Source: an uncultured Caulobacteraceae bacterium (lineage in GTDB: Bacteria; Pseudomonadota; Alphaproteobacteria; Caulobacterales; Caulobacteraceae). Taken from it: a stretch of DNA of 64,000 nucleotides. Location of the stretch: contig CAKZPF010000009.1 of assembly GCA_937138625.1 (NCBI GenBank), forward strand, positions 96,831 to 160,830, written 5' to 3'. Position numbers and translations under genes: made by a program. This document shows positions 1 through 64,000 of this stretch, piece by piece; positions within the stretch are counted from its first letter, which is position 1, and the number at the start of each line of letters is the position of its first letter. The notes under the pieces were generated by a model that saw nothing but the letters and a program-made list of their open reading frames with translations, did no database searches and had not been told where the DNA came from.

Positions 1-1068
1 GGTATCCCAATAGGCCCCCTTGACCAGACGCACCATCAACCGCCGTTCCGAAGCCATGGCCAATTGACGGACCTGTTCGATGATCAAAGGCGAGCGCTTT
101 TGGTAGGCCTGCACGGCCAAGCCCAGACCCGTCCAGTTCTTCAGGCCGGGCTCATGGCACAAACGCTCAAGAGTTTTTAGCTGCAAGATCAGGCGGTCGG
201 CCTCTTCGGCATCCAGGCAAAAATTCAAATTGGCTCGGGCAGCAGCCTCGGCCAACGGCAACAAACGGGGATAGAGTTCCGCCATCACCTCGTCAGTTTT
301 GATGTCATGGTAACGGGGGTGCAACGCCGAAAGCTTCACCGAAATGCCGTGACCATCCTCGGGCCCTTGCCCCTCGGTGGCTTTGGCTGTGGCTTCGATG
401 GCCTTCATGTAGGCACCGGCATAGCGTTCGGCATCCTCGTGGGTGCGGGCCCCCTCGCCCAACATATCGAACGAGCACATCGATTTTTCAGTGCGGGCGC
501 GCTTCAGGGCTTCGCGCATATTGCGGCCCAACACAAACTGTTCGCCCATAATGCGAATGGCCTGCAACATGGCGGCGCGGACCATAGGCTCGCCCAAACG
601 GCTGACCATTTTGCGCATAAAGCCGCCGATATTTTGACGCACTTCGCCATCGACATCGATGACCTTGCCCGTCAGCATCAAACCCCAAGTGGAGGCGTTG
701 ACAAACATACTGTCGGAATGCCCGAGGTGGGATTCCCAATCGCCCGAGCGGATTTTTTCAGAGATCAATCGGTCTTGGGTGTCTTCATCGGGCACACGCA
801 ACAGGGCTTCGGCCAGGCACATCAGGGCCAGTCCCTCGCGGTTTGCGAGACCGAACTCTTGCAGAAAGCTTTCCAGAACGCCCTGGCGCTTCGCCGCCTT
901 GCGGGTGCCCACCACCAGGCTTTCGGCTTCGGCCTTGACCAATTTGCGCGCTTCGCGATCCAGCGGCACCCGAGCCAAAAGCTTGGACAAGACCTCGTCT
1001 TCGTCCAAAAATTTTTTTTGGTCCAGGGTGTTCCAATCCTGACCCGTGGCTTGTGTATCCGACGACAT
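1..1068 (-). CDS. putA: Bifunctional proline dehydrogenase/P5C dehydrogenase PutA, N-terminal part (gene runs off left edge)
   Basis: Own translation of minus strand from ATG 1068 (alt. in-frame ATG 1074) stays open to nt 1: MSSDTQATGQDWNTLDQKKFLDEDEV...SMCSFDMLGEGARTHEDAERY...GISVKLSALHPRY...LDAEEADRL, typical PutA proline-dehydrogenase barrel motifs. Absent from ORF track because edge-truncated. Confidence 0.8.
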   Translation of the reverse strand, partial: MSSDTQATGQDWNTLDQKKFLDEDEVLSKLLARVPLDREARKLVKAEAESLVVGTRKAAKRQGVLESFLQEFGLANREGLALMCLAEALLRVPDEDTQDRLISEKIRSGDWESHLGHSDSMFVNASTWGLMLTGKVIDVDGEVRQNIGGFMRKMVSRLGEPMVRAAMLQAIRIMGEQFVLGRNMREALKRARTEKSMCSFDMLGEGARTHEDAERYAGAYMKAIEATAKATEGQGPEDGHGISVKLSALHPRYHDIKTDEVMAELYPRLLPLAEAAARANLNFCLDAEEADRLILQLKTLERLCHEPGLKNWTGLGLAVQAYQKRSPLIIEQVRQLAMASERRLMVRLVKGAYWDT

Positions 1069-1158
1069 GTCCATCTGACGCCTCTCCTCTTATCCCTTTT
1101 GGCCTTAGGCGGAAAACGGGATCTTGGCAAGCGTCAGTTTTGCGACGAGATGACGCGC

Positions 1159-2823
1159 TTATTCAATGATCACATAGCGGAATTCATCCAGCATCCGATG
1201 ATTGTCCCGCACCATCTGCCCCTGAGCAGTGGCAACAATATTTTTGATCTGGATCTGCACCTGCCCCGCCGCCCCGGGAATCTCAGCTGCGGTGTTGGTG
1301 ATGCCCTGCATACTGATCCCGTATTCTTGGCGCACGATGCTGTTCAAAACATCCGATGCCCCGGCCGAGCTGAGATTATCGGTAGCCTGCATATACCCCA
1401 ACGCCAGATCATCAGCACTGATCATGCCGCTGTTCAACAAATTCTGTACACGCGGGGACATAAAGACATGACGCACATCATCAAAGGGCAAATAGAGATA
1501 ATCACCCACCCGCTGAATACGTTCGCCAGTGGCCAAGCCTTCGGGGCGATTGATCAGCCGCATGGCCTGGGCGGCAGGTTGGCTCATGGCCGCCGAGCCC
1601 TGAGCGATCGGTTCTCCGGCAGTGCCCTGTAAAAACCTCAGGGCCTGATGATCGGGAACAGCATCGATCCCGGCGCGGCGCAGACCATTGGCGACCCCTC
1701 TATGCGGCAGGGCCTCAACACCGCGCCCGGTGCCCACCAGATCATCGGCGGTTCTGACCACGGTGCCTATATTGTCCTCGATCCCCGCACGAAGAATCTC
1801 TTGTCCCGAGCGCTCTCCGACCCCTGCGGTTTCATCCATCGCCTTGGTTGCCGGCGGCGTAGAGCGTCCCAGGCGCAAAGCCCGCGCCCCTTGCGCCAAG
1901 CCCACCGTGCCAATGGCAAGGCCGGCCTCCACCACATCTTGGGCCGCGCCTTGGCGTTTATACTCAGACACTATGATGTCAACGGTGCGGGTGTCTTTGG
2001 CTTGGCCCACGGCCAGCAGGAAAGCCAAAAACTTGCCCGCATCCCAACTGGTGGCCGACAGCGCCACCGCCGTGCCCAGGGTGGCCAAAGCCGCCACCCA
2101 TCCTGGCGGGCCCAAAAACAACAAACCGCCCAGGACCACAGCGCCGGCAATGATACCGGGCAGCATATTCATCAATTGGGCTTTGACCTCGGCGCCCAAC
2201 CCATCCCCCAATTTGTCAAAAGCATATGACAGGCGCGTGCCCAGCTGGGCGGCAAAGGCCGCGGCCTCGACCTCGGATCCACTGAGTTTCAATTCCTGAC
2301 CGGGGCTGAGCTGCAATTGAAAGGTGGATAGGCCGTTCAAATGGGCAATGGAGTTCGCAGCCGCCTGGATCTCTTCGTCGTTGGGGGTGCTGAGACCCGC
2401 GCCCTTCAGCTGGCGTTCCGCAAAGGCAAAAATGTCTTCGCCCGGGCGAATGGTATCGATGATGGGAGCGGGCACCGGTGGCAATGGGGCCGTTAAGATC
2501 ATCACATCCGATGGGAAGACATAATCCATCACTTGGGGGTGATTTTGGAAAATGTGGGGATTGGCCTTGATGATGTCATAAACGCCCACGCCTTCTCTCT
2601 GGGCGATTTGAAAGAGGCTGTCTCCCTGACGCGCCCACACAAGACGGGGCCCACCATCGGCAAAATAGGCCTCGAGGCCGATGGGGCTGGCGGCTGTGGC
2701 CTGCTGAATATTGGCGGCCTGGGGCGCGTCCGCAGCCCCATTAAGCGTGAACTGCCCCTTAGGCGCCATTGAACCCCCTTGAGGAACAGCGAAATTTGAG
2801 GCGGAAGGGACAATTGTATTCAT
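1159..2823 (-). CDS. Orphan LysM-domain protein with central paired hydrophobic helices and unknown C-terminal domain
   Basis: 554-aa ORF. LysM-like segment VWARQGDSLFQIAQREGVGVYDIIKANP...VFPSDVMIL; two adjacent hydrophobic stretches GIIAGAVVLGGLLFLGPPGWVAALATLGTAVALSA; no N-terminal signal peptide; C-terminal ~250 aa unrecognised. Confidence 0.6.
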   Translation of the reverse strand: MNTIVPSASNFAVPQGGSMAPKGQFTLNGAADAPQAANIQQATAASPIGLEAYFADGGPRLVWARQGDSLFQIAQREGVGVYDIIKANPHIFQNHPQVMDYVFPSDVMILTAPLPPVPAPIIDTIRPGEDIFAFAERQLKGAGLSTPNDEEIQAAANSIAHLNGLSTFQLQLSPGQELKLSGSEVEAAAFAAQLGTRLSYAFDKLGDGLGAEVKAQLMNMLPGIIAGAVVLGGLLFLGPPGWVAALATLGTAVALSATSWDAGKFLAFLLAVGQAKDTRTVDIIVSEYKRQGAAQDVVEAGLAIGTVGLAQGARALRLGRSTPPATKAMDETAGVGERSGQEILRAGIEDNIGTVVRTADDLVGTGRGVEALPHRGVANGLRRAGIDAVPDHQALRFLQGTAGEPIAQGSAAMSQPAAQAMRLINRPEGLATGERIQRVGDYLYLPFDDVRHVFMSPRVQNLLNSGMISADDLALGYMQATDNLSSAGASDVLNSIVRQEYGISMQGITNTAAEIPGAAGQVQIQIKNIVATAQGQMVRDNHRMLDEFRYVIIE

Positions 2824-3045
2824 ATCTCATCTCATTTCTAAACATATGGGCGATTGCGTACGGACTGTGCTCGGTGGGCACGCATCATTTTTATTTACGG
2901 TTTTGTGTAATTTTTTATTATATCTGTCAAAACCTATCGTTTTTGAGGCGAATTCCTCTCCTGCCCTGTGCCCTTAATAAGAATATTTACGCCTTCGGCG
3001 TTTCCCCATCTAGATTTGATGAGTGGGCACCGCTAAATCTCGTTT

Positions 3046-4146
3046 ATGCGCATTTTGATCGTCACCGATGCCTGGTCGCCCCAAATCAATGGGGTGGTCA
3101 ACACATTGCAGCGCACGGTGCACGAACTGGGGGAAATGGGTCATGACGTTAAGGTCATTGAACCCAATCTCTTCACCACATTCCCGTGCCCCACCTACCC
3201 TGAAATCCGCCTGGCCTGGTCACCAAGACGCCTGATCGACCAAACCTTGCGGGACTTTGAGCCCGACGCTGTGCACATTGCCACCGAAGGGCCGTTGGGC
3301 TGGACCGCGCGGGCCATTTGCTGGGACTGGAAGGTGCCCTTTACCACCAGCTATCACACCCAGTTTCCCGAATATATTTCGGCGCGCTTTCCCGTGCCCT
3401 TGTGGTCGGGCTATGCGGTCATCCGCTCGTTTCATAAACATTCGGGCCGGGTGATGGTCACGACCCCCACAATGCGAGAACGCCTGGAGCGACGTGGGTT
3501 CAAGAACCTGAGTCTGTGGTCGCGCGGGGTGGATGTCGAACGCTTCCGCCCCGATCTGCCGCCCATTTACAAGGACCTGCCGCGACCGATTTTTCTGAAT
3601 GTCGGTCGTGTCGCCGTCGAGAAAAACATCGAAGCCTTTTTGAAGCTTGATCTGCCGGGATCAAAAGTGGTGGTGGGCGGCGGGCCGCAACTCGAAGAGT
3701 TGCGCAAGAAATATCCCGATATCCTGTTCACCGGCCCCAAAATGGGCGACGAGTTGGCGCGCCATTTTTCCGATGCGGATGTGTTTGTCTTTCCCTCCCT
3801 GACCGACACTTTTGGCCTGGTGATCCTCGAGGCTATGGCCAGCGGGCTGCCTGTCGCGGCTTTTCCGGCCCCTGGCCCCATCGATATCATACCGGGGTCT
3901 GATGCCGGTGTGGTCAGTGAGGATTTGCGGGAGGCCGCCCTTCAATGTCTGAAGATCAAACCCGAAACAGCCCGGGCCTTTGCCTTGACGCGCACCTGGC
4001 GCAAAAGTGCCGAAGAGTTTTTCCATAACCTGACGCCCCTACCGGCACCAGAAAAAGAGCGCTTTTGGCGACGGTTGAAAAAGCGTTTGGCCCAGCTGCG
4101 GCGTAAGCGTCAGCTGCTACCCCCTAGCGTTTCAGCAAAAGACTGA
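3046..4146 (+). CDS. Glycosyltransferase family 4 (GT-B fold)
   Basis: 366 aa; MRILIVTDAWSPQINGVVNTL N-terminus and C-terminal FVFPSLTDTFGLVILEAMASGLPV (E-x7-E type motif) typical of GT4/group 1 transferases. Confidence 0.75.
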   Translation: MRILIVTDAWSPQINGVVNTLQRTVHELGEMGHDVKVIEPNLFTTFPCPTYPEIRLAWSPRRLIDQTLRDFEPDAVHIATEGPLGWTARAICWDWKVPFTTSYHTQFPEYISARFPVPLWSGYAVIRSFHKHSGRVMVTTPTMRERLERRGFKNLSLWSRGVDVERFRPDLPPIYKDLPRPIFLNVGRVAVEKNIEAFLKLDLPGSKVVVGGGPQLEELRKKYPDILFTGPKMGDELARHFSDADVFVFPSLTDTFGLVILEAMASGLPVAAFPAPGPIDIIPGSDAGVVSEDLREAALQCLKIKPETARAFALTRTWRKSAEEFFHNLTPLPAPEKERFWRRLKKRLAQLRRKRQLLPPSVSAKD

Positions 4147-5116
4147 TGGCGCCAAACTGATGGGCCTCTTGCTGGCCCTTGAAAGTTTTGCTGCGCCAAA
4201 CGTATCCCAGGCTGACTTGGGCTTGGCCAAATTGAACCACCACACCCGCCTGGGCTTCGCCAAGAAACGGCTTCTTGTCGACCGAGGCACTGTCGCGGAA
4301 ACTGTTGCCGTCCAGATAAATGTCTCGGGCCACGGCGCGACCTTCAAGGCCTGCAAACAGGTACCAGTTCACATCTGATGGATTATCGAACACCGCCGTG
4401 CCTGACAGGCCAGGCCGAACCCGTGGAGGCCCAAAATCGCGCCCCAATTGCGGGCCGATCCGCGCATACCCCCCAAGGGATGCGTATGTGCGTTCATTGC
4501 CCACGGCCCCGCCCATGCTGCTGCCCCATTCCCACTGCATGGGACTGATGGGGGTTTCGAGATCATGTCGCCAGGCGTGTTTACGCTCGAAGGTCAGGTT
4601 CAAGATGGGTTCGTCATGCAGCTGATGATCCCAGCCCTTGGGCCGCTGTACATTGATCAGATTGTGCACATTGTCTTGCAACCATTCACCCTGGGCCGAA
4701 GGCCCCACAATACCAATATCCAGCATGGCCGTGCTGAGGGTATGGTCGCCCTTGCGGGCGTTGACCAAAAACCCCAGCTTCAGACTGCTAGCATAGGGGT
4801 GATCATTGGGATCCGGTGTGGGGGTACTGATGTCTTGGGGGGTGTACATGGCATGAGAAAACACCAAACCCTGCCGTAAACTCAGGTTATCGCTGTCCAC
4901 ATATGGCACTTTGCTGGCCAGGGTTCTCATTATGGGCCAGACGTTATCTTCCGCCCCCATGTAACTCAGCGCAAAGCCATTGGTGTAATTGCGGTCTGTG
5001 CCCCCCAGCGTGTCATTTTCCACCAAAACGCCATAGGTGGCGCTTTCGGTATGGGCCGGAGAGGAGACCAAAACAAAAGAAATCAATATAACCGGTAGGG
5101 CCAGAAGGGTGCGCAT
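4124..5116 (-). CDS. lpxR: Lipid A deacylase LpxR family outer-membrane protein
   Basis: 330 aa, signal peptide MRTLLALPVILISFVLVSSPAHT; motifs DRNYTNGF, HAMYTPQDIS, IGIVGPSAQGEWLQDNVHNLI parallel the Salmonella LpxR motifs DDYTAGF / DLYTPSG / IGVIGPDAGGQEVQNRAHRII (from memory). Confidence 0.8.
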   Translation of the reverse strand: MRTLLALPVILISFVLVSSPAHTESATYGVLVENDTLGGTDRNYTNGFALSYMGAEDNVWPIMRTLASKVPYVDSDNLSLRQGLVFSHAMYTPQDISTPTPDPNDHPYASSLKLGFLVNARKGDHTLSTAMLDIGIVGPSAQGEWLQDNVHNLINVQRPKGWDHQLHDEPILNLTFERKHAWRHDLETPISPMQWEWGSSMGGAVGNERTYASLGGYARIGPQLGRDFGPPRVRPGLSGTAVFDNPSDVNWYLFAGLEGRAVARDIYLDGNSFRDSASVDKKPFLGEAQAGVVVQFGQAQVSLGYVWRSKTFKGQQEAHQFGAISLLLKR

Positions 5117-5167
5117 GCCCTGTCTGTGTCTGAGATGCGCAGAAATAACAAGTCTGATTTTCTTAGA

Positions 5168-5623
5168 TTAATTCAATTTCAGACGGAAGGTGAAGGCCAG
5201 ATAGCCACTGTCAGTGCGGACATTTTCCACCTTGGTCGAGCGGTGCAAATAGCCAAAGCCCATCTGCATACGGTCACGGCGATAGCCAATACCGATTTGG
5301 GCATCCCCCAGCTCCGCGCTTTCCTCGTGACCCAATTGGCGGTTCCAGCCCAGACCCGTGTCCACAAAGTTGACAGCCAGGTTTTGATCGCCCGACCCCG
5401 CATAGACCACCCAACGCCCCATAGGGCCGAAGGCTTTCTCGGCATCCACAATGTGCAAGGCCGTGGTCAGGGTTTCGCCCAGATCCTGTTGCCAATCGTC
5501 TTTTTTTTCGTTGGCAAAGGCCGAGGATGTCATGGCCAACAGCCCCATCGCCAGTCCCATCGTTTTGATCGGTGCACCCATTGCGTTTGAAGTCTTCAGC
5601 GTTTCAGTTTTGAACATGGTCAT
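5168..5623 (-). CDS. Small secreted/outer-membrane beta-barrel-like protein (possible PagL-like acyloxyacyl hydrolase, unproven)
   Basis: 151-aa ORF with internal signal-like MGLAMGLLAMTSSAFA; alternating beta-strand pattern; H-x-S (YLHRS) near C-terminus reminiscent of PagL. Start uncertain. Confidence 0.45.
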   Translation of the reverse strand: MTMFKTETLKTSNAMGAPIKTMGLAMGLLAMTSSAFANEKKDDWQQDLGETLTTALHIVDAEKAFGPMGRWVVYAGSGDQNLAVNFVDTGLGWNRQLGHEESAELGDAQIGIGYRRDRMQMGFGYLHRSTKVENVRTDSGYLAFTFRLKLN

Positions 5624-5773
5624 GTAAATTCCCCTTTTAGGAGAACTCTCTGCAAAGGCTACGCCAGAGAGGGTAAGTTCACCATAAGTTTAAAGAACAG
5701 ATTTATAAAAATTCAAATCATTACAATCATTAATCTTACCAGATCATCACTATAAACACAAGAAAATGGCCTG

Positions 5774-5794
5774 ATGGGGCGATCACCGCCCCAT
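5774..5794 (-). terminator. Stem-loop downstream of 5865..6362 gene
   Basis: ATGGGGCG-atcac-CGCCCCAT 8-bp perfect stem; on minus strand followed by cAGGCCATTTTCT. Confidence 0.45.
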
Positions 5795-5864
5795 AAAACC
5801 TTTGGCGCATATGTTGAGCGTGATCTTATTTCTATAAGCAGCGGATCAGATGATTGGCCCGGCT

Positions 5865-6362
5865 TTAAAACCGCGTGGTCACCATCACCGCCCAGTGCCC
5901 CATTTCCAGGTCTTCGCGATACAGGTCCAAATTCTCGGTGCGGTAGCCCAGGATCCAGGTCACCGCCCCCGTCTGGTGGGCAAACCCCACCTGAAGTTGA
6001 CCGGTTAAATGTACAGACTGCAACCGAAAGGCTGAAACGTCAGCGGGTGTGGGATCGGCAGGTGCAGCCCATGACCAGTGTAGAGCCTGGTTTTCATCGG
6101 CGATCACAAGACTCCAGCCCCCAGTTGGCGATGCGGTCTCGCCGTGATCAATGGTCACCCCCAGCTTGTGCGCCAGGCGATCCCAAAATGCCGCAGGCGC
6201 TTCGGAGCGCCAAAGCGGTGCGGGCTCTTGCCATGAAGCAGATTTTTGCCATGCATATGAGGAAGCAGCAGGCTCGGTAGCCTGGGCGAGTGTGAAGCCA
6301 CAACCCAAGACCACAGCGGCTAAACACAAGGGGGCGGCGCCAAAGCGCACGGACAATGACAT
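5865..6362 (-). CDS. Secreted/outer-membrane protein, unknown function
   Basis: Start moved to ATG 6362 (SD GGAGA 5 nt upstream: gaaaaGGAGAccctATG). MSLSVRFGAAPLCLAAVVLGCGFTLAQA signal peptide; C-terminal ...VMVTTRF ends in Phe as in OM beta-barrels. Confidence 0.5.
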   Translation of the reverse strand: MSLSVRFGAAPLCLAAVVLGCGFTLAQATEPAASSYAWQKSASWQEPAPLWRSEAPAAFWDRLAHKLGVTIDHGETASPTGGWSLVIADENQALHWSWAAPADPTPADVSAFRLQSVHLTGQLQVGFAHQTGAVTWILGYRTENLDLYREDLEMGHWAVMVTTRF

Positions 6363-6520
6363 AGGGTCTCCTTTTCTCGAAGGTCTACCCAGAAGTCCGC
6401 TCTCACCTATTCCCCGTTTATATCCCAATATTAAAGAAAAAGCCTTGGCATTTGTTGAATACCAAGGCGGCAATGTCTTATAAATTTTAGGAAAATTGCT
6501 CGGTTTGATTTAACCTGAGA

Positions 6521-6910
6521 TTAGTCCTGTTGGGAGGCCCACAGCGAGAACCCTGCGGTCACGCCCACGCCAATGGCTTGGTCTTCCACCGTTGCCCCTG
6601 AGAAATTATAGTCACGGCCGTCTGGGCGCAGCCCCACGGCGGGGTAGTGACCAGGGCGAGGCAAATCCAATGCCTCTAGCACAAAGGCCTCAACTTCATC
6701 TGCGTCAATCTGCTTTGAGGCCTCAACCTTATAATATGTGTCTTGGTCAACCTGTTCAGCCAAGGCCCGGATGTCTGCTTCGGAGTCGCCTGGGAAACCA
6801 TTGCCATCCGCGTCAGGAGCCATAGAGCGCAAGGTTTTCACCCAGGCCTCATCACCGGTTTGCAGTTTTTCGATAAAGGCCTGTTGGCTCACTTGGGGGA
6901 TACCGGACAT
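6521..6910 (-). CDS. Hypothetical acidic protein
   Basis: 129-aa ORF, no signal peptide, contains DADGNGFPGDSEAD acidic loop; no family recognised. Confidence 0.4.
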   Translation of the reverse strand: MSGIPQVSQQAFIEKLQTGDEAWVKTLRSMAPDADGNGFPGDSEADIRALAEQVDQDTYYKVEASKQIDADEVEAFVLEALDLPRPGHYPAVGLRPDGRDYNFSGATVEDQAIGVGVTAGFSLWASQQD

Positions 6911-6998
6911 CTCATTCCTCCTGGGTACAGGTTACAAAATACACATAACCTTTACTAAATCGACAGAGATGCGTCAAGCAGGGAGTGTGGACACCCCC

Positions 6999-8864
6999 TT
7001 ATTGACAGGCCAGGCATTCCTCATAATCGGTTTTGGGCAAAATCGGCCCATCGACCTTTTCTTTGTCCTCGCCGCCGGCAAACGACGCCCGTTGCACGGA
7101 CTTCGAGCGCATATAATACATGGACTTCACGCCTTTTTCCCAGGCCGACCAATGCAACATGTGCAGATCCCATTTGTCCACATCCCCCGGCAGGAAGACG
7201 TTCAAGGATTGCGATTGGCAAATGTCCGGCGTGCGATCGGCCGCAAGCTCGATGACCCAGCGTTGGTCAATTTCAAAAGCGGTTTTGAACACGCCCTTCT
7301 CGTACTCGTCCAGGAACTCCAGATGTTGGACCGAACCTTCGTTTTCCAGGATCGAGGCCCAGACCTCCGGCGTGTTTTGGCCTTTTTCCTCGAGAACCTC
7401 TTCCAGGAATTTGTTTTTCACCGTGAACGATCCCGACAAGGTTTTGTGGGTGTAGATGTTGGCGGGAATGGGCTCGATCCCCGCCGAGGTGCCCCCACAA
7501 ATGATCGAAATCGAGGCCGTCGGGGCCACCGCCAGTTTGTGCGAAAACCGCTCCATCGTGCCACAATCGGCGGCATCGGGGCAGGGTCCGCGCTCTTCGG
7601 CCAGGCTTTTCGAGGCCGCATCGGCCCCACGGCGCAGGTGTTTGAACATGCGCATGTTCCACGATTTGGCCATGGCGCTTTCAAATGGGATGTTCTGCGA
7701 CTGCAAGAAGGAGTGGAAGCCCATCAGCCCCAAGCCCACCGAACGCTCCCGCATCGCCGAGTATTTGGCCCGGTCCATGGACGAGGGCGCCCGATCGATA
7801 AAGTCTTGCAAGACATTGTCCAGAAAGCGGAAAATATCCTCAATGAACCGTTCGTTTTCTTTCCATTCCAGGAACGTTTCCGCATTCACTGATGACAGAC
7901 AACACACCGCCGTCCGGTCTTGGCCCAGGTGATCTTTACCGGTGTGCAGCATGATTTCCGAACACAAGTTCGATTGCCGCACCGTCATGCCCAACTGTTT
8001 CTGATGTGGGGCCATGGCCTTGTTCACCGTATCCGAGAAGATCAGATAGGGCTCACCGGTTTGCAGGCGAATTTCCAAGATTTTCTGCCACAGTTTGCGC
8101 GCGTTTACGCGGCGCATGACCTCGTTGTTTTTGGGGCTGCGCAGGGCGAACTCTTGGTCGTCACGCACAGCTTCCATAAACTCGTCGGTGATGTTCAAAC
8201 CATGATGCAGGTTCAAAGACTTGCGGTTGAAGTCACCAGACGGTTTGCGGATCTCAAGGAACTCTTCAACTTCCGGATGATGCACATCCAAATAAACAGC
8301 CGCCGAGCCACGCCGCAAAGACCCCTGAGAAATCGCCAGGGTCAAACTGTCCATCACCCGCACAAACGGAATGATGCCCGAGGTCTGCCCCGCGCCTTTG
8401 ACCTTTTCCCCAATCGAGCGCACTTCGCCCCAATAGGTGCCAATGCCGCCCCCGTTGGACGCCAGCCAAACGTTTTCATTCCAGGTGTCCACAATGCCGT
8501 TCAAACTGTCCGAGACGCTGTTGAGGAAACAACTGATGGGCAGGCCACGGGCCGCGCCACCATTGGACAACACAGGCGTTGCGGGCATGAACCACAGCTT
8601 CGAGATATAATCATAAATGCGCTGGGCGTGTTCGGGGTCATCGGCATAGGCCGTGGCCACACGGGCAAACATCTCCTGGTACGACTCGCCTGGCAGCAAA
8701 TAGCGGTCTTTCAGGGTGGTCTTGCCAAATTCAGTCAGAAGGGCATCGCGCTCGGGATCCGTTTCGACCTTTTGCACCAACTGAAGGTGTGGGCGCTCCT
8801 CGGCCAAGGCCGCCAAGCGGTTGGTTGCGTGCTGAAAGATGTCCCGCGCTGCTGATGTCGTCAT
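6999..8864 (-). CDS. nrdA: Ribonucleoside-diphosphate reductase alpha chain, class I type, no ATP-cone
   Basis: Start placed at ATG 8864 (GGAGGcaaaaagaccATG). Motifs PATPVLSNGG, SNLCSEI (N-x-C-x-E of class I, not NPCGE of class II), YY pair (KSMYYMRS) and C-terminal Cys pair ECLACQ. No nrdB in this window. Confidence 0.8.
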   Translation of the reverse strand: MTTSAARDIFQHATNRLAALAEERPHLQLVQKVETDPERDALLTEFGKTTLKDRYLLPGESYQEMFARVATAYADDPEHAQRIYDYISKLWFMPATPVLSNGGAARGLPISCFLNSVSDSLNGIVDTWNENVWLASNGGGIGTYWGEVRSIGEKVKGAGQTSGIIPFVRVMDSLTLAISQGSLRRGSAAVYLDVHHPEVEEFLEIRKPSGDFNRKSLNLHHGLNITDEFMEAVRDDQEFALRSPKNNEVMRRVNARKLWQKILEIRLQTGEPYLIFSDTVNKAMAPHQKQLGMTVRQSNLCSEIMLHTGKDHLGQDRTAVCCLSSVNAETFLEWKENERFIEDIFRFLDNVLQDFIDRAPSSMDRAKYSAMRERSVGLGLMGFHSFLQSQNIPFESAMAKSWNMRMFKHLRRGADAASKSLAEERGPCPDAADCGTMERFSHKLAVAPTASISIICGGTSAGIEPIPANIYTHKTLSGSFTVKNKFLEEVLEEKGQNTPEVWASILENEGSVQHLEFLDEYEKGVFKTAFEIDQRWVIELAADRTPDICQSQSLNVFLPGDVDKWDLHMLHWSAWEKGVKSMYYMRSKSVQRASFAGGEDKEKVDGPILPKTDYEECLACQ

Positions 8865-8953
8865 GGTCTTTTTGCCTCCCCAAGGCGTACGAAAAATCTC
8901 GGCTGCCAATTCCGTCAATGATTCCAAGGCTCAGAGCTCTGAACCGCTGAAAC

Positions 8954-8969
8954 CCCTATTTCTAGTAGG
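8954..8969 (-). promoter_or_regulatory. Putative NrdR box 1
   Basis: ccCTAtttCTAGTAGg, imperfect palindrome resembling NrdR consensus acaCwAtATaTwGtgt; 90 nt upstream of RNR start. Confidence 0.4.
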
Positions 8970-8985
8970 CCCATCCACTGCCTAC

Positions 8986-9001
8986 CCCTACATATAGTGA
9001 T
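8986..9001 (-). promoter_or_regulatory. Putative NrdR box 2
   Basis: cccTACATATAGTGAt; right half ATATAGTGA matches the consensus half-site 8/9; offset from box 1 is 32 bp (three helical turns), the usual tandem spacing. Confidence 0.45.
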
Positions 9002-9202
9002 CTCATGTTGGGGTTGGGGTCAACGGGGGAAATGCCGCCCTGCACAGGTTTTTGGTAAACGAATGGTTAAATCCTAAGCCTCAAACACTTAGCCGTAAAG
9101 CCCCTGTTAATAACTGTGTCGGCCCCACCACCTGCACTCGACAGGACCATGACGCGACGCAGACGCGACATGTCGACTCAGCACGCCAAAGGAAAAGAAA
9201 GT

Positions 9203-9239
9203 GAGGGGACGGGCGTGGAGATTAGGCACCCGTCCCCTC
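9203..9239 (-). terminator. Rho-independent terminator of 9273..10733 gene
   Basis: GAGGGGACGGG ... CCCGTCCCCTC 11-bp stem; on minus strand followed by ACTTTCTTTTCCTTT. Confidence 0.7.
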
Positions 9240-9272
9240 GATCTTCAGATCGAGCACGCAAGCCGAGGGAGG

Positions 9273-10733
9273 TTATGCGGCGATCTGAATACCAGCGTCT
9301 TCGGGATCATCAGTGTTTGAAAATGTGGTGGAAATATATTGTACCGTGGCCAAAACCCGACCGAGTTCCGTGGCCTGGGGCGAATTGATGTAGCGCAACA
9401 GATCAATGGGTTCCGCATCAGGAGCCGCTGCGGCAGTCATAATCTGGGCCTGCTCCGCCGTTTGGGCCTGTTGCGCCGAAGCGGTCAGCATCGCATCCAA
9501 CAGATTGCGCACCGTGATGCCATCGCGAACGACTTCCCGCGCACCGGACGTCATACTGCCCACCAGCAGGCTCGCGCGCTGCAAGTCCTCGCCGACAACA
9601 CCCGCATCCGCCAACAGCATCGCGGCTTGCAACACCTCACGGGCCTGGACACCATCCTCGACAGCGGCATTGGCATGGGTGATCAATTGATTGACCGCCA
9701 CGGCGACTTTTTGCAGGTCTTCGTCTTGGGCCTGAGACTGCGCCAAAATCAAAGCGGTTTGCAAGATATCTCGGGCTTGGATGCCATCCTCGCCCACCGC
9801 GTTCAGGTGTTCAATGCCGCCATTGATCATCAGGCTGGCGCGCTGGACCTCTTCGCCCAGCAGTCCATTGGCCGCCACAGCGTTCACCGTGGTCAACAGA
9901 TCCGCAGCATCAAGACCATCCTCACGCGCGCCGTTCACCGTGCTGATCACATTGGTTAGTAAAGCAGTGGCCTGCTGCGCCTCAGCACCCAAAGCGCCCG
10001 ACGCCCCAAGGGTGCGGAGCTCTTCAAGCACTTCACCAGTTTTCAGGCCATCATCGTCTTTGGCCGCATCCCGGGTGCCTCGGACGGCTGCGGTCAGATG
10101 CGCAATGTTCTCGATTTCTTCACCTGCAACACCGGTTTGGCCCACTTCGGTGGCCAGTTCGACCACTTCGTCAGCTTTGATGTTGTTCAGTTTCAGATTG
10201 GCCAACTTAAAGCCATCGCCATCGTCACCGCCTGCGGCGGTGGCCGCCGCGGCCGCCACATTGGCCACCTTGGCAATATCCCCGAGCGTACCATCGGTTT
10301 CGGCAGCCGCCCCAAGGGCGGCCTTGCCCATAGTTTTGGCCGCGGTTTCCACGTCAATCTTAAAGCCACCGCCAGCAAAACTTTGGGCCGTGCCCACCAG
10401 CGCCTGGGCCACAGGGCCTTTCACGCCAGCCTCACCCAAAACGGTGCCCAGGACATCACCGCCCGCACGAATGGCAATATTTTTCAGTCCGGATATAGCG
10501 GCCTGCTTGCCAAGATTTAGGGCAATCCCGCCGGCCCCGAAGGTGCCCACTGTACTTACCACCGTCAGGGCAGGGCCAACCATTTCCGTTAAGTCCTTAA
10601 AGGCACCCTTGAAGTCACCTTCAAGAAGGTTACCGGTCAGCTCGACGGCTTCTTTTGCGATTTTGAAGGGGGCTGTGACAACGTCTTTGACGGCGCCGAC
10701 AATGGCCTCGCCAATTTTTTTAAACAGTCCCAT
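9273..10733 (-). CDS. Orphan Ala/Gly-rich protein with five 44-aa helical repeats
   Basis: 486-aa ORF bounded by an in-frame stop 4 codons upstream of ATG 10733 and a strong terminator. N-terminus MGLFKKIGEAIVGAVKDVV amphipathic; [DE]DG tripeptide recurs at residues 229/273/317/361/405. Confidence 0.6.
   Translation of the reverse strand: MGLFKKIGEAIVGAVKDVVTAPFKIAKEAVELTGNLLEGDFKGAFKDLTEMVGPALTVVSTVGTFGAGGIALNLGKQAAISGLKNIAIRAGGDVLGTVLGEAGVKGPVAQALVGTAQSFAGGGFKIDVETAAKTMGKAALGAAAETDGTLGDIAKVANVAAAAATAAGGDDGDGFKLANLKLNNIKADEVVELATEVGQTGVAGEEIENIAHLTAAVRGTRDAAKDDDGLKTGEVLEELRTLGASGALGAEAQQATALLTNVISTVNGAREDGLDAADLLTTVNAVAANGLLGEEVQRASLMINGGIEHLNAVGEDGIQARDILQTALILAQSQAQDEDLQKVAVAVNQLITHANAAVEDGVQAREVLQAAMLLADAGVVGEDLQRASLLVGSMTSGAREVVRDGITVRNLLDAMLTASAQQAQTAEQAQIMTAAAAPDAEPIDLLRYINSPQATELGRVLATVQYISTTFSNTDDPEDAGIQIAA
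9459..10226 (-). repeat. Coding tandem repeat region, period 132 bp (44 aa), about 5 units
   Basis: Units: DDDGLKTGEVLEELRTLGASGALGAEAQQATALL... / REDGLDAADLLTTVNAVAANGLLGEEVQRASLM... / GEDGIQARDILQTALILAQSQAQDEDLQKVAVAV... / VEDGVQAREVLQAAMLLADAGVVGEDLQRASLL... / VRDGITVRNLLDAMLTAS... Confidence 0.65.
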
Positions 10734-10752
10734 GGGTGATTTCGATCAACAT
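10720..10752 (-). CDS. 10-codon upstream mini-ORF (MLIEITHGTV) overlapping the start of the repeat-protein gene
   Basis: AAGGA (10763..10759) lies 6 nt before ATG 10752; ORF ends TAA 10722..10720, i.e. inside codons 4-5 of the main ORF, which itself has no SD. Confidence 0.3.
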   Translation of the reverse strand: MLIEITHGTV

Positions 10753-11007
10753 CGATCGTCCTTTAAAAAAAAATATATCAATACAATTCAGAACCAAAAA
10801 AAGCGGTCTGCAGTCATTTAAATAAAAATTCCGAACAGGCTTCGGATAAAAATTTATACCTTAGAGTAGCAGATAGTCGCGATGTTTTTATGACGGTTCG
10901 GGAAAATTTTACAAACACCCCGCCAGCACCACTTTCACCATATATCAGCACTTTTTGACTATACCCAAAGGTCTTAGATATTCACCGTAAGATCCAAGCG
11001 AGGCACT

Positions 11008-12252
11008 ATGGGACAAGCACAACCAAGCCCTGAAAACCACCACGACACGTCCGCGGCAAATCTGGACACACGGGGCCTTTTGAAGCGCACGGTGGGCTTT
11101 TCCATTCTGGCCAGTGAACAGATGTGCGTCGCCGCACGCTTTACGGGCGATGTGCGCGACCTGTCGGCGCGCACCGAAACCATTGCCGCCGCCGCCGAAG
11201 AATTTGCCATCACCGTGCAAAATGTAGCCGAGATGAGCGAAACCGTCAGTCAGTCCACGCGAGAAGCCGCCGGCACCGCAGAAGCCTGCCGCGATAAATC
11301 CGGGATCGCCAGCCAAGCCATGGGGGACATCCGCGAAGCCTTTGCCTCGCTGGAAGCGCGTATGAACAATTTGTCCGAGGCCGCCAATCACATCGGTGAC
11401 ATCGCCCGCACCATTGACGAAATTTCTAATCAAGTGAAACTGCTGGCCCTAAACGCCACCATCGAAGCTGCACGTGCCGGTGAAGCCGGCCGTGGGTTTG
11501 CCGTGGTGGCCGCCGAGGTGAAAACGCTTTCTGAACAAACTTCGAAAGCCACCGATACCATTCGGGGGCGCCTGGAAACGCTGCAAGAGGAAATGACGGA
11601 AATGAACGCCGCCATGACCACCAGCCGCACCCGCATCCAGGAAGGCGACGAAGCCGTCAGCGAAGTCAGCGATGGGGTCAGCACCATCACCATGGGCATC
11701 ACCGAGGTGGACCAGCAAATGGCCTCGATTGCCAATATGCTGGATGAGCAACGCAAGGCCACAACGGATATTTCCAGAAACATTGGCGACATCGCCAGCA
11801 TCGCCGGGCGCAACCGCCAAGATGTGGAAACCCTAGTCAAACTGATTTCCCAAAGCGAACATCACATCAATGACCAGTTTGCCGAGCTTGAGCCCCATGC
11901 CCCCCGTGGCTATGTGGTGGAGCGCGCCAAATCTGACCATGTTTTGTGGAAAAAGCGCTTGGCCGAACGCATGGTGGGGATGAACTCGCTCGATCCCAAA
12001 GAGCTTTCTGACCATCATTCCTGCCGTCTGGGCAAATGGTATGACAAGGTCAATGACCCCATGGTGGCCGACCAGCCCAGCTTTAAAGCCTTGGCGGAAC
12101 CCCATAAAGAAGTGCACCACTGGGGTATCAAGGTGGCAGAGGCCTGTGTCCACGCCAACCGTGAGGATGCCCAGGCCGCCTTTGATAAAATGGAGGCCGC
12201 CTCAAAAGACGTTTTGCAACATCTAGAGGTGCTCAGTCGCACATACGACTAA
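11008..12252 (+). CDS. Soluble methyl-accepting chemotaxis protein with C-terminal CZB (chemoreceptor zinc-binding) domain
   Basis: 414 aa, no TM segment; MCP signalling hairpin [34 protein letters not shown]; CZB motifs HVLWKKRL ... [10 protein letters not shown] ... PHKEVHHWG. Confidence 0.8.
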
Positions 12253-12274
12253 ACGCCACCGTCCCTCATACCAA

Positions 12275-12304
12275 CGGCCCGCCATTTGGCGGGCCGTTTT
12301 GTTT
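12275..12304 (+). terminator. Rho-independent terminator after MCP gene
   Basis: CGGCCCGCC-attt-GGCGGGCCG followed by TTTTGTTT. Confidence 0.8.
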
Positions 12305-12339
12305 GAGCATGACGCGCCCACATGGGAGCCGCAAAATCA

Positions 12340-12367
12340 TTGACACCACGGCACCACCGCTTATGAT
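12340..12367 (+). promoter_or_regulatory. Sigma70-like promoter of 12415 gene
   Basis: TTGACA (12340-12345), 16-nt spacer, TATGAT (12362-12367); flanked by direct repeat CAAAATCATT at 12332 and 12370. Confidence 0.5.
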
Positions 12368-12414
12368 CACAAAATCATTAATGATATAAACAGAAAGAAT
12401 GACGAGCCGTATCC

Positions 12415-13071
12415 ATGAGCATCACGCCCCCCCTGCCCCAAACTGTCACTTGGCTTGCCGATACCGCCGTCCCATTTGATGGGGATTGGGTATTTGATGG
12501 GATCGCAGACCGCGTGACCCTGAACGTGGCCAAACTTGAGACCAACCCCCAGCACGCCGTCACCATTGAGCGATTAAACGCCAAGGGCCAGATCATCAGC
12601 ACCCGCCTGCAAGGTGTAGAGGTCACCAAGCATGGCGATCATGAGATCTATAATTTTGCCTATGGCAGTACGGTTCAACTCGACCTCGATCATAACCAAC
12701 AGTATGATAGCTCCTATGCACAAGACTCAGGAGATGCTGACCCCTTGGATGCCAATGGCCGCATCATTCTCAATACCAAAACCAACAGCTACACGCTCTC
12801 CACCTTGCCTGACAGTATACAGGATTACACGAGCGCATTCAGCCTGCGGTGCTGGAAATGCGCGGATGATGCCCTGCAAAACCTTGAGGATACACGCCGC
12901 TTTATCGATACCCACAGCCGCTCAGGCCAGTTGGACACCAATGGCGATGGCCAACGTGATTATTTATCCGAGCATGTGTTCCACACCTCAGAAGACCCGG
13001 ACCCAGGCACAGGCGAGCCGATCAAATATTACAAGCGTGAAGTGTACTTGGCCCCGACCGAAGTGCACTAG
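12415..13071 (+). CDS. Orphan acidic protein, dispersed member of the LDLD / Cys-pair / DxNGDG family
   Basis: 218 aa; MSITPPLPQT leader, TVQLDLDHNQQYD, CWKCADDAL, QLDTNGDGQRDYL, YYKREVYLAPTEV line up in the same order with motifs of ORFs 31137 and 32074. Confidence 0.55.
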   Translation: MSITPPLPQTVTWLADTAVPFDGDWVFDGIADRVTLNVAKLETNPQHAVTIERLNAKGQIISTRLQGVEVTKHGDHEIYNFAYGSTVQLDLDHNQQYDSSYAQDSGDADPLDANGRIILNTKTNSYTLSTLPDSIQDYTSAFSLRCWKCADDALQNLEDTRRFIDTHSRSGQLDTNGDGQRDYLSEHVFHTSEDPDPGTGEPIKYYKREVYLAPTEVH

Positions 13072-13088
13072 GCCGAAGCGCGCCGAGC

Positions 13089-14438
13089 TTAGCTACTGAC
13101 CGCGCGCACCACACTGGCGATTTCTTGGGTCAAGGTGCGCACCAGGGTGGCGTCATCGCCTTCGGCCATGATGCGGATCAAGGGCTCGGTGCCTGAGGGG
13201 CGCACCACGAGGCGGCCTTTGTCACCCAGCACGGATTCAGCTTCACGCAAGGCCGCCTGCACGCGTTCATCCTCCAGCGGTTTGCCAGACGTGAAGCGCA
13301 CATTTTCGAGGATTTGCGGCACAGGCGTAAAGGTATGCGCCAATTTTGACATGGGCTGATCGGTTTCCACCATCACGGCCAAGACCTGTAGGGCTGCTAG
13401 CAAGCCATCCCCCGTGGTTGAGAAATCCGACATGATCAGGTGTCCGGATTGCTCGCCGCCCAGGTTGAAATCACCCTCGCGCATGCGCTCCATGACATAA
13501 CGATCGCCAACCTTGGTGCGCTCGAGGCGCAGGCCTTGCTCGGCCAAAAAGCGCTCCAGACCCAGATTGGACATCACGGTGGCCACCACGGCCCCGCCGC
13601 GCAAGCGGTTGTGTTTGTGCCAATTGCTGGCAATCAAAGCCATCAGCTGGTCACCATCCACAATGCGGCCCTTTTCGTCGGCCATCACCAAGCGATCGGC
13701 ATCGCCGTCAAAGGCAATGCCCACATCGGCCCGGTATTCTTTGACGGCCTTGGCCATGGCATTGGGGTGGGTGGAGCCAGTTTCTTTGTTGATGTTAAAG
13801 CCATTGGGCTCGACGCCTATGGGGATGACTTCGGCCCCCAGCTCCCACAGCGCCGTCGGCGCCACCTTATAGGCCGCGCCATGGGCGCAATCGACCACAA
13901 TACGCAGCCCGTTCAGCCGCAAATGGCGGGGGAAGGCACCTTTACACAGCTCAATGTAGCGCGCCTGTGCGTCATCGATGCGTTTGGCGCGACCCAGATC
14001 CACCGGTTGCGCCAGGCCTGTGGCCAGACCCTCGTCCATCAGCCGTTCAATTTCCACCTCGACGGCATCGGACAATTTATAGCCATCCGGGCCAAACAGT
14101 TTGATGCCGTTATCTTGGTAACTGTTGTGGGAGGCGGAAATCATCACCCCCAGATCCGCCCGCAAGGATCGGGTCATCATCGCCACACCGGGGGTGGGGA
14201 TCGGCCCCATCAAATAGACATCCATGCCCACCGCCGTGAACCCCGCCACCAGGGCAGGTTCGATCATATAGCCTGACAGACGCGTGTCTTTGCCGATGAC
14301 CACCGCGTGACGGCGATCCCCATTGCGAAAATATTTGCCCGCAGCCATGCCGGCGCGCATCGCCACCTCGGGCGTCATAGGGAAGCGGTTGCTGGTGCCG
14401 CGAATGCCGTCTGTGCCAAAATATGTGCGTTTCATCAC
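13089..14438 (-). CDS. glmM: Phosphoglucosamine mutase
   Basis: 449 aa; FGTDGIRG, active-site [27 protein letters not shown]. Confidence 0.95.
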
Positions 14439-14510
14439 TCGTGTCCGTCTTCAACTGTCTGGACCATAGCAGAAGGCCCTGAGCAGAGGCTTAAAATCCG
14501 GTATGCTGAC

Positions 14511-14546
14511 CGTAAACTTCAGCAAGCCCGTAAATTTCAGCAAGCC
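14511..14546. repeat. 18-bp tandem direct repeat x2 in the glmM/14652 intergenic region
   Basis: CGTAAACTTCAGCAAGCC | CGTAAATTTCAGCAAGCC, 17/18 identical, head to tail. Confidence 0.8.
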
Positions 14547-14651
14547 CCGTGCCACCCTGCCCCATAAAGCCACCGCCCCTATACAGCAAGACACATTTTG
14601 TTTATAAAGATGGCAATCTCATTTCAGGGGTAAAATTAAAGGGGCAAGCAC

Positions 14652-16022
14652 ATGCAGATCACATCAACCGCGCCCACAGGGGCCACCACCACACCAGAAC
14701 CCAAAACCTGGGAACAGGCCGTGGTGCTGTCCTTGGTGCATAACGACGAAAGCATCATCAAAGCATTTTCCGAATCTCAGCCACAGTATACCTCCCCTGA
14801 ATATGCCCTGGAAAACGCTCCACATGGTTTGAACTATGCGCAATGTGGCAATGGCAAATTCGGGCAAAGCTCAGCCGATTTGTGCAACCAAGACCCGGCA
14901 ACCCTGAAACAGGACCTAGCGGCGCGTGGCGCCCTTTTCCGCCAAGCCGCCGAGGAGGTGGGGATTGATATTTCCGACATCCCTTCCCTGGTCCGTCTGC
15001 ACAATTTCGACGGCAAGGCGGGTCTGTCTGATTATGAGCTGGGCATGGCGCTAGAGAACATGGCCATCCAATATGTATGTGGCGCAGGGTCTTCTCGCCC
15101 CCTAAGCCCTTATGACGTGATGTCCTGGATCAAAGAGATCAAAACCAATGCGGCATACGCCAAGGGGGGCTACGATCAGATTGCCTTGATGCACAAACAG
15201 GCCTCGCCACAAGATCCCATTCCAGAGATTTCGCCTCTCAGCCCCGTTGAAATCTTGAGCCTGTTTGGGCGGGATGGCGAGGTCTCTAAAACGGAATGGA
15301 TGGCCCACTGGCCCCAGTTTGATAGCAATGGCAATGGCCGACTCGATAAAACAGAAGATCTCGGCCCCCCGATCTACCACTATATTTTTGGTATGGGTGG
15401 CCCCAGTTTTTCTGAAAACATCCAGAATGCGGCCACCGAGCGCTTTGCCTTTATAGATCAGAATGGTGATGACATCATCACCGGCCAGGAGTTCACCGAG
15501 GCTGTTGCTTTGCGATCTGCCGCCCTGAAACAGCAACTGGGGGCCAGAGAGGACGCCTTTGAGGCCGCCAGCCAACAAGACGGACATTGGGTGTATGAGG
15601 CCTTGGAAAAAGACCTTCACCAACGGCGCAAGGCCTATATGAAGGAACAAAAGGATAAGATCAAAGCGCATGGTGATGAATGGGGTCACAATTCCTTTTA
15701 TGCGGATTTCTATAATGAACGCGCCTTAGAAAATGGCTGGTCCCAGCGCGGGGGGGCTTTGCATAACAATGAAGACGCCAAATTGGCCTTTGCAGACTAT
15801 ATCAAGGGTGAAGGTAAGGCCGCCTATGAGGCTCATATCGAGAAAAGGAAACAGGATGCCCTGACGTATGCCTGCAATCGGATTTACTCAGAGGACTTCA
15901 TCAATGGCAATTTCATTTTAAGGGATCAGCTGAAAGATCAGTTCTTTGCTGAAAACCCGCTCCCGCTGCACACCGGAAGTGGAATTGATGCCCGCCAAGC
16001 TGACGAGCGAGCCCTAAATTAG
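14652..16022 (+). CDS. Orphan protein with a canonical EF-hand pair
   Basis: 456 aa, no signal peptide (MQITSTAPTGATTTPEP). EF loops DSNGNGRLDKTE and DQNGDDIITGQE fit D-x-[DN]-x-[DN]-G-x-[ILV]-x-x-x-E. Segment C-NQDPATLKQD resembles CCSSENPADLRKD of ORF 32074. Confidence 0.6.
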   Translation: MQITSTAPTGATTTPEPKTWEQAVVLSLVHNDESIIKAFSESQPQYTSPEYALENAPHGLNYAQCGNGKFGQSSADLCNQDPATLKQDLAARGALFRQAAEEVGIDISDIPSLVRLHNFDGKAGLSDYELGMALENMAIQYVCGAGSSRPLSPYDVMSWIKEIKTNAAYAKGGYDQIALMHKQASPQDPIPEISPLSPVEILSLFGRDGEVSKTEWMAHWPQFDSNGNGRLDKTEDLGPPIYHYIFGMGGPSFSENIQNAATERFAFIDQNGDDIITGQEFTEAVALRSAALKQQLGAREDAFEAASQQDGHWVYEALEKDLHQRRKAYMKEQKDKIKAHGDEWGHNSFYADFYNERALENGWSQRGGALHNNEDAKLAFADYIKGEGKAAYEAHIEKRKQDALTYACNRIYSEDFINGNFILRDQLKDQFFAENPLPLHTGSGIDARQADERALN

Positions 16023-16028
16023 GATTTC

Positions 16029-16994
16029 CTAAAATTCCGAATGGGCTTTGCGCCATTCGACAAATTTCGGCAGGCCCACTTGGATGGGAATTTGCGGCAC
16101 AAAACCCGTTAGCGCCTTGAGTGTGCTGGTGTCGGCATAGGTCACGGTCACATCGCCCGCTTGCTTGGGTTTCATCTGCAAAATGGGCTCGCGGCCGCAG
16201 GCCTCGGCAATGACGTGGATCATATCCAGCAGCTTCTCGGGCCGCCCACCGCCAATGTTCAGAATGCGATTGGCCGGACCCGCGGGCGGGTGATCCAAAA
16301 TGGCGACGATGCCGCTGACGATGTCATCGACAAAGGTAAAGTCGCGCGCCATTTCGCCATTGTTGAAAACATCAATGGGCTCACCGGCCAGAATTTTATC
16401 AGTAAAAGTCCAATAGGCCATATCCGGACGCCCCCACGGCCCGTAAACCGTGAAAAAGCGCAAACCCGACTGCGGCAAACCATAAAGCGAGGCATAAGAC
16501 TCCGAGATCAATTCCCCCGCCCGCTTTGACGCCGCATATAGAGATTTTGGCTCGGTGACCGGGTCGCTTTCTTTGAACGGCCCGCCTTCGCGATCGCCAT
16601 AAACGGAGCTTGATGAAGCATAAAGCAACTGTTTCAAGTTCGGCAGGTCCCGTGCCCCCTCCAGCACCGCCACATGCCCCTTCACATTGGCATCCACATA
16701 GGCCTGCGGATTTTTCAACGAGTGCCGCACCCCCGCCTGAGCAGCCAGATGGATGATGTGCTCAGGCGCCACATTGCGGATCAGGGCCTTCATGCCCTCC
16801 TCATCGGTCAGATCAATGTTGTGGAACGTAAACCCCGCCTGCCCTTCAAGCCGGCTCAGGCGTGCGTGCTTAAGGGCAATGTTATAATACCCGTTCAGAT
16901 TATCGGTGCCCACCACATCATGTCCAGCTGCCAGCAAGCGCAAGCTGAGTTCGGTGCCAATAAAGCCTGCTGCCCCGGTGATGAGTATGGTCAT
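16029..16994 (-). CDS. NAD-dependent epimerase, UDP-glucuronate 4-epimerase-like
   Basis: 321 aa; ILITGAAGFIG Rossmann motif, YAASK catalytic Y-x3-K, RFFTVYGPWGRPDMA typical of this SDR subgroup. Confidence 0.8.
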   Translation of the reverse strand: MTILITGAAGFIGTELSLRLLAAGHDVVGTDNLNGYYNIALKHARLSRLEGQAGFTFHNIDLTDEEGMKALIRNVAPEHIIHLAAQAGVRHSLKNPQAYVDANVKGHVAVLEGARDLPNLKQLLYASSSSVYGDREGGPFKESDPVTEPKSLYAASKRAGELISESYASLYGLPQSGLRFFTVYGPWGRPDMAYWTFTDKILAGEPIDVFNNGEMARDFTFVDDIVSGIVAILDHPPAGPANRILNIGGGRPEKLLDMIHVIAEACGREPILQMKPKQAGDVTVTYADTSTLKALTGFVPQIPIQVGLPKFVEWRKAHSEF

Positions 16995-17031
16995 GGCGTC
17001 CTCACGTTCTGTCTCTCACTTACGGGGCCTT

Positions 17032-17802
17032 TTAGCGGGGCTCATGACAAGCGTCCAGCACGTCTTCGAGCGCGACCTGAAGCTGCCGGAGCTCATGTGG
17101 TTTTGAAAGGCGGTGATCCCCCGATTTGATCAGATGGAAAATACAATCTGCACTCGTCAGCGTACCCATCAGCCGCAGCCCATGGGCCACAGGCACATCC
17201 ACATCTTGCCCCCCGTGCAGAATGCGCACCGGGCCTTCAAAGGCGATGGGAGCCTCCAGCACGCGCCACCGGGCACCATCATCCAGGAAAGATTTGGTAA
17301 TGGGATACGGGCCATCGTCATATTCTGATGGCTTCATCCACACCCCGTCCCTGGCCAGGGCTTCGTGGGCTTCGGCCGGGAAGCCTGGCAGCATCAGCTC
17401 GGTGACAAAATCAGGCGCCGGCGCGATCAGCACAAGGCCCTGGATTCGCTCAGGCCGGGCCTGCACCAACAGGCTGGCCATCCAGCCCCCCATTGACGAA
17501 CCCACCAACACCACCGGTCCGTCAATCAGCTGATCCAGAATATCCAGACAATCTTGCCGCCAGCGGCTGATGGTGCCGTTGGCAAAGTCACCAGAGCTTT
17601 CGCCATGTCCGAAATAATCAAATCGTATATATGACTGCCCGTGCTCTCGCGCCCATTGGGCCAGAAACTCAGCCTTGGTGCCCGCCATATCCGAATGAAA
17701 TCCCCCAAGCCAAACCACCGTGGGGCCATTGCCCTCAATGCGCTTCCAAGCGATCTCATGCCCTTCGGCCGTGGGTAGGCGTCCGTTTTTTTCCTCGCGC
17801 AT
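17032..17802 (-). CDS. Alpha/beta-fold hydrolase
   Basis: Start trimmed to ATG 17802 (AGGAGcctATG). The rest of the 621-aa track ORF is antisense to the GT4 gene. Nucleophile elbow GSSMGG, HG oxyanion motif WLGGFHSD. Confidence 0.75.
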   Translation of the reverse strand: MREEKNGRLPTAEGHEIAWKRIEGNGPTVVWLGGFHSDMAGTKAEFLAQWAREHGQSYIRFDYFGHGESSGDFANGTISRWRQDCLDILDQLIDGPVVLVGSSMGGWMASLLVQARPERIQGLVLIAPAPDFVTELMLPGFPAEAHEALARDGVWMKPSEYDDGPYPITKSFLDDGARWRVLEAPIAFEGPVRILHGGQDVDVPVAHGLRLMGTLTSADCIFHLIKSGDHRLSKPHELRQLQVALEDVLDACHEPR

Positions 17803-17829
17803 AGGCTCCTCTCGGGTTATAGGCACTGT

Positions 17830-18966
17830 ATGACCCATCGCATCCTGCAAGTCATCCCGGAAATGTATATTGGGGGTGCCGAGCGCACCACCGTCGAAGT
17901 GGCCAAGGCCTTGGTGGACGCACACCACGAGGCCTATATCGCCACCCTGGGCGGCCCCTTGGCTGATCAGGCCGAAGCCGCGGGCGCGCGCCTTTTTGCC
18001 CGCGACGTCAAAAGCAAAAACCCCGTTATGATCTGGCGCAATACCCAATGGATGCGCCGTCTGATCCAAGAATATAATATCGATCTGATACACGCCCGCT
18101 CGCGTGCGCCGGCCTGGTCCGCCTATTGGGCCGCTAAGGCCGAGGGCATTCCCTATTTGGCCACCTATCACGGCACCTACAAAGCCCAGGGCGCGCTGAA
18201 GCGGGCCTATAACGCCATCATGACCAAGGGCCCGCTGACCATTGCAAACTCGGGCTTTATCAAGGACCACATCATCGCCGAACATGGCCTTGATCCCGAC
18301 CGCATTGTGGTCATTCCCCGCGGCGCCAACACCGAACAGTTTGACCCCCAGGCCCTCAGTCCCGATCGCCTGCAGGCCCTGAAATCGGCCTGGGGCCTTC
18401 ACGATCTGACGGGTTTGGTTTTGCTGCTGCCCGCACGCCTGACCCCCTGGAAAGGCCAAAGTCTGCTGTTGGAAGCCCTGGCCCAGGTGCAGTTTCCCTT
18501 CACCGCCCTGTTGGTGGGCGAAGATCAGGGACGGCACGAATACACCGCCGAGCTGCGCCGCACCCGCGACCGTCTGGGCCTTGGGGACCGTGTGCACCTG
18601 GTGGGCGGCTGCCAAGATATGCCGGCGGCTTATGGCTTGTGCGATGTGGTGGTCAGCCCCTCGACCGAGCCCGAGGCCTTTGGCCGGGTCGCAATTGAAG
18701 CCATGGCCATGGGCAAACCGATTGTCGCCAGTGATCACGGTGGCCATCGCGAAACCATTCTGTCCGGCCGAACCGGCATCCTGCACGCGCCGGGGGACGT
18801 CCATGCACTGGCCCAAGCCCTTGACCAGGTGGCGCAAATGCCGCAAGAATCGCGCGATCAAATGGGTATGATGGGGCGTCAACACGTGGTCGATCACTTC
18901 TCGACACAGGCCATGACCAAGGCGACCTTGTCTGTATATGATCGCCTTCTCAAGCGCTCACATTAA
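17830..18966 (+). CDS. Glycosyltransferase family 4
   Basis: 378 aa; IGGAERTTVEVAKAL N-terminus, C-terminal VVSPSTEPEAFGRVAIEAMAMGKPIVASDHGG. Confidence 0.8.
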   Translation: MTHRILQVIPEMYIGGAERTTVEVAKALVDAHHEAYIATLGGPLADQAEAAGARLFARDVKSKNPVMIWRNTQWMRRLIQEYNIDLIHARSRAPAWSAYWAAKAEGIPYLATYHGTYKAQGALKRAYNAIMTKGPLTIANSGFIKDHIIAEHGLDPDRIVVIPRGANTEQFDPQALSPDRLQALKSAWGLHDLTGLVLLLPARLTPWKGQSLLLEALAQVQFPFTALLVGEDQGRHEYTAELRRTRDRLGLGDRVHLVGGCQDMPAAYGLCDVVVSPSTEPEAFGRVAIEAMAMGKPIVASDHGGHRETILSGRTGILHAPGDVHALAQALDQVAQMPQESRDQMGMMGRQHVVDHFSTQAMTKATLSVYDRLLKRSH

Positions 18967-18995
18967 GGGCGCATAACCGGTTTGGGGCCAACCTC

Positions 18996-20054
18996 GTGAT
19001 GACGCGTTCGTCTTCTTCTGTATCTACGTTTTCCGCCGGCCCAGCACCGGCCACGCGCCGACAAACGCCACCGCCCGAAGTTCTGGTGCTGATGCTGGGG
19101 GACCTGAAAAGCTGCGTGCAAAATCTGGCCGGTATTGAAGCCATCCGCCAAGGTCACAAAAAAGCCCGGCTGACCGCCCTCGTCACCGCCCCCTACAGCG
19201 CGCTCGTCAAGGCCTGTCCACACCTGGATCATGTCGAGGTGGTGGAGGTGCCCAAAACGCTGCGTGAGACCTATCGTTTTGTAAAGCCCTTGCGGGCGGA
19301 AACGTTTTCATGGGTCTATGACCTGACACATTCTGACTTCACACGGGGTCTGCGGCGCTGGTTTTTGCCCTTTGCCCCACGATGGTCTGGCATTTCGCCG
19401 GGGTGCTCGCACCCCTTACCCGTCACCAACACCGGCCGACACCCCCTTGACCGCCAAGCCCATCAGCTGTGGTTGGCTGGACTGGGCCCTGAAAATGCTT
19501 ATGCCGAGAACACCGCTCCCGCCACTGATTTAAGCTGGATTTTTGATGCGCGTCCCGGTGCACCCAGCATGACGCCCGCATTTTTTGGCTTATCGGATGA
19601 CTATGTGCTGCTGGCCCCAGGCGATGTGCCGGCGGCGGCCTGTTGGCCGTTGGAAAAATACCGCACCCTTGTCGAGGCCGTGTTGGCCGAGGATTTGATG
19701 GTGGCCGTGCTGGGCGGTCAGGGCGAAAATGTGCTGGCGCGTCAGATCGCCGGTTTGGACCCCCGCGTTCGCGATCTCAGTGGCCGCACTGATGTGTTGC
19801 AGGTGACGGCCTTGGCGGCGCAAGCGCGTTTTGCCTTGGGGCATGCCAATGATGTTATGCATCTGGTGGCAGCCAGTGGTGTGCCCACCTGTGTGCTCTA
19901 TGGCGGCACCGCAGATCCTGATCTGTCAGCGCCCCGGGGGCAGCTGGTGACCTGCTTGCATGCCAAAACGGTGCCTGATATTGACCCCCAAGCTGTATGG
20001 CAAGCCATGCGGGCCTCGGGCGTATTTGATGCCCCGCTGCAAGCACTCGCCTGA
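18996..20054 (+). CDS. Glycosyltransferase family 9 (heptosyltransferase-like)
   Basis: 352 aa; VLVLMLGDLKSCVQNLAGIEAIRQGHKKARLTALV resembles the GT9 N-terminal LGD motif; C-terminal GHANDVMHLVAASGVPT. Start uncertain. Confidence 0.6.
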   Translation: MMTRSSSSVSTFSAGPAPATRRQTPPPEVLVLMLGDLKSCVQNLAGIEAIRQGHKKARLTALVTAPYSALVKACPHLDHVEVVEVPKTLRETYRFVKPLRAETFSWVYDLTHSDFTRGLRRWFLPFAPRWSGISPGCSHPLPVTNTGRHPLDRQAHQLWLAGLGPENAYAENTAPATDLSWIFDARPGAPSMTPAFFGLSDDYVLLAPGDVPAAACWPLEKYRTLVEAVLAEDLMVAVLGGQGENVLARQIAGLDPRVRDLSGRTDVLQVTALAAQARFALGHANDVMHLVAASGVPTCVLYGGTADPDLSAPRGQLVTCLHAKTVPDIDPQAVWQAMRASGVFDAPLQALA

Positions 20055-20186
20055 TGCCAAAAGAAAACAGATGCGGTTTATATCTGTATTGCCCCTTGAT
20101 ATCTCGAGATATAGAAGCCATTAACCGTTTTGCGTCAGAATACTCTGCTATGCGGAGCCTGGATTTGTAACTGAAGGAGCACGACC

Positions 20187-20723
20187 ATCCGTAAACCATT
20201 TCAACAACCCCCCAAAAAACCGGCGGGTCCCCGCGTTAACGAAGACATCCGCGTACCAAAGGTTTTGGTGATTGATCATGAAGGTGAAAAACAAGGGATC
20301 GTGCCCACCCGTGACGCCATAGAAATGGCCGCAGAAGTTGGTCTGGACCTTGTGGAGGTCTCTCCGAATGCCGAGCCCCCGGTCTGCAAGATCATGGACT
20401 ACGGCAAATACAAATACCAGATGCAAAAAAAGAAGGCCGAGGCCCGCAAAAACCAAAAAACGGTGGATCTGAAAGAGATCAAATTGCGGCCCAATATCGA
20501 CACCCATGATTATGAGGTAAAGGCCCGCAATATCAAAAAGTTCATCGAAGAAGGCAACAAGGTCAAAATCACCTTGCGCTTCCGGGGTCGGGAAATGGCC
20601 CACATGGACATCGGGATGAAGTTGTTGGAGCGGGTACAGGCCGATTTTGACGAAATCGCTAAGGTCGACCACAAACCCAAGGCCGAAGGTCGCCAGGTGA
20701 TCATGATCCTGTCACCGCGTTAG
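20187..20723 (+). CDS. infC: Translation initiation factor IF-3, probable ATC start
   Basis: IF3 homology ([26 protein letters not shown] = E. coli [24 protein letters not shown]) extends upstream of the first canonical start. An in-frame TGA sits at 20172. The only plausible initiator is ATC 20187, 7 nt after GAAGGAG. Confidence 0.8.
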
Positions 20724-20776
20724 GCTGCGTCCAGAAACGACTTTTCATGGCGGACGCATCCGCGTAAGGGGGCAGG

Positions 20777-22015
20777 ATGCAACCGGCCGCCTCGAAAAAT
20801 ACGCCCCACAACGCCCTGCCTCCAGCCGCACAAAAGCGGGCGTTGAGCACGCTGTTTTTTATTGCCTTTATCAATTTGGTGGGCTTTGGGATCGTTATTC
20901 CTTTGCTGCCGTTTTACGGTCGCGCCTTCGAAGCCTCGGCCACTGAAGTCACCATCTTGTTCTCGGCGTACTCGTTGGGCATGTTCATTTCGGAACCCCT
21001 GTGGGGGCGGTTATCTGACCGCATCGGCCGCAAGCCGGTGTTGGTGATGACCTTGGCGGGCAATGTGCTTTCGTACGCGGTGTTGGCCTTTGCCCAAAGC
21101 TACGAGATGGTGCTGCTGGTGCGCTTTGCCGCGGGCGCCTTGGGCGGCAACATTTCGACCTGTCAGGCCTATGTGGCAGACGTCACACCTCCCGATATGC
21201 GCGCGCGCCGGATGGGTCTGATCGGTGCGGCCTTTGGTATCGGCTTTACCCTTGGCCCGGCGGTGGGGGGGCTGCTGGCCCATGGCCGCGAAGGGCTTGA
21301 AGCCTTTATGGTGCCTATGTTGGCCGCCAGTGCCATGTCAGCGCTTGCGCTGTTGGGGACCCTGTTGTTTTTACGGGAAAGCAACCAGCATATGCATGAG
21401 GCCCGCGACCTCAGTCTGCCCAAGATCACCAGCCTTGGCATTGTGAAGCGTCCTGTGGTGGGGCGGGTGCTGTTTGGCACCTTGATGATGGCGGCGGGTT
21501 TTTCCGGCATGGAGTCGACCTTTGGGCTATGGGCCGAGGATCATCTGGGCCTAGGGGTCAGTCGAGTGGGCTTGATTTTTGCTTATATCGGCATTTTGGT
21601 GGCCTTTTCCCAGGCCGTGATAGTCGGGCGTGTGGTCAGCGCCTTGGGTGAACGTAACACTTTGCTGGCGGGCTATGGCATCATGGCGACCTCGCTCGCG
21701 ACCTTGCCCTTGTCACCTAACGTTTGGGTTCAGTTTATTCCCACCGGTGGGATCGCCATCGGCATGGCGCTCGCAAGCCCGACGGTGAACGCCATTTTGT
21801 CCAAAGCCTCGGCCAATCATGAACAGGGCCGCGTCATTGGTCTGAACATGGCCACCAGTGCCTTTTCGCGTATTTTTGGTCCCATTCTGGCGGGGTTTGT
21901 TTATGCGACCCTCGGCCCTGGCAGCTCGTTCTTGACCTCGGCGGCCCTGATGTGTGCCGCCTTTTGCGTCGCCTTGGGGATTTCCCATCACCTGCGCACC
22001 GGAGAGGATATCTAA
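20777..22015 (+). CDS. MFS transporter (TetA/TCR-like)
   Basis: 412 aa, about 12 hydrophobic helices, MFS loop motif GRLSDRIGRKPV. Confidence 0.8.
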   Translation: MQPAASKNTPHNALPPAAQKRALSTLFFIAFINLVGFGIVIPLLPFYGRAFEASATEVTILFSAYSLGMFISEPLWGRLSDRIGRKPVLVMTLAGNVLSYAVLAFAQSYEMVLLVRFAAGALGGNISTCQAYVADVTPPDMRARRMGLIGAAFGIGFTLGPAVGGLLAHGREGLEAFMVPMLAASAMSALALLGTLLFLRESNQHMHEARDLSLPKITSLGIVKRPVVGRVLFGTLMMAAGFSGMESTFGLWAEDHLGLGVSRVGLIFAYIGILVAFSQAVIVGRVVSALGERNTLLAGYGIMATSLATLPLSPNVWVQFIPTGGIAIGMALASPTVNAILSKASANHEQGRVIGLNMATSAFSRIFGPILAGFVYATLGPGSSFLTSAALMCAAFCVALGISHHLRTGEDI

Positions 22016-22176
22016 CAGATATCTCTTACCCACTTGCCTTTTGCCCCCCTTGCTTTTTGGTGGATTATGCGGCATAGACACCCGTTCTGTTTTGTCCGGC
22101 CAGACGCCATGCCGTGACAAAACCAAATGCAACCTAGGTTTTTTGACCTGCAAAAGCCGCAAATTGGAGAAGCAAA

Positions 22177-22377
22177 ATGGCAAAGCTGAAGACCAAGTCG
22201 GGGGCGAAAAAACGCTTCCGCGTGACGGCCTCGGGCCGCATCAAGGTGGGCAAGCCCGGCAAGCGCCACGGCATGATCAAGCGCACGCCCAAGCAAATTC
22301 GTCAAAAACGGGGCACCATGGTGCTGCATGAGGCCGACGAGAAAATCGTCAAGTCCTACATGCCCTACGCCCGCTAG
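22177..22377 (+). CDS. rpmI: 50S ribosomal protein L35
   Basis: [23 protein letters not shown]..., 66 aa. Confidence 0.95.
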
Positions 22378-22407
22378 TTCCACGCTTCAGCATAAAGGAT
22401 TGTCACA

Positions 22408-22764
22408 ATGGCACGAGTGAAACGGGGCGTGACCAAGCACGCCAAACACAAAAAAGTTTTGGACCAAGCCAAAGGCTTTCGCGGCCGCCGGAAAAACACC
22501 ATCCGCACCGCCAAGGCCGCCGTGGATCGTTCGGGGCAATACGCTTATCGCGATCGCCGCGCCCGCAAGCGCAATTTCCGCAGCCTGTGGATCCAGCGCA
22601 TCAACGCCGCCGCGCGTCAGTGCGACCTAACCTATTCGCAATTCATGAACGGCCTGAACAAAGCGGGCGTCGAAGTGGACCGCAAGGTTCTGGCCGACAT
22701 CGCTTTCCATGACATGGAGGCCTTCAAGTCCTTGGCGGAAACCGCAAAGAAGGCGGCCGCCTAG
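22408..22764 (+). CDS. rplT: 50S ribosomal protein L20
   Basis: [30 protein letters not shown]..., 118 aa. Confidence 0.95.
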
Positions 22765-22789
22765 CGGACTTTGACCATAGATCAGAAAA

Positions 22790-22815
22790 AGCGGCGCTTC
22801 GGCGCCGTTTTTTTA
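22790..22815 (+). terminator. Rho-independent terminator after rplT
   Basis: CGGCGC-ttcg-GCGCCG followed by TTTTTTTAT. Confidence 0.8.
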
Positions 22816-22936
22816 TACCCGCCCTTGGGAGCAGAATGGGATCCCTGGTGGACTTCCCACCAAAACCCGCTATTAAAAACACACGATAAAGTGCGCACGC
22901 GCCCCGCCTTGGCGTGCCCCCACAAAGGGACAAAAG

Positions 22937-24028
22937 ATGACGACCGTGATGACCACCGCCGACCCTGAACAGTTGAAAACCGAAGCCTTGGCCGCCATTG
23001 ACGCCGCCGACACCCTAGACGCCCTCGAGGCGGTGCGTGTCGAGACCTTGGGCAAATCCGGCAGCATCAGCGCCGTGATGAAGACCTTGGGCAAAATGGA
23101 CCCGGACGAACGCAAAGTCATGGGGCCAAAGTTAAACGCCCTGAAGACCGAGATCACCGAGGCCATCACCCAGAAAAAAACCGCCCTAGAAGACGCTGCC
23201 TTGGAAGCTGAGCTGGCAGCCAAAGCCTTGGACCTGAGCCTGCCAGGCCCTGATGTGCGCACGGGCACGGTACACCCCACCAGCCAGGTGTTCGCCGAGC
23301 TGACCGAGATTTTTGCCAATATGGGTTTTGCGGTGGCTGAGGGTCCAGACATCGAAGACGACTTTCACAATTTCACGGCCCTGAACTTCCCGCCCGATCA
23401 CCCGGCCCGCGACCACCACGACACCTTCTTTTTCTCCGCTGATGACCAAGGTGAGCGCAAGCTGCTGCGCACCCACACCAGCCCCGTGCAAATCCGCACC
23501 ATGCTAAGCGAGAAACCGCCCTTACGCATCATTGCCCCCGGCCGGACCTATCGCTGCGACAGCGACCAAACCCACACGCCGATGTTTCACCAACTTGAAG
23601 GGTTGGTCATCGACAAGGGCGTTCACATGGGCCACCTGAAAGGCTGTCTGATGGATTTCGTCAAAGCCTTTTTTGAGGTGGATGACGTCGAGGTGCGTTT
23701 CCGGCCCCACCATTTCCCCTTCACCGAACCTTCGGCCGAGATGGACATCGGCTACAGCCGTGATGGCCAGGTGTTGAAGATCGGCACCGGTGACAGCTGG
23801 CTTGAAATTTTGGGCTGCGGCATGGTGCACCCAAATGTTCTGAAGGCCTGTAATCTTGATCCCAATGACTGGCAGGGGTTTGCCTTTGGTTTGGGCGTCG
23901 ATCGTCTGGCCATGCTGAAATATGGCATTCCCGACCTGCGGGCCTTTTTTGACAATGATCAACGCTGGCTGAAGCATTATGGCTTTTCGCCCCTGCACCA
24001 GCCCAGCACCGCCACCGGCCTCAGCTAA
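22937..24028 (+). CDS. pheS: Phenylalanine--tRNA ligase alpha subunit
   Basis: 363 aa; [37 protein letters not shown]. Confidence 0.95.
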
Positions 24029-24054
24029 GTCGCATCCCCCCGAGGACACTCCCC

Positions 24055-26439
24055 ATGAAATTCACACTGAATTGGTTGAAAGATCATCTGGACACCGAAG
24101 CCGACGTCCAAACCGTTACCGAGGCCATGACTCATGCTGGCCTTGAGGTCGAACATGTCGATGACCCGCAGGCGCGCTTGGCTCCGTTCACCATCGCCCA
24201 CATCGTGGACGCCAAACCCCACCCCGATGCCGACCGTCTGAAAGTTTGCACGGTGGCCACGGTGGATGGCGCGTTGCAGATTGTGTGTGGCGCCCCCAAC
24301 GCGCGGGCAGGAATTGCCGTGGTTTATGCCGCAGTGGGCACCTATGTGCCCGGCATTGATGTCACCCTGACCAAGGCCAAAATCCGTGGTGTGGAAAGTC
24401 TGGGCATGATGTGTTCAGCGCGAGAGCTGTTGTTGGGTGATGATCATGATGGCATCATCGAGCTTGATCCCGCTCAGTATACGGTGGGCCAACCGGCCTA
24501 TGAGGCCCTGGGCGGTGACGCCGTGATCGATTTCGAAGTTACGCCCAACCGTCCCGATTGGCTGGGGGTGCGGGGCATTGCCCGCGACCTAGCGGCGGCT
24601 GGCCTGGGCCGGTTCGCACCCAAGACTTTAGATGCTCCTAAAGCCAGTTTTGCCTGCCCGATCACCATCGAAACCCGCACCGAGACCTGCCCCATGTTTG
24701 CCGGTCGCGTCATCAAAGGTGTGCAGATCAAAGACAGTCCCCAGTGGCTGAAAGATCGCCTGACCGCCATTGGTTTGCGCCCCATCAATGCCGTGGTGGA
24801 TGTGACCAATTTCATTTCTTATGACCGCGCGCGGCCCCTGCACGCCTATGATGCAGCCAAGATCGCTGGCCCCATCCATGCTCGTATGGGTGATGGTCAG
24901 GAAAGCTTCATCGCCCTTGACGAAAAGACCTACACCCCCACGCCCGAGATGTGCGTGATCGCGGACAACAACGGCGTCCTCGGTCTTGGGGGGGTGATGG
25001 GCGGTGAGACTTCGGGCGTCTCGGCCACCACGACGGATGTCTTTCTGGAAAGCGCGTTGTTTGACGCCACCACCATTGCCAAAACCGGTCGGACATTAAG
25101 TCTGTTTTCTGATGCACAATATCGCTTTGCTCGGGGCGTTGACAGCGGAGATGTGATCGAAGGCCTCGAGGCCGCCACCACGATGATTGTCGAGATCTGC
25201 GGTGGTGAGGTCAGCGAGATCGCAAGTGCAGGCGAGCTGCCCGCCCCCCCCGAGGCCGTGCGCCTGTCGCCCGCCACCGTGCGCGGCCTAAGCGGGCTTG
25301 AGATCGGTGACGAAGAGATCAAAACCAGTCTTGAGGCCCTGGGCTTCAGCGTCGAGGCCCAAGGCGAACGCTGGACGGTAAGCGTGCCCACCTTCCGCCG
25401 TGACGTCACCGGGGAGGCCGACCTGGTGGAGGAAATCACCCGCATTGTGGGCTATGATCACATACCCGCCACCACTTTGCCGCCTGTGGACTTGCCCCGT
25501 CAGGGTCTGCTGAACAGCTCACAAAAACGCGCACGCCTCGCCCGGTATGCTTTGGCCAATGCCGGCTACAACGAAGCCATCAGCTGGTCGTTTGTCTCCG
25601 AGACCGCGTCAAAGCTGTTCGGCGGCGGGACGGCATCATTGAAGCTGGCCAATCCCATCGCCAGCGACCTGAGTGACATGCGTCCTTCATGTTTGCCGGG
25701 GCTGTTGTTGGCTGCTGGTCGCAACCAGGCCCATGCCGAGCGGGACATCGCCCTGTTTGAAGTGGGCCCCGTTTATCATGATGATACGCCCAAGGGCCAA
25801 CGCACGGCCATCACCGCCCTGCGCCTGCCCCACGCCAATCGTCACTGGCAAACCACAACCGAAGAGGACCTGTTCACTCTGAAGGCCACCTTGATGCAAG
25901 TGCTGGATGTGATGGGGGCCCCCACCGCCAACCTGACTGTAGACATGACCGCCACCCACCCTGGTCTGGCCCCAGGCCAGTCCGCTGGTTTGCGCCTGGG
26001 TAAAACGGTCGTTGCCGTCTTTGGTGCGATCCATCCCAAGGTCTTGAAGGCCCTGGATGTGGATGGTCCGGCTTTTGGCTTTGAAATTTGGATGGAGGCC
26101 CTGCCGCCCCTGAAGGTCAAAGCTCACAAAACCAAACCCGCCTTCCACAAGCCCGACCAAACGCCGGTGACACGGGATTTTGCCTTTGTGGTTGATGGGG
26201 ATGTGGAGGCCGAAAGCCTGCGCCGTGCCGCCAGAGCCGCCGAGAAAAAACTGATCACAGATGTGCGCATCTTTGATCTTTATACCGGCCCTGGCGTGCC
26301 CGAGGGCCAGAAGTCCATCGCCCTTGAGGTGACACTGGCGCCCACGGGCGAAGCCTTGACCGAAGAGGCCATTGACGCCATTGGCAGCAAAGTGATCGCC
26401 AATGTGGAAAACGCCACCAACGGCAAGCTGAGAGCCTAA
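24055..26439 (+). CDS. pheT: Phenylalanine--tRNA ligase beta subunit
   Basis: 794 aa; MKFTLNWLKDHL N-terminus, tRNA-binding, B3/4, B5 and FDX-ACB order. Confidence 0.95.
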   Translation: MKFTLNWLKDHLDTEADVQTVTEAMTHAGLEVEHVDDPQARLAPFTIAHIVDAKPHPDADRLKVCTVATVDGALQIVCGAPNARAGIAVVYAAVGTYVPGIDVTLTKAKIRGVESLGMMCSARELLLGDDHDGIIELDPAQYTVGQPAYEALGGDAVIDFEVTPNRPDWLGVRGIARDLAAAGLGRFAPKTLDAPKASFACPITIETRTETCPMFAGRVIKGVQIKDSPQWLKDRLTAIGLRPINAVVDVTNFISYDRARPLHAYDAAKIAGPIHARMGDGQESFIALDEKTYTPTPEMCVIADNNGVLGLGGVMGGETSGVSATTTDVFLESALFDATTIAKTGRTLSLFSDAQYRFARGVDSGDVIEGLEAATTMIVEICGGEVSEIASAGELPAPPEAVRLSPATVRGLSGLEIGDEEIKTSLEALGFSVEAQGERWTVSVPTFRRDVTGEADLVEEITRIVGYDHIPATTLPPVDLPRQGLLNSSQKRARLARYALANAGYNEAISWSFVSETASKLFGGGTASLKLANPIASDLSDMRPSCLPGLLLAAGRNQAHAERDIALFEVGPVYHDDTPKGQRTAITALRLPHANRHWQTTTEEDLFTLKATLMQVLDVMGAPTANLTVDMTATHPGLAPGQSAGLRLGKTVVAVFGAIHPKVLKALDVDGPAFGFEIWMEALPPLKVKAHKTKPAFHKPDQTPVTRDFAFVVDGDVEAESLRRAARAAEKKLITDVRIFDLYTGPGVPEGQKSIALEVTLAPTGEALTEEAIDAIGSKVIANVENATNGKLRA

Positions 26440-26449
26440 AGGGGACCCA

Positions 26450-26983
26450 ATGGCGGAGCATGTTAAGATGGGCGAGCGTCTCGAAAAAGGATTTGAAAAG
26501 GCCCTGTTCGCCAGCCGCTGGCTGTTGACCCCGTTTTATGTGGGGTTGGTGTTTGCCTTGTTGATCCTGATGGCCACCTTTGTGCAGGAAATCGTCCACG
26601 CCCTGCCAGGGATGCTTAGCCTGCATCCCGATGATGCCATTCTGTTGGTCTTGGCTTTGATTGATTTGTCTTTGGCGGCCAATTTGGTCTTGATTGTGAT
26701 TTTTTCAGGCTATGAAAACTTCGTCAGTCGTCTGGACATAGATGATCACAAAGACCGCCCCAGCTGGATGGGCAAGGTTGATTTTTCAGGTCTGAAATTA
26801 AAACTGGTGGCCTCGATTGTGGCCATTTCCGGCATTCATTTGCTGAAGGCCTTTATGAATGTCGGTAAGTATTCTGACCACGACCTGCGTTGGCTGGTGA
26901 TCATCCATATCACCTTCGTTGCCTCGGGGGTGTTATTGGCGCTGATGGACTGGCTGTCGGCCAACGCCCGCAAAATGGGCTAG
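26450..26983 (+). CDS. UPF0114 (YqhA family) membrane protein
   Basis: 177 aa; EKALFASRWLLTPFYVGLVFALL typical YqhA N-terminus. Confidence 0.7.
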   Translation: MAEHVKMGERLEKGFEKALFASRWLLTPFYVGLVFALLILMATFVQEIVHALPGMLSLHPDDAILLVLALIDLSLAANLVLIVIFSGYENFVSRLDIDDHKDRPSWMGKVDFSGLKLKLVASIVAISGIHLLKAFMNVGKYSDHDLRWLVIIHITFVASGVLLALMDWLSANARKMG

Positions 26984-27156
26984 TAGCGCACCGTCAGCAA
27001 CGACCAGACGTACACAACGGCCATCGACGTCACACCCACCCAGATGGGGTCAAACTTTTGCTGACCAAAGGTGTGGAAGACAAACATGGCACCAGCGGCC
27101 ACCAAACAGGCCAGCACCGTCACCCATAAAAAGCGTTTTGTTCCATCTTGAAGCAT
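26980..27156 (-). CDS. Possible 58-aa two-helix membrane peptide
   Basis: Own translation: MLQDGTKRFLWVTVLACLVAAGAMFVFHTFGQQKFDPIWVGVTSMAVVYVWSLLTVRY. Below the ORF-track cutoff; no SD seen. Confidence 0.3.
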   Translation of the reverse strand: MLQDGTKRFLWVTVLACLVAAGAMFVFHTFGQQKFDPIWVGVTSMAVVYVWSLLTVRY

Positions 27157-27253
27157 ATTGCCCCTGCCTTTCTGCCCATTTTGGGCATCATCAAGCTTAG
27201 GGGCAAACGCCGTGCCAAACGGGCGCTTCCCGATTTAAGACCTTGGATTGGCC

Positions 27254-27883
27254 TTAAAACGGCCAGTATTGACGCTCTTTGGAAAAGGCCAGATAGCCAG
27301 CTGAGGCCCCAAGCCGCAAGCCCACACCGGCGCGCATCGGCGCGAGCGATATTTGGTCGCCTTTCATATAATTCACACCAATACCACCAATGACATAGGC
27401 GGAGCCTTCTATGCCAGGAAAGCGACGGTAAATTTGATCTGGCGATTGCATGTTATACACCAGGATAAAGACCCGGCTGGCATTACCGCCGGCGTCAAAC
27501 CCCAGGCTGGGCCCCTGCCAATAGACAACCCGGGCGCCACCAGATTTTAGGGTCATCACACCCTTGCCATAGCGCAGACCCGCGCCCAAGGCCCCCGAGA
27601 CCTCTTCGCCCGCAATATAGCCCGTGGGCCGGCCATTGTCGGCAAAGATACGCTCGACGGCGGCTCCTGCAGCCTCGGCCGTCACGCCAAAGAAATCTGA
27701 GACCGCTGAAACGACCTCGTCTTGTTGATAGGTTTCCGAAACCCCTGGGGCGGCCACATCTTCAGGGGCCTGAGTTTGCGAAGTTTGTGACGGGGGCGGC
27801 GCGTTATAGTCCACCGGCCCTTGGGTTTGAGCACAAGCCGTCAAACTGGCAGAGAGAGTAAAAGCAGCAAGAAGCGCGCGCAT
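27254..27883 (-). CDS. Lipoprotein, DUF1134-like
   Basis: Start at ATG 27883 (GGAGGttcccctcATG). Lipobox MRALLAAFTLSASLTAC. The Gly-rich C-terminal domain (GSAYVIGGIGVNYM) resembles alphaproteobacterial DUF1134 (recall only). Confidence 0.55.
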   Translation of the reverse strand: MRALLAAFTLSASLTACAQTQGPVDYNAPPPSQTSQTQAPEDVAAPGVSETYQQDEVVSAVSDFFGVTAEAAGAAVERIFADNGRPTGYIAGEEVSGALGAGLRYGKGVMTLKSGGARVVYWQGPSLGFDAGGNASRVFILVYNMQSPDQIYRRFPGIEGSAYVIGGIGVNYMKGDQISLAPMRAGVGLRLGASAGYLAFSKERQYWPF

Positions 27884-28067
27884 GAGGGGAACCTCCGTTG
27901 GGTTGTGATCGGCCTCATCACAGGCCGGTTTGAACATCAGTTGTCGAGATCATGAGTTAAGAAATCGGTAAGATCCGTATAAAGCCCGTTAAAAAAACCA
28001 TATGCACATTTGGGCATTTGGCGAAAAAGCGCTTGGCCTTTGGCGCGCCAGTCGGTAACAGACGCCT

Positions 28068-29876
28068 ATGAGCACACCGCGCGACCATATCCGTAATTTC
28101 TCGATCGTGGCCCATATCGATCACGGCAAGTCCACCTTGTCGGACCGACTGATCCAAGTCACGGGCACCGTCACCGAACGGGAGATGAAACAGCAGCTGC
28201 TGGACAATATGGACATCGAACGCGAGCGTGGCATCACCATCAAAGCCCAAACCGTGCGCCTGAAATACACCGCCAAGGATGGCGAGACCTATATTTTGAA
28301 CCTGATCGACACCCCTGGACACGTGGACTTTGCCTACGAAGTGTCCCGCTCGCTGGCCGCCTGTGAAGGCTCATTGCTAGTGGTGGACGCCGCCCAGGGT
28401 GTTGAAGCCCAGACGCTCGCAAACGTGTATCAAGCACTCGACCATGATCACGAGATTGTGCCGGTTCTGAACAAGATCGACCTGCCTGCCGCCGAACCCG
28501 ATCGCATCAAAGAGCAAATTGAAGAGGTCATTGGTCTGGATGCCAGTGACGCCGTGATGATTTCGGCCAAAACCGGCATCGGTATCGAAGAGGTGCTGGA
28601 GGCCATTGTCACCCGCCTGCCCCCACCGCCCGAGGGCGAGCGCGACAAGCCCCTGAAAGCCATGTTGGTGGATGCTTGGTATGATCCCTATCTGGGCGTG
28701 GTGGTGATGGTGCGCATTTTGGATGGCGAGCTGAAAAAAGGCATGCGCGTCAAAATGCTGCAAGCGGGCGCCGTTTATGGCGTTGATAAGGTCGGCGTCT
28801 TCGCGCCCAAACCCACAGATGTCGAGAGCTTGGGCCCGGGTGAGATTGGCTTTCTGACGGCTTCGATCAAAGAGGTGGCCGATGCCCTGGTGGGCGACAC
28901 CATCACCACCGAGAAAAAGGGCATTGAAACGCCCCTGCCTGGCTTCCGCCCGGCCCAGCCCGTTGTGTTTTGTGGGTTGTTCCCTGTGGATGCCGCGGAC
29001 TTTGAAGATTTGCGCTCGGCCATTGGCAAGTTGCGCCTGAACGACGCCAGTTTTTCCTATGAAATGGAAACCTCGGCGGCTTTGGGTTTTGGTTTTCGGT
29101 GTGGCTTTTTGGGGCTGTTGCACCTTGAGATCATTCAAGAGCGCCTGACCCGCGAGTTCAATCTTGAGCTGATCACCACGGCCCCGAGTGTGATTTACAA
29201 CATCACGCTGACGAACGGTGAGGTCTTGGAGTTGCACAACCCCGCCGATATGCCGGATCCCGTGCGCATCGACAACATTGCCGAGCCCTGGATCACCGCC
29301 ACCATCATGACGCCGGACGAGCATTTGGGATCGGTGATCAAGCTTTGCCAGGATCGTCGCGGCATCCAAAAAGACCTGACCTATGTGGGCACACGCGCCA
29401 TGGTGGTCTACGAGCTGCCACTGAACGAGGTGGTCTTTGATTTCTATGATCGCCTGAAGTCGATTTCACGGGGGTATGCCAGTTTTGACTATCAGATGGG
29501 TGAGTATCGCACCGAAGATCTGGTGAAAATGCAGATCCTGGTGAACTCGGAACCCGTGGACGCCTTGTCTATCTTGGTCCACCGGTCCCGCGCCGAAATG
29601 CGCGGGCGCGCCATGTGCGAAAAGCTGAAAGAGCTGATCCCCCAACACATGTTCCAAATCCCCGTGCAGGCGGCCATTGGCGGCAAAGTCATTGCGCGCG
29701 AAACCATCCGGGCCCTGCGCAAAGATGTGACGGCGAAATGCTATGGTGGGGATGCCACGCGCAAACGCAAACTGCTGGAAAAACAAAAAGAAGGCAAAAA
29801 GCGCATGCGCCAATTCGGCAAGGTGGATATCCCCCAAGAGGCCTTTATTGCAGCCTTGAAAATGGATGACGATTAA
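28068..29876 (+). CDS. lepA: Elongation factor 4
   Basis: 602 aa; [30 protein letters not shown]-terminal LepA domain. Confidence 0.95.
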
Positions 29877-29885
29877 GTCACGCTA

Positions 29886-29915
29886 TTGACATGGTTAATT
29901 TGCACTCCCTATAAG
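29886..29915 (+). promoter_or_regulatory. Sigma70-like promoter of 29947 gene
   Basis: taTTGACAt (29886-29891), 17/18-nt spacer, cTATAAg (29909-29915). GGAG SD at 29936. Confidence 0.5.
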
Positions 29916-29946
29916 GATGACAGGTTCTTAAATTTGGAGTGTATTT

Positions 29947-30900
29947 ATGAGTCATATCCCTGCCATACCCCCTGCTGCTGATACTCAGGTCAACACGGGC
30001 CCTTCCTTGCACCATATGGCGTTTTATAGCGTTTACGCCGAAGATATTGGCCCCGACGGAAAGGGCTTGGGCACCGTAGACGATAAGCTGGATGTATTGG
30101 CCGTGATCAAACAGCAAACGGGTGATCAAATCCAGGTTGAAGGCATTTTGGTCTCGGGCGCTGACTTTGATGGCGTCGAGGTCCCTGAAAGTGCCTTTCA
30201 TTCCATTGAAACCGAGGTGTCGCGCACACTGACCATTGAAGGCCCAGACGGTTCAGAAATGGTGATGGGGCATGAAATCACTTTTCCACATGTGCGATTT
30301 GATACAGACGCCAATGGCAAATTGGACACGCCGATCATGCACGCCAGTGGCGAGCGGGAAACGACCTCGGTCGTTATGGACGCCATGGAGAATTATAGCT
30401 TTCTCAAAGGATTTTCCGACGAGTTTTCTAGCAAATACAGCTATGACCCCATTCGGGAACGACCCTTTCTGATGCCCGAAGGCTACCAAGAGGGTATTGA
30501 GTCGTATTTGAAAACGTTTGTCATTCCAGGCACCGAGCTGGCCATGGTAGAGATGGAAAACTCGGAAGTCGCCGAGGATCAAACCTACGCTACGTATGCC
30601 CGGAATTATTACCACATTGATATGAACGATGATGGCCAGGAAGATGCGGTGATGCAGGCCGTCACCGCCAATTCTGCCGAGCCCACCAGGGTGCATTATC
30701 CTGTCGTGCTCAGCCCCGTTATTGATGAAGCCTATTTTGTGTTTCAAACGGATGGCAGCCCTGAAGGCTTTGAAAACACTTTGGAGCAACTGCTAGATTT
30801 CATTGCCCCTGATGATGGCACGGACCCTGATGCCGTCGAGCCCTTGGAACCTGCCCCGGGCCCTGACAGCCTGCCCAACTCATCAGACCCTGAAAGTTAA
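29947..30900 (+). CDS. Orphan acidic protein, divergent member of the paralog family (Cys pair lost)
   Basis: 317 aa. FYSVYAEDIGPDGKGLGTVDDKLDVL, HVRFDTDANGKLDTP, GFSDEFSSK (aligns to GLSDCCSSR) and HIDMNDDGQEDAVMQAV occur in the same order as in ORFs 31137 and 32074. Confidence 0.55.
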   Translation: MSHIPAIPPAADTQVNTGPSLHHMAFYSVYAEDIGPDGKGLGTVDDKLDVLAVIKQQTGDQIQVEGILVSGADFDGVEVPESAFHSIETEVSRTLTIEGPDGSEMVMGHEITFPHVRFDTDANGKLDTPIMHASGERETTSVVMDAMENYSFLKGFSDEFSSKYSYDPIRERPFLMPEGYQEGIESYLKTFVIPGTELAMVEMENSEVAEDQTYATYARNYYHIDMNDDGQEDAVMQAVTANSAEPTRVHYPVVLSPVIDEAYFVFQTDGSPEGFENTLEQLLDFIAPDDGTDPDAVEPLEPAPGPDSLPNSSDPES

Positions 30901-30941
30901 GTGTGTATCGGGCTCCCCCTACACGTACATATATCTGCTGA

Positions 30942-30985
30942 GCGCCCTCTAAAATTAACGCACAAAGCTTATCTTTAGAGGGCGT
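30942..30985 (+). terminator. Long-loop stem-loop after 29947 gene
   Basis: CGCCCTCTAAA ... TTTAGAGGGCG 11-bp stem, 20-nt loop, followed by TATT; weak T-tract. Confidence 0.35.
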
Positions 30986-31088
30986 ATTGGATCCGGCTTG
31001 GTGAACCGCCCACCCCCAGAACGGAGGAACAGCCAGACGGCTGATCCGCAATTTGCAAGCGGCGATTCATAACAATTCCGATCACGTA

Positions 31089-31117
31089 TTGACATAATTA
31101 CGCCACAAATATAGTAT
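31089..31117 (+). promoter_or_regulatory. Sigma70-like promoter of 31137 gene
   Basis: taTTGACAt (31089-31094), 17-nt spacer, TAGTAT (31112-31117). Same TATTGACAT -35 context as the 29886 promoter. Confidence 0.5.
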
Positions 31118-31136
31118 GGGGTTAACATAACCTACA

Positions 31137-32042
31137 ATGCGTTATCAGAAAGCCGCCATATTCATGACCTTATCTCCCGCCCCTACCACCACATTACCAG
31201 ATCCCCAACGGACTCTATCCCAGACCTTTACGGTCTTTGCTGCTGATGCCAATGGCCATATTGACGATGTGCCGGATCGGTTGACCATCATCACCCCCTC
31301 GGAAGGTGAGACCAAGCCCAGCATCAGTTTAGCCTATGGCGAAGAAACCATGGATGAAAACGGTGTCAGCGTCCGTTATGGCCAAGACACCCCCATTGCC
31401 AAAGACCGCATTCACGCGGAACACAACCCGCTGTCTGGCACAACCCTGTATTTGCTAGAAGATATGCCTCTGGATCTAGATCGCAGTGGCACAATTGACC
31501 CTGCGCATTTCCAGGCCAAAACTGCAAATTTCACTGGCAATGTGATGATCGGCACGGTACCGGACAGCGAACATGGTGCGGTCAATATGCTGATGTCATA
31601 CTCCGATGGCTTGTCAGACTGTTGCTCAAGCCGGCGGAATGCCGAACTGCAAGAGCTCTTGGACAAAATGGCGTCCGAGGATATTGCCATGCCTCGCGCC
31701 TTTGAAATGGCTCATCAACTGCAGGGACAAGACGCCTTCACCGATGCCAGTGGTGCCATGAGCTATATGATTGATCGTGGTGTGATGTCCGAAGACCAAT
31801 CGGCAAGCCTGCAGATCGTTCCCGGTCAACAATTGGATATGCAGGGGCGTGTGGCCTCGGAAATTCACTCGATCATGGGTATGGACTGGAATGGAGATGG
31901 CGTCCCAGACGAAATCCAAGACGTCAACATCATGCGTACAGATCAAGGCCTGACCAGCAAAACCAATACTCCGTTTATCGAAAAGAACGAATGGTACGTC
32001 ACGCTGAACCCGACCCAAGTGCGGCCGACCTCTCGTTTATAA
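31137..32042 (+). CDS. Orphan acidic protein, paralog family member
   Basis: 301 aa (alt. start ATG 31164 giving MTLSPAPTTTLPDPQ). Motifs FTVFAADANGHIDDVPDRLTI, LDLDRSGTIDP, DGLSDCCSS, DWNGDGVPDE, EWYVTLNPTQV. Confidence 0.6.
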   Translation: MRYQKAAIFMTLSPAPTTTLPDPQRTLSQTFTVFAADANGHIDDVPDRLTIITPSEGETKPSISLAYGEETMDENGVSVRYGQDTPIAKDRIHAEHNPLSGTTLYLLEDMPLDLDRSGTIDPAHFQAKTANFTGNVMIGTVPDSEHGAVNMLMSYSDGLSDCCSSRRNAELQELLDKMASEDIAMPRAFEMAHQLQGQDAFTDASGAMSYMIDRGVMSEDQSASLQIVPGQQLDMQGRVASEIHSIMGMDWNGDGVPDEIQDVNIMRTDQGLTSKTNTPFIEKNEWYVTLNPTQVRPTSRL

Positions 32043-32073
32043 TGTCCCCCTCACAAGATTTGGATACCGCCTT

Positions 32074-32799
32074 ATGAAAACGCCAGACATCACCACGCCG
32101 TCGCCCCCCTCCGGAGGATCGGAAAAATTTGAATTTATGGTCTATGCCGCCGATGCCCAAGGCCAGATTGATGACATTCCGGATCGGGTGACCGTCTATG
32201 CCGCCGAGGATTTCAACCCTCGCAACAAACCCAGCGTACAACTGGAGCATGGCCGTGGTGATGGCACCTATGACAAACCGGTCAGCTACAAGGCAGATCA
32301 AATCCATTACATACCCCAGTTGAAGGGATTTGTTGTCCAAGACCTGCACTTGGATCTGGATCGCAGCGGCACGCCAGATCCAGATCTGGCCGATGCCTAT
32401 GGCATTCCCCCATTTCTGTCCGGGTCCGTGGCTTTGGTCACCGGCAATCACAACAACAAACCTGTCTATTTCCTGGCCGGTTTGGCCGATGGTCTGACCG
32501 ATTGCTGCTCAAGCGAAAACCCAGCGGACCTTCGCAAAGATGCTCAAAAGAGCCGCGCCTATGTGGCCGACAACTACAAAGGCAACTTACAGAATGTCAC
32601 ACAAGTGCAGGGCACGCTGCTGACCGAGCCCACCTTCAACAACATTTTCCATAATTTTGCCGATGTGAACGGCGATGGGCGACGTGACATGCTGCAAAAC
32701 ACCATTGTTGACCCTCAGGCCCCACCCCAAACGGCCAAGGATAATTTCTGGACGATTGTGGTCAGTCCCACAGACAAAGGCCCGATTTCTCAGCTCTGA
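32074..32799 (+). CDS. Orphan acidic protein, paralog family member
   Basis: 241 aa. FMVYAADAQGQIDDIPDRVTV, LDLDRSGTPDP, DGLTDCCSS, DVNGDGRRDM, FWTIVVSPTD. DNA-level identity with 31137 at TGGATCTrGATCGCAGyGGCAC and TGyTGCTCAAGC. Confidence 0.6.
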   Translation: MKTPDITTPSPPSGGSEKFEFMVYAADAQGQIDDIPDRVTVYAAEDFNPRNKPSVQLEHGRGDGTYDKPVSYKADQIHYIPQLKGFVVQDLHLDLDRSGTPDPDLADAYGIPPFLSGSVALVTGNHNNKPVYFLAGLADGLTDCCSSENPADLRKDAQKSRAYVADNYKGNLQNVTQVQGTLLTEPTFNNIFHNFADVNGDGRRDMLQNTIVDPQAPPQTAKDNFWTIVVSPTDKGPISQL

Positions 32800-32802
32800 C
32801 AA

Positions 32803-33744
32803 CTACCCCAGCGGATGGGCGGCCGCATAGGCGCGCATCAGTTGGGCGGTTTCCACATCCGTATAGCGCTGAGTGGTGCTGAGCGAGCTGTGCCCCAACA
32901 GGGCTTGTAAGCTGCGCAGATCCGCACCACCCGCCAAAATATGGGTGGCAAAGCTGTGCCGCAAAGCGTGCGGCGTGGCGTGATCTGGCAAACCCAATTG
33001 GCCCCGAAGCGCCTGTAGGCGCAATTGCACCTGACGCGGCCCCAATGGCCCACCCCGGGCGGCCCGAAACAGGGGACCATCAGCTGTGATCTCATACGGC
33101 ACCTGATCGAGATACGCCCCCACGGCCTCACGCACGATCGGCAGCACCGGCACCACGCGGGTTTTTCGGCCCTTTCCCGTCACGCGCATAACCTCAGGCA
33201 AGGGCCAATCGCCGCCCGTCAGGGCTAGAACCTCGGCAATTCTCAGCCCCATGGCATACAAAACCGTGATCACGGCGGCGTCCCGCGCCGCTTGCCAATC
33301 GGCCTCGTCGGGCTGCATCACCGCTTGGGCGTCTTCAGGCGACAAGGGTTTGGGCAAAGGCCGTTTGGTTTTTGGCCCCCGGATCAGGCTGAGGCAGGCA
33401 AAGCGCACCTCGTATCGGCTTTCCAAAAAGCGCAAAAACGACCGTATGGCTGACAGCGCCAAAGACACCGAGCGATTGCTCAGGGTCTGTCGCCCCTCTT
33501 GCCGGCGCCAGGCCAGGAAGGCGCGCACATCCGCCGCCGACAACTGGGACAGGCGTCCAAGGTCCGGGATCTCGCCCCAATGATCGGTCAGAAAGCGCGC
33601 CAGTTTGCGACTTTCCAGCTGATACATCTCGACGGTGCGTTGGGCCAAGCGACGCTCGGCCAACAGGCTTTGGCCCCAGGCCATCTGCAGGGCGGCAAAG
33701 CTGTGATCCGGCGTCGCGATACAAGACATGCCCCAGTATCCCAC
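32803..33744 (-). CDS. xerC: Tyrosine recombinase XerC/XerD family
   Basis: 313 aa; ARDAAVITVLYAMGLRIAEV, HALRHSFATHIL, LGHSSLSTTQRYT (R..HxxR..Y catalytic set). Start uncertain. Confidence 0.75.
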   Translation of the reverse strand: MGYWGMSCIATPDHSFAALQMAWGQSLLAERRLAQRTVEMYQLESRKLARFLTDHWGEIPDLGRLSQLSAADVRAFLAWRRQEGRQTLSNRSVSLALSAIRSFLRFLESRYEVRFACLSLIRGPKTKRPLPKPLSPEDAQAVMQPDEADWQAARDAAVITVLYAMGLRIAEVLALTGGDWPLPEVMRVTGKGRKTRVVPVLPIVREAVGAYLDQVPYEITADGPLFRAARGGPLGPRQVQLRLQALRGQLGLPDHATPHALRHSFATHILAGGADLRSLQALLGHSSLSTTQRYTDVETAQLMRAYAAAHPLG

Positions 33745-33797
33745 CAGAGGTTTAAGAGCCTCTTGACGGCGTCGCGCCCCCAGGCCACCAATCGTCT

Positions 33798-35780
33798 ATG
33801 ACCACCCCCGCCCCCATTGCCACCGTCTTGCTGGCGCGCCCTGTGCCCCAGGCCTATGATTATCTGGCAGGTGACGCAGACCTTGCGGTGGGCCAGGTGG
33901 TGCGCGCCCCCTTTGGCAACAGTCAGGCCCTGGGGGTGGTCACCGGTTTTCGTGACAGGCCAGAAAACCCAGATGTGCGCCTAAAAGCCATCACCGAAGC
34001 CCTTACGACCCCGGCGGTACCGAACAGAACCCTCGACTTTGTGCGCTGGTTGGCCTGGTACAACCAACACCCCGAAGGGGCCGTTCTGAAAATGGCGCTG
34101 CGCGGGGCCGAGCCCGCCAAACGCCCGCGCAAGACCCCCATCCCAGAGCCCAATCCAGACCACCCTGGCCGCACGTTGAACCCCTCTCAACACAGCGCCG
34201 CCGCAAGCTTGGGCCAGGCCCTGGATGATCACATGTTTTCCACCTGGCTGCTCGATGGCGTGACCGGATCGGGGAAAACCGAGACCTATTTTGCCGCCAT
34301 TGCCCACCTGCTGCGCCGGGACCCCACGGCCCAGGTTTTGGTGCTGACGCCCGAGATCGCTTTGTCTGGCGATGTAGGCGCGCGCTTTGCCGATCGCTTT
34401 GCCGCCGAGCCCCCCCTCTGGCACGCGGATATCGCCGAAGGCCGCCGCAAACAGATCTGGCAAGCCGTGGCCCGCAACCAGGCGCGATGCGTGATCGGCG
34501 CACGTTCGGCCTTGTTTTTGCCTTTCCAGAACCTGCGCCTGATCATCGTCGACGAGGAACATGACAGTTCCTACAAACAAGAAGAAGGGCTGACCTATCA
34601 CGCCCGAGACATGGCGGTGGCCCGCGCCCATATTGAACAGGCGGTGTGCGTCTTGGCCTCGGCCACGCCATCCCTTGAAAGTCAATGGAACGCCGCCGCG
34701 AGCAAATACGGGCATTTGCGCCTGGGGGAACGGGCCGGAGGAGCCCAAAAGCCAGACTTACAGTTGGTCGATATGCGCGCCACCCCGCCCGACAATGGCA
34801 CGTTTCTGGCCCCGCCCCTGCGCCAAGCCATTGCCGAGACTCTGGCCAAAGGTGAGCAAAGCCTGCTGTTTCTGAACCGGCGTGGCTATGCGCCTCTGAC
34901 CCTGTGTCGCACATGTGGTCACCGCCTGACGGCGCCTGGCGGTGAAAATTACCTCGTCGAGCATAAACACACCGGCCGCCTGGTCTGTCACCTGACCGGG
35001 TTCTCCATGCGCAAGCCCAAGGCTTGTCCCGAGTGCGGCGAGGAGACTTTGGTCTCCGTCGGGCCTGGTGTCGAGCGCATCGCCGAGGAAGCCCAAGAGA
35101 CCTTTCCCGATGCCCGGGTCGAAATCCTGTCCTCTGACCTCAGCGACACGCCTAAGGTGGTGGCCGCGCGACTAAAGGCTATGGAGGCTGGTGAGATTGA
35201 TATTCTGGTCGCCACCCAAATGGCCGCCAAGGGCCACAACTTCCCGAACCTAACCCTTGTGGGTGTGGTGGATGCAGATCTCGGGCTTCGGGGTGCGGAC
35301 CTGCGGGCCGCCGAGCGCACCTTCCAGGTGGTCAACCAGGTGGCGGGGCGCGCCGGACGAGCGGAAAAACCTGGGCGCGCTCTGATCCAAACCTATGACC
35401 CTGATAACACCACCATGCAGACCGTCATTCGCCAAGACCGAGAGGCCTTTGTGCGTGCCGAGCTTAACGAGCGCCAAGCCCTGGGCCTGCCCCCCTTTGG
35501 GCGTTTGGTGGCGGTAGTGGTGTCGGGCAAAACGCTGGGCCAAGTGGAAGCGGCCGCCGAGACCTTGGCCCGCACGGCACCCCAGGCCGCAGGTTTTGAC
35601 CTTTATGGCCCCGCCGAGCCCGTCCATGGCCGCATCCGCGGGGTTTGGCGGCGGCGGCTGTTGCTGAGGGCCGATCTTGGCAAAGATGTGCAAGGGTATC
35701 TGAAAGCTTGGCGCCAAAGTTATCGCCTGCCGCGTTCGGTAACGGTGCAGTTTGATGTGGACCCCCAAAGCTTTTTCTAG
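33798..35780 (+). CDS. priA: Primosomal protein N' (replication restart helicase)
   Basis: 660 aa; Walker A GVTGSGKTE, DEEHD, Cys-rich zinc region CRTCGH...CHLTG...CPECG, ATQMAAKGHNFP. Confidence 0.9.
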   Translation: MTTPAPIATVLLARPVPQAYDYLAGDADLAVGQVVRAPFGNSQALGVVTGFRDRPENPDVRLKAITEALTTPAVPNRTLDFVRWLAWYNQHPEGAVLKMALRGAEPAKRPRKTPIPEPNPDHPGRTLNPSQHSAAASLGQALDDHMFSTWLLDGVTGSGKTETYFAAIAHLLRRDPTAQVLVLTPEIALSGDVGARFADRFAAEPPLWHADIAEGRRKQIWQAVARNQARCVIGARSALFLPFQNLRLIIVDEEHDSSYKQEEGLTYHARDMAVARAHIEQAVCVLASATPSLESQWNAAASKYGHLRLGERAGGAQKPDLQLVDMRATPPDNGTFLAPPLRQAIAETLAKGEQSLLFLNRRGYAPLTLCRTCGHRLTAPGGENYLVEHKHTGRLVCHLTGFSMRKPKACPECGEETLVSVGPGVERIAEEAQETFPDARVEILSSDLSDTPKVVAARLKAMEAGEIDILVATQMAAKGHNFPNLTLVGVVDADLGLRGADLRAAERTFQVVNQVAGRAGRAEKPGRALIQTYDPDNTTMQTVIRQDREAFVRAELNERQALGLPPFGRLVAVVVSGKTLGQVEAAAETLARTAPQAAGFDLYGPAEPVHGRIRGVWRRRLLLRADLGKDVQGYLKAWRQSYRLPRSVTVQFDVDPQSFF

Positions 35781-35931
35781 GCCCCCGCGCCGCCCCACAG
35801 CCCCGAGCCACCAGAGCGCCAACAGAAAATGTCCTGACAAACCGTAAAAAAATGTGCGCGGGTTGTTGCGTCCGTTGATCTGGGGTGCTATGCGCACTCA
35901 ACCTTGAATTTTTCTAGACGTGTGCAGGCAA

Positions 35932-38026
<2,095 letters not shown>

Positions 38027-38062
38027 GGATAGACACGGACCACGGATCGAGGATTTTGCAGT

Positions 38063-38206
38063 ATGGCAAGCCTGAAGGAAATGCGGTCAAAGCAATGCCA
38101 GGAAAAGTGCGGTCAAATTTCAATTTGGTATTCTGCAGTTTTCCGTCCGGCTTTGCGTACACATATGAACCGTGAGCGCATCTCTGCGCTGATGGGGGGC
38201 GTATAA
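38063..38206 (+). CDS. 47-codon uORF created by a degenerate duplicate of the atpG 5' end
   Basis: Own translation: [47 protein letters not shown]. The first 9 aa are identical to AtpG. Stop TAA 38204-38206 overlaps atpG ATG 38206-38208 (TAATG). Coding status unknown. Confidence 0.25.
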
Positions 38207-39084
38207 TGGCCAGTCTGAAGGAAATGCGGTCACGGATCGGAAGCGTGAAGGCCACGCAGAAGATCACCAAGGCCATGCAGATGGTGGCAGCGGCCAAGCT
38301 GAAGCGGGCGCAAAACGCCGCAGAAAGCGCGCGTCCCTATGCTGAGCGCATGGCCAATGTCATCGCCAATCTGGCCCAGGGGGTTGCCGGGTCTGACAGC
38401 GCCCCGGCGTTGTTGGTAGGCCGTCAGCAAGTGAACGCCCATCTGGTGGTGGTGGCCACGGCGGATCGCGGTCTTTGCGGTGGTTTTAACACCTCAATCG
38501 TTCGCAAAGCCCGCGAACAAATCAAATCCATCGAGGAACAGGGCAAAACCGTGCGCATCCTGTGCGTCGGGAAAAAAGGCTATGATCAATTGCGTCGCCA
38601 ACATGGCAGCAAAATTGTCGACACCTTTGATTTGTCCGCGGCCAAACGCCTGAGCTTGCAAGACGCGCAACCCATCGCGGATCGTATACTGGACCTTTTC
38701 GACAAAGGGGATGTGGACGCCGTAAGCCTGATCCACGCCCAGTTCAAATCCGTGATCTCGCAGGTGCCCACCGCCAAATCCTTGATCCCCGCCGACCTGA
38801 CGGGTGCTGGAGACCTGGATATGGCTGGGGCCGCTTATGAGTATGAGCCGGAAGAAGGCGAAATTCTCGAGACCCTTCTGCCCCGCAATCTGTCGACCCA
38901 GATTTTGTCGGCGCTGTTGGAAAATGCCGCAGGCGAGCAAGGCGCACGCATGCAAGCCATGGACAGCGCCACCCGTAACGCCGGTGATATGATCAATGAC
39001 CTGACTTTGCAGTATAACCGCACGCGTCAGGCCCAAATCACCAAGGAACTGATCGAAATTATCTCGGGCGCCGAGGCGCTGTAG
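38206..39084 (+). CDS. atpG: F1 ATP synthase subunit gamma
   Basis: 292 aa; [33 protein letters not shown]-terminal [18 protein letters not shown]. Confidence 0.95.
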
Positions 39085-40548
<1,464 letters not shown>

Positions 40549-40561
40549 TCACTCCACGAGA

Positions 40562-40586
40562 CCGCGCCTGTTTTATGCAGGCGCGG
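40562..40586 (+). other. Intercistronic stem-loop between atpD and atpC
   Basis: CCGCGCCTG-ttttatg-CAGGCGCGG, 9-bp perfect stem, 14 nt after the atpD stop and 15 nt before the atpC start. Confidence 0.5.
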
Positions 40587-40600
40587 ATAAGGACCCACCC

Positions 40601-40870
40601 ATGACCGAGACGATCACCTTTCATTTGGTAGCGCCAGAAAGCGAAGTCTTTGCGGGCGAAGTCGAGAGCGTCACCGCACCCGGCAGTGAAGGCGATTTTG
40701 GTGTATTCAAAGGCCACGCCCCCTTTATGACCACCCTGCGTGAGGGCACCGTCAGCGTAATGCACGGCGGTAAACGTCAGGACTTTGCCATTCATGGTGG
40801 CTTTGCTGACGTCACCCCGACACAGGTGACCGTATTGGCCGAGGCCGTCGAGCGCGAGCCCGCAGCCTAG
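40601..40870 (+). CDS. atpC: F1 ATP synthase subunit epsilon, beta-sandwich domain only (89 aa)
   Basis: MTETITFHLVAPESEVFAGEVESVTAPGSEGDFGVFKGHAPFMTTL... matches the epsilon N-terminal domain. The ORF stops at 40870 and is followed directly by a terminator. Confidence 0.85.
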   Translation: MTETITFHLVAPESEVFAGEVESVTAPGSEGDFGVFKGHAPFMTTLREGTVSVMHGGKRQDFAIHGGFADVTPTQVTVLAEAVEREPAA

Positions 40871-40895
40871 CGGATTGATACTTTCGCAAATATTT

Positions 40896-40919
40896 GGCCG
40901 CGCCCTGCGCGGCCTTTTT
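40896..40919 (+). terminator. Rho-independent terminator of atp operon
   Basis: GGCCGCGC-cct-GCGCGGCC followed by TTTTT. Confidence 0.85.
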
Positions 40920-40947
40920 CATATTTAGTATAATGATGAAAGCCATC

Positions 40948-41448
40948 CTATCGGAGGGGAGTCGAATAGTGCCCAAAAGCAGCGATCACCTCGGCGTAGA
41001 CATCCCGCTTAAAGGGCACGATGTGGTGCGGCGTTTCTTCTAACAGCATCCAGCGCCACTCGCAGAACTCCACTTCACCATGCGCCTCCAGATCCACTTC
41101 GCTGTCATTGCCCGTAAAGCGGAACGCAAACCAACGCTGACGCTGCCCCTTAAAGCCTCGCGCGGCTTTGCTGCCGCGAAAATCTTCGGGGAAATCATAG
41201 GCAATCCAGCCTGGGATCTCGCCCAGATACTCGATCGAACGCACACCAGTTTCTTCATAGAGCTCGCGCCGGGCCGCCGCCAAGGGCACCTCTTTGCCGT
41301 CAATGCCGCCTTGGGGCATTTGCCAACAATAGGGCGGTGGGCTGTTCACACGCCGCCCCATAAAAACGCGACCGTCTGTGTTAAAGAGGGCCACCCCCAC
41401 GTTTGGGCGATAGCCCCGTGAGCCACGTTTGACCTTGGGTTTGCTCAT
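40948..41448 (-). CDS. rppH: RNA pyrophosphohydrolase (NUDIX)
   Basis: 166 aa; YRPNVGVALFN, WQMPQGGI, Nudix box AARRELYEETGV. Confidence 0.85.
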   Translation of the reverse strand: MSKPKVKRGSRGYRPNVGVALFNTDGRVFMGRRVNSPPPYCWQMPQGGIDGKEVPLAAARRELYEETGVRSIEYLGEIPGWIAYDFPEDFRGSKAARGFKGQRQRWFAFRFTGNDSEVDLEAHGEVEFCEWRWMLLEETPHHIVPFKRDVYAEVIAAFGHYSTPLR

Positions 41449-42764
41449 GAGCCGCTGCGCGCTTTGACCACGGCTGACGCCGGCGCGAGACTATAGCCCT
41501 TCAGACCCAAACCGTCGGCCCAGCGGGCGATTTGATCCACCGTGATGGGATAGGCAAAGCCCACACCCATGGCATGCCCCTGCTGCAGAGCCAAGGCCTC
41601 AAGGGCCAGCAGTTGCTGGTCAATGGCCTCGGCCGAGGGCCGCTCATCGACCAAGCGGTCCGCAACCCCGCCACGCACACTGGTGCGAGCCTGGGCGGTG
41701 GCAAATGTTGAACGTGTCGTCTGGCCATCGCCCACAAAGGCCACACCACGCTGTTTCAGAAGCTGAAATATAGGGGCCAAGGCGGCCTCGGTAGACATAA
41801 ATTTGCCCCCCAGATAATTGATCACGCCGAAATAGCCGGTGGCGCGGCTCATCAGCCAGTCCAGACGCTGTTGGTTTTCCTCAAGCTGCGCATCCGCCAA
41901 CAAGGTGTAAGGCCCAGGGTCGTTTTCTGGATAATCAAAGGGCTCCATGGGCAGTTCCAAAATGACCTCATGGCCATTGGCCCGCGCCAGATCAATCCAG
42001 CCCTGTAAGCCTTCGGCATAGGGCACGAAGGACAAGGTGACCTCCGGCGGCAAGCGTTCAATGGCCGCTTTGGTTGCCGCCTTGTTCAGGCCCAGGCCCC
42101 CAACGATTACCGACAGCATCGGCTTGCCCGTCTTTTTGTATGGCCGTGCATAGGCATCCGCCGGCCACTCGCCTTTGGGGCCAATGCTGGGCAGGGGTCC
42201 TGCTGGGCCCGGCTGGGTCAGACCGGCAATGGGGGCTGCCGGTAAGGGCTCGGAGGGTTTTTGCGAAATGGTCTCAACGCGCGGCTTCGCGCCCGTGACC
42301 GTAATGGTGGCCACGCCTGGTTTGTTGGGGCCACCCACCTGAGAAAAGCCAGGAATGGCCTTGGGGCCGCCGTCTCGTTGTGCCTGCTCAGATTCAAGGG
42401 GAATATCGTCCAGGGGTGCCAGGCTTGCGATGTTGGGGCGGCCACCAGACAGCAAATCGAGCTCGGTGATGGCCTGTTGCTGTGGGTTGGCTTGCGCCCC
42501 CATGCGCGGATCGACAGCTTTGACCTCCGGTGCCAATTTCAGCATCAATTTAGGCTTACCCGCCGAGGGGTCCCCTAGGCCCTCGATCAGGCCATACCCC
42601 ACGCCCAAGGTGGCGATCAACGCCAACGCCCCCAAAGCATGCGGGTTTTTCAGATGCCGCACCCAGCCCCATGACAGGCGTGGCAAACCCGGCAAGCCAA
42701 AGCGACGGGAAGAGCCACCCCCGTTTTTGTTAAATCTCTGCAAGGCGATCTTGGCGCTCGACAT
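41445..42764 (-). CDS. Divergent polysaccharide deacetylase family protein (YibQ-like)
   Basis: 439 aa; N-terminal TM anchor, Pro-rich linker. C-terminal LSVIVGGLGLN...LSFVPYA...HEVILELPMEPFDYPENDPGPYTLL is typical of the YibQ/DUF610 domain. Confidence 0.75.
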   Translation of the reverse strand: MSSAKIALQRFNKNGGGSSRRFGLPGLPRLSWGWVRHLKNPHALGALALIATLGVGYGLIEGLGDPSAGKPKLMLKLAPEVKAVDPRMGAQANPQQQAITELDLLSGGRPNIASLAPLDDIPLESEQAQRDGGPKAIPGFSQVGGPNKPGVATITVTGAKPRVETISQKPSEPLPAAPIAGLTQPGPAGPLPSIGPKGEWPADAYARPYKKTGKPMLSVIVGGLGLNKAATKAAIERLPPEVTLSFVPYAEGLQGWIDLARANGHEVILELPMEPFDYPENDPGPYTLLADAQLEENQQRLDWLMSRATGYFGVINYLGGKFMSTEAALAPIFQLLKQRGVAFVGDGQTTRSTFATAQARTSVRGGVADRLVDERPSAEAIDQQLLALEALALQQGHAMGVGFAYPITVDQIARWADGLGLKGYSLAPASAVVKARSGS

Positions 42765-42933
42765 TCCGAATCACATGTCCCTCTCTGCTGGGTCCGTTAT
42801 AGGGGAAAATCTTAACGCAGTGGTAAACACAATCCTAATGCAGCAAAAAATCCGCCCACCCCGCGGATGGTGGATTGACACGCCTTTGGGCAAAAGATAC
42901 ACGAACGGCTCGAGTAACCGTGAGTGTAACGTC

Positions 42934-44250
42934 ATGATTTTATTATATAATCAGCCTGCTGATCAATTTTACACCTCAGCGCAGGCCCCAGATGCCAATA
43001 CTTTCAGTGCGCTGATGCCAATAGACCCGAACGCAGGCCGGCCAGATCCTATTTTTTATCGCACACGGGGGGGCGAGACCCTTGGGGATGTGGCCCAATG
43101 GTATGGCACAACCGTGGGGCAACTGCTGAGCTGGAATGGCCTTCTGGCCGTCCATTACCCCAAAGCCCACGCTGACACGGTCCTGAACGCCGGCCATGAG
43201 CTGGTTGTATCGGAATCATATGTGGAAGAAGAAACACTGATGCCTCGCGACAGTTACTTGCTGGAGGTGGAAAACAATAGCGCACCCGGACAAGCCGAGC
43301 GCCTGCAGGCGTTAGATGCCCGCGGGGCTGCCGAAGACCGCATTGCCGCCTATAACCAAGCCTGGCGCGCAAATCAGCCGGTGTTTCAGCAAAACAGAGG
43401 GCCGCACATCCCCAAAGACAGTCCGCTGATGGAGCAGCTGCGCTACGATACCGAAGTGCGCCAAGCCTATGAGGTCCTGTCTTTGGTCAAACCCGGCGAA
43501 TTTCTGGACAGTGACCTGATCGAGAAACGGTGGAGGCAAATCTATGGTGGTGCCATGCCCTATGGGGTTTATGAAGCCGAAGGCATCATCAAAGCTCACG
43601 AACGCCGAAAACATCGCGATGCCTCCATCGGCGCTATGGGAGCCGTCTATTATTACGCTGCCGATCCCCACAATCCTGTCAGTGTGTTGAACTTGATCAC
43701 AGCGGGCGGCGTGGGTCTGAAAATGCCAGGGGGGCACAAACAGATCACTGAGCACAAAACAGGGCGCGGGACTGTTCAGGTTCATTTTTCACGCCTGCCC
43801 GGCGTCGAGGCCACGTTTCGAGTCCGATATGTTTTTGTGGACATGAATGGACAGAAGCACGCCCTAACCGAGCGTGAAGTTTTGCGCCATATCAACGAGA
43901 GCTATCGGCCGAGCTCAGTGCACCGTGCCGAAGGGCATATGGCCACGACCCAACTGCATGCCGATATGCCGCTTGGCATGTTGGATGGCCTCAGCCCCGC
44001 CATGGTGCGACAACTGAATGCTCGGGGCTATCGCACCATTCGAGATTTGTTTTCCTTGTCGCCAGATATGGCCCTTGAAAATTTGCGCCTGAGTGCGGAA
44101 CACAATCATGGCTATACGCATCCCAATACTTTGCATATTGAAGCGGTGGCTGAACATTATGGCCTACGCTTTGGGATGAGCACCGCCGACTTTCAAGCTT
44201 GGAACCAGCGGGCACAGAACACTTACAATAGTGCCAATGGCCGTCCCTAA
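42934..44250 (+). CDS. Orphan LysM-domain protein with unknown C-terminal region
   Basis: The track ORF (42355..) overlaps yibQ antisense, so it is trimmed to the first ATG after it with a sensible N-terminus (MILLYNQPADQFYTSAQAPD). LysM: YRTRGGETLGDVAQWYGTTVGQLLSWNGL...LNAGHELVV. Possible HhH near the C-terminus (LSPAMVRQLNARGYRTIRDL). Start uncertain. Confidence 0.5.
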   Translation: MILLYNQPADQFYTSAQAPDANTFSALMPIDPNAGRPDPIFYRTRGGETLGDVAQWYGTTVGQLLSWNGLLAVHYPKAHADTVLNAGHELVVSESYVEEETLMPRDSYLLEVENNSAPGQAERLQALDARGAAEDRIAAYNQAWRANQPVFQQNRGPHIPKDSPLMEQLRYDTEVRQAYEVLSLVKPGEFLDSDLIEKRWRQIYGGAMPYGVYEAEGIIKAHERRKHRDASIGAMGAVYYYAADPHNPVSVLNLITAGGVGLKMPGGHKQITEHKTGRGTVQVHFSRLPGVEATFRVRYVFVDMNGQKHALTEREVLRHINESYRPSSVHRAEGHMATTQLHADMPLGMLDGLSPAMVRQLNARGYRTIRDLFSLSPDMALENLRLSAEHNHGYTHPNTLHIEAVAEHYGLRFGMSTADFQAWNQRAQNTYNSANGRP

Positions 44251-44308
44251 TCAGAGCGAGAGCCCTGTCACTTCGTAACCGCATTATTGGCGGCAATAGA
44301 GAGTTCGC

Positions 44309-45631
44309 TCAGGAGGCCGCTTTTTTCGCCGCCGTCATGATGCCGCCAGTGCTGAGGAAATCAAGCGCGCGGTCCAATTGGTAATCGCCCTCTTCGTCAT
44401 CGTAATCCTCAGGCGGTTTATCAGCCACTTCGTGGGGTTCGGTGCGCGCCTGGCCCTCTTGCGCACTTAGGGCGTTGGGCAGGCTTGATTCGTTCAAGAT
44501 GCCATGTTTGGCCATAAACTCGGCTTGCTTACGGGTTTGGGCCACCTCTTTGTCAGGTGTGATGCCTGTCGCCTGTATGGACCGGCCCGAAGGGGCATAA
44601 TAGCGTGCTGTGGTCAGGCGTAGGGCCCCATCACGGCCACCGCGCAGCGGAATGATGGTTTGCACCGAGCCTTTGCCAAAGGAGGTGGTGCCCAAGATCG
44701 TGGCTCGGCCACGGTCTTGCAAGGCCCCCGCCACGATCTCGGAGGCACTGGCCGACCCGCCATTGATCAACACCACCATGGGCAGATTGGGCAGCATTTC
44801 GCCAGGCTCGGCGTTATAGCGCTCAATGTCTTCGGGGTGACGACCGCGCTGGCTGACGACCTCGCCGCCATCCAAAAACACACTGGCCACACCCACAGCC
44901 TCGTCAAGCAAGCCGCCAGGGTTGTTGCGCAGATCCAGCACCAAGCCCTTCATATCAGGATGGTTGCGTTTCAAATCCCGCAGAGCATCCACCAAGCTGT
45001 CAGTTGTGCGCTCGTTAAAGGTGGAAATGCGCACATAGCCCAGATTGTTGGCTTCCATGCGATATTTCACAGGCTTCACTTCGATAATCTGGCGGGTAAT
45101 GGTCACATCAAAGGGGTCTTCTTCGGTGTCTGGGCGCACCACGGTGATGGTGATGTCCGTATTCACCGGCCCCCGCATTTGTTTAACGGCCTCGCGCAGT
45201 GACAACCCCACGATGCTTTTGCCCTCGATGGCCGTAATATAATCTCCGGCTTTCAAGCCCGCTTTAGCCGCAGGCGTATCATCCATCGGCGAGACCACTT
45301 TCACCACCCCATCTTCGGTGGTGACCTCTAGGCCCAAGCCGCCATACTCGCCTCGGGTTTGCACCTGCATGTCCTTGAAATCATCAGGGCTGAGGTAGCT
45401 GGAGTGCGGATCGAGCGAGGTCAGCATACCGTCGATGGCCGACTCGATCAGCTCTTTATCATTGGAATCGGTGACATAATCGGCTTTGACGCGGGCCATG
45501 GCGTCACCAAACAACTGCAACATGCGATAGGCATCCACACGCGGCTCTTCGGCTTTTTCCGGCGCGCTATAAGCCATGGCCGCCAAGCCAAAACCGGTGA
45601 GAATTACAGGAAGCCATAAAAATCGACGCAT
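44309..45631 (-). CDS. ctpA: Carboxy-terminal processing protease (S41)
   Basis: 440 aa; signal peptide, PDZ (PAAKAGLKAGDYITAIEG), catalytic GGSASASEI ... TTSFGKGSVQ. Confidence 0.9.
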   Translation of the reverse strand: MRRFLWLPVILTGFGLAAMAYSAPEKAEEPRVDAYRMLQLFGDAMARVKADYVTDSNDKELIESAIDGMLTSLDPHSSYLSPDDFKDMQVQTRGEYGGLGLEVTTEDGVVKVVSPMDDTPAAKAGLKAGDYITAIEGKSIVGLSLREAVKQMRGPVNTDITITVVRPDTEEDPFDVTITRQIIEVKPVKYRMEANNLGYVRISTFNERTTDSLVDALRDLKRNHPDMKGLVLDLRNNPGGLLDEAVGVASVFLDGGEVVSQRGRHPEDIERYNAEPGEMLPNLPMVVLINGGSASASEIVAGALQDRGRATILGTTSFGKGSVQTIIPLRGGRDGALRLTTARYYAPSGRSIQATGITPDKEVAQTRKQAEFMAKHGILNESSLPNALSAQEGQARTEPHEVADKPPEDYDDEEGDYQLDRALDFLSTGGIMTAAKKAAS

Positions 45632-45757
45632 GGTCAGGTTGTCTTTCGTCTATGCCATCGGCAGTTGGGGATGATGCAAACAGAGCACCATATCATTGTG
45701 GCGAAATCTTAGCGATTGGTTGCCAAAAGGCCAACAGCCAAGATCAGATTTTCAAAC

Positions 45758-46834
45758 TTATATTGTTTTGCTTTCTGAAAACCAGGGGGCCGGGTCCACG
45801 GCCCGACGGCCTTGCCACACTCTGACCGAGATATTGGTCTTGCCACTGGGATCGTCAAGGGCTTCGCCCAACAGATCACCGCTTTTGACCTCTTGGCCCA
45901 CGCCGCGAAAGACCTTGCCCAGGCCGGAAATGACCAACCGTACGCCATCGCCAAGGTCCAAAATCGCGGTGCCGCCATAGCCTTTCAGCTCTCCCACATA
46001 GGCCAATGTGCCCGCCAAAGGCGCCAAGACCTGCCCCGTGGCCAAGACTTCGATATGGAGGGCGGGCACGTCGCCCCGTTCGCGTCGAAGATTCAGAGCG
46101 GTCACCGGCAAGGGCAATTCCCCTTTCAGTGACGCCGCCTTGATCTCGACGGGAGCGGCCAAGCGCCGCAAACTGTCGATGAAATCTGGCAACGCCTTGC
46201 TGGTGTCCGCCAGTTTGCTGGCGGTTTCGGCCTCAGCCTGTGCCTTGCTCATGTAATCCTGATGCAGTTTTTGGTGGACCTCCATCAATCCCAACAAGCG
46301 CCGCCGCACGGTTTCCACATCCCCATCCATGGCTTCCAGGTCTGTTTCCACCTCGGCGCGCTCAATTTTCAAGGCTTGAAGCTTTTCCAGATCCGCTTGC
46401 AAGCGATTGGCCTCGTCTTGCAACTTGGGTGTGATGTGCCGCATCAAACTGGCGGAATTGGCTGCGGCCAAACTTTGTTGCGGGTAAAACACCAGGGCTG
46501 GTGTCGGGTCCGCGCCCATACGCATCAAGGCCGCCAGCAGACGGGCTTGTGAAATTTTGCGCGCGTTCAGGCTTTGACGCAGGGCCACTTCCTTGGCCAA
46601 AACCTCGTCATAACTCAGGCGCAAATTGCCTTGCTTGCGTTCAAAGGTTTGTCGCTGAGCGCTCAGGGCACGCAATTGACGCTCCAGGCGTTTGATCTCG
46701 GCTTTGGCGGCCTTGGCTTCGGCTTGATAGGCTTCGGCGCGCTCGACATGGGATTGCGCCTTGTCGCGCGCAGCTGCGACCGGGCCCATCAAAGCCAGTG
46801 CCGATGCCGCAGTGATCAGAAAAACAAGTCTCAT
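45758..46834 (-). CDS. Murein hydrolase activator EnvC-like (coiled-coil + degenerate M23 domain)
   Basis: Start at ATG 46834, overlapping the rlmH stop (ATGA). Signal peptide MRLVFLITAASALALMGPVAAA, long coiled coil, C-terminal LytM-like GYGGTAILDLGDGVRLVISGL. Confidence 0.7.
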   Translation of the reverse strand: MRLVFLITAASALALMGPVAAARDKAQSHVERAEAYQAEAKAAKAEIKRLERQLRALSAQRQTFERKQGNLRLSYDEVLAKEVALRQSLNARKISQARLLAALMRMGADPTPALVFYPQQSLAAANSASLMRHITPKLQDEANRLQADLEKLQALKIERAEVETDLEAMDGDVETVRRRLLGLMEVHQKLHQDYMSKAQAEAETASKLADTSKALPDFIDSLRRLAAPVEIKAASLKGELPLPVTALNLRRERGDVPALHIEVLATGQVLAPLAGTLAYVGELKGYGGTAILDLGDGVRLVISGLGKVFRGVGQEVKSGDLLGEALDDPSGKTNISVRVWQGRRAVDPAPWFSESKTI

Positions 46835-47298
46835 ACCCGATGATAGGGATGTCCTGTCAAAATTGACAAGCACCGATACAGTTGTTCCGCCGCCATCACC
46901 CGCACCAGTTTATGGGGCCAAACTTGCGGCCCAAAAGCCAGCAAGCGATCCGCCCGCTCGCGCACAGCCCGGGTGTGGCCATCCGCGCCACCAATGGCCA
47001 AGCACAAATCCGGCACACCTTGCTCGTGCAAATCCCGCAAGGTTTTGGCCATATCATCAGTTTTCAAGAGCTTGCCACGCTCATCCAAGGCCCATAGCTG
47101 CGCGCCCGCAGGCGTTGAGGCCAACACAGCCTCGCTTTCCGCCTGTTGTCCGCCGGTGCGGACATCCAATTCGGTTACGCTGATGTCTTTCAGACCCAAT
47201 TGACGGGCCAAGGGCTTGGCGCGCTCGATATAGGTCTCGACGAGCTCACGCTCGGGCCCCGTCCGCATCTTGCCAACGGCGACAATCTGAATGCGCAC
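46831..47298 (-). CDS. rlmH: 23S rRNA (pseudouridine1915-N3)-methyltransferase
   Basis: 155 aa; MRIQIVAVGK, LCLAIGGADGH, SPOUT C-terminus LYRCLSILTGHPYHR. Confidence 0.9.
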   Translation of the reverse strand: MRIQIVAVGKMRTGPERELVETYIERAKPLARQLGLKDISVTELDVRTGGQQAESEAVLASTPAGAQLWALDERGKLLKTDDMAKTLRDLHEQGVPDLCLAIGGADGHTRAVRERADRLLAFGPQVWPHKLVRVMAAEQLYRCLSILTGHPYHRV

Positions 47299-47310
47299 AA
47301 CCGAACCCGA

Positions 47311-47712
47311 TCAGGATGTGGCGCTGAGGGTCGCGGGCTCCGTACTCCAGAGCTTTTCCAAATTATAATAGGCGCGAACTTCCGGCCGGAACAGGTGCAC
47401 AACCACGTCCCCCGCATCAATTAGCACCCAATCACAGCTTTGGGCCCCTTCGACACGGGCACCTTTTTTGCCCACATCCTTCAGGGCCTTGACCACATGA
47501 TCAGCCAAAGCACCCACATGACGCTGCGAACGCCCCGAGGCAATGATCATATGATCCGCCACGCTGCTTTTGCCTTCAAGGTCGATGACCATCAGATCTT
47601 CGGCCTTGTCCGCGTCCAATGTCGTCATGATCAGCTCGGCCATGGCTTGATGCGCAGGCCGGTCTGTAGGCAACTGAGGTGTTGAGGATTTGGCCGGGTA
47701 TCCAGGGGCCAC
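47311..47712 (-). CDS. rsfS: Ribosome silencing factor RsfS
   Basis: LDADKAEDLMVIDLEGKSSVADHMIIASGRSQRHV...WVLIDAGDVVVHLFRPEVRAYYNLEKLW. N-terminal extent uncertain. Confidence 0.85.
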   Translation of the reverse strand: MAPGYPAKSSTPQLPTDRPAHQAMAELIMTTLDADKAEDLMVIDLEGKSSVADHMIIASGRSQRHVGALADHVVKALKDVGKKGARVEGAQSCDWVLIDAGDVVVHLFRPEVRAYYNLEKLWSTEPATLSATS

Positions 47713-47846
47713 ACGGGAAAGCGCAGATTTCGAGGCCGCTGCGACCTTTTTCGCGCCGTTTGCAATTTTAGAACTCAGGGTCTTGTGTCCTTCTGCTGTT
47801 GAACAATTGCCAAATCAGCATAGCACAGCCAAAGTTTAAGACAAGT

Positions 47847-50286
<2,440 letters not shown>

Positions 50287-50347
50287 TAGACATCCTATTT
50301 TTCATCAGTCTCTGGACTTCATAGCGAACTTCCGCTTCAAAGCCCAT

Positions 50348-51472
50348 ATGTCAATACACGGTCATTGCCCCCCTGCCCTTGCGCCCCTGCAGACAGCCTT
50401 TTCAGAGCTTTTTGATGCCGACGAGGAATTGGGCGCTGCCGTGGCCGTGACCCTGGACGGGGATCTGATTGCCCACCTGTGGGCCGGTTATGCCGACAAA
50501 CGCAAAACCCAAAATTTTGCCCAAGACACTTTGGTGCCCGTATACTCCACTGGCAAAGCCCTTGTCAGCTTGGTGGTGGCCCAGGTCGTGGATCAGTTTG
50601 ACATCACCTATGACACGCCGGTGGGCCAGATTTGGCCGGAATTAAACCCTCATGGTGTCGGGGCCATCACCCTGGCGCAGCTGATGTCTCACCAATCCGG
50701 TCTGTGTGGCTTTACCTCACCCATGGAAGCCAGCGACTGGTTTGAATGGGAGACCATCACCAAACGCCTTGAGGCCACCACACCCTTGTGGACACCGGGC
50801 ACCGCCCATGGCTACGAGCCCATTACCTTTGGCTTTTTGGCTGGTGAGATCGTCCGCCGCATCAGCAGCCAAACCATACCCCAATGGGTGGCCACCCACT
50901 GGCGCGAGGCTTTGGGCCTGGACTTGTGGTTCGGCGGCCTTGGCGGGGAGACCCACCGCATCGCTGAATTGGCACGTCCAACCCGCTTGCCGGATTTGTC
51001 GAATCTAACCCCCGAACGCCAAGCGGCCTTTTTGGAACGCTGGTCGGCGCCAGCGGGTCGGGGCAGCGCCACCTGGCGCGAGGCCAATTTGCCCGCCGCC
51101 AATCTGCACGCCACGGCCCCCGCCCTTGCCGAAATGATGAGCATCCTGACCACGGGCGGCGAACGTCATGGCGAGCGGGTGATCAGCCCGTCAACCCTTG
51201 GGGCCCTTTGCCAAGAGCACACCCAGGGGCCAGACAAGGTCTTGCCCTTTGCCCTGAGCTGGGCGGCGGGTCTGTTGCGCAATGGGGATCTGGGCATATA
51301 TGGCCCCAACCCGGACGCCGTCGGACATTCCGGTTGGGGCGGCAGCTGCGCCTTTGCGGATCCAGAGCGCGGCCTTGGCTTTGCCTATGTGATGAACAAA
51401 CAGTCCCACCATTTGCTGGGCGACCCACGGCCGCTCGCTTTGATCCGTGCCCTTTATGACAGCCTGGATTAA
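50348..51472 (+). CDS. Serine hydrolase, beta-lactamase/esterase family
   Basis: 374 aa; S-x-x-K motif VYSTGKAL, LMSHQSGL, later HSGWGG. Confidence 0.75.
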   Translation: MSIHGHCPPALAPLQTAFSELFDADEELGAAVAVTLDGDLIAHLWAGYADKRKTQNFAQDTLVPVYSTGKALVSLVVAQVVDQFDITYDTPVGQIWPELNPHGVGAITLAQLMSHQSGLCGFTSPMEASDWFEWETITKRLEATTPLWTPGTAHGYEPITFGFLAGEIVRRISSQTIPQWVATHWREALGLDLWFGGLGGETHRIAELARPTRLPDLSNLTPERQAAFLERWSAPAGRGSATWREANLPAANLHATAPALAEMMSILTTGGERHGERVISPSTLGALCQEHTQGPDKVLPFALSWAAGLLRNGDLGIYGPNPDAVGHSGWGGSCAFADPERGLGFAYVMNKQSHHLLGDPRPLALIRALYDSLD

Positions 51473-52401
51473 ACGGCTTGGCTGGCGCGTCGTCGGCGTT
51501 GGGCGCGATAGGCATCCCAACTGAAGATCACCACCGCAAGCCAGATCAAGGCAAAGGTGACCAATTGCTCGGTTTCAAAGGCCTCGCCATAGACATAAAC
51601 TCCCGTGGCAAATTGCAAGGTGGGTGCCAGATATTGAATGATGCCAATGGTGGTCAAACTCAGGCGTTTGGCCCCAATGGTGAACATCACCAAGGGCAAG
51701 GGCGTGATCACACCAGACGCCAACAACAGGCCCATCTGCACCGGACCCGTCACCGGCGCAAGATCCATACCCATCTGCCACAGCCAGGCAAAATACATCA
51801 GCGCCGGTACGGAAATGATCACCACCTCGATGAACAGCCCCGTGACCGCGTCCACATGGGCGGTTTTACGGATCAGACCATAGACAGCGAAGGTCACCGC
51901 CAGAAACACCGAAACACCAGGGAAGGCACCAATAGACACACCTTGGTTGATCACCCCAAGCGCCGCGATGGCAATGGCCACCATCTGCCAGCGTCGCAGC
52001 CGTTCCTGCAAAAACAGTACCCCAAACAGCACATTGACCAAAGGGTTGATATAATAGCCCAAACTGGCAGACAGCACCCGATCACTGACCACGGCCCAGA
52101 TGAACACAAACCAATTCACCCCAATCAGCGCCGCCGTTGCGCACAGTGACCAACGAATTTTTGCGGTCTGCAGCGCCACCTTCACGCGGCCCCACCCCTG
52201 CAACAGGGTGATCAAACCGCCCAGCACCAACACCGACCACACCGCCCGGTGGGCCAAAATCAAAAACGGCGGCACGGGCTCAAGGGCTTTGAAATAAATA
52301 ACCAGCAAGCCCCAGGTCAGATAGGCCGTCAGCGCCGCAAACAGCCCCAGGCGGGCTTCACGCTGGGCCTCGGGCGTATCCGGCAAAGGGGGGTGGCTCA
52401 C
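51469..52401 (-). CDS. rarD: EamA/RarD family permease
   Basis: 310 aa, 10 predicted helices; GLFAALTAYLTWGLLVIYFK and YINPLVNVLFGVLFLQERL are RarD-like. Confidence 0.75.
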   Translation of the reverse strand: MSHPPLPDTPEAQREARLGLFAALTAYLTWGLLVIYFKALEPVPPFLILAHRAVWSVLVLGGLITLLQGWGRVKVALQTAKIRWSLCATAALIGVNWFVFIWAVVSDRVLSASLGYYINPLVNVLFGVLFLQERLRRWQMVAIAIAALGVINQGVSIGAFPGVSVFLAVTFAVYGLIRKTAHVDAVTGLFIEVVIISVPALMYFAWLWQMGMDLAPVTGPVQMGLLLASGVITPLPLVMFTIGAKRLSLTTIGIIQYLAPTLQFATGVYVYGEAFETEQLVTFALIWLAVVIFSWDAYRAQRRRRASQAV

Positions 52402-53411
52402 ACCAAGCCTCGGTTCAAGGCCAACTCGGCGATTTGTACCGCATTCAGCGCCGCCCCTTTGCGCAGGTTATCAGCACAGACCCAGAGGCTCAGGCCATGG
52501 GTCAGGGTCGGATCCTTGCGCACGCGCGAGACATAGACCGCAAACTCACCGGCAGCCTCGACAGGCGTGATGTAACCGCCATCCTCGCGCTTATCCACCA
52601 GCATGATGCCCGGGCTTTCTCGCAACAGGGCCTTGGCTTGCGGGGCCGTCATTTCGTCGTTCAGTTCCAGGTTCACGGCCACGCCATGCCCCACAAAGGT
52701 GGGCACGCGCACGCATGTCGCCGTGACCGCGATGTCGGCGGCCAAGATTTTTTGGGTTTCCACCACCATTTTCCACTCTTCTTTGGTGGCGCCGTCCTCC
52801 TGGAAGACATCAATGTGGGGAATGACATTGAAGGCGATCTGCTTGGTGAACTCGCGGGGTTCCAGCATTTCGTTGACGTAAATCGACTTGGTCTGGTCCC
52901 ACAGCTCGTCCATGGCGTGCTGACCGGCCCCTGATGTGGACTGATAGGTGGCGGCCACCACGCGCTTGATGCCCACCTCGTCTTGGATCGGTTTCAGTGC
53001 CACCACCATCTCGATGGTCGTGCAATTGGGGTTGGCGATGATGCGTTTGGCTTTGGCCGCGTCTATGGCCTCGGGGTTCACCTCGGGCACCACCAGCGGC
53101 ACGCCCTCGTCCATGCGCCAAGCTGATGAATTGTCGATCACCAAGGCGCCTGCATCGGCAATTTTTGGGGCCCAGGTTTTGGCCACCTCACCGCCGGCCG
53201 CCATCAAGACCAAATCAAGCTTAGAGAAGTCAACCTGCTCGATGTCATGGGTTTTCAGAACGGTTTCGCCAAAGGTCACCTCGGTGCCCAATGAACGGCG
53301 CGAGGCAATGGCCAGCACCTCGTCAGCCGGGAAGCCCCGTTCGGCAAGAATGGTCAACATTTCCCGACCCACCAGGCCTGTGGCCCCGATAACGCCAACA
53401 CGCAATCCCAT
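52398..53411 (-). CDS. asd: Aspartate-semialdehyde dehydrogenase
   Basis: Start trimmed to ATG 53411 (AGGAGaaaatcATG). VGVIGATGLVGREM, active-site ANPNCTTI. Confidence 0.95.
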   Translation of the reverse strand: MGLRVGVIGATGLVGREMLTILAERGFPADEVLAIASRRSLGTEVTFGETVLKTHDIEQVDFSKLDLVLMAAGGEVAKTWAPKIADAGALVIDNSSAWRMDEGVPLVVPEVNPEAIDAAKAKRIIANPNCTTIEMVVALKPIQDEVGIKRVVAATYQSTSGAGQHAMDELWDQTKSIYVNEMLEPREFTKQIAFNVIPHIDVFQEDGATKEEWKMVVETQKILAADIAVTATCVRVPTFVGHGVAVNLELNDEMTAPQAKALLRESPGIMLVDKREDGGYITPVEAAGEFAVYVSRVRKDPTLTHGLSLWVCADNLRKGAALNAVQIAELALNRGLV

Positions 53412-53533
53412 GATTTTCTCCTGTTTTTTGTGGACGGGCTTAGGCCTTTTGGCCGTTAACCATAGATTTACACGCCCTTTTAACGTGCCTGCCTTATGCT
53501 TGAAGATGCAGAAAGACAAAAGGGGGTATTTCT

Positions 53534-53716
53534 ATGACATCCGTCGATACGGGGTATTTTTCGTCCAGCAAAGCGCTGGCGGGCGGCCCGGCTGAGCTCT
53601 CGGCCTATGCAGCCAAGGTGGCGCAACAGCGCAATCAGGAACAAAACGTCGAGGCCGTGGAACAAGACAAGCAAGCCAAGCGCGAGGAAACGCGCCAACG
53701 CGGCCTGACCATCTAG
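53534..53716 (+). CDS. Hypothetical 60-aa protein
   Basis: ORF with GGGGG 7 nt upstream of the ATG, followed by the bidirectional hairpin at 53741. No family recognised. Confidence 0.3.
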   Translation: MTSVDTGYFSSSKALAGGPAELSAYAAKVAQQRNQEQNVEAVEQDKQAKREETRQRGLTI

Positions 53717-53740
53717 CACACCTCTATTTTCCAAACAAAA

Positions 53741-53768
53741 ACCCCCGCAGGACAGAACTGGCGGGGGT
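53741..53768 (-). terminator. Rho-independent terminator of rplS (bidirectional hairpin)
   Basis: ACCCCCGC ... GCGGGGGT 8-bp stem; on minus strand followed by TTTTTGTTTGG. Confidence 0.8.
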
Positions 53769-53792
53769 ATATGTTTTGTCAGCGTATGAGGC

Positions 53793-54245
53793 TTAGGCTT
53801 CTTTGCTGTCCGCCGCTTTGGGGGCCTCAGTTTTGGCTGGCGCGGTGTCAGCAGTGGGCTTTTCGGCCGTGGCTTTCGGCGTGCGCACCATTTGGCGCTC
53901 GGCGATCCGGGCCGATTTCCCGCTGCGCTCACGCAGATAGTAAAGCTTGGCACGACGCACGACACCGCGGCGTTTGACCTCGATGCTATCCACAACAGGA
54001 GAGTAGAGCGGGAACACACGCTCGACGCCTTCGCCAAACGAAACTTTGCGCACCGTGAAACTTTCGTTCAGACCACCGCCAGAACGCCCGATCACCACGC
54101 CTTCATAGGCCTGGATCCGCTCGCGGTCGCCTTCTTTAATGCGCACATTGACGCGCACGGTGTCACCGGCACCAAATTCAGGAATTTGTTTTTCGCCCAA
54201 AACGCGCTTCGCTTCGGCGGCTTCCAATTTTTCAATCACATTCAT
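53793..54245 (-). CDS. rplS: 50S ribosomal protein L19 with Ala/Pro/Lys-rich C-terminal tail
   Basis: Start trimmed to ATG 54245: [11 protein letters not shown]...[29 protein letters not shown]. About 30-aa tail [28 protein letters not shown]. Confidence 0.95.
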
Positions 54246-54960
54246 CGCTCTGCTCCTCAACCGGTCGACCTGTGGCTTGGCAATGCTGTCGCCACAAATC
54301 CGGCCGTCGTTCCCGTGTGGTGCGTTCTGACATCTGTTGGCGCCACCCGGCAATTTTCTTATGATCGCCGGTCAAAAGCACATCTGGAAGCAAATGTCCA
54401 TCCCATTCTCGCGGTCGGGTGTACTGTGGATACTCCAAAAGCCCATTTTCATAGCTTTCTTCCGCCAAACTGGCCTCTTGGCCCAAAACATGGGGGCGCG
54501 TGCGCACGCAGGCCTCGATCAAAACTTGCGCCGCCACCTCGCCGCCAGCCAGCACATAATCGCCGATGGACCACTCTTCAAAGCCTCGGGCCTCAATCAC
54601 CCGCTGGTCCACCCCCTCAAAACGACCACACAGCGCCACCAAGCCTGGCCCCGCCGCCAACCGCCGGACCGTGGCCTGATCGAGGCGACGCCCGCGCGCC
54701 GAAAGATAAACACGGGGCCGATCATCGTCTGGTAAGCTGTCAACCGCCGCCCCAATCACATCGGCGCGCATGACCTGGCCGGGGCCACCGCCCGCCGGCG
54801 TATCATCCAAAAACCCCCGCGCGTCGGACGAAAAGGGTTTCAGGTCCACAACATCCAGCTGCCACAAGCCATCCTCGCGCGCCCGATCAATCAGGGACAC
54901 GCCCAAGGGACCAGGAAAGGCCTCGGGGAACATGCTCAGGACGGTTACATCAAAGGTCAT
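54232..54960 (-). CDS. trmD: tRNA (guanine37-N1)-methyltransferase
   Basis: 242 aa; [30 protein letters not shown]-like [24 protein letters not shown]. Confidence 0.95.
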
Positions 54961-55123
54961 CAGGCCTCAACTTTGGACAGCGTGCGCAACGGGCACTTGA
55001 AACGTGCTCTTTATCAGGCCTTTATAGGTTAGGCCAGCCAAACCCATGGCCAGCCACACACGCAAACCCATAAGGTAATTCAGCATGACCGTTACCCCAA
55101 GAACACAAGCCGACGAGCGCACA

Positions 55124-55285
55124 ATGGACTTTCTCCGCATCATTCTCGCCATCATTTTCCCGCCCCTAGGGGTTTTCCTACAGGTGGGCCTGTCGGGCCA
55201 CTTTTGGCTGAACATTTTGCTGACCCTGTTGGGCTACATCCCCGGCATTGTGCACGCGGTTTATATCATCGCCTCTCGGCGTTAG
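55124..55285 (+). CDS. Pmp3/YqaE family small membrane proteolipid
   Basis: MDFLRIILAIIFPPLGVFLQVGLSGHFWLNILLTLLGYIPGIVHAVYIIASRR matches the conserved Pmp3 core. Start trimmed to the second ATG. Confidence 0.8.
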   Translation: MDFLRIILAIIFPPLGVFLQVGLSGHFWLNILLTLLGYIPGIVHAVYIIASRR

Positions 55286-55303
55286 GACCAGGCCACGAGC
55301 GGA

Positions 55304-55819
55304 TTAGTCTAGAAGGCCGGGCACGACCGCGATGCGCACGCGGTCGGCAAACACCTCAGGCACATAGTCTTGGGTGAAAGGCACCATCACGGGCTTTTGG
55401 CCATCAGGGCGCTGCGTGATCTCTAGAAGATCCCCGGCCCCAAAATCATACACGGCCCCGATCACGCCCAAGGGTGTGCCATCGGTACTTTCGGCCAGTA
55501 ACCCCACCAAATCTGCATAATAATATTCGTCTTCTGCTTCTGGTGGCAAAGCATCACGGGGGACTTGCAAAACCAAGCCCCGCAAACCCTCGGCTTGGGT
55601 GCGGTCGGCAATGCCCTCAAAACGCAGCAAAAGCCCGCCTTTGTGTCGGCGGGCCCCAGCGATCTGTAGCGTGCGGCCCTGGGGGGTCATCAACGTGCCA
55701 TAGCCCAAATAGCGTTTGGGGTCCGGATCGGCGCAGATGACTTTGACTTCCCCCTTGATGCCAAAGGCCGGGCCCAGAGTCCCCACATCGACCATCACTG
55801 TGGATGTGGGGCTGCCCAT
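55304..55819 (-). CDS. rimM: 16S rRNA processing protein RimM
   Basis: 171 aa; GPAFGIKGEVKV, LLLRFEGIADRTQAEGLRG, YYYADLVGL. Confidence 0.9.
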   Translation of the reverse strand: MGSPTSTVMVDVGTLGPAFGIKGEVKVICADPDPKRYLGYGTLMTPQGRTLQIAGARRHKGGLLLRFEGIADRTQAEGLRGLVLQVPRDALPPEAEDEYYYADLVGLLAESTDGTPLGVIGAVYDFGAGDLLEITQRPDGQKPVMVPFTQDYVPEVFADRVRIAVVPGLLD

Positions 55820-55824
55820 AGGCG

Positions 55825-56286
55825 TTACTCGGCCTTTTCGTCTTCAGATTTGACTTCAGCGTCAGCTTCGGCCGCAGCTTCTTCGGCTTTTGGCTCTTCT
55901 GCTTTTTCAGCTTCAGCAGCAGCGGCTTCCTCGGCGGCAGCTTTGGCTTCTTCCTCGGCTTGGCGTTTCATTTCCAGGCGCTCTTGGGCTTTTTTGCCAG
56001 GTTTTCCTTTGTTGGGGTTGTTGCCATGTTCCCACTTCACCAGATCAGCCGTTGACAGGAAGCGCGCCACACGGTCGGTGGGCTTGGCGCCTTTGTCGAG
56101 CCAATATTTGGCCCGTTCGGCGTCAAACGTCAGACGGCTTTCGTCGTCTTTGGCTTTCAGCGGATTGAAGGCGCCGATTTTTTCAATAAAGCGACCATCC
56201 CGTGGTGCGCGGCTATCAGCCACCACAATGCGATAGTACGGACGTTTTTTGGCCCCACCACGGGCCAGACGGATTTTCAATGCCAT
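55825..56286 (-). CDS. rpsP: 30S ribosomal protein S16 with Glu/Ala/Lys-rich C-terminal tail
   Basis: [42 protein letters not shown]..., then about 60-aa acidic low-complexity tail. Confidence 0.95.
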
Positions 56287-56318
56287 TGTCTTTCTCCTTT
56301 ACAGCATATCGGTTGAAG

Positions 56319-57833
56319 TTATTTTTTTCGAAACCCTGGCAAGCCGGGCAAACCACCACCGGGCATCCCCGGCAAGCTCCCAGCTCCTTTGGGCATTTGC
56401 TTCATCAATTGATCCATATTGGGCACCTTGCTCATATCAGCGGGCATCTCTTGGGACATGTCCCCCATTTGATCAGGACTTGGCATATTGCCCATCAAGC
56501 TTTTCCAGCCCTTGCCGCCATTGCGCCCCAGCTTTTTCATCATGCCGGCCATTTGCTTGTGCATCTTCATCAGTCGGTTGACATCCGCCACATCCACACC
56601 CGCGCCCACGGCGATCCGGCGGCGACGCGAAGCGTTCAACAGTTCTGGCTTGCGCCGTTCCTTTTGGGTCATTGAGGAAATGATGGCCCGCTGGCGCACG
56701 ATGACCTTGTCATCCAGATTGGCCGCCGCCATTTGCTTTTTGATATTGGCCGCCCCAGGCAATAGGGCCGCAATGCCGCCCAAACCCCCCAGTTTTTGCA
56801 TTTGGCCCAGATGATCGGACAGGTCATCGAGGTCAAATTGCCCCTTGGCCATTTTCTTGGCCATTTTTTCGGCTTTGTCTTTGTCGAGGTCCTGTGCAGC
56901 CTTTTCCACCAAGCTGACGACATCGCCTTGGCCCAAAATGCGCCCCGCCAACCGTTTGGCGTCAAAGGCATCCAAGCCGTCAATCTTTTCACTGGTGCCC
57001 AGGAACTTGATCGGCAACCCCGTGACCGAGCGCATGGACAAAGCCGCCCCGCCACGCCCATCCCCATCAATACGGGTCAGCACCAAGCCCGTCAGCGGCA
57101 GACGGCTGTGGAAGGCCTCGGCCGTGCGCACGGCATCTTGGCCGGTCAAACTGTCAGCCACCAGCAAGGTCTCGATGGGCTTGGCAACGGCGGCAACCTC
57201 GGCCACCTCGGACATCATCTCCTCGTCCAGTGTGGTGCGCCCAGCGGTATCGAGGATCAGAACATCATAGCCGCCAAGACGCGCTGCATCGAGGGCACGT
57301 TTGGCAATCTTCACGGCGTCTTGCCCGGTCACGATGGGCAGGCTGTCGACCTCGACCTGTTGGGCCAAACTCGCCAATTGTTCCATGGCTGCCGGACGAC
57401 GGGTATCGAGCGAGGCCAGCATCACCCGTTTGCGCTCGCGCTGTTTCAGATAGCGCGCCAATTTGCCCGAGGTGGTCGTCTTCCCCGACCCCTGCAGACC
57501 CGCCATCAATATTACCGCCGGGGGGGTCACGGCCAGGTTCAGTTGGCTTTCGGTTGGGTCCTCGGCGTTGCCGCCCAGCATCTCCACCAGGGCATCATTG
57601 ACAATTTTGATAACTTGCTGGCCCGGAGAGACCGATTTGATCACCGACTCGCCGACGGCTTGTTCCCGGATCTTGGCCACCGCCGTTTTGACCACCGGCA
57701 AGGCGACATCGGCCTCGAGTAAGGCCACGCGCACTTCGCGCAGGGCCTCGTCGACATCACGTTCTGACAAAACCCCACGACCCGTCAGGCGGTCAAAGAC
57801 ACCTCCAAGACGTTCAGACAGGGTTTCAAACAT
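56319..57833 (-). CDS. ffh: Signal recognition particle protein Ffh
   Basis: 504 aa; MFETLSERLGGVFDRL, GLQGSGKTTT, DTAGR, Met-rich M domain. Confidence 0.97.
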   Translation of the reverse strand: MFETLSERLGGVFDRLTGRGVLSERDVDEALREVRVALLEADVALPVVKTAVAKIREQAVGESVIKSVSPGQQVIKIVNDALVEMLGGNAEDPTESQLNLAVTPPAVILMAGLQGSGKTTTSGKLARYLKQRERKRVMLASLDTRRPAAMEQLASLAQQVEVDSLPIVTGQDAVKIAKRALDAARLGGYDVLILDTAGRTTLDEEMMSEVAEVAAVAKPIETLLVADSLTGQDAVRTAEAFHSRLPLTGLVLTRIDGDGRGGAALSMRSVTGLPIKFLGTSEKIDGLDAFDAKRLAGRILGQGDVVSLVEKAAQDLDKDKAEKMAKKMAKGQFDLDDLSDHLGQMQKLGGLGGIAALLPGAANIKKQMAAANLDDKVIVRQRAIISSMTQKERRKPELLNASRRRRIAVGAGVDVADVNRLMKMHKQMAGMMKKLGRNGGKGWKSLMGNMPSPDQMGDMSQEMPADMSKVPNMDQLMKQMPKGAGSLPGMPGGGLPGLPGFRKK

Positions 57834-58192
57834 TGATCTCTCCTTCTTCCTTTGCCCTCACCACACAGCACTTGGCATATGCCAAGCACCAAATGCCCCC
57901 GTGAGCGTAATCGCCGACGGAGGGAGCCCGCCATCCCTGTCCGAGCTGTTTGCGCCGGGGTCATGATGGTCAGGCCGCGCAGTGAAATGGCGCGGATTTA
58001 GTGTTCGTATAGCCTTTTTTCCAAAAATGTCAATTCTGTTGCCAAAGGAGTCTGGCGCCAAGGGAGAATGTTGCCAAGAGAGCCACATCTGCCTACCGAT
58101 GTGGATATATCCTGTCGTCCCTCTTTGCTGGGGGGCAAAATGCCGCTAAGACACCCAAGGTCACAATCGCGAACTGTGTTGATCGGAATTCT

Positions 58193-59062
58193 ATGGCCCT
58201 AGGTGTGTTTGATTCAGGTGTCGGCGGACTGAGCATCCACCGCGCCCTGGCGGAAACCTTCCCCGCCGCTGACTTGATCTATTTGGCGGATCAGGCCCAT
58301 GCGCCCTATGGCAGCCGGTCAGGTGAGGACATCGTCGCCTTGACCCGTCAGGGCTGCGAGCATCTGTTTGCCCGAGGGGCCAATTTGGTGATTTTGGCGT
58401 GCAACACGGCCTCGGCCATTGCGTTGCGGACCTTGCAGCAATCTTGGTTGCCCGAAGTGCGCGAACGCTTGGGGCGTCCAGTGAACATCCTGGGCATCAT
58501 CGTCCCCACCATCGAAGAGGCCACCGGCAAACTGTGGCGGGATCACGCCGAGCCCGTCAGCCCGCGGCCGAAAAATGTACATGCCATTGCCGTGTTTGCC
58601 ACTCGGGCCACCGTGGCCTCTCGGGTCTATGAAATTGAGGTGGATAAGCATCGCCAAGACATCGCTGCCTTTTCCGAGGCCTGCACCCATCTGGCCCGGT
58701 TGATCGAAGACGACACCCCACGAGAAGTGTTGAAATCAGTGATCGAAGACCACGTCGCCAACGCCACTCGCCGTATCGGGCGCGCGCCTGATGAAGCGAT
58801 TTTGGGCTGCACACATTACGAGATCGTTGCCGACCTGTTCGCCGAGGCGCTGCCGCCTGGCACGCCTCTGATCCATCAGCCCACCGCCGTCAGCCAGGCC
58901 CTGAAGCGTTATACGGATCGGCACCTCGAATATGACATTGGCCACAGCGCCAAACGGGATTTTTTTACCACCGGCAGTGGGGGCCTGACAGGGGATTTGG
59001 TCGAGACCTTTTGGGGCGCGCCCCTGACCCTTCAGCCCTTGCAGCTGACGCCCAGCATCTGA
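58193..59062 (+). CDS. murI: Glutamate racemase
   Basis: 289 aa; LGVFDSGVGGLS, ILACNTAS, LGCTHY (two catalytic Cys motifs). Confidence 0.9.
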   Translation: MALGVFDSGVGGLSIHRALAETFPAADLIYLADQAHAPYGSRSGEDIVALTRQGCEHLFARGANLVILACNTASAIALRTLQQSWLPEVRERLGRPVNILGIIVPTIEEATGKLWRDHAEPVSPRPKNVHAIAVFATRATVASRVYEIEVDKHRQDIAAFSEACTHLARLIEDDTPREVLKSVIEDHVANATRRIGRAPDEAILGCTHYEIVADLFAEALPPGTPLIHQPTAVSQALKRYTDRHLEYDIGHSAKRDFFTTGSGGLTGDLVETFWGAPLTLQPLQLTPSI

Positions 59063-60289
59063 TCAGACATCATCATCTGAATCATAGACCTTTTGGTCAA
59101 GACGCCCTTCCCATTTGGCCACAACGGTGGCGGTGGTGGCGTCGCCCGTTACGTTCACGGCTGTGCGCGCCATATCGAGAACCCGATCGACGCCGGCTAC
59201 AATGGCAATGGTCTCGAGCGGCACACCCGCCTGGACCAGCACGATGGACATCATGATCAGCCCGGCGCTTGGCACACCTGCTGCACCTATGGACGCCAGC
59301 AGCGAGGTCAAAATGATGCCGATATAATCGACAAAGCTCAGATCAATGCCAAAGGCCTGGGCACCAAAAATGGCCGCCAAGGCCAGGTACATGGACGTCC
59401 CATCCATATTCACGGTCGAACCCAAAGAGGCCACAAAACTGGCTGTAGGCTTGTCAACGCCCAGGTTGCGCTCGACACAGCGCAAGGTCACCGGCAGGGT
59501 GGCGGATGATGAGGCCGTGGCATAGGCCACCGCAATGGCGTCGGAAATGCCGCGGAAAAAGGCCTTCACTGACAGGCCCATCAGTTTCAGAAGCCCCGTA
59601 TAGACCAATGCCGCCTGCAACAGACACCCCAGATATAAGGTCCCGCCCAGAACGGCCAAGGGCTTCAAAGCCTCAAGACCATAGGTGCCCGCGACCCAAG
59701 CCATGAGGCCCAAGACACCAAAGGGCGCGAGCTCCATCACCAGGCCCGCGATTTTGATCATCACCTCGGCCCCAGCCTCAAGGACGCGCACCAAGGGTTG
59801 GGTGCGCTCACCGCCCAGCACACAACCAACCCCAACCAAAATTGCAAAGACCAAGATTTGCAGAATTTCGCCCTCGGCAAACGAAGCAAAGGGGTTTTGC
59901 GGCACAATGCCCAACAGACGCTCGACAAAACTGGGGGGTGGGGGCGTGACCGGGCTTTTCAATCCTTCGACCGCCAAACCTGCCCCCGGCTCGATCAAGA
60001 CCCCGAGCCCGACGCCCATGACCACCGCCACAACCGCCGTGCCCATAAAGATCAGAATGGCCTTGCCCCCCAGGCGACCCAATTTCACAGGATCCCCCAA
60101 CGAGGCCACACCCGCAGATAAGGTGGCAAAGATCATGGGCACCGCCAGCATTTTGATGGCCGCCAGAAAGATATCGCCAATGGGCTTGAGCACCGCGGCC
60201 TCTGGCCCCCAGATGGCCCCAATGATCAGACCCAGCACCAAGCCCCCCAGCACGCGCTGCCACAACGGAATTGAAAACCAAAATCGCAT
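59063..60289 (-). CDS. Dicarboxylate/amino acid:cation symporter (DAACS, GltP/DctA-like)
   Basis: 408 aa; multi-helix, SSSATLPVT and AGVPSAGLIMM hairpin motifs, VNVTGD. Confidence 0.85.
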   Translation of the reverse strand: MRFWFSIPLWQRVLGGLVLGLIIGAIWGPEAAVLKPIGDIFLAAIKMLAVPMIFATLSAGVASLGDPVKLGRLGGKAILIFMGTAVVAVVMGVGLGVLIEPGAGLAVEGLKSPVTPPPPSFVERLLGIVPQNPFASFAEGEILQILVFAILVGVGCVLGGERTQPLVRVLEAGAEVMIKIAGLVMELAPFGVLGLMAWVAGTYGLEALKPLAVLGGTLYLGCLLQAALVYTGLLKLMGLSVKAFFRGISDAIAVAYATASSSATLPVTLRCVERNLGVDKPTASFVASLGSTVNMDGTSMYLALAAIFGAQAFGIDLSFVDYIGIILTSLLASIGAAGVPSAGLIMMSIVLVQAGVPLETIAIVAGVDRVLDMARTAVNVTGDATTATVVAKWEGRLDQKVYDSDDDV

Positions 60290-60497
60290 ATTTGCCCCCT
60301 GCTTTGGGGCAAACCTAGCGAGGTTTATGCTTTGGGGCTAGTGGGCGAGAGACGATACCAACGCTGTCACAAATAATTATAAAACCATAATTGCCATGTG
60401 ATAGCAAAACTCTGGAAAGCGCCTTACTCTACTCTAATTGTTATTTATTTTTTCGTGAGGGTTTTTGATGACGTTATTCGGCAAAATGTAAAATGTA

Positions 60498-60956
60498 ATG
60501 CAATCCGCAGTAGATAAAGTTACCGACAAACCCCAGTTTCTGCATCAGGTTGAAAACGAAGGTGTCAAAGCCAAGACCGGTGGTCTGTTTGGCCACCTGC
60601 GTGAAATGGTGAACACCCATTCCATCTCCAGAGATGGTCAGGGGGGCAATCCCCAAGACATACAAATATATTTTAATATTGCACTTGCCGAGGATGGCCA
60701 AGGCAATGGCAACAGCGCTTTGTTTGGCGTAGCCGGTCCGGAAGTCTTCCGTCATTTCGAAATCGTCCTGCCCGATGGAACGGTTGAGCGCGTCGGCGCC
60801 CCCAAAGTCGACAGCAATGAGAATGGCCGCATTGACACCGGAGATCGCTACGAAGCCCTGTACGACATCGATGGGGACGGCGATCTGGATTTGATTTATC
60901 GTCAAAATTCAGCTGAGCGCGGCTGGCACGTGGGCATCGAGTATAACCGGGGCTAA
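60498..60956 (+). CDS. Hypothetical protein with DxDGDG acidic loops (strand and start uncertain)
   Basis: The plus ORF has VDSNENGRIDTGD and DIDGDGDLDLIY and is followed by the terminator at 61001. A competing minus-strand ORF, 60474..60905, has no recognisable features. Confidence 0.4.
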   Translation: MQSAVDKVTDKPQFLHQVENEGVKAKTGGLFGHLREMVNTHSISRDGQGGNPQDIQIYFNIALAEDGQGNGNSALFGVAGPEVFRHFEIVLPDGTVERVGAPKVDSNENGRIDTGDRYEALYDIDGDGDLDLIYRQNSAERGWHVGIEYNRG

Positions 60957-61000
60957 GCGCCTCACAACTTTGGCTACGAATCTAGCAACACAACCAAACA

Positions 61001-61028
61001 AAAAGCCCGGCGCTTGGCCGGGCTTTTT
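61001..61028. terminator. Bidirectional rho-independent terminator (60498 gene / ahpD)
   Basis: AAAAAGCCCGGC-gcttg-GCCGGGCTTTTT, with A-tract and T-tract flanks. Confidence 0.8.
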
Positions 61029-61057
61029 AGGTCTTATGTATATAATACAAAGCTAAT

Positions 61058-61588
61058 TTATCGGGCCGCCTCGGCCATCATCACCTTGCTGACGGCATGG
61101 ATCACACTGGCGATTTTCACGGCCTGCTGAACTTGTGATGTGGTCAGCCCATGTTTACGCACGGTGGCTTCGTGGGCATCGATACAGCCACCACAGCCAT
61201 TGATGGCCGAAACCGCAAGCGACCACAGCTCGAAATCAATCTTGTCCGCACCGGGGTTGGCAATCAGGTTCATGCGCAGGCCCGCGCGCAGGGTTTTATA
61301 CTCATCGCCCGACTGGGCCAGGTGCAAAAACCGATAATAAATGTTGTTCATGCCCATCAGGGCGGCGGCACCACGGGCGGCATTTTGCTCGTCTTCGCTC
61401 AGGTGTGGGGCGGCTTCGGCCTCGATGGCTTTGACCACAGCTTCAGCACCAACAGCATGGGCGCTCGCCAGAAACGTCCCCCACTTCTGACGTGGGGTCA
61501 GGGTCTCATCACTGGCCAGGGTTGATAAGTTCAAATTCAAATCTTTGGCATAGACAGGCAGGCTGTCACGAAGGGTTTCCAGTGACAT
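61058..61588 (-). CDS. ahpD: Alkylhydroperoxidase AhpD (carboxymuconolactone decarboxylase family)
   Basis: Start trimmed to ATG 61588 (AAGGAGaccaagATG). MSLETLRDSLPVYAKDLNLNL, catalytic INGCGGCIDAH. Confidence 0.9.
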   Translation of the reverse strand: MSLETLRDSLPVYAKDLNLNLSTLASDETLTPRQKWGTFLASAHAVGAEAVVKAIEAEAAPHLSEDEQNAARGAAALMGMNNIYYRFLHLAQSGDEYKTLRAGLRMNLIANPGADKIDFELWSLAVSAINGCGGCIDAHEATVRKHGLTTSQVQQAVKIASVIHAVSKVMMAEAAR

Positions 61589-61673
61589 CTTGGTCTCCTT
61601 ATTGGTAATGGAAAAGGGGTGAGGTGGGCGGCTGGGGCTTTGGGGTATGGGTGGCCGCCCACCTCGGAACGCA

Positions 61674-62225
61674 CTAGGCGTTGATGGTTTCCCCACCAAC
61701 CGGACGGTTGCAGGGGCACAGTTCATCAGTTTGCAAAGCATCCAGGATGCGCAGTGTGTCGGCAGGGTTGCGGCCGACATTCAGGGCATTCACAGACACA
61801 TGCTGAATGACATTGTGCGGATCGACAATGAAGGTCGCCCGATAGGCCACACCGCTGTCTTCGCGCACACCCAGACCATCGATCAACGAGCCATTGGTAT
61901 CGGCAAACTGCCAATGGTTCAGCTTGCTGAGGTCGGCATGTTCACGGCGCCAAGCCAGCTTGCAAAACTCGTTGTCCGACGAGCCACTGAGCAGCACCGC
62001 GTCACGAGCTTCGAACTCTTTGGATAGGCGCCCGAACTCAACGATTTCTGTTGGGCAGACAAAGGTGAAATCCTTGGGGTAGAAATAGATCACCTTCCAT
62101 TTGCCCGAGAAGCTTTCCTCGGTGATTTGCTCGAACGCACTTTCGCCATTTTCTTCGTGGTTGTTGAAGCCAGGCTTCACACCGGTGACTTCGAATTCTG
62201 GTAAGGTATCGCCAACTCCCAACAT
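61674..62225 (-). CDS. ahpC: Peroxiredoxin AhpC (AhpD-coupled type)
   Basis: 183 aa; peroxidatic Cys motif DFTFVCPTEI; C-terminal Cys in ELCPCN. Confidence 0.9.
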   Translation of the reverse strand: MLGVGDTLPEFEVTGVKPGFNNHEENGESAFEQITEESFSGKWKVIYFYPKDFTFVCPTEIVEFGRLSKEFEARDAVLLSGSSDNEFCKLAWRREHADLSKLNHWQFADTNGSLIDGLGVREDSGVAYRATFIVDPHNVIQHVSVNALNVGRNPADTLRILDALQTDELCPCNRPVGGETINA

Positions 62226-62358
62226 ATGATCTCTCCTTCAGGTTTTTTCTGTGATATCAAACGAACACCGTTTAGATGGGCTGGTTATGCCGGAATTTCA
62301 ATGAAAAATCCAATTGATAATTCTTGTGCCGTGGATAGAATTTTTTTATAATCTCTCC

Positions 62359-63249
62359 ATGACCCCTTTGCCAACTCTCCGTCAACTTCAATATCTGATG
62401 ACGCTTTCCGAGCATCAATCCTTCTCGAAGGCTGCCGCCGCCTTACACGTCACCCAGCCCACCTTGTCCGCGGGCATGCGGGAGCTGGAGAGCATCCTGG
62501 ATGCCCAGTTGGTCGAGCGTGGAAAACGGGGCGTGCGCCTGACCCCTGTGGGTCGCGAGGCCTTGGGGCGTGCTGCTGACATCTTGGATAAAACCGAAGC
62601 CTTGGTGGCGGCTGTCAGTGAACGGGCCAAGCCGCTGACTGGGCGCCTGAACGTGGGCCTGATTCCCACCATTGCGCCCTTTTTCCTGCCCCAGATGATG
62701 TTCCAAACCCGCGAAGCCGCGCCTGATCTGACCCTGGTGGTGCGCGAAAGTTTCAGCCAAGACTTGGTGGAGCGCTTAAACATGGGCACATTGGATATGG
62801 CCATTTTGGCCCTGCCCTATGCGCTAGGCGGTCTAGAGCATCACATTTTGGGTGCAGATGAATTTTGGCTGTTGTGCCCCCCTGATCATGCGCTGGCCAA
62901 TCGAGCACAAATCTCGGCCGCTGATGTGAGCCGCGAAGACATGCTGTTGCTGGAAGATGGGCATTGTTTGCGTGATCATGTTTTGGCCGCCTGCCCCACC
63001 CAGTCAGGCCAAAATTCGGGCCTGCCGACGGCGGCCAGCCTGTATACTTTGGTGCATTTGGTGGCGGCCGGCCTCGGGATCACGCTTGTGCCCAAAATGG
63101 CGCTTGATCATGGCTTGATCCGGGGGCTGCCCTTGGTGGCCCGGCCGTTCAAACGCCCACCGCCATCACGGGACATTGCCGTGGTGTGGCGCCCCCAAGC
63201 GGCGCGTGCCCGCGACGCCGAGGCCCTGGCCAGAGCTCTTAGACTATAG
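62359..63249 (+). CDS. oxyR: LysR-family hydrogen peroxide sensor OxyR
   Basis: Start trimmed to ATG 62359. HTH LRQLQYLMTLSEHQSFSKAAAALHVTQPTLSAGMRELE. Redox pair GHCLRDHVLAAC has the C199/C208 spacing of E. coli OxyR. Divergent from ahpCD. Confidence 0.85.
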   Translation: MTPLPTLRQLQYLMTLSEHQSFSKAAAALHVTQPTLSAGMRELESILDAQLVERGKRGVRLTPVGREALGRAADILDKTEALVAAVSERAKPLTGRLNVGLIPTIAPFFLPQMMFQTREAAPDLTLVVRESFSQDLVERLNMGTLDMAILALPYALGGLEHHILGADEFWLLCPPDHALANRAQISAADVSREDMLLLEDGHCLRDHVLAACPTQSGQNSGLPTAASLYTLVHLVAAGLGITLVPKMALDHGLIRGLPLVARPFKRPPPSRDIAVVWRPQAARARDAEALARALRL

Positions 63250-63263
63250 CTGGCCCTTAGTCC

Positions 63264-64000
63264 CTAGTTTGTCTCTGCGCCCGGAAACGTATAGGCCGAG
63301 GTCTTGGCATGGGGTTTAAAGCCCAGTTTTACATACATCCGGTTCGAGATGGGATTGGCGTCATCGGCCTGCAGCATCAAGGTCTCAAAGCCTGTGTTGA
63401 AAAGCCCTGTGGCCACACTGCCCACCAGAGACGTGGCATAGCCCTTGCCACGAAAATCCGGATGTGTGGCGACGTTGATATAGCGCATGGTGGGTTTGTG
63501 AGCGATGCCGCGCAAGGTGGCCTTGATGCCGTTGTCATCCCACACCAGCTGCGAACCCACAGCGATGGCATAGGACAAGGTGGCGCGCACCACATCATCC
63601 TCGCGCTCCTCCATGGGCATTTTCATTTCTTCATAGGCGGTCTGCATCAAAGGGATCAGCGCCTCGAGATCCTCTTTTGTGGCCAGACGCAATTCACCAC
63701 TTGCCCGTTTGAACGGCTGGAAATCGTCGCGGCTCAGCAGATAAAAGGTGGCCGTCATATCATGGGCCGCCGTTTTGCCGCTTTTCTCCTGCCATGCTTT
63801 GACCATAGGCTGCATCACGTCATCGGGCCCGGTGATGCCTGGGCAGTCCTTGTCCGTCAAATACGTGCCCAAATGCCGCGCTGCCCCCGCGCTGCCTGTT
63901 GACACCAAATAATGAAAGGGCAAGGCCCGAAAAGCGCACAAGGCGATCTCGCCTTTGTCATCTTTAACGATCAAACCTTCGGACGGCTCGTTGCCTGCTC
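63264..64000 (-). CDS. GNAT-family N-acetyltransferase (5' end probably beyond right edge)
   Basis: Acetyl-CoA motif FRGKGYATSLVGSVA. The reading frame stays open from 63974 to nt 64000, so the TTG in the ORF track is probably not the true start. Confidence 0.6.
   Translation of the reverse strand, partial: AGNEPSEGLIVKDDKGEIALCAFRALPFHYLVSTGSAGAARHLGTYLTDKDCPGITGPDDVMQPMVKAWQEKSGKTAAHDMTATFYLLSRDDFQPFKRASGELRLATKEDLEALIPLMQTAYEEMKMPMEEREDDVVRATLSYAIAVGSQLVWDDNGIKATLRGIAHKPTMRYINVATHPDFRGKGYATSLVGSVATGLFNTGFETLMLQADDANPISNRMYVKLGFKPHAKTSAYTFPGAETN

Follow-up and report, generated by a model that had tools for sequence, protein, structure and literature searches.

A lineage-restricted family of small acidic proteins with calcium-blade-type loops between lepA and xerC in a Caulobacteraceae bacterium

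The calcium blade, with its loop between two strands, was defined by Rigden et al. (2011; PMC3123361), according to whom the Dx[DN]xDG motif arises convergently and calcium blades occur in intracellular proteins too. Among small Ca2+-binding proteins, the Rhizobium Rap proteins RapA1/A2, RapB and RapD are Ra/CHDL cadherin-like lectins that are secreted via PrsDE, a type I system (PMC9298526, PMC5061743). RapD is a genus-restricted, Ca2+-binding protein of 277 aa with a VCBS repeat annotation and is secreted by PrsDE; for this export, models now current for RTX-type substrates assume a C-terminal signal that is not cleaved (PMC9298526).

The locus described here lies in a 64-kb window (the whole stretch of DNA that was analysed) of an uncultured Caulobacteraceae bacterium. 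Genes A (29947..30900; 317 aa, pI 4.05), B (31137..32042; 301 aa counted from M1, pI 4.45) and C (32074..32799; 241 aa, pI 4.68) were confirmed on the plus strand between their conserved flanks, lepA on the left (28068..29876, plus strand) and a gene for a xerC-type tyrosine recombinase on the right (32803..33744, minus strand, then priA, atpH and atpA). The gap from B to C is 31 nt, and C is convergent with xerC with 3 nt between them. The initial annotation had also mentioned four members in the window; the fourth is gene D (12415..13071, plus strand; 218 aa, pI 4.6), distal to this block, which the B/C profile retrieved as a colinear match in a local hmmsearch (E=3.7e-6) and which gave a weak hhalign match as a single sequence. 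All four genes, A to D, genuinely encode proteins and belong to one multigene family that is restricted in lineage and has two subtypes, A-type and B/C-type. The block is less GC-rich than its flanks (50–53% vs 57–64%), as had been judged by eye, and the GC3 of its genes is 0.57–0.61 vs 0.67–0.74. GC1 exceeds GC2 in the block ORFs, the pattern expected for coding frames.

Near-consensus promoters had been proposed for the first two transcription units, and the motif TATTGACAT was indeed located at 29884 and at 31087; the window as a whole has three matches where 0.23 would be expected. The promoter-like site of gene A (29886..29915, plus strand; TTGACA, 18 nt, TATAAG), which lies within this motif, begins 10 nt past the lepA stop codon; it was missing from the promoter-scanner list because its second hexamer is without the final T. 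That of the B-C unit (31089..31117, plus strand; TTGACA, 17 nt, TAGTAT) matches a sigma-70-type promoter at 10 of 12 positions, and gene D has its own TTGACA-16-TATGAT site (12340..12367). Between the A unit and the B-C unit, RNA folding placed a terminator-like hairpin without a T run (30942..30986, plus strand; 12-bp stem, GCGCCCUCUAAA ... UUUAGAGGGCGU; MFE −32.7 kcal/mol, z-score −2.6). The ribosome-binding site of gene A is GGAG, 7 nt 5' of the start codon; those of B and C are weak.

B is clearly paralogous to C, at 28% identity over the full length (BLASTP E=1e-20). All of the shared motifs originally listed for them were aligned, and both identities at the DNA level were recovered: TGGATCTrGATCGCAGyGGCAC at 31471 and 32351 (two matches vs 0 expected by chance), and TGyTGCTCAAGC at 31620 and 32503. 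Gene A had been described as keeping the same motif order in a far more diverged form. Pairwise BLASTP of A against B or C was not significant, and a first hhalign run of A against a two-sequence profile returned a probability of 2%. When the subtype profiles were enriched with homologues from another lineage, hhalign gave 86% (E=5.5e-6), the profiles being shallow, with 5 and 2 sequences. The alignment is colinear, runs for 144 columns between loop 2 and the C-terminal strand, and also takes in elements outside the loops, namely the S-D...S-S motif, the region P-x-LMP/Y and the closing strand [WYF]xVxhxP. In a local hmmsearch, the B/C profile matched A in three colinear pieces (E=4e-4). Because the enriched profiles align colinearly and the B/C profile matches A, membership of A is moderately supported, in keeping with the caution of the initial annotation. 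The three tandem paralogs proposed there are not three equals; the paralogy of B and C stands, and the array consists of two subtypes.

The proteins were found to be strongly acidic, as reported (net charge −47, −23 and −12 for A, B and C, respectively). No Sec signal was recognisable in A, B or C, and no TM segment was detected (top Kyte-Doolittle 19-residue mean <=1.13). In every member a short Pro/Thr-rich N-terminus precedes a beta-rich N-terminal half, after which come loop 1, which is acidic and atypical, two loops of the form Dx[DN]x[DNS]Gxx[DE] and finally a conserved C-terminal strand, [WYF]-x-V-x-h-x-P-T. Protein A carries DTDANGKLD at residue 119 (nt 30301..30327) and DMNDDGQED at residue 225 (nt 30619..30645) as its loops, and has an acidic, Pro-rich C-terminal tail. 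In B, loop 1 is AADANGHIDDVPDR, loop 2 DLDRSGTID (nt 31473..31499) and loop 3 DWNGDGVPD (nt 31884..31910); in C, loop 2 is DLDRSGTPD (nt 32353..32379) and loop 3 DVNGDGRRD (nt 32662..32688). The motifs of D are, in order, FDGDWVFDGIADRVT, DLDHNQQYD, LPDSIQDYTSA..CWKC, DTNGDGQRD and VYLAPTEVH. B/C-type C-termini are conserved as PT-x4-[SI]-x-[LST]. Cysteines are absent or present as two close-set residues (CC or CxxC); A has 0, and the Cys-Cys pair is encoded at nt 31620..31625 in B and at nt 32503..32508 in C. This pair had been called invariant, which it is not: it is missing in D, in the A-type proteins and in P0015, one of the homologues described below.

Ca2+ binding of a dockerin or EF-hand-like kind had been suggested from the DxNGDG loop. 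Calcium-loop chemistry is plausible; the loops are neither EF-hand nor dockerin. Judged by sequence, they are of the integrin/FG-GAP/VCBS "calcium blade" type, Dx[DN]xDGxx[DE]: position 9 is always D or E, and position 12 is never acidic. Loop 3 is canonical in A, B, C, D, the homologue P0005 and the A-type protein of the second-lineage locus L003, and loop 2 is relaxed (S or N at position 5). Since loop 1 is non-canonical, and the Gly of loop 3 is lost in the sister-strain allele of C and in P0015, Ca2+ binding at each loop is not assured.

The family resembles the FG-GAP/VCBS beta-propellers (PF13517, PF01839) in its canonical loop 3 with hydrophobic strand-like runs on either side. The B/C profile retrieved FG-GAP/VCBS repeat proteins via loop 3, and a blade profile aligned as a whole blade with unit 1 (48 columns, 82%) and also matched loop 3 (91%). 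FG-GAP_3 was matched below threshold in five of eight members, the best being P0005 (26.4 bits vs the 26.9-bit cutoff), with 22.8 bits for gene C and no match at E<=1 in A and B. FG-GAP/VCBS proteins are large, multi-repeat surface proteins, whereas those of the family are stand-alone and signal-less, small (218–317 aa), with three loops, without a match at the Pfam gathering score, and with a C-terminal half that is partly helical in low-confidence predicted models. Six to eight tandem blades of ~60 residues were not found in proteins of this length. Internal blade repeats were not detectable either, four segments of the B/C profile giving in hhalign just a 10-column match of loop 2 to loop 3 (35%).

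Rhizobium etli calsymin is a secreted bacterial EF-hand protein, and the family shares acidity and DxDxDG-type loops with EF-hand proteins. An EF-hand assignment, which calls for a helix-flanked loop of 12 residues with Glu/Asp in the last place, was rejected: all loops carry H, L, I or P at position 12, and Pfam EF-hand E-values were 0.16–0.76. PDB profile matches to myosin light chain, sorcin and caltractin covered loop 2 to the S-D motif and were non-significant (E>=0.38). Dockerin type I (PF00404) was likewise rejected, with one match in a single segment, loop 3 of C (17.2 bits vs a 22.9-bit cutoff), which scores better as FG-GAP_3; the family differs from dockerins in being without the duplicated 22-residue segment pair and without a cohesin or cellulosome context. 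At E<=1, nothing but FG-GAP_3, EF-hand and dockerin was returned from Pfam and NCBIfam.

No curated model of Pfam, NCBIfam, PADLOC or PHROGs was matched at threshold, in agreement with the original impression that no Pfam-type family covers these proteins, and no PDB relative was obtained by sequence or fold search. The AF2 model of C had a mean pLDDT of 46.7, with only residues 18–136 (beta) moderately confident, and that of A was of low confidence (pLDDT 34.0). A Foldseek search with these low-confidence models against PDB and BFVD returned nothing at E<=0.001. HMM and structure searches, which had been set beforehand as the test of novelty, placed the proteins in no well-characterised family, the models being of low confidence.

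When 1.84 billion representative proteins were searched exhaustively by HMM, only two further B/C-type members were recovered, P0005 (E=3.4e-15) and P0015 (E=4.9e-4), each matched over its full length; the B/C-type is extremely narrowly distributed, with members in two lineages. Both come from one metagenome, where they occupy the same lepA-xerC slot and adjoin A-type genes. The order in this second lineage is lepA-P0005-A-type ... P0015-broken A-type-xerC-priA-atpH, the one broken A-type copy being at locus L002. The two subtypes lie side by side there too, with a spacing of 10–16 nt. The A-type gene of L003 is orthologue-like to A (BLASTP E=2e-21), and a comparable ATTGACAT site follows lepA. 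GC is again lower in the block (41–45%) than in the flanks (54–59%). Rapid divergence, as first proposed, was borne out: family members are 25–33% identical between lineages vs 58–88% for the flanking LepA (88% to the window LepA), PriA and XerC (58% to the window XerC at L002).

In the sister strain (L001) protein A is identical, and gene B differs in a variable patch (31600..31700). The 3' half of C (32480..32799, plus strand), which starts just past the DCCSS-coding stretch, shows 41–44 mismatches per 100 bp on a background of 0–2; in this replaced part pS is 0.785 (saturated), pN 0.349 and amino-acid identity 48%. An old divergent allele has taken the place of this half in the sister strain. 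xerC also has a raised dS (0.18), and the divergent half of C may be part of a single imported recombination tract reaching into xerC; if so, it would give no sign of diversifying selection. Omega was 0.31–0.36 for gene B and the N-terminal part of C, values indicating that the array is under purifying selection.

As a tentative best explanation, to which we give a probability of roughly 0.35, the family may consist of binding proteins that are stabilised by Ca2+ and leave the cell with no Sec signal, in analogy to the rhizobial Rap proteins. The proteins would fold or become stabilised upon Ca2+ binding at the loops, would leave the cytoplasm by a route needing no signal peptide, and would act outside it as small soluble binding or matrix proteins, the region past the C-C motif possibly being the variable, specificity-determining part. 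The analogy is with the Rap/CHDL lectins as small, genus-restricted, Ca2+-binding T1SS substrates; compared by description, these too form a few-membered family in one genus. Rap proteins differ in being secreted via a T1SS, whereas the window is without T1SS genes and the family is known from sequence. No secretion-system genes of any kind were found in the 64-kb window, RTX GGxGxD nonapeptide repeats are absent from every member, and no Ra/cadherin-like or VCBS model of Pfam or NCBIfam was matched at threshold. The surface or secreted location that had been suggested at the outset from tandem duplication with rapid divergence is what we infer, no secretion signal or system having been found and calcium blades being known from intracellular proteins as well; strong acidity, the Cys pattern (none or CC/CxxC) and the Rap analogy hint faintly at an extracytoplasmic place. 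In a more elaborate and quite improbable version, A-type and B/C-type proteins would be the two Ca2+-dependent partners of an undescribed lineage-specific extracellular recognition system, exported via the shared Pro/Thr-rich N-terminus, with a swappable C-terminal module past C-C setting strain specificity (e.g. kin, host or phage discrimination).

Immunity and decoy proteins are typically tandem, fast-diverging, narrowly distributed, signal-less acidic paralogs, and the family could be of this cytoplasmic kind, for example orphan polymorphic-toxin immunity proteins or nucleic-acid mimics. We consider this unlikely, although the absence of signal peptide and TM segment, the extreme acidity (A, −47), the array with its turnover and broken L002 copy, the narrow distribution, the abrupt allele divergence past a conserved motif, the cassette-like 10–16 nt spacing of second-lineage gene types and the known intracellular calcium blades (PMC3123361) would all suit it. 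The surrounding genes, namely lepA, xerC, priA and those of the atp operon, include no toxin, nuclease or defence gene; no PADLOC model and no Pfam/NCBIfam family, immunity families included, was matched at threshold, and a decoy would have no obvious use for conserved Dx[DN]xDG loops. Both subtypes are acidic and are therefore not a basic-toxin/acidic-antidote pair. A further reading, about equally doubtful, takes the A-type and the B/C-type as orphan families of separate origin whose Asp-rich calcium loops are convergent; the block would then hold the paralogs B and C and a neighbour unrelated to them. Such convergence is known (PMC3123361), the relationship rests on shallow profiles, and neither pairwise BLASTP nor the first hhalign run (2%) linked them; the 144-column colinear alignment with its non-loop elements (86%, E=5.5e-6), the three colinear pieces matched by the B/C HMM in A and the joint presence of both types in the same slot of both lineages speak against it.

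Less probable again is that the block represents cargo of a mobile element integrated long ago, or an insertion hotspot, and has no role in host physiology. Low GC relative to the flanks in both lineages, a neighbouring gene of the phage-integrase family and recombination tracts around C and xerC point that way, but the recombinase keeps xerC-priA-atpH synteny in both lineages and resembles housekeeping XerC, at the borders no further mobile-element gene, repeat or tRNA was seen (the Rfam scan was empty), homologues were not found in phage, plasmid or viral collections, and the array is inherited in one place across lineages 12% apart in LepA and is under purifying selection. That the ORFs are spurious or decaying is very improbable. 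The lack of a database family, weak B/C ribosome-binding sites, low GC3 and the broken L002 copy are outweighed by long ORFs intact in two strains as well as two lineages with conserved motifs at 25–33% identity, by an omega of about 0.3 with pN below a saturated pS, and by conserved promoter-like sites.

How quickly such genes turn over in a fixed chromosomal slot is cleanly illustrated by this natural case, in which genes have been duplicated, have decayed and have had an allele replaced between strains that are nearly identical. Should the products be exported Ca2+-dependent binding proteins, they would give the calcium-blade motif a new and compact structural setting and would be a new set of surface or matrix factors, specific to their lineage, from an alphaproteobacterial group that is poorly sampled. 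The findings have no bearing on a long-standing open question; their value is that of a well-delimited orphan family.

Read from M1, gene B has a weak signal-like start, MRYQKAAIFMTL; alignment suggests that its true start is M10 (31164). The Pro/Thr-rich N-terminus was also seen on other signal-less acidic proteins of the window.

The three acidic-protein ORFs A (29947..30900; 317 aa, pI 4.05, net charge −47), B (31137..32042; 301 aa, pI 4.45, net charge −23) and C (32074..32799; 241 aa, pI 4.68, net charge −12) were found on the plus strand where the initial annotation had placed them, with lepA (28068..29876) on one side and, on the other, a convergent minus-strand gene for an xerC-type recombinase (32803..33744), beyond which lie priA, atpH and atpA. 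Their strong acidity was confirmed, as was the absence of a transmembrane segment, no hydrophobic stretch of that grade occurring in any of the three; RTX repeats were looked for in the same proteins and not found. The impression that the block is less GC-rich than its neighbours held on calculation (50–53% inside versus 57–64% around), and GC3 was 0.57–0.61 in the block versus 0.67–0.74 in the neighbouring genes.

Promoters had been proposed for the first two transcription units, and TATTGACAT was located at 29884 and at 31087, the latter site being a sigma-70-type match (10/12); three matches were present in the window against 0.23 expected. The A unit is divided from the B–C unit by a strong hairpin (30942..30986, z = −2.6). 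The third TATTGACAT match (50348..50356, minus strand) lies about 60 nt upstream of a minus-strand HpcH/HpaI aldolase-like gene (49480..50286) and overlaps the start of a beta-lactamase-family ORF (50348..51472). The start codon of B is ambiguous, the candidates being 31137 (M1) and 31164 (M10), and a good Shine-Dalgarno sequence is missing at both. Translation from M1 adds nine residues (MRYQKAAIF) that occur in no other member and look weakly signal-like; the other members begin in register with M10.

B and C were aligned end to end (BLASTP E=1e-20, 28% identity) with each motif of the ordered set in register, and the motif alignment was significant for this pair. The short DNA identities reported between them are real: the 22-mer occurred twice against 0 occurrences expected by chance, and TGyTGCTCAAGC was seen as well. 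Pairwise comparison of A with B or C was not significant, nor was its comparison with a two-sequence B+C profile (probability 2%). A homologue of A was present in a second lineage (locus L003; BLASTP E=2e-21), so an A-type subfamily exists, and the verdict on A shifted only after relatives from this other lineage were added. When a profile of five B/C-type sequences was compared with one of two A-type sequences, hhalign gave a probability of 86% (E=5.5e-6) over 144 colinear columns covering the second of the acidic Asp loops (loop 2), the S-D...S-S motif, loop 3 and the C-terminal [WYF]-x-V-x-h-x-P strand. Searched locally with the B/C profile by hmmsearch, A also gave a match, in three colinear segments (E=4e-4). 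On these alignments distant homology of A to B and C is likely but not proven, and an origin of the calcium loops shared by A, B and C through convergence is considered unlikely.

The same local search uncovered a fourth member, D (12415..13071, plus strand; E=3.7e-6), a protein of 218 aa (pI 4.6, no Pfam match) that keeps the ordered motifs of the family and has CxxC at the CC position of B and C. It is flanked by a chemoreceptor gene on one side and a phosphoglucosamine-mutase-like gene on the other, and is accompanied by a promoter-like site, TTGACA-16-TATGAT, at 12340..12367. Of the description as three tandem paralogs, the paralogy of B and C stands; three equal paralogs are replaced by two subtypes, with D elsewhere in the window.

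Word-indexed homology searches with A, B and a five-member profile returned the queries and P0015 alone, those with A and B covering 5.8 billion protein clusters. When 1.84 billion representatives were searched exhaustively with the B+C profile (hmmsearch), the only other full-length members were P0005 (E=3.4e-15) and P0015 (E=4.9e-4), the remaining hits being multi-repeat FG-GAP/VCBS proteins matched over the loop 3 segment alone. P0005 and P0015 derive from a single sequencing run (SRR24075712), and their chromosomal slot is the one seen in the window, the order in this second lineage being lepA – P0005 – A-type gene ... P0015 – broken A-type gene – xerC – priA – atpH, with a ATTGACAT promoter-like site after lepA as well. 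In the sister strain (GCA_030431275.1) the arrangement is that of the window, lepA-A-B-C-xerC-priA. No match was obtained in scans of the genome collection with the B/C profile and with XerC, or of metagenomes and viruses with both subtype profiles.

At threshold no curated family in Pfam, NCBIfam, PADLOC or PHROGs was matched, and the sole recurrent sub-threshold signal was FG-GAP_3 (PF13517), seen in 5/8 members and reaching at most 26.4 bits (cutoff 26.9 bits). A blade profile built from bona fide FG-GAP proteins aligned with the B/C profile at its first unit over 48 columns (82%) and also at loop 3 (91%). The calcium blade of Rigden et al. consists of Dx[DN]xDG with an acidic side chain two residues later (PMC3123361). 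Loop 3 is canonical in this respect in the A-type protein of L003 and in A, B, C, D and P0005, and loop 2 departs from this form only slightly; D or E occupies position 9 without exception, whereas position 12, where an EF-hand has its defining Glu, is H, L, I or P. These features make the dockerin and EF-hand labels first suggested for the loop less apt, and calcium blade is the better description. The vicinal Cys pair, formerly called invariant, is carried by B, C, P0005 and the C of the sister strain; P0015, D and the A-type proteins lack it. Every family member contains either two Cys close together (CC or CxxC) or none.

A 4-bladed mini-propeller or half-propeller was considered and dropped, since no internal blade repeats were detectable. 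A propeller would call for longer proteins than these, and membership of the propeller family is not established. The AF2 model of C (5-sequence alignment) had a pLDDT of 46.7, with moderate confidence solely at residues 18–136, which are beta, and that of A (single sequence) had a pLDDT of 34.0. Foldseek searches of PDB and BFVD with these poor models returned noise alone, and no significant hit came from profile searches of PDB with three alignments. The family thus remains unrecognised, as originally proposed, neither HMM nor structure searches having placed it in a characterised one.

Between the two lineages identity was 88% for LepA, 69% for PriA and 58% for XerC, and only 25–33% for the family proteins. 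The GC dip is common to both, being 41–45% in the second lineage versus 54–59% in its flanks. Turnover of the array is seen there in one A-type copy with an internal deletion and a frameshift (L002, 962..1463, adjoining xerC). This broken gene retains the N-terminal 30-odd codons to loop 1, followed by the P-x-LMP...C-terminal part out of frame, and may be either a pseudogene or an artefact of assembly.

Against a background of 0–2 mismatches per 100 bp between the window and the sister strain, B carried one patch of 10 mismatches and a 3-nt indel directly past the C-C motif, and the 3' half of C, from the end of the DCCSS-coding stretch, differed at 41–44 positions per 100 bp. In this variable part pS was 0.785 (saturated synonymous sites) and pN 0.349. 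The synonymous saturation and the sharp boundary fit allele replacement through recombination and argue against in-place hypermutation and against a diversity-generating retroelement; judged by this pattern, the 3' half of C is an old, still-constrained allele swapped in by recombination. General hypervariability of the family was rejected, A being identical in the sister strain and D differing from its ENA variant (P0019) at two residues. Patches of 9–15 mismatches per 100 bp also occur in xerC (33000..33300 and 33700..33800), where dS was 0.18 versus 0.03–0.04 in lepA and priA, which suggests recombination tracts continuous with or near the replaced half of C. A single tract imported from a more distant relative, with which the raised xerC dS agrees, could explain the pattern without diversifying selection; the comparison spans two genomes, too few to tell these explanations apart.

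A, B, C and their relatives form a two-subtype family that has a fixed chromosomal slot and calcium-blade-type loops and evolves fast with allelic replacement. Loops 2 and 3 probably bind Ca2+. The most plausible role of these small proteins would be in binding or as matrix components outside the cytoplasm, reached by export that uses no Sec signal; the segment past the C-C motif would be their variable part. This reading as a whole is tentative (probability about 0.35). The closest citable functional analogue, by analogy and not homology, is the rhizobial Rap family. RapD (277 aa) is found in one genus only, is Ca2+-binding and multimeric, and is secreted via the PrsDE type I system; its N-terminal beta domain, to which a VCBS repeat is assigned, is joined to an unknown C-terminal region (PMC9298526). 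The family is an orphan one that belongs to a known class, the Dx[DN]xDG calcium-loop proteins, and not a categorically new system.

Against an extracytoplasmic site stand the lack of a secretion signal and of a secretion system within the 64-kb window, and the occurrence of calcium blades in intracellular proteins too; a role as cytoplasmic immunity or decoy proteins is unlikely. Carriage as mobile-element cargo appears improbable, tblastn of A against plasmids and phages giving no match. The window carries housekeeping genes of alphaproteobacterial appearance (EipA, UPF0114, pheST, the atp operon, ffh, obg), and Rfam gave 0 hits over its entire length. That the ORFs are spurious is very hard to credit, GC1 exceeding GC2 in the block as in genuine coding frames; they are real genes, on which purifying selection acts (omega about 0.3).

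Other ORFs of the window were also noted. Two encode LysM domains with no evident Sec signal peptide, one (1159..2823, minus strand) having an internal hydrophobic stretch and the other (42355..44250, plus strand) a doubtful start codon because of a long, unlikely N-terminal extension. An orphan acidic protein (9273..10733, minus strand; 486 aa, pI 4.4, no Cys, no Pfam match), whose exact sequence was absent from the protein collection, is Ala/Gly-rich with repeated units of about 35 residues (EDG[IV]QAR[DE][IV]LQ.A..LA and GE[ED][LV]QRASLL). A second (14652..16022, plus strand; 456 aa, pI 4.9, GC 0.53), near D, had no Pfam hit at E<=1e-5 and contains two canonical EF-hand loops, DSNGNGRLDKTE and DQNGDDIITGQE; its sister-strain copy differs at a few residues, without hypervariability like that of C. 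Its Pro/Thr-rich N-terminus, MQITSTAPTGATTTPEPKTW, is similar to the N-termini of A, B, C and D, and may be a shared export or leader feature or just a compositional habit.
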